Numbered from the stretch's first letter, positions 1 through 64,000 are shown. The stretch: 64,000 bases of DNA from Octopus bimaculoides (GCF_001194135.2 NC_068981.1:182408921-182472920); one strand, 5' to 3'. Numbers and translations are program-made. The notes: generated by a model from the sequence alone, not told the origin.

Positions 1-180
1 AAAAGCACCCACTACACTCTCTGAGTGGTTGGCGTTAGGAAGGGCATCCAGCTGTAGAAACTCTGCCAAATCAGACTGGAGCCTGGTGTTGCCATCCGGT
101 TTCACCAGTCCTCAGTCAAATCGTCCAACCCATGCTAGCATGGAAAGCGGACGTTAAACGATGATGATGATGATGATGAT
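1..180 (+). mobile_element. RTE-type retroelement 3' tail ending in (GAT)n
   Basis: CCCACTACACTCTC...CCAGCTGTAGAAACTCTGCC...GGACGTTAAACGATGATG; the same tail follows the RTE ORF end at 36630-37645. Confidence 0.8.
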
Positions 181-962
181 TGTTATATAAAATGGATCTC
201 CGTTGGTTTCGATGTTGAGTGTTTAATGTGGAAGTGGCCGAGTATTCCTGACACGTAGGCCCTTAATACAATTTTCAGAGTCAGCCTCACACAATGTGAC
301 AAGGTCGGTCCTTTCAATTACAGACGCAAAGAATCGACAGGTTTCAGCACAGTTTCCGTTTGACCAATTTCATTCATGATATTTGGCTTGACGGGGAGTA
401 TTGTAAAAGACTCTTACCCCACGACAAAATGCTGCGTGGTGCGATCGAAACCAGGACGTCGTGAATACGAAGCGGACCTCAAGATCATTCAGTTATGCTA
501 CATCCACTTTTTTCTCACATCCATCCCCCCTCCCACACACAACCATCCCCCCGATGAAGTTATAGGGTGATACACAAGCATTCAACTATTAGCGCATTGC
601 TTCTTGTAGCTGAAACAACTGTAAACAAATGCACTTTGTGACATAATTTCTTATTTTTAATTCGTTTATNNNNNNNNNNNNNNNNNNNNNNNNNNNNNNN
701 NNNNNNNNNNNNNNNNNNNNNNNNNNNNNNNNNNNNNNNNNNNNNNNNNNNNNNNNNNNNNNNNNNNNNNNNNNNNNNCACACACACACACACACACTCG
801 CACACCTCAAACCCAACCTATCTACTATCCAAATACAACGCCCCAGTCATTATGCAGCTCGTTTTGTAGATTAACGTATTTATTTTTCGTTAATGTAATT
901 TGTTTCCTTTTTATTTCGGCAAAAAAAAAAAAAAATAGAATGTAAGTAGGTATTTCAAACTC

Positions 963-968
963 TATAAA
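963..968 (+). promoter_or_regulatory. TATA box of LU/Gly-rich gene
   Basis: TATAAA about 60 nt upstream of the ATG, with an initiator-like TCAT about 30 nt downstream. Confidence 0.6.
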
Positions 969-1023
969 TACTGAATGAATGGGTTTCTAGATTCATAAGA
1001 AGTAAGTCTGAAAAACGATCAAC

Positions 1024-1072
1024 ATGTACTGCCGAAGTGCAACGTTGGTCCTTGTCTTCATCTTCTGTGCAG
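1024..1072 (+). CDS. LU/Gly-rich protein exon 1 (signal peptide)
   Basis: AAC-ATG start, hydrophobic LVLVFIFCA, donor AG|GTAAAG at 1073, phase 1. Confidence 0.82.
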
Positions 1073-4000
1073 GTAAAGTATACTAATATATTTCATGTCT
1101 TCCTTTTTGTTTGCATTAATAATATTTTCTTTGTTAATTATAATTTCTTATTTTTAATTCGTTTATTTAAATATGTATAGCCACCGTTACTTTGTGTCTG
1201 ACGTAATGAAACGAGTCCATTTTATTGAGTGACTGGCGTAGAACTGGCTGAAATTAGAGGCCGTGTGAATTCTTTTATTATAATTTTAAGAGGAGAATTT
1301 GATCTCAACTCTTCGTGTTGTTGAAATATTCTTTAATAATATATACGTTGGTCAACTCGGTAGAGTGGCGGACAGAATGATTGGGAGTATTTAGTTTCAC
1401 TTCTTTAGGTTCAGATTTCGAATCCTACAAAAGCCAAAGTTGCACCTCATCCTTTCAGTGTCGATAGACTAAGTATCTGTGCAATACTGAGGTTGGAATA
1501 ATCGACAACACGCCTCTTTCTGGATGGAATCTTTGTACCTATATCAGAAATCAATTATATACTGTTACTGACATGATGAGGTTGTTCTTACTGTTGATTA
1601 CACAACGTTTCCACTGTCTGAAGTGGAAATGAAGTCAGCGAATTTAAGTATCTTGAAAATTGTATAAACATGAGAGGATCTCCTAGGAAAATTCTAAAGT
1701 CGAGGCCCACAATCTCTTCCACGACCCTTAGAATAGTATCATAAATGTTTCTTCTTATATTTGATAGTATTTACAGCCAGATAGACAAAGACTCACTGAC
1801 CAAGGAGTTAGATTCGTAAAATCAGTAGAGCTTTGTGATACGTAGTTACGTCTCTTTACGTTCTGCATTTAAATCTCTGACAATACCAATTAGTTTCATT
1901 GTCCTCACATCTCTGACAACACCAATTAATTCAATTGCCCTCGCATCCATTATGATATGCAAACAGTCGTAGATATCTTGATGTTTATCACCTTCAGTTA
2001 CTTTCTCTTCTCAATGATCGTCAGTACAGTTTCAAGTCATATCTACTGGAAACTTACACTTCTACATCACACTGCGCTCTCATATATCCCCATAGCTAAT
2101 TATTCGGCTATGTGAGTTATATCTATTATCCCTGGTATACCTCAGGGTTCTGTTATGTATTTCACGCTCTTCTTTCTATACATGAATGACTTCACTGTTA
2201 CTTCTAAGCTCACTCTTATACAAAGAATATTACACGTTAAGGCACCTTAATGGCTAAACTTTACAATAATGTCATCTAATGGCAACCTCAAAGATCAATC
2301 TTTTCCTTTTATTCTATTTTAGTTGATGCAATAATTACCCGTTAAGTACTGGGTATAGATTGGTTGTACCGTTTCTCAAACTTTGAGGCTTTGTGCTTCA
2401 TCAATCATCAGCCAAGTGCCCTTGCTACGACCAGGGGTCAGCTTGCCAAGACTCTCCATTTCCCTCTCTGCTGTGCTGCATGCATAAACTCATCCAGGCT
2501 CTTGTTTCCAGTCCATTCTTTGACGTCGTCGTCATCTACAAATATCTTTGACGACTTTATGTCTTATGTTCTCTTCTCTTGAATACTTCCTGTCAGGATG
2601 GTCTTGGGAAATAACTCGTGGCACATTCTACGTCCAAATATGATGGGTTTGTGGACTTGATTTTCGACACTAGGCACCTTCGAACTTCCATTTTTTCTAG
2701 TACGGCAGTGTTTGTTACTTTGATTTCCAACTTATTCTGCCCAAACTGCGAGACATCTACGTCTCAAAGACATCCATTGCTCTGTGCATTGTCCAAGGTC
2801 GACACCAAAAATGTAGATCGTTTATATAATGTGGACTCTACCGAAATGAACAAGATTGTGTTTATGCTTTTTCCTACACCGATGTTATCGCAATCCTGAC
2901 ATTTTCTGTCGTCTGCCTCAAATACTCGGCTTCTTTTATTTCACTGTGTCGTGCTGTTTTAATGCTGTTGCTATTACCAAAATTTTCCTCATCTTCCTCT
3001 ACGTCAATATTTCTCAGCCTTTTGTAACTCAGCCCTTCTTCTTTCACTAGTGTAGGGTGTGCGGTGTGTGCAGACCGCACAAAGGGGTCACTCTATACAT
3101 GCATTTACTGTAGTCGAAGGTATGTTACGTTTAAGGAAGAAAGGGAAGGTCGATTTGGCTTCTTCACAGAACGGCCCTAAAATCCCAGCCTTTCACTGAA
3201 ACGATGCTTTACCAGCTCCCCGTCCAAGATTTTTTTTTTTTAATTAAAAATTTATTTTAATCAAACTGCCTTGTAGTTTATTATTCGACGGGAGTCTGAG
3301 AGCCGTAGGCTAGGGATCCAGATGAGCATTTATCTATTTAACGCGGTAGTTTGGCAAAATCATTAGAACATCGGACAAAATGCTTCGTCGTATTAGTTAC
3401 AAATCTTACAAATCCTGCCGATGTCGTTCTTATAACTGTTTCCTACCCGCTGAAATCAATACCAGTGATTATTCGTTGACAAATACATCTGATAACAGAA
3501 AGATTAAACAAAGCAATAGTCTATTTACATGTACTAGTTTATAGGATAAATAGATAATAGTAATAATCTATTTTCTACTTATTTAATACAAATCAAGTAA
3601 TATTGATGAAGTATTTTCTCCGAAACGTTTGGCTACTTCTTCCTCGCGGCTCTACTATTTGAATTATTTGTATTACTTTTTGTCCGCTAGTTTCCTTGCT
3701 CTTCACTGTATTACTGTACAATACCATATAGACTAGTGATTGTCCACCTTTTGTACTTCAGCGCTACTTTCTTTCACCTCATTCTCCAAAAGAACGTTAC
3801 TGTCCAGGTTAAGAGAAAAACCTCACTGATATAAATTAACATAAAATTTCAATTTTTTAAATTTCAGCGCCAGCGGTATGGAGCGGTTATGGAAGTTCAG
3901 GACATAGCGGTGGCGGTGGTGGTGGCGGCAACGGTGGCGGCAACGGTGGTGGCAACGGTGGTGGCGGTGGTAGTTGGTCAGGAACTGGAGGAGGAAATAA

Positions 4001-4278
4001 TCTCAAGTGTTATGATTGCCACAGTGGTTCCGCAAGTTATACTTACCAAGACTGTCCGGTCAATGGAAATTTGAACGGCAACAAATTAGCAACTGTTAAC
4101 TGTGATGGTTTGTGTTTCTCAAGAACGAGCAAATGGGAGAAAGGTGGTAAGTACATTTGAATCGAATATTTTTGCATTATCTCCCCTGGGAAAATGTGCA
4201 TATACACACATTCACATGAACTCTCTCTCTCTCTCTCTCTCTCTCTCGATCTATCTATCTCTCCCCCCTCTCTCTCTC

Positions 4279-4330
<52 letters not shown>

Positions 4331-4425
4331 TCTCCTCTCTCCCTCTCTCACACGCACAAACACGCACACACAGACACAAACACACACACACGTGCACATA
4401 CACACTCTCTCTCATTTGGTGTCAC

Positions 4426-4468
<43 letters not shown>

Positions 4469-4730
4469 TTCTTTCTCACTCTTTGTCCCTCTCTTTAAAA
4501 TTCAGTCTTACAATCCCGGCGCTTAACTTTATCTAGAAGAGATTGTCTCCTCTACGATAGTTGACCACCAGGGGCATACCATATGTAAAAATCACGAGAC
4601 TTCTCCCGCAAAATTTAAAACTGTGTGCCTCTATTTATTTATATATTATCTATTTATTCATTTTTTTTTCTTCATCCTTGGTTATTAGACCTTCAGTTTT
4701 ACTGTGTTTTTCTGTATGGAAGTGATATAG

Positions 4731-4764
<34 letters not shown>

Positions 4765-7460
4765 AATGCATTCCACAATGGATTTTCACATAGTAACTTA
4801 AAGATTCACTCACAGTAGCCATTCTATAAACCTTCAAAGGATGGTTGTGTTTGCTTAGCTCCAAGTTAACCGTTATTTGGCGGACCTATGATCAAAAGCT
4901 TTCTTCTGCAATTAGCCTATTTTCTTTAGACCATAGCATCCAATATGTCTGTTTTTGCTTTTGTTTTTTTTTGTTTTTTTTTTACAGTAGGGTGTAATTT
5001 GAGTGAGATATGGTTTCCATTCCTAGCATGTCTAGCGCCCACATAGAAGCCTCCTTATTACTTGTCCATCCGAGCGGCTTTTATTCATTATTCAAAGTTT
5101 CTTCAAAAGCGTTTAATTCATACACCTCAAGTTATATCATGCTGACGATTTCTAAACAGAATGAAATAGTACAATACCTGCTTACTAATGACTAGAAAAT
5201 TTTAGAACTTTGTAATAAGTAAACAAACAAAGTATATATATCCTATGCATCTTTTTCATTGTTATTCCTTAATTTCAAGTTCAAAATCCTAATTTTGTCA
5301 AATATTAAGAAGAAATGATTATCTCCCTTATTCTATCTGTCCGCTCAAGAACTCCGCGTATTTAATCCAATATGTTCTGTTATTGAAACTCGAACGATTA
5401 TTATAAAGACAATTGTTGTTATTGTTCAATCCCAGGTCAGCGCTGATCGAGCAAAGCCACGATCAAAGTCATTCTAGCAATGACAATTCTATGCGTTTTC
5501 TTTTTGAGTCATAGTATATCTAGGATCACTCTTTTAACGCATCCTTTTGTTTTAAGTGGATACAGTGTATTTGAAAAGAAATTTGGCTACTATTTCTCGA
5601 ATGACGAGCGACCGCAAAAAGACTCGCTCATTAGCTCATTAAAAATTGACTGAGTTGACCTAAGATCCATAGGCATTTCATCCGTGACCATCTCGTTCTT
5701 TTAAGGTTACCTATGCCAAAATTAACCAATGCATCCTTTCAATCTTTAACGACAACAGGGTGTGATTTGAAGGAGACAACTGCTTATTTCTAGCAGAGTG
5801 ACTATTTAGAGGCTCTTCTTGGTCCTGTCCGTGTTACGATAATAGCATTTTTCATTGATCAGCTTGTAATCGAAATCCATAGATTTTTATTCCATTCCTT
5901 TTTTTTTTTTTTTTNNNNNNNNNNTTTTTATTCCATTCCTTTTTTTTTTTTTTGTTCTTTCCTTCTTTGTCTAAGTCAGTTATAATCCCCTTCATATCTG
6001 GTGTGCTATATGTAAATGCAATGATAAGAATACTTCTGATTTAGTTATCACTAGTAGCGATTTGATAGAGTTGGAAGATGGATGCAAGAACAAGTAGTTT
6101 GCGTGAATGTGTAAATACAAAAATGGTTATTTATCGTTAAACAAAACAATGTGACGTCGTTACGACCAATGACTCGATAGAAATGTTTGCAGCAGTTAAA
6201 CAGTTCAACTTTGTCTAGAGAATCACAGTAGTTGTGAGAATCGTTTGTATAAGGTTAAGACGTGTGCAACCACTGGCAGCTAGCGGACAGCTAATTTTAT
6301 TTATAGGTAATATTTCTGTCAAGGAAAAAAGGTGCTGAAAACAAAATTTTAATGACATTCTCCTTCTAGTAGAGATCCAAGTGATTAGTTCTTTGCTGAC
6401 GCCATCAATAATTGAGCGAATCATGATCATTGTGATACAGTGATTTCTACCGGAGATTTGATCGGACAGATGTTTGCTGATGTCATCAAGCTCTAACAAA
6501 GTCCTGGCCATTCAAATACAGCGATCTGGATTCAATTTGTTGGAAGTGAATTGGTGTTTAGGACTCTGCCAAATATTCCTACTACAGGAATATTAAATCG
6601 TTCCCCAGAATTTTACTGCTACTTTCTTTTAGCGTTCCGTTCAGAATAAATGAGCGACAAAGATGACATCAGTCGGTTTTGACCTCAGAACATAAAAAGC
6701 CGTAAATAAAAACCGCAGGTAATTTTTTCCCATGTTCTTACCATTCTGACAATCCACCGCCTGATATTTTTTTTATCTTTTCTCTCCAGTTTCTTTTATT
6801 TTATCATCCAGTTCATTCATTTTCTTTTCAGTTATCTACAGGGGATGTTCATCAGCTTTCCCCAATTTACCGAGTCACCTGAAACCTGGATGTATCGATT
6901 TTAACGGTGAATCATGGTGCATGTGTTCGAACGATCGTTGCAACACTGATGACATGGGCAGCTACATACATGGTGGTGGTGGCGGTGGTGGAAATGGTGG
7001 TGGTGGAAATGGCGGAGGCTCATGGGGCGGTGGTGGATCATGGGGAGGTAAAAATGGTAATGGTGGAGGAGGGAAAGGTGGAAATGATGGAGGTGGATCG
7101 TGGGGTGGTGGTGGTGGTGGATCGTGGGGCGGTAGTGATGGGTCGTGGAGCGGTGGTGGATCGTGGGGTGGTGGTGGATCGTGGGGTGGTAACGGAGGTG
7201 GTGACAGTGGGTCAAAGGGTGGCCATGGAGGCGGTGGATCTTGGGGTGGTAACGGAGGTGGTGATGNNNNNNNNNNTAGTAGTGGTGGAGGTAGCAGTGG
7301 TGGCGGTAGCAGTGGTGGAGGTAGCAGTGGTGGAGGTAGCAGTGGTGGAGGTAGCAGTGGTGGAGGTAGCGGTTCATGGGGTGGTGATGGCGGTGGAAGC
7401 AGTGGAGGCGGTGGAAGTAGTGGAGGAGGCGGAAGCATCGGTGGCAGTTACGGACGTTAA
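1024..7460 (+). CDS. Secreted Ly6/uPAR (LU, three-finger; quiver/sleepless-like) domain protein with Gly-rich N- and C-terminal arms; join(1024..1072,3868..4146,6832..7460), about 318 aa including a 10-N gap
   Basis: Exons join in phase 1-1 at GT/AG sites. Protein: MYCRSATLVLVFIFCAAPAVWS (signal-like) GYGSSGHSG7N(GGGN)2G5SWSGTGGGNN LKCYDCHSGSASYTYQDCPVNGNLNGNKLATVNCDGLCFSRTSKWEKGVIYRGCSSAFPNLPSHLKPGCIDFNGESWCMCSNDRCN (10 Cys, LKCY start, CxCxxDxCN end), then a GGSW/SSGGG tail ending GGSYGR*. TATA box upstream and AATAAA downstream. Confidence 0.88.
2040..2260 (+). mobile_element. Degenerate CR1/L2-like LINE reverse transcriptase fragment
   Basis: GIPQGSVMYFTLFFLYMNDF starting at 2134, resembling GVPQGSVLGPxLFxxYxNDL. 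Confidence 0.6.
2390..3050 (-). mobile_element. Degenerate RTE-clade LINE 3' fragment
   Basis: Minus-strand pieces RIAI.., GRISWKSKVTNTAVLEKM, PKTILTGSIQEKR, DDVKEWTG; frameshifts and stops. Confidence 0.65.
3868..4146 (+). CDS. LU/Gly-rich protein exon 2 (Gly-rich arm and N-terminal half of LU domain)
   Basis: Acceptor TTTCAG ending 3867, donor G|GTAAG at 4147; 279 nt open, 5 Cys. Confidence 0.9.
4203..4470. repeat. Compound (CT)n/(CTAT)n/(CA)n microsatellite in intron 2 of the LU gene
   Basis: Read directly. Confidence 0.95.
4855..5830 (+). repeat. Three degenerate copies of a ~200-bp interspersed repeat (about 4855-5055, 5430-5640, 5645-5830); another copy near 12070-12245
   Basis: Shared blocks GACCTATGATCAAA(G)GC..TTC..GC..TGACCA and AGGGTG(T)(G/A)ATTTGA...TATTTCTAGC. 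Confidence 0.55.
6832..7460 (+). CDS. LU/Gly-rich protein exon 3 (C-terminal half of LU domain and Gly/Ser/Trp tail)
   Basis: Acceptor TTTTCAG ending 6831; in frame with track ORF 6921..7460; TAA at 7458-7460; 10 Ns at 7267-7276. Confidence 0.9.
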
Positions 7461-7572
7461 CGAAGATGATGTAAGCCATAACACGCGTTCAATCTCAAAG
7501 ACTTCAGGAACTGTCTTCAGCTTTCTTCCATATTTTCTGCGTGAGAAACTCTTCTCTGGTCTTTCATCTGTT

Positions 7573-7578
7573 AATAAA
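7573..7578 (+). terminator. Poly(A) signal of LU/Gly-rich gene
   Basis: AATAAA 113 nt after the stop codon, followed by a T-rich stretch. Confidence 0.65.
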
Positions 7579-7663
7579 ATTTCAAACTGACTTCTGGTAT
7601 CCTGTTTGTCTTTTTTCTTCTTGTTCTTTTTATTATACATCAATATGTATATACACACACACA

Positions 7664-7699
<36 letters not shown>

Positions 7700-7700
<1 letters not shown>

Positions 7701-7916
7701 GGGGTGGTGCTGAAAAGTTCCTGGCTTTGGGTAAAAGAAAGTACACGAGGATCAGTCAATTATGAGTTTATTCAATATGTTCTCCTGTCAGATTCCCGCA
7801 CTTATTGCAGCAGTCTTTCAGTTTTTCTAAATCCTGTAAAAGAACTCGGAAGGTTGGGCCACCGACTAGGCCTTTTGCGATATCCTTAAAGCCAGGACCT
7901 TTTCAACATTCCCTCG
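7700..7916. mobile_element. Mariner-type MITE
   Basis: Imperfect TIRs CGGGGTGGTGCTGAAAAGTTCCTGGCTTT / AAAGCCAGGACCTTTTCAACATTCCCTCG followed by TA; second copy at 52463-52664. Confidence 0.75.
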
Positions 7917-8175
7917 TATCTATCTATCTATCTATCTATATATATNNNNNNNNNNNNNNNNNNNNNNNNNNNNNNNNNNNNNNNNNNNNNNNNNNNNNNN
8001 NNNNNNNNNNNNNNNNNNNNNNNNNNNNNNNNNNNNNNNNNNNNNNNNNNNNNNNNNNNNNNNNNNNNNNNNNNNNNNNNNNNNNNNNNNNNNNNNNNNN
8101 NNNNNNNNNNNNNNNNNNNNNNNNNNNNNNNNNNNNNNNNNNNNNNNNNNNNNNNNNNNNNNNNNNNNNNNNNNG

Positions 8176-8330
8176 GTTGGCGGAGGTTGGCGAGAGAGAT
8201 TTTGGAGGTTAGCGAGAGAGTTTGACAAGAGAGGTTGTCGAGAATGATTGTCGGAGGTTGGCGAGAGAGGTTGTCGGAGATTGGCGACAGAAGTTGTCGG
8301 AGGTTGGCAAGAGAGGTTGTCGGAGGGAGA
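8176..8330. repeat. G-rich ~23-bp minisatellite (GTTGTCGGAGGTTGGCGAGAGAG)n next to a gap
   Basis: About 6-7 imperfect units visible after the N run. Confidence 0.8.
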
Positions 8331-8879
8331 GGCATCTTTGTTCCAAAATTTCAGTCTTGCAGGGCTTCGTGATACACAATGTTTTTGGTTTTGCTGTTGG
8401 GTGTATAGATGAATAAATTTTCCGGATTTCAAACGCTAGAGCATCCGACATAGAGCTGTCCGTGAGAAAAAGCAGGATTGGGAACACCTATTAAATACGT
8501 TCTGAAATCAAAATTTATCTACTGTCATCGAATAAGTTTAACAGGAAAAATGCAGAATTATCGGAGTTATGGGCATTCAAAGTGTAATCAAATTTAATTG
8601 AAAACCTAATTTATCAAAGCTAATATATAAATGTAGCATACATAAGCGAAAAAAGTATGTATGTATATAAATGTATGAAATAAGTCTTTAATATTTAAGA
8701 TTCAAATCAAGAAAGTTTTGCAGTTCAAAACTTTTGAGTAGTGAAATGCAGAATTAGGTCCGCTGATCGTGAGAATCAAATATTGATCTCTTCGCTAAAA
8801 ACTGACAATTGTAAGTACAGGTGCTTTGGGTTAATTCCCTTAGGTGTTTAACTAAAAAATATTAGTTATATATAGTACA

Positions 8880-9071
8880 TATAAGGAACCCTTTCAGAAG
8901 CCCTATTATCATTTTTTTTTTCAACAATCTAAGTATGTCAAGAGGTTTCCAGACACGAGTTCTACTCACGTGTCAAGTTTCATCAAAATCGATAAAACGA
9001 TGTAAGAGTTAGCTAACAACTCCACAAAACAAACACACCCACATACAGAATTTCCCACATATGTAGTAGAT
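8880..9071 (+). mobile_element. Possible Helitron/Helentron-like non-autonomous element 3' end
   Basis: AAGTTTCATCAAAATCG...ACAAACACACCCACATAC...TAGTAGAT end resembles such elements; not verified. Confidence 0.35.
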
Positions 9072-9074
9072 ACA

Positions 9075-10150
9075 TATTAAAAATGGGGAAGGGTGGTTTA
9101 TGGGATTGCCTTAGGTTTCCCGTCCATAGAAGGTATAACTTTATGGGGTATTGTCAGATCTCAATAACCTATTGGTCCATGACCTCTTAAAAATATTGAG
9201 GGGAAAATGCCTCACTACTCAAAGGTAACAGTTGGGATTATCTTCCTTTGCTACTGGCTATCGACTTCCGGTTGTGCCCTCGTCATGTAGGCTCCAAAAA
9301 GCTAGCAGGAACCTCCTAAAATGTAAACATGGCCTGAAAATCTCCGTTCTGGAGTTAAGGATGTTCCCTGGTTCGAGTGAGTCTTTTAGGATTCTCGCAC
9401 GTTCAGCTATGCTTAATTTTCAACGCTTTGTCTCGTTGATGTAGGGGCCTGGGTTCTCGAGGATTTTCCATGAGATCGAGTATGGAATCCCATCGTCTCT
9501 TAGTTGCCAGACGTGACTGGCCAGTGACGTTACGTATCTCCTTTCGGAACTCTGAAGGAGGACCTGTAGTTGGAGAGACGTTGCTGGAAAGAGTTCCCGG
9601 AACATCCAATGTATCACTGTGGGCGTGTGTTGTTGGTGCTGTACCTGCTGATACTGTTGTTGTTGTTGCTGCTGCTGATGCCATTGTTGTTGCTGGAGCT
9701 GAGACTGCTGGTGTTGGCGTCGCTGGAAGTGGTGGTGGGGCGTCGGTAATGGTATCGCCACTGCCGGTTATGGTTGAAGGCGCTGTTGTTATTGTGATCT
9801 TCGTCATTAGTGGGAGAGTTACCATTGCTGCTAGAGGTGTCATTAGCTGTGGTTCTATTGATGCCTCTGTTAGGGCCATTGTCGCTGCAGCTGCTGTTGT
9901 CATTGCTGCCATTATTTCTGGCAGTGGCACTGGACCTGTTGCTGCTGCTATAGGCGTTGTCAGGTCTGCTGCTGTGGACGTTAGGGAAGCTGTTGATAAT
10001 GCTGGTGCTGATGGCGATGCTGCTGTTGTTGTTACTGCTGTCTTTGCCATTGGGGGAACTGCCAATGCTGTCACTGGTGCTGTTATTGCTATTGTAGCCA
10101 ATGTTGTTAACTGCAGCAATGGTGGCGGTATCGCTGGTTCTGTTCTCATG
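9075..10150 (-). mobile_element. Penelope-like element fragment: low-complexity segment, C-terminal GIY-YIG region and terminal repeat remnant
   Basis: RRYVTSLASHVWQLRDDGIPYSISWKILENPGPYINETKR*KLSIAERARI...LNSRTEIFRPCLHFRRFLL (9259-9560), with a stop at the expected Cys; hammerhead-like remnant at 9097-9167. Confidence 0.75.
9097..9167 (-). ncRNA. Degenerate type I hammerhead ribozyme-like motif
   Basis: Minus strand: TTATTGAGAT-CTGACAA-(hairpin)-GAAAC-CTAAGG-CA-ATCCCATAA; core bases mutated. Confidence 0.45.
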
Positions 10151-11240
10151 TCTATTATCTCTCTCTCTCTGTATATATATATATATATATACATAAGTTA
10201 ATCTAGTGTCTTCCTACTTCTAATTCAGTTGAGAAGGAGAAAGTCATTCTCAGACTGGGGAGCAGACCTGAATATTTGCAACCAAATGGAACTCCACTAA
10301 AGACATCCAAGAACCAAGTCGTAGCATAAAACCAAGCAACAGATGAAGTTTACCACTAATAATATGGGTGGCCCTTCCAACAAACTTCCACATAGTTTCT
10401 GTTTATGAAATCTTGCTTGTAGTACTTTGGTTAACCCGAGATTATGAAAGAAAACATGACTAAAAAAACTGTACAACGGGATCGAGCCCAACACTGCATA
10501 TTTGTAAAGCAAACATATTAACCACACAGCCATGCCTCTCTTTTATTAGCGGTACCTAACATACAGAGATAAATTTTAAATTAGCTAATTTTCATCATGA
10601 TAAATTTAATAGCTTCAAATTTTGGCACAAGGCTACCAATTTCTGGGGAGGGGGTAAGTCAATTACATTGACCCCAGTACACAACAGGTACTTATTTTAT
10701 CAACTCTGAAAGGATGAAAGGCAAAGTTGGCCTAAGTGGAATTTGAGCTCAGAATGTAAAGACGGATGAATTTCTGTGCTAACGATATTGCCAACTTGCC
10801 ACCTTATTGTGATAAATTTATTACCAACAAAAATTGAAAGTTCGATCGAAATAGAAACATTTATTCATTTTCAAGTTGAAGGTTATCAAATTACATTCTT
10901 ATATTAACAAATATATACCAAACGATGATGATGATGATGATGATATATATATGTATATGTATATGCATGTTTTTTCTGTGTATATATGTGTAGATTTTAT
11001 ATTTGTATTTTTATATATATGTATATATGTATGTATATGTGTATCTATATAATATGTATATTTGAGAGCATGGGAGGGTGAGTGTGTATTTATATATACT
11101 ATTCTTTATTTATTATATGTGTGTATGAGTGTATTTGTTTTTTATATGTATGTTTAGGTAGGTACATGTGTGTATGTGTAGATATATATTTATGTATATA
11201 TGTATATATATGTATATATATATTTATGTATATATATATA

Positions 11241-11410
11241 CTACACTCTCTGAGTGGTTGGCGTTAGGAAGGGCATCCAGCTGTAGAAACTCTGCCAAAT
11301 TTAGATTGGAGCCTGGTGTTGCCATCCGGTTTCACCAGTCCTCAGTCAAATCGTCCAACCCATGCTAGCATGGAAAGCGGACGTTAAACGATGATGATGA
11401 TGATGATGAT
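11241..11410 (+). mobile_element. RTE-type 3' tail copy
   Basis: Near-identical to 1-180; ends in (GAT)n. Confidence 0.8.
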
Positions 11411-12457
11411 ACCAACATAACCAGAAGATAACAAAACTGGCAACATCCTTACAAGAATAATTAATCATTTGACCTTTGAGTAATTGTCTGGAACAAACTG
11501 AGTCAAGGTTTGAAAGGAAATCTTTCACATCAAGCTTGACAAATTAATGTTTTCAAGGTTATGGTATTTTAATCATTGCTGGTATACAATTAATTAATAT
11601 CAGCTTCTTGTAGTAACATTTGAGTCATAAGTAATTTTGATAACATGGCAGCGAGACTGGTGAGTTTAGTCTATCTGAATAGCTCTACTGAGAAGTCTTC
11701 TTCATAGCCAAGCAGAAACAAGAAAACACTTAGAAATAATACATTTCTAAATCTCTCAGAGAGATTTATGCAGTAGTGATACGATGAAGAAGTTTTATAT
11801 GCTGTCAACTTAATGTGACAGTCCCCTGAAGGGAATAATACTACTGTTGGTTAGACCTAGGAAGCTGCACCGCTTCCTGTCAGCCTTGACACATTTCCTG
11901 TGTCCTTATGTTTACAAGGGGGAGACAAGCCATCTTTCATTTATTTCCTTCCTGTCATCTTCACCCTGAAGAAGAATTGTATCCAAAACATTGGATACTT
12001 CACTATTTGTGGTAATTTCACTCAACTCTTTGCTGCTTTTAATAAAATACTAACCAATTTTATGGAGCTGTTGTTACTTACAGCATTGACTAACCCTGAT
12101 CACACAGACAATTGATCAAAAGCAATCCAACTGTGACCAGTTTATTTCTTATTCAGATATATTCTATTTAGAACTACATTATTCAATACATCCTTCCTTT
12201 CATTTCTTGTAGGCTGAGTGGTCATATTGATGACTCCCTCTTGGCCCATTTAAAACTATCTTGTATACTCCAGAATCGAATATTGAGCTGTGTAATGTTT
12301 AAAAAAAGCTTCCTTATTAGTTCACTGTCTGTATATCTGTCTCTCTTGGTTGATCTTTCACTATCTCTGCTTCTGTACAGAGTTGTTTCTACCTTGTCAT
12401 GCATATTTACATCTAGGCAGCATGGACCATTTAAGCATTAAATATCTTAGTGATGGT

Positions 12458-12841
12458 GGAGGCGCAATGGTCCAGTGGTTAGGGCAGCGGATTCACAGTC
12501 ATAGGATTGTGGTTTTGATTCCCAGACTGGGCGTTGTGAGTGTTTATTGAGCGAAAACACCTAAAGCTCCACGAGGCTCCGGCAGGGGATGGTGGCGAAC
12601 CCTGCTGTACTCTTTCACCACAACTTTCTCTCACTCTTACTTCCTGTTTCTGTTGTGCCTGTAATTCAAAGGGTCAGCCTTGTCACACTCTGTGTCACGC
12701 TGAATGTCCCCGAGAACTACGTTAAGGGTACACATGTCTGTGGAGTGCTCAGCCACTTGCACGTTAATTTCACGAGCAGGCTGTTCCGTTGATCGGATCA
12801 ACTGGAACCCTCGTCGTCGTAAGCGACGGAGTGCCAGCAAC
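12458..12841 (+). mobile_element. tRNA-derived SINE (full length)
   Basis: A box TGGTCCAGTGG, B box GGTTTTGATTCCC, hairpin-rich 3' end; reverse copy at 23875-24256. Confidence 0.8.
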
Positions 12842-13178
12842 TTAGTGATGACGGTTATTATGTAAACCACCAACCTCTCAGGTGATCATCCAACATGACT
12901 ATCAACTTCGTCATGCATGCTCTTACCATCTAAATATTTTAGCGATTGTTAAACAAGTGAGCAAAAAGACTGAAATGGGACAACAGCAACAAGCACAGTG
13001 GCTTGCAACCATGAGATAGCAACAATGATAGAAACAGCGATAATTACTGAATAAAAAATAAGACTTCTTATAAGAAATTGTTTAAATTGTATTCAGAAAA
13101 GTACTATTTATAAGAAAATTATATAAATATATAAATACAAAGAAAAAAAGTTTAAAATATTACAGCATTTACAACTCA

Positions 13179-13339
13179 TCAATCTTCAATTTTGACAAAA
13201 ACTTTTGATCTTGAAAATATTTTCACAGCTTCATCAATCTCAGCAAGCTTGCTCTCCAGTTCTTGTCGTCTTTTCTGAGCTCGTATGGAATCATTACTTA
13301 AAGGCAGTTTCTGTATTTTCTGCAGTAGTTCACCCTGAT
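13179..13339 (-). CDS. ENKD1: ENKD1 last exon
   Basis: Acceptor TTGCAG; NQGELLQKIQKLPLSNDSIRAQKRRQELESKLAEIDEAVKIFSRSKVFVKIED*. Confidence 0.92.
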
Positions 13340-16300
13340 CTGCAACAATAATAAACAAAAAGGTAAAAAAAATTAGTAAATAGGCACCCAGCACCCACTA
13401 CACTCTTTGGAGTAGTTGGCCTTATGAAGAGCATCCAGCTATAGAAACCATGCCAAATCAGATTGGAACCTGGTGCAGCTCCCCAGCTTACCAGTTTCAA
13501 CCAAACTGTCCAACCCATACCAGGATGGAAAGCAGATGTTAAATGATGATGATGTTGATGATGACAGCACCTCTGGACACAGTGGTACAAAATCATTCAC
13601 CTGGTACAGGTTATAAAGTGGTTGATAACAGGAAGAGCATGACATACACAACAACAATTCTGCCAGATGATGAAGAAGCACCACAAATGGCAATACTCGG
13701 TAATGTTTTGAACAAAATTTGTTTCTAAAACCTGCAGACAGACAAAACTTCATCCTTTTTATTTGGTGTAAGTGCTGCATCAAGATATTATACTTCTCAG
13801 CCAAACATAAATGCAACTTTTTGATCCAGGTTCAACAAAGCTCTAGCTCAGTGTTTCCCAAACTTTTCGGGCTGCTGCCCCCTTGACACTCAGGCCGCAT
13901 TCCTAGCACCCCTACTCCAACTAACCATCACAAGCATAGACCTTTTTCTGAAGTAAATTCAAAGCAACTGTACTTCACAAATAAAAACTTAAGCTAATGA
14001 ACCCGTTCTTTTGTTTTTACACGAATCGCTTTTTACATGAATCGCTACCCCATTATCACCCCCACCCCACCGGAGGGCATTAATGCCCACTTTGGGAACC
14101 ACTGCTCTAACTTATAAGCATGTCGTTCCACTGTCCTTCAGTTTCCAGACACATTAAAATAGGAAGATGATGAAGATGATGATGATCATCATCATCGTTT
14201 AACATCTGCTTTCCATGCTAGCATGGGTTGGACGATTTGACTGAGATGGTTGCACCAGGCTCCAATCTGATTTGGCAGAGTTTCTACAGCTGGATGCCCT
14301 TCCTAATGCCAACCACTCTGAGAGTGTAGTGGGTGCTTTTACATGCTATCGGTACGAAGGCCAGTCAGGCGGTACTGGCAACGGCCACACTCAAAATGGT
14401 GTATTGGTGTGATGGAAATCTAAAAGAGTATGTTTAGATTTCACTGCATTATTGACACTATTTGCAAGATGTTGTCTTTCCTCTGTACACAAGCACACCA
14501 TTGTGTGAATAGGATATGATATTGTTGCAAATACACTCTGGAGGTTAGAATTAGGGAAGGGATCTATTTCTATGACTTTGGTTATGAAGAATATTTGAGA
14601 TGTGATGCTTTCCAAGTAAACATGGCTTCACAAGTACAGGACTACAGCAGGATGTTTAGGATATTACAGAGAAATGTAAACAAAACAGCAGTTTTGCTTG
14701 AGTGGTGTCCTGCCATATATACATATATGACAGGCTTCCATACAGTTTTTGTCTATCAATTTCATTCACAAGGTATTAGCCAACCTAAGGCTATAAAAGA
14801 CACTTGCCCAGATGTTATGGATCAAGGAGTAGAGTAGAACCCCTGAGACCATGTAGTTAGAAACTTAACTCTGCACCTATACCTTTCAATTTCTCAAAAG
14901 ACATTCGACTTGGACCAGGTGGGAAAATATTACAAAAAGAAACCCTAAGAAAATGAGCCAAGGTAATATCTACATGGTTGCTCAACCAGATATCAAATAT
15001 CCCTTAAATAACATACCACCACCTTAGAACAAGGACATATTGGACAATGTAGTCCTAGACAAACAAAGTAAAAAGATGACATGGTCATGGCTGGACTCAT
15101 TTTAACATAAGTTAGCTTGATCAGGGATAAGTCCAAGTTAAACAACAGTAAAAATTTTTTGGGGAAAAAAAACAGCTGCAAAAACTTAAGACCCTTACTT
15201 TTCTGGAGTAATTCCAAAGTTTCAACCCGTTCATTATCAGGTAATACTTTGTGTCCTGGTGGAACTGTTGGGTCTGGTATATTGGCAATCCTCTCTTCCT
15301 CATCTTTTACCCACTGTGCCTGTCGTTCTTTTAAACTGAAATAGCAAATAAAACATAGAAATAAGTCAGACAATGTACAATAAAAGCATTTAAAATGTGA
15401 ACAAATATTGAGAATAACAAAAAATTCATTACTTAAATTTAGAAAATTTTAAGACAAATATCTTATAGCTGATGTTTTGTCCTCAGCTCAGCCTCATGTT
15501 CAAACATATTCCAGACATGACATTCATGTCTTTCATGCAGTTTCAGTACACCTAAAACCACATTATTCAGTAGTTAGAATGCTATACAACTGCCTCAAAG
15601 CTCACAATTGCACTGAATTGGTTTGACATTAGGTATATAGTGGTGTAACTTAATATAACAATATAGCTGTTTTATGAAACAAGTCTCAACTTATGATTAT
15701 TTTAAAATTCAAGTGTAATTTATTATTTTGCTACTTCAAATTATTAGTGCCTTCTGCACTAGTGTGGGTGCCACATAAAAAGTACCAGTTCTGATGCTGT
15801 GTAAAAGCACCCAATCCACTCTGTAAAAATTGGTTGGCATTAGGAAAGGCATCCAGCTGTAGAAACCATGCCAAAACAGACACTTGGAGCCTGGTGCAGC
15901 CCTCTGGCTTACCAGCTCCAGTCAAACTGTCCAACTTATGCCAGCAAAGATGGATGTTAAATGATGATGATGACCACATCGTGGTTGCCTGGTTATTCTT
16001 TCATTCTTTTATTAGTTTCAGTCTTTGGACTGCAGCCATGCTGGAGCACTGCCTTCAAGGGTTTTAGCTGAACATAGTAACCCCAGTGCTTTGTCAGGTA
16101 CTGAGTTTATTGATTTCATAATGGACAAAGTTTACTTCAGCATGAATAGACATGGCTTTTGAATAGGAACAGACTTGATCCAGTGTAATATGCAAAGGTC
16201 TGAATTTGTATAACCTTGAAACACATTCTAATTTTGGAAATAACTGAAAAACAGAGGGTAAAAGTTGATGAAATTACCATCATCATCATCATCATCATTT

Positions 16301-19300
16301 AACGTCCGTTTTCCATGCTAGCATGGGTTGGACGATTTGACTGGGGACTGGCGAACCAGATGGCTACACCAGACACCAATCTGATCTGGCAGAGTTTCTA
16401 CAGCTGGATGCCCTTCCTAATGCCAACCACTCCGAGAGTGTAGTGGGTGCTTTTTACGTGCCAGTCCGGCAGTACTGGCAACGGCCACGCTCAAATGGTG
16501 GTTTTACGTGCCACCTGCATAGGAGTCAGTCCAATGTTTTGTTCACATGCCACCGGCACGAGTGCCAGTAAGGCGAAGCTGGAAATGATCGCGCTCAAAT
16601 GGCGCATTTTACGTGCCACAGGCACGGAAGCGAGACCGCTGCTCTGGCAGTGATCCCGCTCGGATGGTGCTGTTAGCACTCCACTGGCACGGGTGCCAGA
16701 CATTGAATTTGGTACAGTTTCGATCTCACTTGCTCCTAATGTCCCTGCACTGAGCTCCAATGTCTACTTTGGTATAGTTTCCACAGGTGGTGATTTGCTG
16801 TGCTTGAGAAGACATGTAAAGCAAAGTGAAATTGTGGTTGTGGCCAATGCTGGTGACACATAAAAGGGCATCTGTATGAGTGACACATAAAAGGGCACCC
16901 ATGCTGGTGACATGTAAAAGACATCCAGTACACTTTGTAAGGAACACTGTGTTAGGAAGGGCATCCAGCCATACGAACCAATCCAAAACATGACTGGAGC
17001 CTGGAGCAGCTCTCTGAGTTACCAGCTCCAGTTAAACCACCTAACCTGTACCTGCATGGAAAATAGACATTAAATGATGATGATGATGATGATGGATTCT
17101 CTTCTTTGTGTCAACCACTTTACAGAGGGTATTAGGTGCTGTTTCCATGGCACCAGCACTTGAGAGATCACCAAGTACTCGCAAGACAAGATCCCTTAAC
17201 TGAGTGGGGTATAGTATTGAGGGATATGAAAGTATGATAGAAGGATGGGAGCAAGTGTCTTGTTGAAGAGGTGAATAAATGGCTTCTCCAGAGAGAGAGA
17301 GAGAGAGAGAGATGTGAGGTCAAGGTACAAGGTGAATATGAGAGAGAGAGAGAGAAATAAAAGAGAAAAGTATAGTACTTACTATTTAGGGATAACACCT
17401 TTTTTGTATTTGTTAAAATCTTCTTCTGTTTTCTTTTTAGCATCAAGTTCCCGCAGAGAACTTGGAGGTCGTACCTGTTGGTGATGTTTTGCTGCCCGAC
17501 TATTCCGCTTGACAAAATCTACATCTTTTCTAAGTAGTTCTGTCTATTTGATGACAAAAAAAATAACTTTTTGAAAACAATCTTCACAAAATAGAAAAAT
17601 CAATTTCACATTTTCCTGTTTTACTTAGGCAACTCACTGTAGTTGTATTGTTTTCTTAATTAAGAAATTACATCTCCAGAGATTCTCTACACAAGCATTT
17701 CCCATCAAGAGTTCCTGAGAATATTGTGTTCCACCAAAGATCACAAGGAGTTCTCTGAGAAGTTGCTAAAAGTTCTGTGAGAAATAATAATTTATAGACT
17801 AATTATATTCATTTTTTAATATATTTTGTGTATTGGAGAAGTATAAACAATTTATTGAACATAAATTTTAATAATGAAACCTTATGAGGACTCCTAAGCG
17901 TCAAATGGACCCTGGGTTTAATACTTGGACACAAGCTTCCTTGACTTACTGGCTAAGCAGACCCACAATAATGATCTGAGTTCAGCACTACAAGCAAACA
18001 AAATAAATTATATAGTGCTCCAGCTTCTTCTAGTAATTAACAATACACACACACAATAATCAATAGCTATTAACAGTGAACTGAATTGAGCCAATGAAAG
18101 TTTAGTGCTTTGATTATGTGTGGGACACAGAGCAACAATGGCAAATGGGATGTGAACTGTTAACCAGTCATCTAGGATTTATCAACTTAACAGGCTTTCC
18201 ACTCTCTCAATATAAAGCCATACTATCACAATTTCATTGATTACCCTAATTGTGAGTTCACATTACCTCTCTGGTAAGAAATAACAGATATTTGAGAATT
18301 TAATACATGATTTTGTTTTTGATGTTTTTTCTCATTTTTTTTTTTTTTTTGCATAGCCTAAAAGCTTCAGAATTTCAAACCTCTCATAAATTAGTGAAAA
18401 AACAGGAAATTACTAAAGCTGGGCTATAGACCAGATTAGTTAATAAAATGTTGATGTCTTCCTTGTTTATGAAGAGGAGCTGTTATGATGTATGTATGTA
18501 GCTTCACTGCAAGACAAAAAGAAAAAAAAACTACCTTTCATATGTGTTAGGACCACTATAATTCCACTTGGGACAACCTGTAGTGAACAGAAATGTGAGG
18601 ATAAGGGATCCTTTAATTTTGTCAATCTTCTTTAGTGCTAATGCCATCATAAATGCACCCAGTACACTTTGCTTAGTGTGTGTGGTGGTTGTCGAGTGTG
18701 TTGTGTGTGAGGGGGAAATGGAGAGGCCCTTTTAGTCTTGCTGAAATCACGACAATCTCTCTCAAGTGCTGGGGCCACAATATAATGCTTCCAGTATATG
18801 CTGTAAAGTGGTTGGTGATAGAAAGGGCGTCTAGTTGTAGAAACCAAGTCACTGCCACCCTTACCCCAAAGAAATGAAACTTAGGAGTGAAATGTGATTC
18901 TCTGACTTTTCTATGTGAGCTCTAACAACCTGTTCAATCTGTGCCAGCATGGAAAGCAAATCATCATCATCATCATCATCGTTTAACGTCCGCTTTCCAT
19001 GCTAGCATGGGTTGGACGATTTGACTGAAGACTGGCAAGCCAGAAGGTCGCACCAGGCTCCAATCTGATCTGGCAGAGTTTCTACAGCTGGATGCCCTTC
19101 CAAACGCCAACCACTCCGAGAGTGTAGAATGTACAATCATAAGATATTGATCATGAGTATCCTTCATGGGAGGAGAAATAATAGCATATCAACTTTGATT
19201 TAGGTTATATATTTTCATCATCATCGTTTAATACCTGCCTTCTATACTGGCATGAGCTGGCCAGGCAGGAGCCTGCACCAGACTTCTGTATTTGTTTTGG

Positions 19301-20334
19301 CACGGTTTTTATAGCTAGATGCCCTTCCTAACATCAACCACCCAGCAGGGTAAACTGAGCACTTTGTACATGGTACAAACACAGGCAAGGTCAGTTTTGG
19401 TATGGTTTTTACAGCTGGATGCCCTTCCAAATGCCAACCACTTTACAGTGTGGACTATAAGAAAAAGAAATAGAAGGCAATTTTTAATTCTTAAAGTAAA
19501 GTAAAAGTGCAAACATACTTGTTTTTGATCATCAACAGAGGTTAGACTTAGTTTCTCAAATGGAACTTCCACTGACTCTTTCTCATTTGATAATCTAGTT
19601 GGAGGTCCTGATCGTGAATGAGCCCGCAAAAAATTTCCAGGTGCTGATGGTTCTTTCTGTAATACATATCAAAGCAACAGGAATATTTACAAAAGAAAGA
19701 ATTTCAGAAAAATATAAGATTGAATATGGGAAGAAATTGTTTGTTCAGCATTGTAGAAAAAACATGATCCAGCTTTAATTTCTTTAAATTTGTTATTCTG
19801 AGAAGATGCAGTACTCATAATCTTTTTAGGACTTGTAAAGCTTAAGGATAGAGATAAATGGGTGAAGTTAATATTGCTAATATATGTAGTGATTGTTACA
19901 AATTTCTTGTTGGTGTGAAAACATGGCTAATAAAGGTTACCAACTTGAGAGGAGGCAAAGTATTTCTACGCAAGTGGAAGGAAAGTAAGCCAGAGCAAGA
20001 TGAGATAGGAAAGAGTAAGAGAACCAGAGTGGTAGGAGTGAGAGACAACTACATGATGGTTGTTGGTAAGGAATTTGAGTAGTAGTAGCATTCTTTATTT
20101 GATGAGAGTTTCAGTAATTATATTGAGCACAGGCATGGCTGTGTGGTTAAGAAGTTTGCTTCCAACCACATGGTTTCAGGTTCAGACCCACTGTGTGGCG
20201 CCTTGGATAAGAGTCTTTCGTTTGTTGTAGCTCTAAGCTAACCAAAGCCTTGTGAGTGGATTTGATAGATGGAAACTGAAAGAAGTTCATCACATGTGTG
20301 TGTGTGTGCGTGTGTGTGTGCGTGTGTGTGTGCA

Positions 20335-20367
<33 letters not shown>

Positions 20368-20577
20368 CTCCTTGTCTTGACATTCACATGATAGTTGTAA
20401 ATGAGTGTCGCTATCATGGAAGCAGAGTCAGTCACTTCCAATATTCCATGAAAAAACATGTCTGGCTGCAAATAAATATTACCTTGTTTGAAAACGACAA
20501 CAAGAGCATCTGACTAGAAAATTCCCTTCAACAAACTTTGTCCAACCCATGCAATCATGGAAAAGTGAACGTTAAAG

Positions 20578-20611
<34 letters not shown>

Positions 20612-23600
20612 GAGGAGGTGGATAATATTTATTCTTCATACCTGTAATTGTCCTCTAAACCTTGATGGAACATCATGAAATTTTTTTGACTTCCATAACT
20701 CTTTGGGTGCTTCATGACTTTCAAGTGTTTTTGATCTCACTAACTTTTGAATCTGATGAACTTTCTTCAGGTTTTCATTCATATAATTTTTAGGTTTTGA
20801 CTCTGGAAATAGAAATTCAAATTGAAATATTGACTATTTTTGATGGGATGAGGTGTAGGTGAAGAGGAATAGTGTTAATTGATAATCTGTGCAGAAATTA
20901 CAAGGTATCTTTTATCCTCTTTTCTTTCAATCACAGGACTGTGGCCATGCTGGGACACCACTTTGAATCAACCCCAGGGAGAGATGGAGCCAGAGCAAAA
21001 CAGGTTTGTTGCTGTAGAGGAGCTACATGGATACTGGAAGATAGAGTGGGAGTATCTTTGGCTGAACTGCTCAGTTATGGGGACAAAAACAAACCAACAC
21101 CAGTTGTTAAGCAATGTGGGGGGGACAAACACAAACACACATACATATAATCGAAATCGAACCAAATTCAACGACTGGCACTCATGCCAACCTTCCTTCA
21201 TTGGACACTAACTTCTGCTTGCGAAGACCTGTTGGGGCAAGTGAAATCGTAACTGAACCAAATTCGATGACTAGTACCCATGCCAGTGGAGCGCTAACAG
21301 CACCATCCGAGCGGGATCACTGTCAGAGCAGCTGTCTGGCTTCCGTGCTGGTGGAACGTAAAAGGCACGATTTGAGTGTGATCGTTACCAGCGTTGCACT
21401 TGTGCCGGTGGCATGTGAACAGAACATTCGAGCGAGGTCGTTGCCAGCACTACTGGACTGACTCCTGTGCAGGTGGCACATAAAAAACACCATTTGAGTG
21501 TGGCCGTTGCCAGTACCACCTGACTGGCCCTTGTGCCGGTGGCATGTAAAAGCACCTACTACACTCTCGGAGTGGTTGGCATTAGGAAGGGCATCCAGCT
21601 GTAGAAACTCTGCCAAATCAGATTGGAGCCTGGTGCAGCCATCTGGTTTGCCAGTCCTCAGTCAAATCGTCCAACCCATGCTAGCATGGAAAGCGGACGT
21701 TAAATGATGATGATAATGATGATGATATAGTCCAATCCATGCCAGCTATGGAAAATAGACATTAGATGATGATGGTGATATATAAATGTAGTATAGTTTC
21801 TGTGAAATATTGTCTCATATAAATATCTTTGATTATAGTTTTTTATACAGAGCACAGATAACTAAATAAACACAAAGGACTAACACTTAGGTTCAGAATT
21901 TAAGACATGTCTGGCATGTCTTAAGTTGGAGCTTGATTTAATAATTTTTAAAGCATGCAAGTTGTAACCATATTGCCTTTATTTCAGGAGACTGCTACTC
22001 TAAAATTAAAGATTTTAAACTAACTCTTATCGTTTGAAAGATGGTAGGAGATGAATATGAAGTGGGGCTTATTGAAAGAAATTTTTCTGCTACATTATAC
22101 ACTAACACATAACATTCAAAAGAGCAGTCCATTTAGCTTTAAAATTCAGTGGTTATAATTACAGTGAGCTGTGATTGATGGATGCTTTATTAGCTTTCAG
22201 TCATCATCGTTATTTAACATTCACGTTTCATGCTTGACCATGCTGGCATAGGCTGAAAGTTTGACAAGATCTGATAGGTCCAATGACTGCTTTATACTCC
22301 AGTTTCTATGACTGGAGGCCAACCCTAACAACAACGACTTCACAATATAGACTGGGTGCCTTTCTCATGCCACTAGTACTAGTGAGATCACCATGCAATG
22401 CACAAGACTATGAAACCTGAGGTGGAGAGGGTGGGGGGAGTCAGCTTTATGTTAGGAGATAAAGGGTTAAAGTATGAAAGAGATAGGGAGGCAAAATAGG
22501 TCCTTGTTATAGAGAAGCTACATAATTATTCACATTTAAAAGAGAGTGAGAATGATGAATAGGAACTTCATTATCATTATCATCATCATTTAATGTCCAT
22601 TTTCCATGCTGGCATGGGTTGGACAGCCTGACAGGAACTGGCATGGCCTGGGGCCACATCACATTCCATAGGCCATTTTGGCTGGGCTTCTACAGCTGGA
22701 TGCCCTTCCTAACGCCACTCACTTTACAGAGTGTACTGGTTGCTCTCTATGTGACACCAGTGCCCACACCAATGCATTTTACGTGGCACGAGATAAACAG
22801 TGGTGAGTGCAAATCTTACCAGAGACCCAAATATATGGAAACCTGAAATTACTCAAACATATTATTTATGAAACAATGTAAAGGCAGTTATCAGTACTGA
22901 ATCTCAATGTATTATAAGACAATACTATTATAACTTGAAAATGAAGACATAAAATGTGCATAAATCTATGTCAATGACGACAAAATATTCATGGACACAG
23001 AAGTTAAACCTATTTCAATATCACAAAGATCTATATGGTCGGTGCTTATCTTTAACTTCTAAATCATTAGCAGGTATAAGATAAATCTCTTTGACTACAA
23101 CATTAATCAGACAGAGATAGATTTTCCTGAGGAAGAAATTAAACTCAGCACTGCAAGCCATTTCATTAATTTTACAGTACAGTCATTCTCTACTATTTTG
23201 TACTATGCAACTAAGCTACTATGAAATAAGTAAATGGAGCCATTGAGAACTAAGACAATGCAGAGCTGCTGATATAATATGAAAGCCAAATCTAGTTGAT
23301 TGATGTCATATGTGACTCATCCATCCATGATCTATGAACAGAGAAGACTATAAATATATTAAATCTCATTCAAAAGACTCTATTGTATTTTCTCATTCAT
23401 AACCGATATTAATTATCTACAGCATTAATATATTTGGAATAGACAATTTGGAGACATAAATGAGATACTGTATCAGTTAATTATAAGATAATTCCTTTCA
23501 AAGAAGCAAAATTAGGAATGCTGAGCAAGATGATAATTTGTGTTTAACCCTTTAGCATTCAGATTACTTTACCAAATGTAATGCCTATTTATTCACATTG

Positions 23601-26600
23601 CTTAAAATTAATCATGTATTATCTTGTAGCTTTGACATTTCAATGATGTGATTGTTTAGTTTTAAAATGACATTGCAGGATAGGTGTGAAAGACCAGATC
23701 TGCCCAATTTGAACATAAAGTATGCAGAATATATGGGCCTGATGTGGCTGGTTTAAATGCTAAAGAGTTAACAATGATAAAGAGTTGTTTGCAACAGAGT
23801 TTTATGTGATATGATTGAATAGCAGAATGTTTCTCTTTCCATTTTGTAATTACTTCATCTCACAGTGCAGTTTTGTTGTTGTTGGCACTCCGTCACTTAC
23901 GACAACGAGGGTTCCAGTTGATCCGATCAACGGAACAGCCTGCTCGTGAAATTAACGTGCAAGTGGCTGAGCACTCCACAGACATGTGTACCTTTAATGT
24001 AGTTCTCGGGGATATTCAGCGTGACACAGTGTGGCAAGATTGACCCTTTGAATTACAGGCACAACAGAAACAGGAAGTAAGAGTGAGAGAAAGTTGTGGT
24101 GAAAGAGTACAGCAGAGTTCGCCACCATCCCCTGCCGGAGCCTCGTGGAGCTGTAGGTGTTTTCGCTCAATAAACACTCACAACGCCCGGTCTGGGAATC
24201 GAAACCACGATCCTATGACCGCGAGTCTGCTGCCCTAACCACTGGGCCATTGTGACTACATGCGCAGTTACATACAGGATAAATACATAATGCACAAAAA
24301 TGCTAAATAAAAGTTGAACAAATCTTTCTATTAGACACTTCAATTCCTGATTTTATATATTTGGCCTGGCCAATAAAGTCATACCCAAGACTAGGGACTT
24401 TAAACTGCCTGGTCCTTATGGGAATAACTTTCAGCTGAATCCAGTACTTGGGCTCTGGTTCAGGAGTTTCAGTATTTGGAGGAACATGGAATCACCTGCT
24501 TAGATGAACAGACAACAAACTGTCAACAACCAGGGTTAACCGTTCCAGTTATGAAACTATTGCTATCATCTTCATGATGTGTGCAGATGAAATATTTCAA
24601 GAACCCAGGCCAGACATTCCTGCCTCATTGCCAGGTCAGGACAGCTGGTATGGATGAGTTGCATTGGTGTGAGCAAGTTATCTGACCAGATAATGATGAT
24701 GAGTAAAGTCATAGCATGACATTAGAATGGTCACAGGCAAACTGCACATTAAAGAAAAATTACCTTGAATTTTTTTTAGTAGTGCAGCTCACCTGATGAC
24801 AAGTCATGTACCAAGCAACCTGCTTCTCAAAAAAGGTAGCCAATGCATTAGAGTATGCCTGTAACCCTAACCCTAGTTTATTGAGGATTTTGCTAAACTA
24901 GTCAGCTTGTAAGACCTGTATCACCAAATTTTCGGTTCCAGAGATAGTTCTGAAAAATGTTATTGATTTTGGGGACATATTTTTAAAGGTAAAATAACTT
25001 TCATAATACTAAAATACTGAAATCATAAAGTTGTGTCTATCTTTTTTAATGTTTGCTAGAAAGGAAAACATTTTGATTAGAAGTGACACACCTAATTACT
25101 GCTACTTCTTCATTAAATGACCGTTTTCCATGCTGGCATGGGTTGGACAGTTCAACAGGAGTTAGCAAGCAAGAGGACTGCACCACACTTTAATATCTGC
25201 TTTAGTAAAGTCTCTACAGTTGGTGTCCTTTGAGATAATGATGATGTTTATTAGGTGTTCACTTCTCTATGTAAGAGCATATGACAAGCGTATACTGGAC
25301 CTGAATGGAGTCTGTAGAGATACAAAAGAAGTACACTTCTTGATCTTATGCTCTAATTAGCTTTGATTGTCATCCAAAATAGATGTCACAGTGATTGTAT
25401 GTTTTCAGACACATAACAGATGCAAACTATTGCAGAGAGAAGTAACCCAGAACAAATAAAATAACAAGGAAGAAATTATGTTACCTTTTTTCTCAAATTT
25501 TGTGAACCCAATACCATTTTCATTTACATGAAGCATAATGTATGCAAAACTGTACCAGTTCTCGTTTGATGCTTGTATCTTTCTAGAACAGAAACAGTGA
25601 TAAAGATAATTAAGCCAACTCTTTCATAATTAACTCGTTATTGATTTTTTATTAATTAGCCAACATACTGTTAGGAGAATAGGAATGTCTAGAATAATGA
25701 ATGGTCAGTGGCTTCAGTAAACAAAGCCCGAGGTGATGAGTAGAGGTAAGAGAGATGATGAGTAGAGGTAAGAGAGGTGATGAGTAGAGGTAAAAGATAG
25801 TGAGTAGAGGTGAGAGAGGTGATGAGTAGAGGCATTGATTGCAATCAGACGATGGTCACCTAGATAGTGGAAGCTATCAACTACTTCTAGTTTTTCTCCC
25901 TGGAATGTGGCAGGAGTTGTTCTCTGCACATTTTCAGTGTTTATTGCTCCTGAGCATCTGCCACATACAAAAAATTTTTTGCTAGTTAGCCGTCCTTTGA
26001 TATTGATGCACCTCTTATGTGTCCATAGCTTACACTAGGTACATCTTATGGAGTTTCTACCTATGCCTTTTCTACAGATTGAGCAGGGCCATCTACCTGA
26101 AGGGGTTTGTGCTTTGTCTACCTTCCTACTTATTAGGACTTTGGTTTTAGCTAGGTTGACTCAAAGGCCCTTCGATTCTAGTCCTTGCTTCCACACCTGA
26201 AAATTCTCCTCTAGTTCTGATAGCGACTCAGTAATTAGAGCAAGGTCATCAACATAGAGGAGCTCACACACAGTAATCACTCAGCATGTCGCGGTTCACC
26301 TATTGCACACTCAGTACATTGTGAATTTTTCTGGTTAACTTATGTAAATTTATATTGTGGACTCCTCAGTATATCAGGGTTTCTGTGGCTGATAGGTATT
26401 TATATTTTTTTTAGATTCTAATTATTTCTGTGGGAAGTTTTGGAACGTAACATCAGTGATAGTCAAGGGATTACTGTATATGTGTGTGGATTTATTAGAT
26501 AATAAAACGTATGGTGTGTACCTGGTAGCTTACTGGTAAACCATGTTCACTTTCACAGTGTTTGTTGTGTATTTGGTTAGTGAGGGAAAATGGAAGATAC

Positions 26601-28598
26601 AAGAATTTTTATTATTATTGATCTTCTGTATAAATGAAGTTATATCCTATAATTTGCTGCTTTTCTTTACACGAACTGAGAAGATACTGTGCAGAACTGT
26701 CGTTACATTACCCAAAGAGACACATCTACACCGATAGACACTCCTAAACCAGTTGCTAAGTATCCCATCCATGAGGGATCGAAACGATTGTAGTGACTGT
26801 TAAAAATTCTTGTATCTTTCATCTCTCTCATTAACCCAATACACACACAATATTATGATAATGACTAACAGAAAACTGGTTAGAGAAAGTAGTGTTACTT
26901 CTGGTGTAAATAATTTAAATTACGAAAACTTATTTAGTACTTGTTTCTGTATTCAATAAATCAAACATAATTATAAGACTTCATATTTAAAACTTCAGTT
27001 TGTATGCCGTAAATATTTTATTCATTTTGAAGCACAACGTATAAGAACCATTTCTATAGGCTCGTATTTTTATATTTTCTCAAGTCTAAAAGAAACACAC
27101 TCCCTCTTTTTCTAAACATGTCTATGCAAGAAATAGTTCGTATGCATGTTAGGATTGCTTGAGAATGTCTCTGCAGGTTTGAGTGTGAGTTATAAAGACT
27201 TTGTCTTTTTTTTTTTAAATACAAGCATATAAAAATGTTATGCTGAAAACAAAACAAAACGAAATAAAAAATAAATCAAACAATCGCTTCTGTAATCAAA
27301 TAAAAAAAAAAGTATTATCTGAAATGTTACGATACATAAAACTTTATTTGCCATCATACAAAGGTATTTCAAGTTCAAAGATGGGTTTAAAGTGCCAGTT
27401 CTTTAATAACGACAATTCTATGGGAGCGTATGAACAAACTTCCAGTTGGGTATCACAAACAACATTCCCATATGATATGGTACCATTTTGGAGCAACGGC
27501 AATACAGAATCAAGGGTTCTGTCGAAAAACGCAATGTAACGTCTACAGCAGATATGAACTCCGGTTCTAAACCAACAGGTAGTCAAATATATCTTTGGCC
27601 GGCTTGCTTCTGAGGTCCTTTATGTTAGTGGAGGGAGCGTTTATTTTCTGAGTTGATTATTGCCTTGTCAACTGGGACCACACTAATCCCCTTGAAAGCT
27701 CTCAGAAGGCACATCCTTACAGTTTATTTTTCAATTTGCTTATTCTATTTTTTTTTTCTTTCTTTTTTTGATAAAAGATTTTATAACAGAATAATATAGA
27801 AGACGATAACGCCGTTAGTTGGAGAGGCTAGGGAGGTAAAGGAGGAGTATGAAAGACTGTGAATGAATAAATTAAAGGAAATTAAGAGAGAGTGTTTGAA
27901 TGAATGATAATAAAATACAGCAAGCGGGGAGAAAAATTTATTAATTTATTTTGTAGAATCTAAATCTTAAGTTCAAAACATAAAAATAGTGGGGGTGAGC
28001 CAGAATATATGGTCAATTGATTGAACCTCTTCATTACTATTTGTTTTATCGACTCCTTAGGTGATCAAAGTCCAACCCTATTCGCATTCGATTTGATAAC
28101 ACAAACTATCACAGCAGACTCTCTCTCTCTCTCTCTCTATGCTTCCACACATGTATTGATTTATTTTTGCTTAAGCAAACGGACTTAATGGGAATGGCTA
28201 TATTTAACTTGAGTGAACCCCAGTATATTTCTGACATTTGTTTTAACAGTTGCAGACAGAATGCAAAGTCGACTCTGTCAGAATTTAAGCCCAGATCTGT
28301 GAGGCACAAAATTTTGATGCTGCTAAGAACCTACAAGCTACAACGCACTCTGTTTGCGCCAAATTTTCATACAATCTAACTGATTCTTAAAAGATCGCCA
28401 AAATGATATACAGTGAAAGAAAAATAAGAAACAAGCAAAACATGTAGATATAGAAACATTTAAAAGAATTCTGTACTTAGTCTTTGGTGTGAGTGTCTTG
28501 TTCTGAGTCACAACTTCCTTTACTTTATTTCTTAATATTTTCCTTTCTTTCTTTTGGTCTCAGCTAATGCACATACCACCGACAGATGCGAAAGACAT
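13179..28598 (-). CDS. ENKD1: Enkurin domain-containing protein 1; complement(join(13179..13339,15199..15335,17383..17543,19519..19656,20642..20802,28577..28598)), about 259 aa
   Basis: Phase-consistent exons give KPKNYMNENLKKVHQIQ, LWKSKKFHDVPSR, FLRAHSRSGPP, VDFVKRN, KGVIPKYLKERQAQW, PDPTVPPGHKVLPDNERVETLELL and RQELESKLAEIDEAVKIFSRSKVFVKIED*. These match ENKD1 motifs as I recall them. The first coding exon is less certain. Confidence 0.87.
13849..14104. mobile_element. hAT-family MITE
   Basis: TIRs CAGTGTTTCCCAAA / TTTGGGAACCACTG; 8-bp TSD CTCTAGCT / CTCTAACT. Confidence 0.85.
14187..14405 (-). mobile_element. RTE-type 3' tail copy
   Basis: (CAT)n-CGTTTAAC...CTGGATGCCCTTCC. Confidence 0.75.
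15199..15335 (-). CDS. ENKD1: ENKD1 exon
   Basis: TTTCAG acceptor, GTAAG donor; LKERQAQWVKDEEERIANIPDPTVPPGHKVLPDNERVETLELLQK. Confidence 0.92.
15790..15973 (+). mobile_element. RTE-type 3' tail copy
   Basis: Same family, more diverged. Confidence 0.7.
16278..16745 (-). mobile_element. RTE-type 3' UTR/tail copy with internal GTGCCA..GGCAC repeats
   Basis: Same family, longer copy. Confidence 0.8.
17383..17543 (-). CDS. ENKD1: ENKD1 exon
   Basis: AAATAG acceptor, GTAAG donor; TELLRKDVDFVKRNSRAAKHHQQVRPPSSLRELDAKKKTEEDFNKYKKGVIPKY. Confidence 0.88.
18961..19126 (-). mobile_element. RTE-type 3' tail copy, tail-to-tail with a degenerate + copy (about 18800-18960)
   Basis: (CAT)n at the junction. 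Confidence 0.75.
19519..19656 (-). CDS. ENKD1: ENKD1 exon
   Basis: TTACAG acceptor, GTATG donor; KEPSAPGNFLRAHSRSGPPTRLSNEKESVEVPFEKLSLTSVDDQKQ. Confidence 0.88.
20642..20802 (-). CDS. ENKD1: ENKD1 exon
   Basis: TTCCAG acceptor, GTATG donor; ESKPKNYMNENLKKVHQIQKLVRSKTLESHEAPKELWKSKKFHDVPSRFRGQLQ. Confidence 0.88.
21150..21725 (+). mobile_element. RTE-type 3' UTR/tail copy
   Basis: Matches 36960-37645; ends in (GAT)n. Confidence 0.8.
23548..23767. mobile_element. piggyBac-type MITE
   Basis: TTAA|CCCTTTAGCATT...AATGCTAAAGAG|TTAA; diverged copy at about 54853-55072. Confidence 0.8.
23875..24256 (-). mobile_element. tRNA-derived SINE (same family as 12458-12841)
   Basis: Reverse complement aligns along its full length. 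Confidence 0.8.
25733..25832. repeat. 22-bp tandem repeat (GTGATGAGTAGAGGTAAGAGAG), about 4.5 units
   Basis: Read directly; abuts the broken end of an RTE RT fragment. Confidence 0.85.
25855..26265 (-). mobile_element. RTE-clade RT fragment with an inserted PHD-like Zn finger
   Basis: ELLYVDDLALITESLSELEENFQVWKQGLESKGL*VNLAKTKVL...WPCSICRKGIGRNSIRCT*CKLWTHKRC...FVCGRC...LEVVDSFHYLGD. Confidence 0.85.
28577..28598 (-). CDS. ENKD1: Putative ENKD1 first coding exon (MSFASVG)
   Basis: AACAAC-ATG context, in-frame stop upstream, phase-1 donor G|GTATGT matching the phase-1 acceptor at 20802. Confidence 0.55.
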
Positions 28599-28819
28599 GT
28601 TGTTATGGCAGTGTTGTCACGATACGAACTTAATAAAACTTTTTCCGGTGTAACGGATTCATTTCTTTTGAAAGTAGTATAATAATTTTACAATATTTAA
28701 ACTACTATATGTATTTTCGTGTTTCGCTTTAAAACGCATATATTTTACTTTAAAAAATTATTTATATATTTCATAACTTTGTTCTAATTATCATTATTAT
28801 TCTCTTGTACTTTTTTTCC

Positions 28820-28833
28820 GTTGCTATAGAAAT
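28820..28833. promoter_or_regulatory. RFX X-box-like motif between divergent ENKD1 and C2orf81-like genes
   Basis: GTTGCTATAGAAAT, a near-palindromic X-box; weaker sites GTTGTTATGGCAGT (28599-28612) and GTTGTCACGATAC (28613-28625). Confidence 0.55.
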
Positions 28834-29948
28834 CGACTGCGGGATGACCTATAAACAGGTAACTCTGCCCAATTAATATTAATTGCTCTTAGGATGTTAA
28901 GCTATCGGTTATATCTGGCGTAGCTAAAAGCTTCCTTTCATTTCTATTTTGAATATCAGTGAGTATTGATTTTGCTATGATTATTAGTTTCCATTTCACA
29001 TACAGACAAATGTTATATGTTTTGTTAAACAAACAGGAAAAAAAGCACTCAGTTAATATGGAATAGTTTTATTTATTTGTCCGCAGCTGATGATACACTC
29101 CACCGTCTCTCAGAGTTTTTCTCTTCGCCTGCGATCTTTTTTGGCCCTTAGAATCGATCGCACGATAGCGACCGAATGAATGAATCCTCGACCTCCGATG
29201 AATACTCACGCACACACACACATACACACACACACGCGCGCACACGAAGTTTTGGGTGTAACAAACAGAGCAGAGTTATCAATACATGTAGCAAAGTTTA
29301 TTTATGAAATTGTTTTGCAAGATTCCTGAAATCGTGGGGTGAAACAGATATTTTTATATTTCGGGACAGTCACTTTTTTCTTGCCAAATAAACACTTGTT
29401 TATTATTGTTCTTATGTTATGTCCATTGTCTGGAAGTCTTTCGTCACACACCTGTGACCTCTTCAGCGACTCTCCATCCCGCGTGTCTCCCCCTGTTCTG
29501 TTTAGTCCATTCTGTCTTTCTATGGTGTGTTTATATATCTGCACAAGCGTTTGCGCGCCCACGCGTGTGTATGTATCGCTATGTGTTTTGTATGTGTGTT
29601 TTGTGTATATGTATGAGTTTGCTTACCATACTGTTGTTTCCATGCCTTTTATTTATTTATTTATTTATTTATTTCTCTATTTTCCCCGCCGTTTCATCTT
29701 AAGCATGTGTATGTGTGTCGTTTGTTTTCGTCTATATGGGCTTATGTATTATCCTGTTTGTATCTGTCTAATCTCCCCACACCATTCTGTCTTTAGTTGT
29801 CATGTTCCAGACAATGGACATAAAATAACGACGATGATAAACAAGTGAATAATAAATATATACTGTGTGTGTTTGGCAAGAAAAAAAAATGGCCATCCCA
29901 ATATATAACAATATGAATTGATACAAAATAAATAGGTATATAGGCGTA

Positions 29949-30099
29949 GGAGTGGCTGTGTGGTAAGTAGCTTGCTTACCAACCACATGGTTCTGGGTTC
30001 AGTCCCATTGCATGGCACCTTGGGCAAGTGTCTTCTACTATAGCCTCGGGCCAACCAAAACCTTGTGAGTGAATTTGGTAGACGGAAACTGAAAGAAGC

Positions 30100-30139
<40 letters not shown>

Positions 30140-30351
30140 NNNNNNNNNNTGTGTTTGTCCCCCCAACATCGCTTGACAACCGATGCTGGTGTGTTTACAT
30201 CCCCGTAACTTAGCGGTTCAGCAAAAGAGACCAATAGAATAAGTATTAGGTTTACAAAGAATAAGTCCTGGGGTCGATTTGCTCGACTAAAGGTGGTGCT
30301 CCAGCATGGCCGCAGTCAAATGACTGAAACAAGTAAAAGAGTAAAAGAGTA
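29949..30351 (+). mobile_element. tRNA-headed SINE with central (TA)n/(TG)n and (GTAAAAGA)n tail
   Basis: A box TGGCTGTGTGG, B box GGTTCAGTCCC; copies at 32337, 42241, 43713, 57788 and reverse at 61311. Confidence 0.85.
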
Positions 30352-31629
30352 AGGTATGCTTTCATTCTGGCTATCTAAATCTTCTTATGCATTCTATGTC
30401 TGTCTTTAGTAACTGTTGTGACACCTTTAACAAATTCACCCCCTTTTAGTATGCTGGGTGCAAAGTTCATCTTTGTCCTTCTGGCTTCTAATATCAAACT
30501 ACTAAGCCACATTAATTGCATGGATATGCAATGGGTCTAATATTTATGTTAACACTTTTAATATTAATAATAGATCACTCTTTCATAATGAAATGAGAAA
30601 CTTTTTCAGGGATGACTTCTGCACGAGGCACATATATTTAAATGGAGGCTAATGTATTTAATGTAATCGATTCATTAAAAATTAGTTTTAATTAATTAAA
30701 ACCACACATGCAGAAAAGGGGGGAAAAAATCATTGCCTTCGTGATAATTTGTGTCAAGAAAGGCAAGGGAGCTAACTTTAAAATCAAGACTACTTAAAAT
30801 TTGAATGGTAGTATGATGTTGAGAGCAAGTCAGAATTTTGGTGGATGTGGTGACAACTGTTGACATGTTTCCGTATGATTAAACCTGCTCCGTAAAGCAT
30901 GATCTTACTCATTGAGAGTAACTATTGGTTAATCTGACAGGGAAGAATTGATAATATTTGGGCCTCAAAATAATTAATCTTCAGTGCAGGTAAACACTTC
31001 ATCAATAATTTGGTGTCTTCCTTTGCTGATATATTCAAAGGAGAGACTGTATTTTATTAAATACAAGTTTCAACAAAGAATTTAAAGCACTTTTTTTTCT
31101 TTTTTGATTATGTAAATATTTCAGGTGTTATTTTCAGTCAAATTAATCTCAAAATCATCATTATTATTTTTTTTTTAAAAAGAATAGGAGGGAGTGGAGT
31201 AAACGAGCCTTATTGCAGATATCATAAACATATCCCATGAATCTCTCCAACTAATCTTAAATGAACTGCAGCTTCTTTTCTTTTTTTTTTTTATATCAGT
31301 TTCCTCATGTAATTTATTTTTATTGACATAATGTTTGCTTGTTTAAAAAAATGAATGTTTCACACATTGGCAATTTCAAATGTTTAATTCTCAGTTATTA
31401 CGGTGTTCATCTCTAAAAGATAAAATTTTATATCCATTCAGTATGAATTGCAAATTAAATCAAATCTCTATGATAATTTTTCAGTCACTAGAGCATCCAA
31501 GCCATCAATAATGATGGCAGGTGTTTTACTAAACTTTTTAAAATTTACAACATTTTGGCCTGTCACCATCATCATTGTCATCATCATCATCATCATTATC
31601 ATCATCATCATTTAATGTTCATGTTGTAG

Positions 31630-31885
31630 AAGTGCATGGCTTAATGGTTAGAGTGTTTGACTCATGGTCATAGGATTGTGGTTTCAATTCCTGGACAGGG
31701 TGACGTGTTGTGTTCTTGGGAAAAACACTTCATTTCACGTTGCTCCAGTCCACTCAGCTGGCAAAAATGAATAATCCTGTAACTGACCAGTGTGTCATCC
31801 AGATGGAGAATTTATATGCCATGGAAACCAGGAAAGCAGCCCTATGAGTCTGTATGACTTGGGAAGGAACTTAAAACTTAAAAAA
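31630..31885 (+). mobile_element. tRNA-derived SINE of another family; related reverse copies at about 36260-36610 and 37690-37950
   Basis: TGGCTTAATGG A box, GGTTTCAATTCC B box, CACTTCATTTCACGTTGCTCCAGTCCACTCAGCTG core. Confidence 0.65.
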
Positions 31886-32336
31886 AGGTTCGTGCTTCAT
31901 GCTGGTATGGGGTGGATTTTGACAAGGATCCACTGAGTCAAAGGACCACATCATGCTCCAGTGTCTGTTTTGGCATGGTTTCTATGACTGGATGTCTCTC
32001 CTAAAACCAACCACTTTACAGTGTGTACTGGGCCCTTTTTACATGACACCAGCGCTTTTGAGGTCACCATGTAGCTTGCAAGTCAACAAACCCACAAAGG
32101 GAAGGTGCTGCATCTGTATGTTAGGATGGGGGTTGAGCAAGTTGTTGTTGTAGAGGAGCTTCATGGCTACTCACATTTAGTAGAATGAATTAGAAGCATC
32201 TTCAAGGAGATAGGCAGTGGTGATGAGGTGTCCAGGTGACACCTCAGGTAGCAGGAGCAGCAGTGAGGGAAGTGGGGGTTTCAAGAGGGTATAGGGAAAA
32301 GGGAGAGGGAGATAGGCAATATCTGTAAAGATTGGT

Positions 32337-32810
32337 GAAGTGGCTGTGTGGTAAGTAGCTTGCTTACCAACCACATGGTTCTGGGTTCAGTCCCACTGCG
32401 TGACACCTTGGGCAAGTGTCTTCTACTATAGCCTCGGGCCGACCAAATCCTTGTGAGTGGANNNNNNNNNNACCTTGGGCAAGTGTCTTCTACTATAGCC
32501 TCGGGCCGACCAAATCCTTGTGAGTGGATTTGATAGACAGAAACTGAAAGAAGCCTGTCGTATATATGTGTATATATATATATGTATGTGTGTGTGTATA
32601 TTTGCATGTCTGTGTTTGCACCCGCCCCCACATCGCTTGACAACCGATGCTGGTGTGTTTCGATCCCCGTAACTTAGCGGTTCAGCAAAAGAGACCGATA
32701 GAATAAGTACTAGGCTTACAAAGAATAAGTCCTGGGGTCGATTTGCTCGACTAAAGGCAGTGCTCCAGCATGTCCACAATCAAATTACTGAAACGAGTAA
32801 AAGAGTAAAG
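32337..32810 (+). mobile_element. tRNA-headed SINE copy (contains a 10-N gap with duplicated flanks)
   Basis: Same family as 29949-30351. Confidence 0.85.
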
Positions 32811-33310
32811 AACCATCTTCAAAATTTCGACAAATCACAAAATTAAAAACCTGGGTTAGAATGGGTTAAGGGGTACAATGTGCATGAATTAAGGAGGCTA
32901 CAGTGATGCTGGCAGCAGGGCAGTAATGATGATATCATTAACAGTTGGGAGAGGAGAGATGATGTGTTTGGGTAGGTTGCAGGAGAGGAGTAGAGTGATG
33001 AACAGGCCTAGTGTATGAGGAAAGATAATTTGGTGGTCTGGGAAGAGGATGATGGCAACTGTAACATGTGGGTGTGGAGAACAATATTAATGGATGAAGA
33101 ATGGCCAACAAGTGAGTGAGATGGTTTTGGGCAGCAAGAGAGAAAAATGGTATTGGGATAGTGGGAAGAGCTGTAGTAGTGGTGGGAGGAAGGGTGACTT
33201 GAAGGTGGAGGACTGATTGAGCTGCTCTCTCTCACTCTCTCTCTCTCTCTCTCATACACACACACATACACAAAATATATATGTAAGCACTAAAAGCACA
33301 AGGGACTTAA

Positions 33311-34030
33311 ACTCACTCAAATACCCAGGAGGCTCTCTTGAGGTAGTTGATAGTTTCTGCTATTTAGGTGACCAAATTAGTAACATTGGTGGATACTCTG
33401 AAAGTATTGTTTCTACAGGGTGTCCACAAAGTCTGGGTACAGGGAGTAAATAAAATCATAATATAAACAATTAAATATAAGAAATAATAATTTCTTAAAG
33501 TATGTGTTAATCTCTATGTACCCAGACTTTGTGGACACCCTGTAGAATAAGAAAAGAATGGAGGAAGTTCAGAGAACTTCTCCTTCTGTTGGCAACAAAG
33601 GGACTCTCTCTCAGAGTGAAAGGTAGAGTGTATGATGCTTGTGTGAGAATGGCTATATTACATGGTAGTGAGACATGGGCTTTGACTGGAGAGGAATGAA
33701 GGTAGTATGCTCCATTGGATTTGCAACGTCAGTATGTATGACCAGCAAATCACAACTGTGTTGAGAGAAAAGCTAGGCATAAGAGCAATTAAATGTGGCA
33801 TGCAGGAGAGGAGATTGCATGTGATGCGTGAGTGAAGACAGCTGTATACAGAAGTGCCAGTCACTGAAAGTGGATAGTACCTATGGAAGAGGGAGACCCA
33901 GGAAGACATGGGATGAAGTGTTGAGGACCGATCTTAAGATGTTGAGGCTCATGGAGGAAATGACAATGGACCAAGATGTTTGGTGATATAAGGTTCTTAA
34001 GAAGACCCACCCATATCAGTGAAACTGAGT
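33311..34030 (+). mobile_element. RTE-clade LINE 3' coding fragment interrupted by a MITE
   Basis: LEVVDSFCYLGDQIS...ESIVS|RIRKEWRKFRELL..LATKGLSLRVKGRVYDACVRMAILHGSETWALT...GRPRKTWDEVLRTDLKML. Confidence 0.85.
33416..33542. mobile_element. 127-bp Tc1/mariner-type MITE
   Basis: Perfect 26-bp TIR CAGGGTGTCCACAAAGTCTGGGTACA with TA duplication on both sides. Confidence 0.92.
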
Positions 34031-34294
34031 GCTAGAAGAGTTGTGTCCCACCCACATGTAACAGCAAACTTTTCACATAAGCTACTCCAAGAAACCAAAC
34101 TACATTTCCTCTTCTAAACTGCATCTTTCTCTTCCTCACATTTCCTCTTCATAAACTATGATTGTCTTCCAATCCTCTTTCCCACCCCCAGTGCCCTGAT
34201 CACTGTATTGCTGCATTCCACATCTCCCACCCCCATTTTTCTACCTAGGTTTTCACCAGTCACTGCAATCCCTAATTCTTACTTGTGCCTTCTT

Positions 34295-35480
34295 GGCAAC
34301 ACCTGACCATATATATCACAACCTTTGTACCTCTCTCTGCGACAACAACGGTGAACAGGTGTGGTCACCGTTTGTGAGGTGCGCTTTCCTGCAGCTCGTC
34401 TCCATGACCAAACTACAGTCATGGATCAAAAAGAGGCTGAGGAAAGGCGAATGGCACTGCGAGTGTCGTGTTGCTCTCGAGCAACTATGCCGTCCTGGGT
34501 TGACTTTGAATGACTGCACCACCACAAAAGCATTCTATAGGGGATTAGTGGAAGGGTGGTATGACGATGATCTCGGGACAAACCAAGGCATCGACAAGGA
34601 ATACCTGACCCGCCTGTTCAAGACGATTTTTGTGCCAGGACCTATGGACACTTCCAGAGATCCCTGGCCTGGCAGCTATCAAGAAGCACTACCCATTCAG
34701 GATAAGCTCTACAGGCATTGCTTGAGAAACACTGGGCCGACCTACCCAAGATGCAGTCAGAGTGATGAAACCATTCTGCACACACTCGTACAGTGTCCAA
34801 CCATTTCTGACCTGTGGGCCTATGTCGAACGACTGCTATTGTGTGTGAGACGAGTCGGTTTATCAGCCGAGTCTATCGTCAATATTGTCACGCCTCCTTC
34901 CTTCAGACGGGAAGGAAGAGCCATTTTCATCGTACTTGTGACTATGGCAAAAAAATGTGTATGGTGGAATCGTCTGAATGAGGACAAACACTTGCCTCTC
35001 TGATCAATCTCTCATCAACTTCTTCAAGTATCACGTGAAGAGGAAGGTGAGAGTGGAGAGGGACGTTTTGTCTAGTGAATGTTTCAATAAAAGATGGGTG
35101 AATGTAGCAAGGATGGCACATGTGAATGACAGAGCCACCTTGAGCATAATCCTATGAGCCAGAAGAAGAAAGGAAAAAAAGAGAGTCACTTACTGTAATG
35201 TATGTTTTTGCATGACATTATTATTGTCCAAGGTTACCATGGTCTTTTCCGTAGGCTTTTCTTTCCATGGATAAAACTAATCTGTTTTCTTTTTTACATT
35301 TATGACATTTCTGTGATACATGATCCCTATTGATCACCGTTTTCTCTTTTTTTTTTTTTCCACGATCCCTTTTGATTGAAATTTTATCCTTCTTTTATTA
35401 TTTTTTTTTCCCCAAAAAGAAAAGCTCTACATTGTATTTTGTCCCCTATGTGTTCGACCCTGTATGACTAATAAAGAAAC
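34295..35480 (+). mobile_element. Tx1/L1-type non-LTR retrotransposon 3' fragment
   Basis: ORF 34293-35003 with a decayed CCHC knuckle (YPRCSQSDETILHTLVQCPTISDLW) and a frameshifted continuation to TGA at 35155-35157; T-rich UTR; AATAAA at 35470; then (TCTA)n. Confidence 0.78.
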
Positions 35481-35492
35481 ATATGTGTCTAT

Positions 35493-35546
<54 letters not shown>

Positions 35547-36629
35547 CTACCTACCTACCTACCTACGTATGTATGTATGTATGTATCTATCTATCATCAT
35601 CATCATCGTTTAACCTCCACCTTCCATGCTAGCATGGGTTGGGTGATTTGACTGAGGACTGGCGAACCAGATGGCTGTACCAGGTTCCAATCTGATCTGG
35701 CAGAGTTTCTACAGCTGGATGCCCTTCATACATATAAACACAACTTAATAGAAAATACAAATTTGTGTAGATACCTTGTGGTGTTAATGTTTTTTTATTA
35801 TTTACAACCATATATGTGTAGACAAACAAAAGAATGTGGCTCTCAACATATTTGATAGATACAAAAATGACTTAATATCAGTTTCATTCGGTTCCATGCA
35901 ACTTAAATTTTGGTAAGCTCATTGAATAAATATATCTCGTCAGGCTCATTTCGTGCCTATATGTTTGTGTGTGTGTAATATATATATATATANNNNNNNN
36001 NNNNNNNNNNNNNNNNNNNNNNNNNNNNNNNNNNNNNNNNNNNNNNNNNNNNNNNNNNNNNNNNNNNNNNNNNNNNNNNNNNNNNNNNNNNNNNNNNNNN
36101 NNNNNNNNNNNNNNNNNNNNNNNNNNNNNNNNNNNNNNNNNNNNNNNNNNNNNNNNNNNNNNNNNNNNNNNNNNNNNNNNNNNNNNNNNNNNNNNNNNNN
36201 NNNNNNNNNNNNNNNNNNNNNNNNNNNNNNNNNNNNNNNNNNTATATATAGGGTTATGTATATATATATATAGGGTAATGGTTAAAAACTCCCTTTGGTC
36301 ATGAATGACTATGGGATTGCACCTAGAAAATTACCCTTTGAGGAACAAGTTCGGGCAAAGTTGTCGATGGAAGACCAGCAGTCACACATGCATACCAGTC
36401 TCCCCTTTCCACGCCACTGATATTATCCAAGGGAAAGGCAAAGCCTGATACAGCTTGGCATCAGTGACGTCGCAACTCATTTCTACAGCTGAGTGAACTG
36501 GAGCAACGTGAAATGAAGTGTCTCGCTCAAGAACTCAACACACAGTTTGGTCCATGAACCAAACTCACTATCTCATGATTGTGAGCATGACACTCTAACC
36601 ACTGAGCCATGTGACATATATATATGTAT

Positions 36630-37640
36630 AGGAAGCATCAGATGTGGTGTGTGAGAGAGACGACTGCACTGGTATGGTCATGTGTTGCGAATGCATGAGG
36701 ACAGCTGTGTGAAAAAGTGTCACACCCTAATAGTTGAGGGAACCTGTGGAAGAGGTAGACCCAGGAAAACTTTGGATGAGGTGGTGAAGCACGACCTTCG
36801 AACATTGGGCCTTACCGAGGCAATTACTTGTGACCAGGACCTTTGGAGATATGCCTTGCTTGAGAAGACCCGACAAGCCAAGTGAGACCATAGCCCATGG
36901 CCTAAGCCAGTGGGTGTAACTGCCCCACTTATGAGTACCCCTCATTCATTGGACAATAAACTTTGCTTGCAAAGACCTATTGAGGCAAGTGAAATCAAAA
37001 TCAAAATCGCTGACATGGCCAATGACAGTACCACCTGATTGGCACTCCTGCCAGTAGAATGTTAAAAGCACATTCGAATGTGGGGTGTAACTGGTCCACT
37101 TATGAGTACCCCTCGTTCATTGGACAATGAACTTTACTTGTAAGTGTAAGTAAATCAAAATTGCTGACATGGCTGATGACAGTACTGCCTCATTGGCACA
37201 AGTGCCAGTGGAACGTTAAAAGCACATCTGAGCGTGATCATTGCCAGGGCCATGGATTGGCTTCCATGCTGGTGACATGTGAAAAGCACCATCCAAGCGT
37301 GATTCTTACCAGCATTGCCTTACTGGCACATGTGCTGGTGGCACATGAAAAACAGCATTCGAGCATGGTCATTGCCAGTGCCACTGGACTGGCTCCTGTG
37401 CAGGTAGCACATAAAAACACCTTTGAGCATGGTCGTTGCTAGAACCGTCTGACTAGCCCTGCCGGTGGCACGTAAAAGCACCCACTACACTCTCGGAGTG
37501 TTTGGCATTAGGAATGGTATCCAGCTGTAGAAACTTTGCCAGATCAGATTGAGCTTGGTGCAGCCTCTGGCTCACCAGTCCTCAGTCAAATCGTCCAACC
37601 CATACCAGCATGGAAAGCGGATGTTAAACAATGATGATGA

Positions 37641-37645
<5 letters not shown>
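36630..37645 (+). mobile_element. RTE-clade LINE 3' end: ORF2 C-terminus, 3' UTR and (GAT)n tail
   Basis: LRMHEDSCVKKCHTLIVEGTCGRGRPRKTLDEVVKHDLRTLGLTEAITCDQDLWRYALLEKTRQAK*, then the tail seen throughout the window. Confidence 0.88.
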
Positions 37646-37691
<46 letters not shown>

Positions 37692-38192
37692 TATATCTAT
37701 CAAAAGGATCAAAAGTCTTTCCCAAGCCATAGGCTCATCAGGCCAGATTCCCAGATTCTGCAGCTTGTATAATCCCCCACTGGATGGGACTATAGTCTGT
37801 CCCAGGATTATACATTTGTATCAGCTGAGTGGAGTGGATCAATGAGAAATAAGTGCTTTGCTTAAGAACACAATGCATCACCCAGTCCAGGAATTTAAAC
37901 CACAATCTTACGATCACAAGTGCAACACCCTAACCACTAAGCCATGCACCTTTGCACCCCACCCCGCATGCTCACACAATGACTTTCTGCACAGTTTCTT
38001 TTGACCAAGTTCCACTCCAAAGGCTTTTAGTCAATCTGATGGAGCAGTAGTAGGAGACTCTTCTGCAAGGTGTCCCCTCTGTGGGACTGAACCTGAAACT
38101 TCTTATCCACACAAATGTGCTTTCCCCATAATTAGTAACATGATTTTATTCCAGGTTTTGGAATTTTGTTTTCCTTTTGATTGCAGTAAGGC

Positions 38193-38293
38193 ATGCAAAA
38201 GCAAAGAGGTGAACGTGGGAAACAAGCACAAGCTGCACATCAAGTTGTTGTGCTGCCTGAGATTGTTCCTGGGAAACTCACTGAACAGCATTG
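38193..38293 (+). CDS. C2orf81: C2orf81-like coding exon 1
   Basis: Acceptor TTGCAG ending 38186, TAA-GGC-ATG, donor TG|GTAGGT; MQKQRGERGKQAQAAHQVVVLPEIVPGKLTEQHW. Confidence 0.85.
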
Positions 38294-39414
38294 GTAGGTA
38301 CCATTGTTATAACTTTTTTGCTTGTCTAAATGTAATGCACTAAGTTCTTTGACTTCTCTGGCCATTGAATACATAAAAGCTTTGATGTCTAGCAGCTGAC
38401 TTGGTAGCATCTCACAAGATAATTTATCATCACCTTTTTGAATTCAATATCTCTGCCAGCTGAAAGGCAGCAAACTGGCAGAATTGTTAGCACATTGGGC
38501 AAAATGCTTAGCGGCATTTCATCCATCTTTATGTGCTGAGTTCAAATTCTGCTAAGGTCAAGCTTTGCCTTTCATCTCTTTTCAGGGTTGATAAAATAAG
38601 CATCTGTCAAGTACTGGAGTCAATGAAACTACCTTGCACTCTCCCCACAAATTTCCAGGCCTTGTGCCTGTAGTAGAAAGGATTATTATGATTAATATTA
38701 TTGTTATTATTATTATTACACACAGGCAGTGAGCTGGCTGAATTGTTAGTGCGCTGGGCGAAATGGTTGCTGGTATTTTGCCCATTATTACATTCTGAGT
38801 TCAAATTCCACCAAGGTCAACTTTGACTTTTGTCCTTTTGGAGTCGATTAAATAAGTACCAGTTATGCACTGGGGGACTGATTTAATTGACTTAATCCCC
38901 TCCCCCAAGCTTACCTTGTGGCAAAAAATTAAAATCATTATCATTATTATTACTATAGATGTCGCACAGTATACAATATCGTGAAGTTGTTGATTGAAGA
39001 TATTGTGTCTACCGGGGTTTTATACTGTTTGTCAAGTCACAACAAGGACTTCAGACAGACAGTACTTTACGCAATATGCGTGCAGTTCCAAGTAGTGCCG
39101 ACGTTTGCAATACATCTTGATTGTAGGTTATTTCTAAGGTTTTCGGATGTTTTTGCAGATTGGGGGGTATTGAACACAATGCTCCGATGACAATAATGAT
39201 AACCTTTATGTCTGACTCTCGTAGCTGCCACATCTTAGCGATCTCAATTCTCAGGTCACCATATTTATCAACTTTTTCTCTTTCTTTCATGATGATATGT
39301 TGACCCCCAGGCACTGCTACGTCGATTATTAGGCACTCTTGTTTGTCCCTCCTAAAGGTTACTATATCCAGTCTTCGGTGCTCTAACACTTTGTCTGTCT
39401 GGAAATCAAAGTCC

Positions 39415-39463
<49 letters not shown>

Positions 39464-40890
39464 GTCGTCGTCGTTATTAAGGCGGAAAGATGGTAGGGTG
39501 AAATGCTTAGCAGTATTTCATCTGGCACTACGTTCTGAGTTCAAATTCTGGCAAGGTTGACTTTGCCTTACATCCTTTCAGGGTTGATAAATTAAGTACC
39601 AGTTGTAGTGTACTGGAGGTCAATCCAATCAACTTGCCCCCTCCCCCCAAATTTCAGGCCTTGTGCCTATAGTAGAAAGGATTATTATTATTATTATTAT
39701 TATTGAGTGAGAAAGCAGTGCATGCCATCAAAGTGACACTGGGGTAAAATATACGAAGCCCAGTATATCCATCATGACTATTCGTCTGATAAGGGTACGC
39801 CAAGTACATGCATAACAACCATATGTGTGCGACATGGTGATCTCATATCAAGATAGACAGCGCATGACCTTGCAGGTNNNNNNNNNNNNNNNNNNNNNNN
39901 NNNNNNNNNNNNNNNNNNNNNNNNNNNNNNNNNNNNNNNNNNGTTTGTTTAAGGATGTTGAGCAAAACACCCATGTTTCCAAAAGTGAATTATTCAAACC
40001 CCAAAGAATTCTTCTCAACACATGGCTATGATGCTCCCCCACTACTTCTGCTCGTAATTAGAGATGCACATATCGTCAGCCACCAAGGGACATGCTCAAC
40101 TGGTTAAGGTCAAACAACTGACAAGCAAATCTGTGGTATTGAGCAGAATATTTGCTGTAGCCCATCTTTTATACCAAGACAAAACAATGTACATGATAAC
40201 ACTTCCAATCAGTTAAGATCAAAAACCAGGGGAGCCACTTCCCAAATAGGTTAATACATTCCATTATCCAAGAATGTGGGTCATATCGTACGCCTTACTA
40301 TAGTTGATCCATGACATGGCTAACTTACTTTTCCTCCTCTTGCAGTCTCTAACTACAGTTTTGTCTATCAGTTGATCCTTGGTACCTCTACACTTACGCT
40401 TGCAAGCCTTCTGCTCATGTGGCAGGACTCCATTTTTTACCAGATGTTCATACATTGACTCTGCAAGTATTCCAGTCAATAACTTCCACATAAGTGGCAA
40501 ACAGGATATCGGCCTGCAATTGTCTACCGTATTGCCTTTTTCGATGTTTTTCAAGCACAGCACTGTTCTACTCAACGTCAACCATTCTGGTGTTACTTGG
40601 TCAGCATTTAACAAGGTGTTGAGTTGCACAGCTATTCGTGCATGACATTCACCAAATCTTTTGATCCAGTAGCCTTGAACTCTGTTTGGTGCCGGGGCCT
40701 TCCAGTTGCTCATTTTTTTGCTGATCTCCTTCACTTCCCTAACTGAAATGACTAGTTCTGCCTGTTTGGGGCAGATTACTGTTTGTTTCAGTTTTTGCAA
40801 CCATTCAGCATCCTTCTTGTGCTCCTTGTCTTTGCTCCAGATGTCACCCCAAAACCTTTGACTGTCAATGTTATCTGGTATCAACTTTTC

Positions 40891-40924
<34 letters not shown>

Positions 40925-41266
40925 ATTACTATTATTATTATTATTATCATTATTATTATTTAACACAGAAAAATGTCTTTCACATCATTTGTAAACATCC
41001 GAGTGATTTCTTTCTAGTTTTTTTTTTCTTTTTCTTTTTTTTCTTTTATTCGCCAGGTTAGAACTACAAGAAGGGTACAAAAATGAAGATTATGCCAGCG
41101 AGATAGTAGAAGACATTGTTAATATTGTGCTTAATAAAGCATATGATATTTACTTGGAACGACAGCTTCTGCCCTATACAGTCAATGCTGCTATAGAAGC
41201 TTTAACATTATTAGTTGAAGTAAACATTTTAATTCTTCACTCATTAAGATCTTAAGCCACACACAT

Positions 41267-41313
<47 letters not shown>

Positions 41314-42122
41314 TAAAGCAAAATTCTACCTGTCTGTCCCCTCTATCTCAATCTACATTTGCTCTACATAGACATATTATACCTTTTTGGAATCAGAATG
41401 ATCCCAGGATTGAAAATCTGCCCATCATTTGGTTCTTGGACATCCACCATGGGATCTGATTCAAACGTATTTGGGTTGCTATTTCTAGCAGGTAAAGCTT
41501 GGCTGCTTCACACCATCCTGGTTGGTGTTTGTCAGATGATGTCAGAGGTCAAGGGAGTGATAAATGACATTCATAAATGACGGTTGAGATAAGAACTTTG
41601 GGACAAATTGGCCAACAGTTGGAATCCATCTTGGGACTGGAACAATAGAATTGCAGAATTAATTCTCATCTGTCCTTAAGGTCTGCTCAAACACCACCAG
41701 GACATGTAGCCATTATAGACGTATTTTAGTTATACTATTTAGTTCACTTTAGTTTTGAGCTGCAGGCCCAATTAGCTGTCAGTGGGAGCTAGCTTAAAAG
41801 TCCACACGGAGTGTAGTTTTTAAGCTAGCATATATATATATATATATATGTATATATNNNNNNNNNNNNNNNNNNNNNNNNNNNNNNNNNNNNNNNNNNN
41901 NNNNNNNNNNNNNNNNNNNNNNNNNNNNNNNNNNNNNNNNNNNNNNNNNNNNNNNNNNNNNNNNNNNNNNNNNNNNNNNNNNNNNNNNNNNNNNNNNNNN
42001 NNNNNNNNNNNNNNNNNNNNNNNNNNNNNNNNNNNNNNNNNNNNNNNNNNNNNNNNNNNNNNNNNNNNNNNNNNNNNNNNNNNNNNNNNNNNNNNNNNNN
42101 NNNNNNNNNNNNNNNNNNNNNN

Positions 42123-42171
<49 letters not shown>

Positions 42172-45100
42172 CATACGTATTTGATTTAAGCTACATACAT
42201 AAAATTAAAGATACATACATACATAAAAATTAAAGGTGCAGGAGTGGCTGTGTGGTAAGTAGCTTGCTTACCAACCACATGGGTCTGGGTTCAGTCCCAC
42301 TGCGTGGCACCTTGGGCAAGTGTCTTCTACTATAGCCTCAGGCCGACCAAAGCCTTGTCAGTGGATTTGGTAGATGGAAACTGAAACAAGCCCGTTGTAT
42401 ATATGTCTGTGTGTCTGTGTGTGTCTGTGTTTGTCCCCCAACATCGCTTGACAACTGATGCTGGTGTGTTTACATCCCCGTAACCTAGCGGTTCGACAAA
42501 AGAGACCGATAGAATAAGTACTAGGCTTCCAAAGAATAAGTCCTGGGGTCGATTTGCGCGACTAAAGGTGGTGCTCCAGCATGGCCGCAGTCAAATGACT
42601 GAAACAAGTAAAAGAGAAAAGAGATTTATTTTAGTTTTTTTTTTTTTTCAGCACAGGTTCTTATAGACTTTAAGTCTTCCCTTAGGGTGCTAAAAAATGT
42701 TCTTTTTTGTTCTAAATAAACACTCAACCTGCTCACTGTACCAGCTGTTTCTCTTTAAATAAACTCCCTGTTTAAGTCTAAAAAGAGGCAACACATGTTA
42801 TAAGTTCTAAATCAATAAAGGAACACCCAGATTACTGAATGAATAAGTCATTGTATGTTTACTTCCATTCCACAACACTACTGAAACAGAATAATGAGAA
42901 ATAACAAGTTGCTGACAATTGTTTTTATAACTAAAATAAGTTTAGAACATAAATTTGTCAAATGCTTTTTTGAAATTAAATGGTTAAAGCGCCAACTATT
43001 AATTTGTGTAATTCTTGTTGTAAAAAATGTCAATATTAAATTAAAATGTCTGCAAGCATGACTTATAGGCACAGATGTGGCTGTGCAGTAAGAAATTTGT
43101 TTTCCAGTCACATAGTTTAGTGTTCAATTTCACTGCACTGCACCTTGGAAAAGTGTCTTCTACTATAGCTATGGGCTGACCAAAGCCTTGTGCCTTGTGA
43201 GTGGATTTGGTAGATGGAAACTGAAAGAAGCTTGTCATCTATATGTGTGTGTGTGTATGTGTTGCTGTCTCCTTGCCTTGACTTCATCTGATACTTGTAA
43301 ACAAGTGTCACTGTCATACAAACACTGTCCTTCATTTGCAATCATCCAGGGAAATATGTCTGGTCATAGGGAAATATTACCTTATTTGGAAACAGGTAAA
43401 GATTGGTGATAGGAAGGGTATCTGGCTATAGAAATTCTGCCTCAAGAAATTCCATCCATCCCATACAAACATGGAAACGTGAATGTTAAAACGGTGATGA
43501 TGATATATAAGGCATATCTTTTCTGCATAGGCTTTCATTTCTAACTAGGGAAGAGTTCTTAAAATGTTTCCCATTCTCTCACAACTCTAGTTTTCAATTT
43601 CCTGCATTAATCATATCATCCAGATCTTTAGTTACATATTTGGCCTGAAATTGTGTGTTGAAACAGATTTTATTGTATTTTGATTAAGTCATATTAACTA
43701 TTTATTAGTTTAGGAGTGGCTGTGTGGTAAGTAGCTTGCTCACCAACCACATGGTTCTGGGTTCAGTCCCACTGTGTGGAAACTTAGGCAAGTGTCTTCT
43801 ACTATAGCCTCAGGCCAACCAAAGCCTTGTGAGTGGATTTGGTAGACGGAAACTGAAAGAAGCCCGTCATATATATGTATATACATGTGTGTGTGTGTCT
43901 GTGTCTGTGTTTGTCCCCCCAACATCGCTTGACAACCGATGCTGGTGTGTTTACATCCCCGTAACCTAGCGGTTCGACAAAAGAGACCAATAGAATAAGT
44001 ACTAGGCTTACAAATAATAAGTCCTGGGGTCGGTTTGCTCGACTAAAAGGCGGTGCTCCAGCATGGCCACTGTCAAATGACTGAAACAAGTAAAAGAGAA
44101 TAAAAGAGAAACAAATAACTTGTAAGTTTATAGAAACAAATTATTTATAATATATCCATATAGAGAACTGCTGATTAACATGAAAAATTAAGTTCACACT
44201 TATTAAGAGCTCAATTAATGAAAGGTTGTTAAACTCCAACATATCATTACATTGCAGTACATCCAGGTAGAAGTAACTTACATGTATGTACATAACAAGC
44301 TAAAATGATCTTACAAAGCAACATATTTAAAATAAACACATGAATTACACATACAGTTTATACTTTAATTTTGCTCAACAACTGTTTCATTAGGAACAAA
44401 CATTATTTATTCCATAATTATATGTAATTTCAATATGTAATTTATTTGAATTAAATTTATTTAAATTAATCTAAAAACTATATTTACCCAATCATCAAGA
44501 GTGAAATATTTAATTAATAAGATGTAATATTTTCCATTTATTTCAGTGGAATTTCCTAAGACGTGATGAATCCCAAGTAAGTCCTACTTTGCAACCTGGT
44601 TGGATTTCAAGTGAAGGTAAAGATCCAAATTTTTATCTTCCCTATTCCACACCCATTTCTTATATTTATATGGGAAGAATATTTTATGTCATAATTTTAT
44701 GCAAGAAACCTTCATTTGTGAAGTTAGGTTAAAATTACCAGCTTAATATAGAAATTATGAAAGATTTAATTATTTGACAAAACTCTTGATTGTTTTTAAA
44801 ATTAATAGAAATATAGAGCAAAGTATTTTTGATAAGAAAATGATTAGTAAATTAGAGATGAATCTCCCTCTGAAAAATGTCAGTCTATCCCAGCTAACAT
44901 TCACAAACTATATGGTACTTATTTACATGAACTAGGAGAACTGAGGCAATGTGAAATTAAGTGTGTGATTGAAATGGTGAATAATCAGCTAAAATAGTAT
45001 TACAAAGCAACATATTTAAAATAAAAAAGAAGAAAAGCTTAAATTCCACACACTGTTTATATTCCAATTTTGAATATTCCAACAGCTGTTTCATTAGGAA

Positions 45101-48100
45101 CAAACATTATTTATTCTGTAATTACATAGAATAGTTAGAACATTGAATAAACACTGTAGTTATTCTGTGAAAAATCAGAAGGGCCAGATCACAAAAGAGC
45201 TATAGTAATTACTTTGTTGTAATACACTTGGCTGTCTGTTTTGAGTTGAAATCCCGTAAAGCTCAGCTTTAGCATTCATCGTTCTGTGACTAATAAATAA
45301 AGTACAAATCAGTTACTGAATTAATTCTTCTTTCTTTTCTCTTGCTTTCATTCTTTCTTCTCTTTCTCTATATATTTCACCTTATGCTTTGCTGCATTGA
45401 AAATTAACCATGCTGCACTGATAGCCTACTGAGAGTCCTGGGGGGACCATACACAATGCCTGCATAGTCAGAAAGAAAGGATAGGGACTCCACTGATATA
45501 ATTTGAATTTCCAAAAGAAAGAGAATGTCAGATGAACAGTCTACCCTCCAGGATTTGGCAGTTGTAGATGATGATTGTAATACAAAATGAAACACCTACA
45601 GCGGTTTGAGTACTCATGGTTAAACTGGTGCTCCTATCACCTACCAATTCAATCATTTCCCCCTCTCAGTCAAAATCTTTCTACATGGTGGAGTGTCAGA
45701 TCAAATACAATACATAAAATACCTTAATACCTTTAGCCTGACTGACCAACTGGTACTCTTTCAGTTACAGCAACACTTGTTTTAGTTAATCCGATCAACA
45801 GAACAACCTGCTCATGAAATTAATGAGCAAGTGGCTGAACACTCCACAGACATACATACCCATAATGTAGTTCTCAGACAGGTTCAGCATGACACAAAAT
45901 GTGATGGAGTTGGCCCTTTTAAATACAGGTACAACTCATTTTTTTCCAGTTGAGTGGACTGGAACAGCATGAAATAAAATGTGTTGTTGAAGGACAAAAA
46001 ACACACTACTGAGAATTGAACTTATGATCTTATCATCATGAGCCGAATACCTTAGCCATTAAGCCATGCACCCTCATAATACTTTAAGAAACCTGCTTCA
46101 CATCCTTCCAGAATTGACTTCACATTATCCTCAGTTCCACTAATATTACTAGTACTAAGGCGGTGAGCTGGCAGAAACGTTAGCACGCCGGGCGAAATGC
46201 TTAGCGGTATTTCGACTGCCGCTACGTTCTGAGTTCAAATTCCACCGAGGTCGACTTTGCCTTTCATCCTTTCGGGGTCGATAAATTAAGCACCAGTTAC
46301 GCACTGGGGTCGATGTAATCGACTTTATCCCTTTGTCTGTCCTTGTTTGTCCTCTCTGTGTTTAGCCACTTGTGGGCAATAAAGAAATAAGAAACGTTAG
46401 CACGCTGGGCACAATGCTTAGTGGTATTTTGTCTGTTTTTACATCTGAGTTCAAATTCTGCCAAGGTCGACTTTGCCTTTCATCATTTTGGGGTCGATAA
46501 ATTAAGGACCTGTTGTGTACTGGGGTTGATCTAATCGACTGACCCCTTCCCCCAAAATTTTGGGCCTTGTGCCTAAAGCAGAAGAGAATATTACCAATAC
46601 TAAGTACCATTAATATACTGGAAAAGTACATGGATGTCTGAATTATTAAAGTCCAAAATAATCAACCATGAAGTTGATAGTTTGTCTCCAGTACTGTACT
46701 GTGGTGTCTGTGGCCCACTTTGCCAGTTAATCCTCAAATAAGCCAATCCAACTAACTCTCAGTCTGTACCAAATGATACAACTAACTGACAACTATAAGA
46801 GGTGGCAGCACTATACAACAGACCAGTGTTTAGCTAACTTGTATAACTGATCTCAGCATTTCATGCGGGTGTGGTTGGAAGATGAGTGTGATCTTATTGT
46901 GTCTCATCTACAAGACAATATGGTTGAACCCTCATTGATAAATACTGCTGATTTCTGAAAGACAAGTTATTGACTAAATGTCCAACAATAGGAAGCTTGA
47001 ATGTAGTCTGGGATTCAATCCCACAACACAATACCTAGCATGGGTGTCTTCAGTTATAACCCTTGAGTCAACTAAAAGCTTGTGAGTAAAATTTGGTGGA
47101 TGAAGGTTGTGTGGAAGCTGGGCCTCCAGTCTGAAGGTAACATGTTCCTTCTCTCTCTCCCTTTCACCTTACTTGGGGCCTTAAAGAAGGTCATTGGCAC
47201 TGTCCCTTCTTTCTCTAAGTGATAAACAAATTTTTTAAAAAAGGGCCCAATCAGTAACATAGCTGGAGGGGGAGTGATGGGAGTGGTTTATCTAGAGTGC
47301 TGTTTTTAAGGCGGCATCATTTTCAGGCCTGCTGTATAAGCCTGTATAGAGGGATAAGGAGGGGAAGGCTGCCCCTAAGTGAAACTCACTTTAGTTAGCT
47401 AGGCTACATGTTCAAATTTATCCTGCATCTTTCTCAACCTTGATCTCTTTCCAATAAGAAATCCTATCGTAAATACATCTTGTGATTTTAATTTACCTTT
47501 TTCTTTTCTTAAACTTCAACTTTTAGAACCCGTGCGACCAGAAATTGATAATTGGGCACCAAGACACTACTGTGAGGAAAGCAGGAAGCTTATTGATAAC
47601 ACAGTTCAAGAGAGTGTCTCTCAAGAAGAAGCAAGAGACATGGAAGCAGCTGCAGTGAAAGAAGAAGCAGCTAATCAGCATGAAGTGCCTGGGTAGTTGT
47701 TGTTGTCGTTTTTGTCTTTTTTTTTTCTGTTGCTTTCGTTTTCATTGATTAGTCTCAAGCAATGCTTGTCAAACAAACCTAAAATATCTTCTCTTCTGCT
47801 CTGATCAAAAGTATTCCAGCTGTCTTTGTTTCTTAAATAAATCTAAAGAAAACAATAATGTGATTGTTTTTTGTTTAGTTCTATCTATTTGTATACACTT
47901 CTTATGATCTCACTAATATTGTCCTTTGCAGTTGTTATTTGATAGTAGAAGAGGAACTCATCGTCATAATCGTTTAACGCCCGCTTTCCATGCTGGCATG
48001 GGTTGGACGATTTGACTGAGGACTGGCGAACCAGATGGCTGCACCAGGCTCTAATCTGATCTGGCAATGTTTCTACAGCTGGATGCTCTTCCTAATGCTA

Positions 48101-51100
48101 ACCACTTTGAGAGTGTAGTGGGTGCTTTTTATGTGCCACCAGCACAAGAGCCAGCCAGGCGGGCCTGACATTGATCACGTTCGGACAGTGCTTTTTACGT
48201 GCCACTGGCACAGGGGCCAGTCAGGGAGTACTGTCATTGGCCATGTTTGGATTACATGCCACTAGCAGGGGCCAGTCAGTGGGTACAGGCATTGGTCACG
48301 TTCGGATGGTGCCTTTTATGAGCCACTGACCTGGGAGCCAGTCAGTGGGTACTTGCATCGGCCACGTTCGGATGGTGCTTTTACATGTCTATACGATGGG
48401 CTTCTTTCAGTTTCCATCTACCAAATCCACTCACAAGGCTTTGGTTGGCCTGAGGCTATAGTAGAAGACACTTGCCCAAGGANNNNNNNNNNGGCCTGAG
48501 GCTATAGTAGAAGACACTTGCCCAAGGAGTCACACAGTGGGACTGAACCTGAAACCATGTGGCTGAGAAGCAAGCTTCTTACCACACAATTATATTTATG
48601 TCTATGCACACAGCTACTCCTGTGCCTATAAAAGTAATATCCTTAGGCCAGTCAGGTGGTACTGGCAATGGCCACACCCAAAATGGTGTTTTTTACGTGC
48701 CGTCTGCACAGGGGCCAGTCCAGCGGCACTGGCAATGACCTCACTCGAATGTTTTTCACGTGCCACCGGCACAAGTGCCAGTAAGACAACGCTGGTAATG
48801 ATCATGCTCCAGCATTCTAATATATATTTTGGATCAATGATTTAATAATGATTTCAAATTTTGGTACAAGGCCAGCAATTTTGGTAAGTGAGTCAGTCGC
48901 TTATATTGACCCCATTCTTCAACTGGTACTTATTTTATTGACCCTGAAAGGATGAAATTCCACCTCAGTGGAATTTGAACTCAGAATGTAAAGACAGGCA
49001 AAATGTTACTGAGCTTTTGACTCAGTGTGCTAATTATTCTGCCAGCTCACTGCCTTTCATTGATTTAATAATGAGTTTATTGTATACAATGCTCTGGTGC
49101 CAAACAACTGGCCAGAAAAGGGTAAAACAGGGGACAGAAAGCAGCAATAAGTTTAGGGTGGTGAGCTGGCAGAATCGTGAGCATGCTGGGCGAAATGCTT
49201 AGTGATATTTTGTCTGCTGTTATGTTCTGAGTTCAAATTCCGCTGAGGTTGACTTTGCCCTTCATCCTTTTGGTGGTCGATGAAATAAGTACCGGTTATG
49301 CACTGGGGTTGATGTAATCGACTTAATCCCTTTGTCTGTCCTTGTTTGTCCCCTCTATGTTTAGCCTCCTGTGGGCAATAAAGAAATAAATAAGTCAAGT
49401 AGGAAAGACAACAATGATAGCCATAAATGTATGTATAGTACACAGAATGAGACACAAAATGATGGAAAAGTCAGCAGTAAAAGAGCCACAAAGAGGAAAG
49501 GGTGCACAGGAATGTCAGGAATAGTCTTGACAAATTTCATTAAGCATGGAATTTTGAAGGAAGCGGTATCCTGACAGCTAGTAACCAATATGGTATTTTC
49601 CATTATTTGACAATTCTGAGCATGTATATATGTTTCTGAACATCATGGATGCTGATGTGTTTGTGTTTTGTGTTTTTCTTTCTTTCATTTTATAAGCTGT
49701 CTTTCAAAAAGATGGTGACATTGTTGGAAATATGGTGAATAGTCTTGTGAGCTTCTGTCAACTAAACTCCTAGACAAGACTGCCTTTACTTTGTTTAACA
49801 ATGTTACTTGTTGATTTTTTTAGCTGCTAATATCCATGAGACATTAAAAATGTTATTTAGTCATATTAACATATCTTTTATAAATAAATCTTATGCAGGA
49901 AATTAACAATTTTACTTTGTACAGTAATTTAAAATTAAATCAAAATACATTGATTGACAAATTTATTGAACACATTTTTAACTTTAATCTGTATGAAAAA
50001 TAATTTTTATATTCTTAGAACAGAAAATGAACATCAGAGTCCAAAACGTAGGAAAATGAAACCTCCTAAATTTACAGGTGTTAAAGATATCAAAATGCCC
50101 TTAAAATTTAGCAACACTTCATTAAAGGTAAGATTTCTACTTCACATATAATGCACTGTTCATGATGACAGCGATTGTGATGATGATGATATATAATTGT
50201 TACTTGTGGTACAACTGTTACTTATAATAGTATGGCACCACATTAAAAGCACTTAGCACACACCATGAAGTGGTTGGCGTTTGGAAGGGCATCCAGTCAT
50301 AGAAGCTAAGCCAAATCAGACTGGAACCTGGTGCAGCTCTCCAGCTTGCAGACTTCAGACAAATCATCCAACCCATGCCAGCATAGAAAACGGACGTTAA
50401 AGGATGATGATGATGATGGCTTGAAATATACAATTACTAATATTGGTTTAAAATTTTGGCACAAGGCTAGCAATTTTGTGGGGAGGATGTAAGCTGATTA
50501 CATCAAACCCAGTGCTCAGCTGGTACATATTTCATCGACTGCGAAAGGATAAAAGCCAAGGTGAATGGGCAGATTGCTTAGCAGCATTTCATCCATTTAT
50601 ACGTTCTGAGTTCAAATTCCACTAAGGTTAACTTTGCCTTCCGTCCTTTGAAGGTTGATAAAATAAGTACCCAGCACAGGAGCCAGTGAGGTGAGCCTGG
50701 CATCAATCACATTTGGATGGGCTTTTTACATGCCACCAGCACAAGAGCCAGTCAGGAGGTACTGGCATTGGCCATGATCGGTTGGTGCTTTTTATGTGCC
50801 ACCGGCACGGGAGCCAGTCAGGGGGACCTGGCATCAACTACATTCAGATGGTGCTTTTTATGTGTCACTGGCATGGGAGCCAGTCAGGGAGCACTGACCA
50901 CAGCTATGATATTGGTTTTACTTGACTCAACAGGTCTTCTCAAGCATATCGTATCACCCGACGTATCAAGGGCACCCTTAACTGGGCTGGACATATGTGA
51001 CTGCGATCTCACTTTAGTTGTTGGATCTTCTCAATCATAGCATATTTCCAAAGGTCCCGGTCTCCTGTCATCGCCTCTGTGAAGCCCAATGTTTGAAGGT

Positions 51101-51374
51101 CATGCTTTACAACTTCATCCCATGTCTTCTTGGGTCTACCTCTTCCATTTAAATATGTAACGATGCTTCATCAGATAGACATATCTGCTTAGATATTTGA
51201 CGAAAAATATCAATTGAAAATATTTATAATTGTTAAGGCTTTATGAAAATACTTTATAAGAGCAAGCTTAATTATAAGTAATTAGATAATCTGAAATTAC
51301 ATAAATTCATAAATTTAAATCTATGTATGCATTAAAAAAAAAGATATATATATATGTATATGTATATATATATG

Positions 51375-51421
<47 letters not shown>

Positions 51422-53698
51422 NNNNNNNNNNNNNNNNNNNNNNNNNNNNNNNNNNNNNNNNNNNNNNNNNNNNNNNNNNNNNNNNNNNNNNNNNNNNNNN
51501 NNNNNNNNNNNNNNNNNNNNNNNNNNNNNNNNNNNNNNNNNNNNNNNNNNNNNNNNNNNNNNNNNNNNNNNNNNNNNNNNNNNNNNNNNNNNNNNNNNNN
51601 NNNNNNNNNNNNNNNNNNNNNNNNNNNNNNNNNNNNNNNNNNNNNNNNNNNNNNNNNNNNNNNNNNNNNNNNNNNNNNNNNNNNNNNNNNNNNNNNNNNN
51701 NNNNNNNNNNNNNNNNNNNNNNNNNNNNNNNNNNNNNNNNNNNNNNNNNNNNNNNNNNNNNNNNNNNNNNNNNNNNNNNNNNNNNNNNNNNNNNAATAAG
51801 TATTCAGTAACATGAGTTAGTTTCATTTTTTAAATTTATTTTAGATAACATCAAACCTTTAAAATTTCTATTGAGCAACTTCTTTTTCTCATTATAAGCT
51901 ATGATAGTTACTTTATTAATTTAGTTCTGCTGGACTGGCTCCTGCGCAGGTGGCACGTAAAATACACCATTTCGAGCATGGCCGTTGCCAGTACCGCCTG
52001 ACTGGCACTTGTGTCGGTGGCACGTAAAAGCACCCACTACACTCTCGGAGTGGTTGGCGTTAGGAAGGGCATCCAGCTGTAGAAACTCTGCCAAATCAGA
52101 TTGGAGCCTGGTGTAACCACCTGGTCCACCAGTTCTCAGTCAAATCGTCCAACCCATGCTAGCTTGGAAAGCGGACGTTAAACGATGAGGATGATGATGA
52201 TGATGATGGTATGTTATGGTATTAACCAGTGCATATTGTTCAATCGTCCCCAGCATGTCATGAGTTACTATGCTGAATTAAGAGAATAACAGCTTGCTGA
52301 CTTGATAGGGAATCAGTCTACAAGCCAAATGTTTTCATAATTCATATTATGTTGTCAGTGCTATGCTATTTCCATATCCAAGACAACTCATTCTTGCTGA
52401 TCCATCCTTCCCTGTAGTAAATAACTTACCATATTTTCCAGCACACAAGTTGATGTAGCATACGAGGGGCTGCTGAAAAGTTCCTGGTATTGGGTAAAAG
52501 AAAATACAGGAGGTTCAGTTAACTATGATTTTATTCAACATATTCTCCTCTCACATTCACACACTTATTGCAGTGCCCTTCAGTTTCTTCTAAACCCTGC
52601 AAAAAATTTGGATGGTTGGCCTTCATAATACCCTTAAAACCAGGAACTTTTCAGTAGCCCCTTGTATAGTGTAAACATGTAAAGTAAATGTTTGAACATC
52701 ATCATTATCTTTCCAAACCCTGCAGCATCTCACATGAAATTTTTAATTCTTCAAAGTTATCTTGTTGAATAAATTGACCTATTTTTTTATTGTTTTTTTT
52801 TTTTACTGTAAACATTGGTCTGAAAAATCTGACTTGTATATCAGAAAATCAGTTTTATTTGTCAATAGATACAGGTTAAACCTCACTAATCCACGATTAG
52901 TCTGGCAGATGGTGATCTGAATCTCATAGCCATTAGTTTGCCAAATGGTTACATAGCCACTTGTGATGCACCTTGTAGTTTATATCTGCTATAGCTAATA
53001 TACAGTGGTTGATCTTGCTATAGAGCTACAAATATAACTTATTTTTACTTCTTAAGGGGTACAAACATTACCTAATATTATTTATTTTACCCTTAAATAT
53101 GCCTCTAAAGCAACCAGCTGGTAGCGAAAGTAATCTTAACACAGCAAAACATAAATATATGACATGAACTCTGTTAAAAAAGGTGCCAGTACAGAAAAAA
53201 AAAAAAAAAAATAGTGAGTCATGCATAGTCTAGAGTCTTGTGCATATAATATAGTTTAAGTTCATCAACAGTGTATGACATTAAGCCTTTAGCATTTAAA
53301 CTGACCATATCTGACTATTGAAAAAGTTGCAAGACGCAACGAAAAAATTTTAGGAAAATAAAAATAAGGAATAAGTGGAAATTTTACTGGTGAGTGTGTT
53401 AAATTATAAGGCACAAAAAGAAAATGACTCTCACCAGACACAACAGAATATGTTTCAACACAAACTCACATAAAGAATCTTGCAAACCAAANNNNNNNNN
53501 NNNNNNNNNNNNNNNNNNNNNNNNNNNNNNNNNNNNNNNNNNNNNNNNNNNNNNNNNNNNNNNNNNNNNNNNNNNNNNNNNNNNNNNNNNNNNNNNNNNN
53601 NNNNNNNNNNNNGTAATATAAAGCTGAAGCAAATTAACACCAAATATACAGTGCGTGTGTTTTTATTGGCTAAACTGGCAATATGACCATCCCCAAGT

Positions 53699-53749
<51 letters not shown>

Positions 53750-56700
53750 TCCACTTAAGTTTGGGCTTCTTCTTTAATAATTTCTAGGATGCACAAAAAT
53801 CAGTTGACTGCAAAGATGTAATTCTTGACAGTGAAGGAAACATAATAGGGATGAGCAGATTAGATCCAGATCAACTGCCATCCAATCGGTAAGTATCTTC
53901 TCTTTTATCTTTTAACAGTTTCAGTCATTAGAGCATGGCCATGCCGGGGCACCACCTTGAAGAAGTTTTAGTCAAATGTATCAAACCCTGTACTTTTTTT
54001 TATAAGCCTGGTACTTATTCTACCAGTGTCGTTTGCCAAACCACCAAGTTATGGTGACATAAGCACACCAGCAGCAGTTGTCAAGTTGTGGTGGGCAGAC
54101 AAACACAAACACTAAAACACACACACACACATGATTGGTTTCTTTCAGTTTCCATCTACCAAATCCACTCACAAGGCTTTGGTCGGCTTGAGGCTATAGT
54201 AGAAGATACTTGCCCAAGGTACCATGCAGCAGGACTGAACCCTGAACCATGTAGTTGGGAAATAAGCTTCTTACCACACAACCACATCTGTGCCTATGTG
54301 CAAAAAAAAAAAAAGAAATGAAGTATTTTAAGAACTGAAAAGAGGATGTAAAGCATCTCCCTTTTTAAAATATTGCTGAACACTAATCTTTAATTAGAGT
54401 TACTTAAAAACTGATTGCTTGTGCAAGTGTTTTCAATTGAAAGGATCGTCAGGAGAGAATGCATACTATTTTAGAGCCTCCCTTCTGGTGGCTTTACAGT
54501 GCACTGTTTCAGGGCCCCTCTCTTGATGGTTACAGTGCATTTCTTCCTCCTCCTCTACTTCAATGATGTGAGGCCCCCACTTACTAGATTGACTGACTTG
54601 TTTGATTTAAAACCTATTTTGAGATCACCAGGACCATTTAATACAGGGAGGCAAACAAATACCTGCCTCATGTCCATTCATCACATCTCCAGCCAGGTTT
54701 CATCAATCCTTTCCTGCTGTATCCAAAGGCTGGCTCTCTCAACTGAATTTATAATTATGGTAACCAGAGCTGGATAATGACAGAAACCAATTAAACTATA
54801 ACTTAGAGTCTCAGAATTCTTTTATATCCATTATAGTTTTAGTATAGTTTAACCCTTTAGCATTCAGATTATTGTCAAATGTAATGCTTATTTATTCACA
54901 TTATTTTGACTTTATAATAGATTATCTTGTAGCTCTGAGATTTCAGTGATGTGATTGTTTATTTTTAGAAAGACATTGTTAGGTAGGTTTGAAGGCCTGA
55001 TCTGGCCAGTTTGAACATAAAACTGGCAGAATATTTGGGCCTGACATGGCCAGTTTGGATACTTAAAGAAGTGTAGCGTACACTTGAATGAAATTTCTCT
55101 CCCCTTTATTATATATACATATATTTGAACATAGCCGATAACAGCTAACCTTTGGCTGCTATTTGGACCCCTTTGTGTCCACTACTCTGGTTGGTATTGG
55201 TGCAATTTGTCTCTTAATCTGTCACACCAATATGCAGCGTATAACCAATCGGAGCCCCTAAATAAGATCATGTGAGACAGCCTTTTCTCAACCCTGTCAA
55301 GCCTACTGTTATATATAAAAACTCACCTTCACCTCATCTCGAGGTCTTTGGTTCCAGACCTTTTAAGGTCTGGCCATTGACTACACAAGACACAGCCAGT
55401 TCCAGTGACAATGCCAGAGGACAACACCTGTCAAACAACAACATGCCCAGGTTTCAACACAGCACTATTCGTGAATTACTTAACCATGGTTAACATCGAA
55501 TATACAACCTGTGAGAACTCCTGTACAAGTAACCCAGGCAGCAGCATTACAGCTACAACGTCATACGATACATACTGCAACCAGCTCTGCATCATCACCA
55601 CAACTTCTTGATACAGTATTTCAATCACCATGTGCAATTGACTACAAACTGGTATTTCTCATTCTTGTATCTATGAACATTCGTCTAACTTCTCATTATA
55701 GACTTTTTTTACTTTCTCCTTCAATGTTATTCTTATATGTAGCACATGCATACATCCATGTCTATACACACATACAATTTGTTCTCATGACGGCCTGTCT
55801 ATTATTCTGTATACATAATGCACACACAGACACAACATGTTATGGTATCAATAAAACCTTTCTCTTTTCCAACTGGCACATTTTCAAAGATGCAATCCTT
55901 GTCACACATTGTGTCATGCTGACACTGCCTAAAAATTACGTTACGGGCACACATGTTTATGGAATACTCAACCACTTGTACACTCATTCAATGACCAGAT
56001 AGTTCAGTTGATTTGAATTATCTGAATGTTCATCTTCAAAACTAACTGCAAACCATCCAACCAGTTAGCAAGTCATTCAACTATATCTTCTATCCTCTAT
56101 CTTTTACTTGTTTCAATCATTGAAGTGCAGCCATGCTGGAGCACTGCCCTGAAGTGTGCAATAATCAAATTAATAGCCCCTGCCCAGTACTTATTTGCTA
56201 AGTCTGGTACTTGTTCTATCAGTCTCTTTTGCTGAACTCCTAATTTATGGGAATGTAAACAAACCAACACTGGTTGTCAAGCATGGGGTCACACACACAT
56301 CCATACACACATGATGGGCTTCCACACAGTTTCTGTCTACCAAATTCATTCACAAGGCATTGGTCAGCCTGAGGCTATAGTAGAAGACATTTGCCCAAAG
56401 TGCTTTACTGTGGCACTGAACCCAAAATCACATGGTTACAAGGTAAGTTTCAGAACCACACAGACAAGCCTGTGCCTATACAACAGTAATATTTTCAAAT
56501 TCATGTTTTGCAGGGTCAGAGTGAAGTACCACATTCAAGAATGTTCAACACCTAAAAAAGCTATAAAACCCACAAAATCATTTAAATATCCAGAAAATAA
56601 AATGTTTAGCAAATATATATTTCGAAGACCTCAACAAGGTAAGTAAACAACAAAAATACATGTAGCCTCGTTTATCACTGATTGATACATCATTCATCCT

Positions 56701-59700
56701 AGATAACATGGTATGCTCAGTCTTGAGCCATATTATGCATATCACAAATTGATCTGGGATAACAAGGGTCAGTGATCAGTCAAAGATTCTGCAAAAATGT
56801 ACCCCAATGACTACCCACAATACTCAGCCACTCGAAATGCATTGACTATCACTTGTGTTTATATGACTGCTGCAAAGCTGTATATTTTTCACATGCAGGG
56901 GCAGACTGAGCCGTTGGTAAATTGGGCACTGCCCGAGGGCCTGGGTCACACTCTACCTGTTATCAATGCTAAAGGGCTTGGTAAACAGTTATGCCTGAGG
57001 GCCTTTAATACTTTCAGTCTGCCCCGTTCACGTGGATTCATACTTGCATGCATCAACATAAGACCAGTGAATAGGAAAAATACAAAGGCCCCTGATCTTA
57101 GAAAGCAATATTGATGAATGTATTCTCTGCAGGAAAGGGTAGAGATGACTGAGGAAATATGTGACAGTGGAATTTTTGCTGCTGAGGGCCACAAAATTGG
57201 TGTTGATGAATCTAACATCCGTTCCATTTACAAAGTGCACAGTGATGATTCATTTATCACTGTGGGTTTGAGAACCAAACCCTTGTGATAAATGAGGATA
57301 GATGTACTACCTTCTTACCTTTCCTTTTTTAACATTTAACCTTTATTTTGCATAAGACAAAGACAATGAAAGAATAAACGGGTTCTAGTTTCACAGCAGT
57401 TTTTGTAATTATGGAGTGGGAGCACAAAGCAGTGAAGTGTATAAATGCAATGTTATTACCAGTTCAAATATGCATGTGGCATATTTGAACTTGTAAAAAA
57501 AACTGTGTTTAGTCATGGAGAAAATTTCTTGCTGTAGACAAATGGTGTAAATACATCTAAATCAGTTTGCTGCATCACCTATCTGGATAGTGAGATGCAA
57601 GCATTTCAGAATGGTTATCTCCAGTCACAGACACTAGGCCAGTGATTCCCAAATTTTTTCTGGCTGCCTTGACACCCAGGCTACATTCCTAGCTTTCCCA
57701 CCCCAACTAACCATCACAAATATAGACCTCTTTCTGAAGCAAATTCAAAGCAACTATATTTCACAAATAAAACTTAACCTAGGTGCAGAAGTGGCTGTGT
57801 GGTAAGTAGCTTGCTTCCCAACCACATGGTTCTGGGTTCAGTCTCACTGCGTGACACCTTGAGCAAATGTCTTCTACTATGGCCTTGGGCCAACCAAAGC
57901 CTTGTGAGTGGATTTAGTAGACGGAAACTAAAAGAAGCCCGTCGTATATATGTATATATATGTGTGTGTGTGTGTGTGCTTGTGTGTCTGTGTTTGTCCC
58001 CCCAACATCGCTTGACGACCGATGCTGGTGTGTTTACGTCCCCGTAACTTAGCGGTTTGGCAAAAGAGTCCAATGGAATAAGTCCTAGGCTTACAAAGAA
58101 TAAGTCCTGGGGTCGATTTGCTTGACTAAAGGCGGTGCTCCAGCATGGCCGCAGTCAAAAAATGACTGCAACAAGTAAGAGTAATAAACCCATTATTTTG
58201 TTGTTTTTACGTGAATCGCCACCTCATTATTGCCCCACTTTTTACATAAATTGCTACCCCATTATCGCCCTACTTTTCTTCAACACCCCCTTGGAACCTT
58301 CCACTGCCCCCCGGGGGGGGGGGGGCAATACTGTACACTTTGGGAACCACTGCACAAGGTGGTGAGCCTATAGTGCTATCAGTCACCATATAGTGACTGA
58401 AATAACATAAGAGAAACAATCTCTTTTATCAGTTCACAGTGTCCCCTGCCTAGCGTCTGTGACTGAAGAGGAGATAACCACTTGAAAATGTTTGCGTCTC
58501 ACAGTCTAGATAGGTGGTGCTGAAAACTCATTTAGATGTATTTACACCATTTGTCTACAGCAAAAAAAATTTCTCTATGACAAAGCACAGCGAATGGCCT
58601 GTTTACAAGTTCAAATGTGCCACAAGCATATTTGAACAGATTTGTAATGTTTTTGTAATGTTAATGCTGCTGCTGTGTTGTTGTTTTTTTATTGTTGCTG
58701 TTGTTGTTGTCTCTGTTTTATCATCAAATATTTGACAGCTGTGTATTTAAAAGGATCACTTTGTGACCATGTGGTTTTGGGTTTGGGCCTACTGCACAGC
58801 ACCTTTGCCAAGTCAACTGTCTTCTACCACAATCCTGGGCAGACCAAAGCCTTGTAAGTGAATTTGTAAGATGGAAACTGAAAAGGAACCTTTGTATGTG
58901 TGTGTGTGTCTTTGCTAATTGTACCCCATCATACATTTGTTTGCAATCTTCCATGAAAACATGTCCGAACTAACAGAAAATATTTCCGTTGCTTGGAAAC
59001 AAATGAGGGTTGGCAACAGAAAGAGCCTCCAGTTGTAGAAAGTTCAGCCTCAACAAATTACATCTGACTTATGCAGGCATCGAAAAGAAAATTTTAAAAC
59101 AATGATGATAATGGTGGTGGTGTAGACTGAACCTGAAACCATGTGATTGTTAAGCAAGCTTCTTATCCACACAGCCACAATTATTTTTTTTAGATTATTA
59201 TTATATGAGTCTAAAGAAAAAACAATTAGCAATATTTTGGCAGAATTGCTACTACACTGGGCTAAATGCTAAGCGACATTTTGTCCATCTTTACGTTCTG
59301 AGGTCAACTTTACCTTACATTCTTTGGGGGTCAACAAAATAAGTACCAATCAAGCACTGAGGGTCAATGCAATTAACTTACTGCCTCCCCTGAAATTACT
59401 GATCCTGTGCCAAAATCTGAAATTAATATTTATTATTTCCTTTACAGGCAAGTCGCCAAAGAAAAATAGTCATTTTGGCACATCAGAATATGTATTATCA
59501 TCAAACTTTTTATCACTGGTAAGAATATTATTATCATTTTTTGATCAGCAAAGGTGTATGTGCACGAGTGGCTGGGCACTACAATGTAACAATGCATTAG
59601 TGTAACCCCTAAAAGAAAAGTCTACAATATTTGTTTTCAACATCAAGGGTGTCATCTATACTTGTGTGTGTGTGCAGTATGTCTTCCCGTAGAGAAGAGA

Positions 59701-61536
59701 CAGTTCTTATAGGATTTGTTGTCACAGTACTTTGTTTTTCATCCTTTAAGTACCGGTCAAACACTGGGGGTCATTATAATCAACTTACTTACTTCCTCTA
59801 AACTTGCTGGCCTTATGCTAAAAATTTGAGACAATTATTATTAGTCAACTAGTTAATTAATTAGTCAATCAACTAACTCATTGCTTGATTAATTCTTTGC
59901 TCAATCAATCAGCTGGTTTATCAGAGTCCTTCCATTGTCATTTACAACCTCATCATGGATGTGCTTGCATTGATCCGAGTCTGTTTCAATGAGAACTAAC
60001 CTGATATTATTTTTTTTCCCAATTAAGCAGAGCAGAGATATGTAAGACGCATTGCAAAAAAAAAAAACAACAAAAAAAATCAGCAGATCTATAGCCAAAA
60101 TCTATTTATAGATTGAATTCAGAAATAAACACTTGCGTCTAAAGCTTCCACTGTTGACCACATCAAAAGTATAGAAGTAAAATAAATAACCAAGATGATA
60201 AGATTACTGGGAATTTCATGATGTATCTGGACAGTATACTGAATTCTGCAGGCCTCAGTCTATGTGACTGCCTGAAATAGTTACTAAATCATTAGTGAAT
60301 GTTATGTGATACATTGGCAGCCAATCCAGAATGGTTGATTTAAGCTTGGAAAAAAGCATTAACATTTCACTGAAGGGAAACAAGTAGACTCTGGTCATTC
60401 ATCCATCTTCTTCACTCCCTATTCCTGTGAGGTTTGTTGGAGTAGAGTCCTCAGGCACCTCCTTCTTAGGGTCCTGTCAGAAGCAACTGATTGGATTCCC
60501 AAGCCTGACCAACAAAGACTATGAATAATATTACCGACCATCTTGTTTTTGGTCTTCCCCTGTGTTCCCTGCTGGTTAGCTTAGCTTGAAGAACCTGTCT
60601 TGTGAATCTTCCCTGCAACTTTTCTAATCACATGTCTGTAGTACCAGAGCTGTGACCTTTCAATGCAGAGAATTAGTGGTTCAACCTGGTGAGACTCCTT
60701 GATCTCTGAGCTATGCACCCTTTTGGATAATATTACTTGACAGATCCTTCAGAGGGACACCGTTTTGGCCACTAGCATTCACAATTGTACCCTTTCGGTC
60801 ATTACTTAACATTCATGTCCATAGATAAGGATAGGCACGAAAACCAAATGAAGATGGCAAGCTTGACTTTTTTGCCTCTTCTTATGAGGATCAAATGTTG
60901 GAGCTGCCGCATTACTGTGCCAGCATCTGCATTTCTAGCTTCCAGTTCAGTCTTTTGTTTTCCATCACCCATAAATATGACCGAGATATCTAAACTTCTT
61001 CATTTGCAGACTCAGATTATTCTTTTTTTTTTTTCTTCTCTGTTTAAACAGATGGAGTCAATAGAACTAGTCCCTGGAGTCAAGATCAAAGATGATAAAA
61101 CAACAAAATCTGGCCCCAAAATCGTGAGTATTATATCATGCATAAATAAGAGTAGTTAAGAAGTTCACCTCACAACCTCATGGTTCTAGTTTCAATCCCA
61201 CTGCACTGCACTACACCATGGACATGTGGTTTCCATCTTAAACAAGGGTCAACCAATACTTTGCAAGTGCGACTTGGTAGATGTAAGTTGTGCAATGCAT
61301 AAAATATATATTTTATTCTTTTACTTACTTCAGTCATTTGATTGCGGCCATGCTGGAGCACTGCCTTAAAGGGTTTTTAGTCAAAACAATCGACCCCAGG
61401 ACTTATTCTTTGTAAGCCTAGTACTTATTCAATCAGCCTCTTTTGCCAAATTGCTAAGTTACAGGGACAAACACACCAGCATCGGTTGTCAAATGATGGA
61501 AGGGGGACGAACACAGACACACACACATAAATACAC

Positions 61537-61588
<52 letters not shown>

Positions 61589-62283
61589 NNNNNNNNNNNN
61601 NNNNNNNNNNNNNNNNNNNNNNNNNNNNNNNNNNNNNNNNNNNNNNNNNNNNNNNNNNNNNNNNNNNNNNNNNNNNNNNNNNNNNNNNNNNNNNNNNNNN
61701 NNNNNNNNNNNNNNNNNNNNNNNNNNNNNNNNNNNNNNNNNNNNNNNNNNNNNNNNNNNNNNNNNNNNNNNNNNNNNNNNNNNNNNNNNNNNNNNNNNNN
61801 NNNNNNNNNNNNNNNNNNNNNNNNNNNNNNNNNNNNNNNNNNNNNNNNNNNNNNNNNNNNNNNNNNNNNNNNNNNNNNNNNNNNNNNNNNNNNNNNNNNN
61901 ATATATATATATATATATACAATGGGTTTCTTTCAATTTCTGTCTACCAAATCCACTCACATGGCTTGCTTTGATTAGTCCGAAGCTATATGAGAAAACA
62001 TATATATTTTTAAAAAATAATTACTTCAGTATTTTCATCATTCCTCACTCATTATTTGGTTCTTTTTATCCTTTCACAATTAACAGTATTGTTTCTTTTT
62101 ACCTTCTTTTGCAAGCGTGAACCTTCAGAACATGCGTATAACTCAGATGATTTGAACAGAATGGAAAATGACACGCCTCAAACTGAGAATAATTCACATT
62201 CATTAGACAGAAAGACAGCTTTACCAGAAAATTTTTGTTTACCTCCAATCACTTCACACGTTTCATTTCAAAAGTCACTGTAA
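38193..62283 (+). CDS. C2orf81: C2orf81 (DUF4639)-like protein; join(38193..38293,41057..41219,44547..44616,47527..47692,50019..50127,53788..53888,56514..56638,59448..59518,61052..61123,62116..62283), 381 aa
   Basis: Ten phase-consistent exons totalling 1146 nt. The N-terminus EIVPGKLTEQHW...YDIYLERQLLPYTVNAAIEALTLLVEWNFLRRDE...EPVRPEIDNWA matches the C2orf81 motif as recalled (IVPGRLSE.EW...Y..Q.IPFT....WRFLARDE...EP....DSWA). Later conserved-looking blocks are LDPDQLPSNRVRV and MESIELVPGV. Confidence 0.82.
38470..38935 (+). mobile_element. Two degenerate copies of the GGCAGAA..GTTAGC SINE family
   Basis: TTCTGAGTTCAAATTC..CCAAGGTCAACTTTG..TTTCATCC..GGGTCGAT core; (TTA)n tails. Confidence 0.65.
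38954..39416 (-). mobile_element. 5'-truncated R4/Dong-clade retrotransposon (restriction-like endonuclease domain and 3' UTR)
   Basis: WDFDFQTDKVLEHRRLDIVTFRRDKQECLIIDVAVP...KEREKVDKYGDLRIEIAKMW...VIGALCSIP...LQTSALLGTARILRKVLSV*; (TAA)n on both sides. Confidence 0.88.
39705..40250 (-). mobile_element. Non-coding interspersed repeat ending in (TAA)n, fused to the Dong RT fragment
   Basis: No long ORF; minus-strand end ...TTTCTCACTC-AATAATAAT; contains an N gap. Confidence 0.5.
40262..40890 (-). mobile_element. R4/Dong-clade reverse transcriptase fragment (N-terminal RT motifs)
   Basis: FWGDIWS...MSNWKAPAPNRVQGYWIK...PEWLTLSRTVL...NCRPISCLPLMWKLLTGIL...EQKACKRKCRGTKDQLIDK...WINYSKAYD; preceded by (TAA)n at 40891-40960. 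Confidence 0.88.
41057..41219 (+). CDS. C2orf81: C2orf81-like exon 2
   Basis: CGCCAG acceptor, GTAAAC donor; LELQEGYKNEDYASEIVEDIVNIVLNKAYDIYLERQLLPYTVNAAIEALTLLVE. Confidence 0.88.
42241..42623 (+). mobile_element. tRNA-headed SINE copy
   Basis: Same family as 29949-30351. Confidence 0.85.
43713..44109 (+). mobile_element. tRNA-headed SINE copy
   Basis: Same family as 29949-30351. Confidence 0.85.
44547..44616 (+). CDS. C2orf81: C2orf81-like exon 3
   Basis: TTTCAG acceptor, GTAAAG donor; WNFLRRDESQVSPTLQPGWISSE. Confidence 0.88.
46159..46595 (+). mobile_element. GGCGGTGAGCTGGCAGAA SINE, full copy followed by a partial second copy
   Basis: Full copy ends AATAAAGAAATAA at about 46390; another full copy at 49156-49390. 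Confidence 0.8.
47527..47692 (+). CDS. C2orf81: C2orf81-like exon 4
   Basis: TTTTAG acceptor, GTAGTT donor; EPVRPEIDNWAPRHYCEESRKLIDNTVQESVSQEEARDMEAAAVKEEAANQHEVPG. Confidence 0.82.
47962..48390 (-). mobile_element. RTE-type 3' UTR/tail copy with about 5 internal ~55-60-nt repeats
   Basis: Repeated GGTGCTTTT(T)A(C/T)GTGCCAC..GCAC.(A/G)GCCAGTCAG units. Confidence 0.75.
50019..50127 (+). CDS. C2orf81: C2orf81-like exon 5
   Basis: TCTTAG acceptor, GTAAGA donor; TENEHQSPKRRKMKPPKFTGVKDIKMPLKFSNTSLK. Confidence 0.78.
50660..51143 (-). mobile_element. RTE-clade LINE 3' fragment
   Basis: GRPKKTWDEVVKHDLQTLGFTEAMTGDRDLWKYAMIEK, followed by UTR repeats. Confidence 0.8.
51925..52207 (+). mobile_element. 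RTE-type 3' tail copy
   Basis: Same family; ends in (GAT)n. Confidence 0.8.
52463..52664. mobile_element. Mariner-type MITE (same family as 7700-7916)
   Basis: TA|CGAGGGGCTGCTGAAAAGTTCCTGG...CCAGGAACTTTTCAGTAGCCCCTTG|TA. Confidence 0.85.
53788..53888 (+). CDS. C2orf81: C2orf81-like exon 6
   Basis: TTCTAG acceptor, GTAAGT donor; DAQKSVDCKDVILDSEGNIIGMSRLDPDQLPSNR. Confidence 0.82.
55072..55880 (+). mobile_element. Putative solo LTR-like segment
   Basis: TG start, CCAAT at 55245, TATAAA at 55314, AATAAA at 55850; termini and TSD not resolved. Confidence 0.35.
56514..56638 (+). CDS. C2orf81: C2orf81-like exon 7
   Basis: TTGCAG acceptor, GTAAGT donor; VRVKYHIQECSTPKKAIKPTKSFKYPENKMFSKYIFRRPQQ. 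Confidence 0.8.
56850..57250 (-). mobile_element. Degenerate CR1/L2-type LINE ORF2 C-terminal fragment
   Basis: RMLDSSTPILWP...SMNPRERGRLKVL resembles P.LEY.S.VW.P...SLE.RRL..DL. Confidence 0.5.
57640..58352. mobile_element. hAT-family MITE (family of 13849-14104) split by a SINE at 57788-58181
   Basis: TIRs CAGTGATTCCCAAA / TTTGGGAACCACTG; diverged 8-bp TSD CACTAGGC / CACAAGGT. Confidence 0.82.
59448..59518 (+). CDS. C2orf81: C2orf81-like exon 8
   Basis: TTACAG acceptor, GTAAGA donor; GKSPKKNSHFGTSEYVLSSNFLSL. Confidence 0.72.
60440..61012 (-). mobile_element. Degenerate RTE-clade LINE fragment
   Basis: KKFRYLG..DGKQKTELEAR...VPILIYGHEC...VEPLILCIERSQLWYYRHV...RGRPKTRWS across frameshifts. 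Confidence 0.75.
61052..61123 (+). CDS. C2orf81: C2orf81-like exon 9
   Basis: Long polypyrimidine tract, AACAG acceptor, GTGAGT donor; MESIELVPGVKIKDDKTTKSGPKI. Confidence 0.8.
61311..61995 (-). mobile_element. tRNA-headed SINE copy in reverse, with expanded (AT)n and a gap in the middle
   Basis: Reverse complement of the 29949 family on both sides of the gap. Confidence 0.75.
62116..62283 (+). CDS. C2orf81: C2orf81-like last exon
   Basis: GCAAG acceptor after a pyrimidine tract, phase 0; REPSEHAYNSDDLNRMEND...LPPITSHVSFQKSL*. Confidence 0.72.
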   Translation, partial: REPSEHAYNSDDLNRMENDTPQTENNSHSLDRKTALPENFCLPPITSHVSFQKSL

Positions 62284-62443
62284 TTTGGTTAGGTATAGAA
62301 ACCTGTTAATGTTCTAAACATATCTGAGAGATAGGAAAGCCCTAATTTTTTTGTCTGTTTCTCATTTATTGTTTACATAATGTTAACTAAAATTCACCCT
62401 AATCTTAAACTAAATGAGAAATAATATTTTTAAGAAATTCAGA

Positions 62444-62464
62444 AATAAAAAATAATGCTTTATT
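62444..62464. terminator. Back-to-back poly(A) signals for the C2orf81-like gene (+) and OXLD1 (-)
   Basis: AATAAA at 62444-62449 and TTTATT at 62459-62464. Confidence 0.45.
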
Positions 62465-63610
62465 GTTTTGTTAAAAATATATTTTCTCAATTTTGTTTTT
62501 TCTTTTTGAGTAACACCAGTCTGATTTGTCCAAAATACAGGTATCATCATCATCATAATGATTATATGATTATCATTTAACATATGCTTTCCATGTTGGA
62601 CAGTGTGACAGGATCCAGTGAGCCTCAGGGCATCATGTCAAGCCCCAACGTCAGCTTTGGCATGGTTTCTATGGCTAAATTCCTTTCCTTTACAGAGTGT
62701 ACTGGGTGCTTTTTTTCATGCCATTGGTACTAGTGAGGTCAGCAAGTAACTTTGCAAGACAAGAACAGGAAAAAGGTAAAAGCCCCTTGACCAAGGGTGG
62801 GTGGTATTTAAGGCAGGGGCAGTGGTTTTATGCCAGGTGTAGAGATGCTAAAGTATGATAGAGGGACAAACTCAGGTAACATAAGAAACAGATCTAAATG
62901 AGACCTGTACATTTGAAAATAGCATTCTTCAAACTGGTTTTGGAGCATACCTCATGTTAAGATGTCAAGACAAAGAAACACACACAAATATATTATATTT
63001 ACATATATACGATGGGCTTCCATCTACTAAATCCACTCACAAGGCTTATGCTGGCCCAGGGCTATAATAGAAGACACTTGCTCAAGGTGCCCCGCAGTGG
63101 GATTGAAACTCCAAATCATGTGATGGGGAGAGAAACTTCTTAAGACACAGCCATGCCTGCACTTAAGTTCCATATCATTTATCTTTCATAAACTGAAAAC
63201 AAAATAAATACACTCATTTGTCAATCATCCATTTAAATTCAAAGTATAAAGTTATAATAAATAAGAAACTGAAATAATTACACCATAAATAAAATAAACT
63301 ATACAATCGTTCAGTGTTTCAATGTGTTGAGTTACCATATTTTCCAGTTTACAAGTCGGATTTTTTAGACCAAATTTCACAGCCAAAAAAAAAAGGTAGA
63401 TTAACTTATTCACCAAAACAACTTCAGAGGACCAAAAATTCCATGTGAAATGCAACAGGATTTTGAAAGCTAGTGAAGATATTTAAATATTTACACTACA
63501 TGTTTCCAATATATAATACACTGACATGTATATCAGAAAATACAGTAAATTTTGAGATACAACAGAATATTATTTTTGACAAAGTTGTGAAATATCAAAT
63601 GCCACAGGGG

Positions 63611-64000
63611 TCATTGTTTTTTCAAGAAACTCAGTTCAACTTTTAGAAAGGCTTTCAAACTGACATCCTCAATTGCTTCAATATCTTTCAAGGCTTTCTC
63701 TATACCATCTGCACTATAAAATTCCTTCATTTCTTCAGCATATGTAATCCAAACACAATTCGCACAGCCACTCATACAACAGTCTGTTGGCGGATCGGGT
63801 GGAGTTTTTGTTACTTTACAAACAGGATTTTCTTTTGTTACTAAATCTTCATTTAATTTTTTTCCTTCATAAAATTCCTGGATAAAATCCGAATGAGTTT
63901 TATCTGTGGAACTCTCGTTTTGAGAAACAGACCTAATAATGTGAGTTCTTTTATCTTTTTCTGAGTTGCTAAGATGGTCTGACTCAGTGGTAATTTCTTG
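63611..64000 (-). CDS. OXLD1: Oxidoreductase-like domain-containing protein 1, 5'-partial (runs off the window)
   Basis: Open for 130 codons from the edge: ...KTPPDPPTDCCMSGCANCVWITYAEEMKEFYSADGIEKALKDIEAIEDVSLKAFLKVELSFLKKQ*. PPxxCCxSGCxNCVW is the oxidoreductase-like N-terminal motif. Confidence 0.88.
   Translation of the reverse strand, partial: QEITTESDHLSNSEKDKRTHIIRSVSQNESSTDKTHSDFIQEFYEGKKLNEDLVTKENPVCKVTKTPPDPPTDCCMSGCANCVWITYAEEMKEFYSADGIEKALKDIEAIEDVSLKAFLKVELSFLKKQ

Follow-up and report, generated by a model that had tools for sequence, protein, structure and literature searches.

Background

LU domains are usually discussed as lipid-anchored modulators, compact secreted ligands, toxins or receptor ectodomains. 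A gene of Octopus bimaculoides, lying within the 64,000-nucleotide stretch of DNA analysed here (GCF_001194135.2 NC_068981.1:182408921-182472920; hereafter the window), appears to combine a single domain of this three-finger type with glycine-rich arms on both sides and with no membrane anchor. It raises the questions of whether such a gene is genuine, how the domain came to be flanked in this manner and what the product might do outside the cell. A sequence-only reading of the locus had described this architecture and suggested that a GPI signal had been replaced by a structural-protein-like tail. The gene model, the LU domain, the arms, the C-terminus and the related proteins of other species were therefore analysed, together with an ortholog in the octopod Argonauta hians.

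Gene organisation and assembly

The gene comprises three exons on the plus strand (1024-1072, 3868-4146 and 6832-7460) separated by GT-AG introns, both in phase 1, and the boundaries and the translation of the sequence-only reading could be reproduced from the sequence. The joined coding sequence is 957 nt long, with 10 N counted in (Table 1). Exon 1 ends at the donor ATG..G/GTAAAG in phase 1, exon 2 lies between the acceptor ..TTTCAG/CG.. and the phase-1 donor ..GGTG/GTAAGT, and exon 3 follows the acceptor ..TTTTCAG/TT... The anatomy described here is very probably correct. Beyond the stop codon, a poly(A) block TAATAAA(A/C)TTTCAAACTGA matches in 18 of 19 nt between the octopus and Argonauta, where it lies 137 nt past the stop, and this block, together with the conserved GGSYGR end followed by the stop, indicates that exon 3 is terminal and argues against a downstream GPI exon. 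Splicing within exon 3 is conceivable, though improbable.

Table 1. Features of the octopus gene, in positions of the window
Feature	Position	Strand	Description
Candidate TATA box TATAAATA	963..970	+	Pattern search; 61 nt upstream of the ATG; candidate by position only
Exon 1, coding part	1024..1072	+	MYCRSATLVLVFIFCA and first base of codon 17; bulk of the signal peptide
Intron 1	1073..3867	+	2795 nt, GT..AG; from the sequence
Exon 2, first part	3868..4001	+	End of the signal peptide and N-terminal Gly/Ser/Asn arm (APAVWSGYGSSGHSGGGGGGGNGGGNGGGNGGGGGSWSGTGGGNN)
Exon 2, second part	4002..4146	+	First LU half, Cys 1-5: LKCYDC..DCP..NCDGLCFSRTSKWEKG
Intron 2	4147..6831	+	2685 nt as assembled; (CT)n, (CA)n and (TGA)n microsatellites and 10-N gap 5915-5924
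Exon 3, first part	6832..6971	+	Second LU half, Cys 6-10: VIYRGC..GCIDF..WCMCSNDRCNTDDMGSYIH
Exon 3, second part	6972..7457	+	Gly/Ser/Trp tail: nine GSW(G/S)G motifs, six SSGGG units, end GGSYGR
Gap inside the tail	7267..7276	.	Flanks without overlap; repeat sequence missing
Stop codon TAA after ..GGSYGR	7458..7460	+	Argonauta: identical terminal hexapeptide, then stop
AATAAA poly(A) signal	7573..7578	+	Inside conserved block TAATAAAATTTCAAACTGA; 113 nt past the stop

The flanks of the gap in intron 2 are a 29-nt duplicate, so that this gap represents an overlap join, by which exon 3 is attached to the single contig carrying exons 1 and 2, and no coding sequence is affected. The flanks of the gap inside the tail do not overlap, unlike those at three further 10-N gaps of the window, and repeat sequence is therefore truly absent from the assembly at this place. 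Its in-frame appearance is accidental (1 extra base, 10 N, 1 extra base); past it one frame is filled with stops and two are open, and the frame across it was inferred from the gap-free Argonauta tail, which only the SSGGG..GGSYGR frame matches. In intron 1, positions 1140-1166 duplicate 643-669, which adjoins a 109-N gap.

The tail DNA is made of tandem repeats, such as a 15-nt unit present 6.3 times with 96% identity (7277-7370), and, as its Gly codons are mixed (GGT, GGA and GGC), it differs from a pure microsatellite. A second plus-strand frame is likewise open across the GGN-rich tail, and the length of an ORF by itself is no proof of coding. This second frame and a Pro-rich minus-strand ORF (6962-7438) were rejected as by-products of the GGN repeats, and a stretch open in several frames (9403-10201), considered as an extra exon, gave no match in Pfam and resembles a degenerate trinucleotide repeat.

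A folded three-finger domain

The ten Cys residues of the domain (64, 67, 79, 95, 99, 115, 130, 139, 141 and 146), the last followed by Asn147, conform to the LU pattern of 8-10 Cys with its CxxC start and CN end, and neither the ten Cys nor the Asn vary among 51 relatives. QVR (PF17064) is the only Pfam family reported in the octopus protein. The isolated LU domain matches it over model positions 1-86 of 86 with 29.6 bits (E 1.5e-6), above the gathering threshold of 27.3 bits; with short flanks the score is 29.1 and in a 254-aa context 25.9, just below the threshold. QVR is likewise matched, at E no higher than 0.01, by 41 of the 51 relatives.

The AF2 model of the domain (pLDDT 90.0, pTM 0.82) has six strands, with pLDDT 93-96 in the second LU half encoded by exon 3. 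The top 33 Foldseek matches in the PDB are all three-finger folds, with probabilities up to 1.00, weak E-values (best 5.6e-3) and TM values of 0.63-0.67 normalised to the toxin; they include snake toxins, uPAR, C4.4A, TGF-beta and activin receptor ectodomains, Lynx1 and GPIHBP1. A search of the PDB by sequence gave a cytotoxin as its sole match (E 0.25) and a PDB profile search was empty.

The canonical LU gene has three exons and phase-1 introns, the second of which falls at the tip of loop 2 (PMC6600238). The octopus gene, with its signal, half-domain and half-domain exons, fits this rule, and its intron 2 lies at G109/V110, the loop-2 tip between model strands 45-49 and 57-61. The extra exon that encodes the disordered segment in GPIHBP1 and SP-10 (PMC6600238) is absent, and the octopus arms lie inside both LU exons. 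The product contains one folded quiver (QVR)-type three-finger LU domain between two arms predicted to be disordered.

Signal peptide and glycine-rich arms

The hydrophobic core of the N-terminus MYCRSATLVLVFIFCAA.. reaches a Kyte-Doolittle mean of 2.77 over 12 residues, possible -3/-1 cleavage sites follow residues 17-22, and a signal peptide through which the product would enter the secretory pathway is predicted from hydropathy with strong support. In the N-terminal arm of 45 aa, Gly accounts for 53%, Ser for 13% and Asn for 11% of the residues. The octopus tail, which ends in GGSYGR, has 59% Gly, 20% Ser and 5% Trp, the ranges over the octopus and Argonauta tails being 57-59% for Gly, 20-29% for Ser and 5-6% for Trp. 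Translation, hydropathy and Pfam bear out the signal peptide, the complete LU domain and the two glycine-rich arms of the sequence-only reading, which was slightly generous in giving the tail at least 170 aa, as about 163 residues are read, with further ones falling within the gap.

Trp occurs in the context GSWGG at 22 of 23 tail sites (8 of 9 in the octopus, the ninth being GSWSG, and all 14 in Argonauta). The spacing from one Trp to the next is 6-22 residues, one gap-spanning interval aside, and 11-22 in Argonauta alone. The Ser preceding each Trp is encoded by TCN codons with synonymous variation between the species. The arms are predicted to be disordered, low pLDDT serving as a proxy only, as AF2 gives no secondary structure with pLDDT 43-59 for the N arm and 36-51 for the tail, against 93-96 for the core.

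Glycine-loop domains and domains of aromatic stickers with Gly/Ser spacers mediate weak multivalent self-association, elasticity or coacervation. The octopus tail, in which an aromatic residue recurs within a Gly/Ser-rich stretch predicted to be disordered, has the quasi-repeat organisation of this class. A homology search with the tail only gave 8000 candidates sharing words with the query, none of which attained E 1e-3.

Argonauta ortholog and selection

The Argonauta hians ortholog (E 5.6e-46) is free of gaps and has the layout of the octopus gene, the GGSYGR end with the stop and the conserved poly(A) block; in both species the tail follows the second LU half directly, in frame and within one exon. 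Its N arm, of 38 aa, is rich in Gly, Ser and His and opens with APxVW(S/C)GYGxSGH, as the octopus arm does. Over the 94 LU codons compared between the two species, pN/pS is 0.17 (pN 0.131, pS 0.778), the differences at codon positions 1, 2 and 3 numbering 18, 10 and 45; the values are given as proportions, the synonymous sites being saturated and a Jukes-Cantor dS not computable. The tandem repeats of the two arms are species-specific, and GSWGG and the final GGSYGR with its stop have been kept despite a complete turnover of the repeat units. The QVR match and the ortholog indicate that the gene is not a chance product, and the octopod locus is an intact protein-coding gene under purifying selection.

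In Argonauta, neither similarity nor a scan for signal peptides with a donor site revealed the signal-peptide exon in the 10 kb upstream, and a candidate for exon 1, a 14-nt match, was rejected as it lies inside a retroelement. Synteny analysis identified a DEPDC5-like gene as the neighbour in Argonauta, and tblastx of the flanks against the window gave transposon matches only. The only annotated copy of the gene, in Argonauta, is a truncated model of 144 aa starting from a false ATG.

Absence of an anchor and origin of the arms

The sequence-only reading had noted the lack of a hydrophobic C-terminus, which hydropathy confirms in both octopods: the 12-residue maximum within the last 30 aa is -0.09 in the octopus and -0.54 in Argonauta, while 17 GPI-like relatives reach 1.9-2.9. 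A GPI signal consists of a small omega residue and a short spacer ahead of some 15-20 hydrophobic residues. The product is accordingly predicted, with strong support, to have neither a GPI signal nor a membrane-spanning segment.

The suggestion that a GPI signal was replaced by the tail is not supported, as the closest relatives are already unanchored. While 17 of 65 relatives have GPI-like hydrophobic ends, 40 are unanchored and stop no more than 20 aa past the LU domain, the closest ones among them; all seven of the best single-domain relatives are without a hydrophobic C-terminus. One compact relative (L002) ends in CNTDDMSGYV at an exon boundary matching that of the octopus gene. The closest relatives are uncharacterised gastropod, chiton and annelid proteins, which usually end a few residues past CNTxDM. 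The octopus protein belongs to a mollusc/annelid subgroup of unanchored C-terminal LU domains ending in CNTxDM..Y, in which the domain is often preceded by mucin-like sequence and by regions whose CPG4 matches are sub-threshold. Matches of this CPG4-like kind, all below the Pfam threshold, were found in 6 of 10 unanchored relatives scanned, several of the six carrying Thr-rich stretches. A profile search through a word-indexed database returned only three proteins.

Glycine arms are present in none of the 65 relatives and have so far been found only in the two octopods. Since the relatives are already unanchored, a simpler history is that an unanchored C-terminal LU domain was lengthened by the growth of tandem repeats; the sharing of exons between arms and LU halves and the species-specific repeats point to such growth within the exons.

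Comparison with known systems

The LU domains of Haliotis rubra XP_046543381.1, Gigantopelta aegis XP_041370842.1 and XP_041368499.1 and Liolophura sinensis XP_064616775.1 are 41-45% identical to that of the octopus. The gastropod, chiton and annelid relatives share with it the 10-Cys pattern, the CNTxDM..Y end, the lack of a hydrophobic C-terminus and the attachment of low-complexity sequence. In these relatives, however, the low-complexity sequence is a mucin-like Thr/Ser/Pro or an acidic one and usually N-terminal only, the LU domain is usually last in the protein, and glycine arms and GSWGG repeats are absent.

Among described proteins, the nearest architecture is that of SP-10/ACRV1 of the human acrosomal matrix, a secreted, non-anchored single LU domain with a long intrinsically disordered segment (PMC6600238); this segment is N-terminal only, is encoded by an extra exon and is not reported to be Gly/Trp-rich, whereas the long arm of the octopus protein is C-terminal. 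GPIHBP1, also a structural match, resembles the octopus protein in combining an LU domain with a flanking disordered region on which its function depends, encounters with the ligand being accelerated more than 250-fold by that region (PMC6600238), but it is GPI-anchored, is found in mammals only, has lipoprotein lipase as its ligand and carries a disordered region that is short, highly acidic, N-terminal and encoded by a separate exon. Quiver/sleepless, Lynx1, SLURP-1, SLURP-2 and snake toxins share the fold, the 10-Cys pattern, the CxxC and CN motifs and the three-exon phase-1 layout; QVR proteins and Lynx1 are GPI-anchored, unlike the octopus protein with no anchor signal, and SLURPs, PATE and toxins end directly past the LU domain or its last disulfide, where the octopus protein has a tail of at least 163 aa as well as an N arm of about 40 aa.

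With regard to the tail, loricrin, keratin end domains, FUS-like domains and the His-rich proteins of the squid beak similarly have a recurring bulky aromatic residue on a Gly/Ser background. The octopus tail differs from these in having Trp as its sole sticker, instead of Tyr, Phe or His, and in being extracellular and fused to a folded LU domain, and it is without Gln/Lys-rich ends for transglutaminase.

The sequence-only reading knew of no described family with this architecture, and none came to light in the protein databases or the papers searched. The literature on Ly6/three-finger proteins in cephalopods, in molluscs and in glycine-rich or shell-matrix contexts contained nothing describing the octopus protein, and a preprint on the Argonauta eggcase proteome mentions glycine-rich shell proteins in general only. 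Unanchored LU domains with low-complexity or disordered regions are already known from the mucin-like mollusc relatives, SP-10 and GPIHBP1 (PMC6600238), and the new part is limited to the Gly/Ser/Trp chemistry and the two-sided placement of the arms.

Proposed mechanism and alternative explanations

The composition of the protein suggests a mechanism in which the LU domain would act as a specific binding head for a ligand and the tail as a glycine-loop or sticker-and-spacer polymer, with Trp in GSW(G/S)G as stickers and Gly/Ser runs as flexible spacers. The tail might then self-associate or adhere to extracellular matrix or polysaccharide (mucus, cuticle, chitin or egg coat), so that LU heads would be immobilised and presented as a multivalent array outside the cell, no lipid anchor being involved. 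The conserved termini (..VW(S/C)GYGxSGH.. and ..GGSYGR) suggest that the ends might be specifically processed or cross-linked, as Gly-Arg is a classic signal for amidation and Tyr in Gly-rich surroundings a site of dityrosine formation. Self-association, matrix binding, amidation and cross-linking are all proposed from composition. The self-assembling or multivalent function put forward in the sequence-only reading is plausible; a binding head with a self-associating or matrix-retained tail is a tentative proposal that falls somewhat short of an even chance, and the anatomy and the mechanism, taken jointly as the best explanation, are evenly balanced between being right and wrong. It is unlikely, though worth stating, that the tail is a Trp-sticker extracellular assembly domain that builds, or anchors into, a secreted material found so far only in octopods and decorated with three-finger heads; sucker or skin cuticle, egg-stalk cement and mucus would be candidates for such a material.

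A similarly unlikely explanation is that the protein is a soluble neuromodulator of the Lynx/SLURP/quiver type, whose LU domain tunes nicotinic receptors or potassium channels and whose glycine arms are passive linkers, cleaved pro-regions or diffusion brakes. The QVR match to the quiver/sleepless family, the presence of Lynx1 and three-finger neurotoxins among the structural matches and the existence of secreted single-LU modulators such as SLURP-1 and SLURP-2 (PMC6600238) are in keeping with it. The nearest relatives, however, are not of the GPI-anchored QVR type but unanchored and behind mucin-like or sub-threshold CPG4 regions. The conservation of GSWGG, of even Trp spacing and of the termini across octopod lineages with saturated synonymous sites would be unexpected for passive linkers, and the sequence is devoid of dibasic sites at which the arms could be cleaved from the LU domain.

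Somewhat less probable still is a humoral immune effector, a glycine-rich antimicrobial or a microbe- or chitin-binding protein in the manner of type II crustins and hyastatin, possibly with an amidated C-terminus. Hyastatin is a glycine-rich, multi-domain, chitin-binding protein with a 6-Cys domain (PMC12466427), and the octopus protein has the same order of signal peptide, glycine-rich region and Cys-rich domain as these crustacean effectors. The likeness is one of analogy and not homology, as crustins carry a WAP and hyastatin a 6-Cys domain, neither has the LU fold, and their glycine regions are much shorter and one-sided. The conserved ..YGR end would fit an amidation signal, and sugars or membranes could be bound by Trp residues set among Gly. 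Against this, Pfam reports neither a WAP or hyastatin-type domain nor any other known antimicrobial domain in the octopus protein, and the net charge is near neutral in the octopus (pI 6.2), the Argonauta protein being only mildly basic (pI 8.8). At 160-220 aa, the tail far exceeds the glycine regions of crustin and hyastatin peptides. There is also one gene copy and no cluster in the 64 kb, in which tblastn queries with the full protein, its signal peptide and its LU domain found the gene itself alone.

It is highly improbable that the tail is absent from the mature message, the GGN minisatellite being removed as an internal intron, or that the locus is a dead relic or an assembly artefact. 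The tail is indeed tandem-repeat DNA with an assembly gap, open in two frames, and searchable collections yielded no transcript or protein of the octopus gene, the Octopus proteomes included there being without it. However, the low LU pN/pS at saturated synonymous sites, the tail in frame with the LU half in one exon of two species, the GSWGG and GGSYGR motifs kept through repeat turnover with several Gly codons in use, and the single contig of exons 1 and 2 with its overlap join to exon 3 all speak for an intact gene. Least credible of all is a GPI anchor supplied by an alternative downstream exon with a hydrophobic signal, since, although 17 of 65 relatives have GPI-like ends and gaps such as 7946-8174 could hide an exon, the stop context and the poly(A) block are conserved in two species (113 and 137 nt past the stop), the closest relatives are unanchored and the GPI signal of LU genes normally lies in the second-half-domain exon (PMC6600238).

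Implications

The absence of the gene from Octopus protein sets and the truncated Argonauta model indicate that low-complexity genes of this kind are lost by annotation. The octopus gene represents a further route for the LU family, in which an unanchored domain has gained long glycine arms with Trp at even spacing, predicted to be disordered, apparently by repeat growth within the exons, and these arms have been retained in two octopod lineages with saturated synonymous sites. If the tail drives assembly or retention in a matrix, the protein would be a simple natural case of a disordered polymer in place of a membrane anchor and possibly a new cephalopod biomaterial protein. Were the tail indeed an assembly domain, this would be the first LU-domain protein to serve as a structural or biomaterial component and the first Trp-only sticker-spacer polymer outside the cell.

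Gene structure and product

Reading of positions 1-9000 and joining of the proposed exons reproduced the three-exon gene put forward by the sequence-only reading (see the table), with both introns (2/2) in phase 1 as judged from exon joining on the window sequence. The octopus product begins with a hydrophobic leader, MYCRSATLVLVFIFCAAPAVWS (maximum hydropathy 2.77), followed by a Gly/Ser/Asn arm of 45 aa, an LU (Ly6/uPAR three-finger) domain of 95 aa with ten Cys and CN at its end, and a Gly/Ser/Trp tail ending in GGSYGR before the stop. TATAAATA lies 61 nt upstream of the ATG and AATAAA 113 nt downstream of the stop. The product enters the secretory pathway, lacks an anchor and is conserved; it combines a single folded three-finger head with two arms for which disorder is predicted. 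A further copy of the gene was not found within the 64-kb window, the remainder of which is rich in transposons.

Features of the octopus window (caret, splice junction)
Feature	Position	Strand	Remarks
Exon 1	1024-1072	+	ATG to donor G^GTAAAG
Exon 2	3868-4146	+	acceptor TTTCAG^, donor G^GTAAGT
Exon 3	6832-7460	+	acceptor TTTTCAG^, TAA at 7458-7460
10-N gap	5915-5924		intron 2; flanks 29-nt exact duplicate
10-N gap	7267-7276		inside coding tail
10-N gap	30140		
10-N gap	32462-32471		flanks 57-nt exact duplicate
10-N gap	48483-48492		flanks 36-nt exact duplicate
109-N gap	670-778		
Exact 27-nt duplicate	643-669 = 1140-1166		contig end and intron 1
(CT)n, (CA)n tracts and (TGA)12	4221-4468, 4731-4768		intron 2
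229-N gap	7946-8174		
23-nt minisatellite	8177-8326		TTGTCGGAGGTTGGCGAGAGAGA, 6.4 copies
Open stretch	9403-10201		weak 27-nt repeat at 9630-9701
Short interspersed element	18-77, 11237-11339, 13393-13458, 14152-14314, 16384-16437, 19068-19121, 21565-21618, 52043-52096		
Reverse transcriptase fragments	25936-26274, 33310-34007, 34293-35003, 40264-40950		

Assembly and other elements of the window

Exons 1 and 2 lie on a single contig (779-5914) and exon 3 on the next, joined via a 29-nt overlap. Exact duplicate flanks (29-57 nt) were found at three of the five 10-N gaps, which are therefore overlap joins with nothing missing and carry a small artificial duplication. The other two have flanks without overlap and, since that within the coding tail is surrounded by tandem-repeat DNA, repeat units are truly missing there. 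The in-frame appearance across this gap is an accident of placeholder length (one extra base, ten N and one extra base); beyond it two reading frames out of three stay open, and the frame used here for the octopus tail was chosen from the ortholog in Argonauta hians. The contig end before the 109-N gap repeats a stretch of intron 1 and looks like a k-mer-sized contig-end overlap, which makes it uncertain where the first 669 bases belong with respect to the gene. Intron 2 carries long microsatellite tracts, and the 229-N gap is followed directly by a minisatellite.

The open stretch downstream of the gene, about 800 bases open in several frames on both strands, was considered as an exon but has no Pfam match; it is Ala/Val/Thr-rich, its minus strand is Gln-rich with stops, and it is probably a degenerate trinucleotide repeat rather than an exon. 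The short interspersed element present in many copies in the window also occurs several times in the Argonauta locus (tblastx) and is probably an octopod-wide SINE-like repeat. The retrotransposon reverse transcriptase fragments give weak matches to Pfam RVT_1 and zf-RVT, with translated identity of at most 57-65% to a retroelement of the Argonauta locus.

Fold of the LU domain

The Pfam scan returned QVR, the quiver family, as the sole match and over the full model length, the isolated domain scoring 29.6 bits and the longer context 25.9 against the family cut-off of 27.3 bits. An AF2 model of the domain, built on an alignment of 51 relatives, has six strands (pLDDT 90.0, pTM 0.82), and all 33 of the 33 top Foldseek matches in the PDB are three-finger folds, including short-chain snake toxins, uPAR, C4.4A, TGF-beta and activin receptor ectodomains, Lynx1 and GPIHBP1. 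The Foldseek E-values are modest (best 5.6e-3), with TM of 0.63-0.67 relative to the toxins, and the sole match of a PDB sequence search was a cytotoxin (E 0.25). The gene conforms to the canonical LU layout (PMC6600238), its second intron interrupting the hairpin that links model strands 45-49 and 57-61, at the tip of loop 2. The domain thus belongs to the LU superfamily and, narrowly, to Pfam QVR.

Argonauta ortholog and absence of an anchor

Only one close protein match to the LU domain was found, an incomplete 144-aa gene model of Argonauta hians (73% identity, E 5.6e-46), whose locus (L001, BAAFZT010000006.1) has no gaps. The annotated ATG of this public model (L001 10001-11167) in fact forms the very end of intron 1; the true acceptor, ..AAATGGCAG^CA, leads to the same phase-1 start (APSVW..). 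The model ends 11 residues into an unbroken Gly/Ser/Trp tail of 224 aa, the full exon 3 extending to 11794 and ending in GGGSYGR before the stop. The N arm is of 38 aa (Gly/Ser/His), and the LU domain is divided at the same point as in octopus (..SKWEKG^VIYRGC..). The signal-peptide exon was not found within 10 kb upstream. Over 94 LU codons the two species differ at 18, 10 and 45 first, second and third positions, respectively (pN 0.131; pS 0.778, saturated), a pattern of purifying selection, as read from the codons, on a coding gene across a long divergence.

Both genes share the block TAATAAA[A/C]TTTCAAACTGA (18/19 nt), 113 nt past the stop in octopus and 137 nt in Argonauta. The conservation of this block and of the tail ends indicates that exon 3 is the terminal exon and that translation of the tail finishes alike in the two species. 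The maximum 12-residue hydropathy in the last 30 residues is -0.09 in octopus and -0.54 in Argonauta, against 1.9-2.9 in GPI-like relatives, in agreement with the earlier reading that the C-terminus is not hydrophobic. Given this end, the conserved stop and the conserved poly(A) block, a GPI signal on the octopod protein is very unlikely; a hidden GPI exon, considered as an alternative, is likewise very unlikely. The octopod protein has no N-x-S/T sites.

Composition and turnover of the glycine-rich arms

Gly makes up 57-59% of the tails of the two species, Ser 20-29% and Trp 5-6%, and other bulky residues are nearly absent. Trp lies within GSWGG at 8 of 9 octopus sites, the ninth being GSWSG, and at 14 of 14 Argonauta sites, where the intervals from Trp to Trp are 11-22 residues. 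Ser preceding Trp is encoded by TCN codons with synonymous differences between the species, the remaining Ser by AGY, and Gly by GGT, GGA and GGC. From this codon usage it follows that GSWGG is maintained as a protein motif and does not simply arise from a pure microsatellite. The repeat units are species-specific, with 15-nt SSGGG units (96% identity) in octopus and 36-nt and 210-nt units in Argonauta; the tails therefore turn over via tandem duplication while composition, motif and both ends (start APxVW(S/C)GYGxSGH.., end ..GGSYGR) are retained. In the AF2 model of the mature protein as far as the gap, pLDDT is 93-96 across the LU core, 43-59 across the N arm and 36-51 across the tail, and neither arm has secondary structure.

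Relatives and evolutionary history

At E <= 1e-3 an exhaustive HMMER search retrieved 67 proteins. Those traceable to a source organism belong to gastropods (Patella, Haliotis, Gigantopelta, Littorina, Pomacea, Candidula, Batillaria, Lymnaea and Physella), the chiton Liolophura, the annelid Owenia and Octopus itself, the last via a different, GPI-like gene; all those traced are uncharacterised or auto-named 'protein quiver'. Of 65 scored relatives, 40 have a non-hydrophobic end within 20 aa past the LU domain, 17 have GPI-like ends and 8 have long non-hydrophobic tails. Many unanchored relatives carry Thr-rich mucin-like stretches, and 6 of 10 scanned match the CPG4 (chondroitin proteoglycan) domain below threshold. 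Several unanchored mollusc relatives (P0013, P0017, P0018, P0023, P0034 and P0062) share a Cys-containing domain ahead of LU with repeated sub-threshold Pfam CPG4 matches, a hint of a so far undescribed layout in which a mucin-like region, a CPG4-like domain and an LU domain are combined. Glycine arms are present in none of the relatives examined.

A short contig (L002, Logan SRR26493808) carries at 820-974 the last exon of a related gene, with an identical phase-1 start (..cag^TGATCCACCGTGGATGC) and the end CNTDDMSGYV before the stop; this compact unanchored form is a candidate for the ancestral state. Replacement of a GPI signal by the tail, as supposed earlier, is not the parsimonious history, since 7/7 of the closest single-domain relatives lack a hydrophobic end. 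The octopod gene thus resembles an LU protein that had no anchor to begin with, of a type found together with extracellular low-complexity regions, and whose flanks were remade into glycine repeats.

Probable function and relation to known systems

Sequences such as those of loricrin, keratin end domains, FUS-like domains and squid beak proteins confer weak multivalent self-association, elasticity or coacervation, and Trp is able to stack on sugars such as chitin. The tail, in which an aromatic residue recurs regularly against a flexible Gly/Ser background, would form a glycine-loop or sticker-and-spacer polymer. On account of these properties we favour, by analogy, an octopod protein that assembles in, or is retained by, an extracellular secretion or matrix, within which the LU head would be presented. 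Processing or cross-linking may take place at the conserved ends, the Gly-Arg end suggesting amidation and Tyr in a Gly context dityrosine. Alternatively, the protein could be a diffusible neuromodulator, or an immune effector of the type combining a glycine-rich region with a Cys domain, where the likeness to type II crustins and hyastatin is one of analogy only. Less probably, the tail might be untranslated or dead, a reading to be set against the codon usage of the tail and the shared end.

The octopod protein falls outside the GPI-anchored Ly6/QVR proteins, the compact secreted LU proteins and the GPIHBP1/SP-10 type, whose disordered part is N-terminal and encoded by an additional exon (PMC6600238). 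Among described architectures SP-10 comes closest, a secreted protein in which a repetitive disordered region accompanies the LU domain; the closest relatives are mollusc proteins not yet described. None of the papers and database entries found describes Gly/Ser/Trp arms on an LU domain, consistent with the earlier statement that a described family with this architecture was not known. The exceptionality then attributed to the gene holds in part: it is real and conserved, but less exceptional because unanchored LU domains with low-complexity regions are common among its relatives. The octopod gene is unannotated in Octopus, and it is its tail that is of interest.
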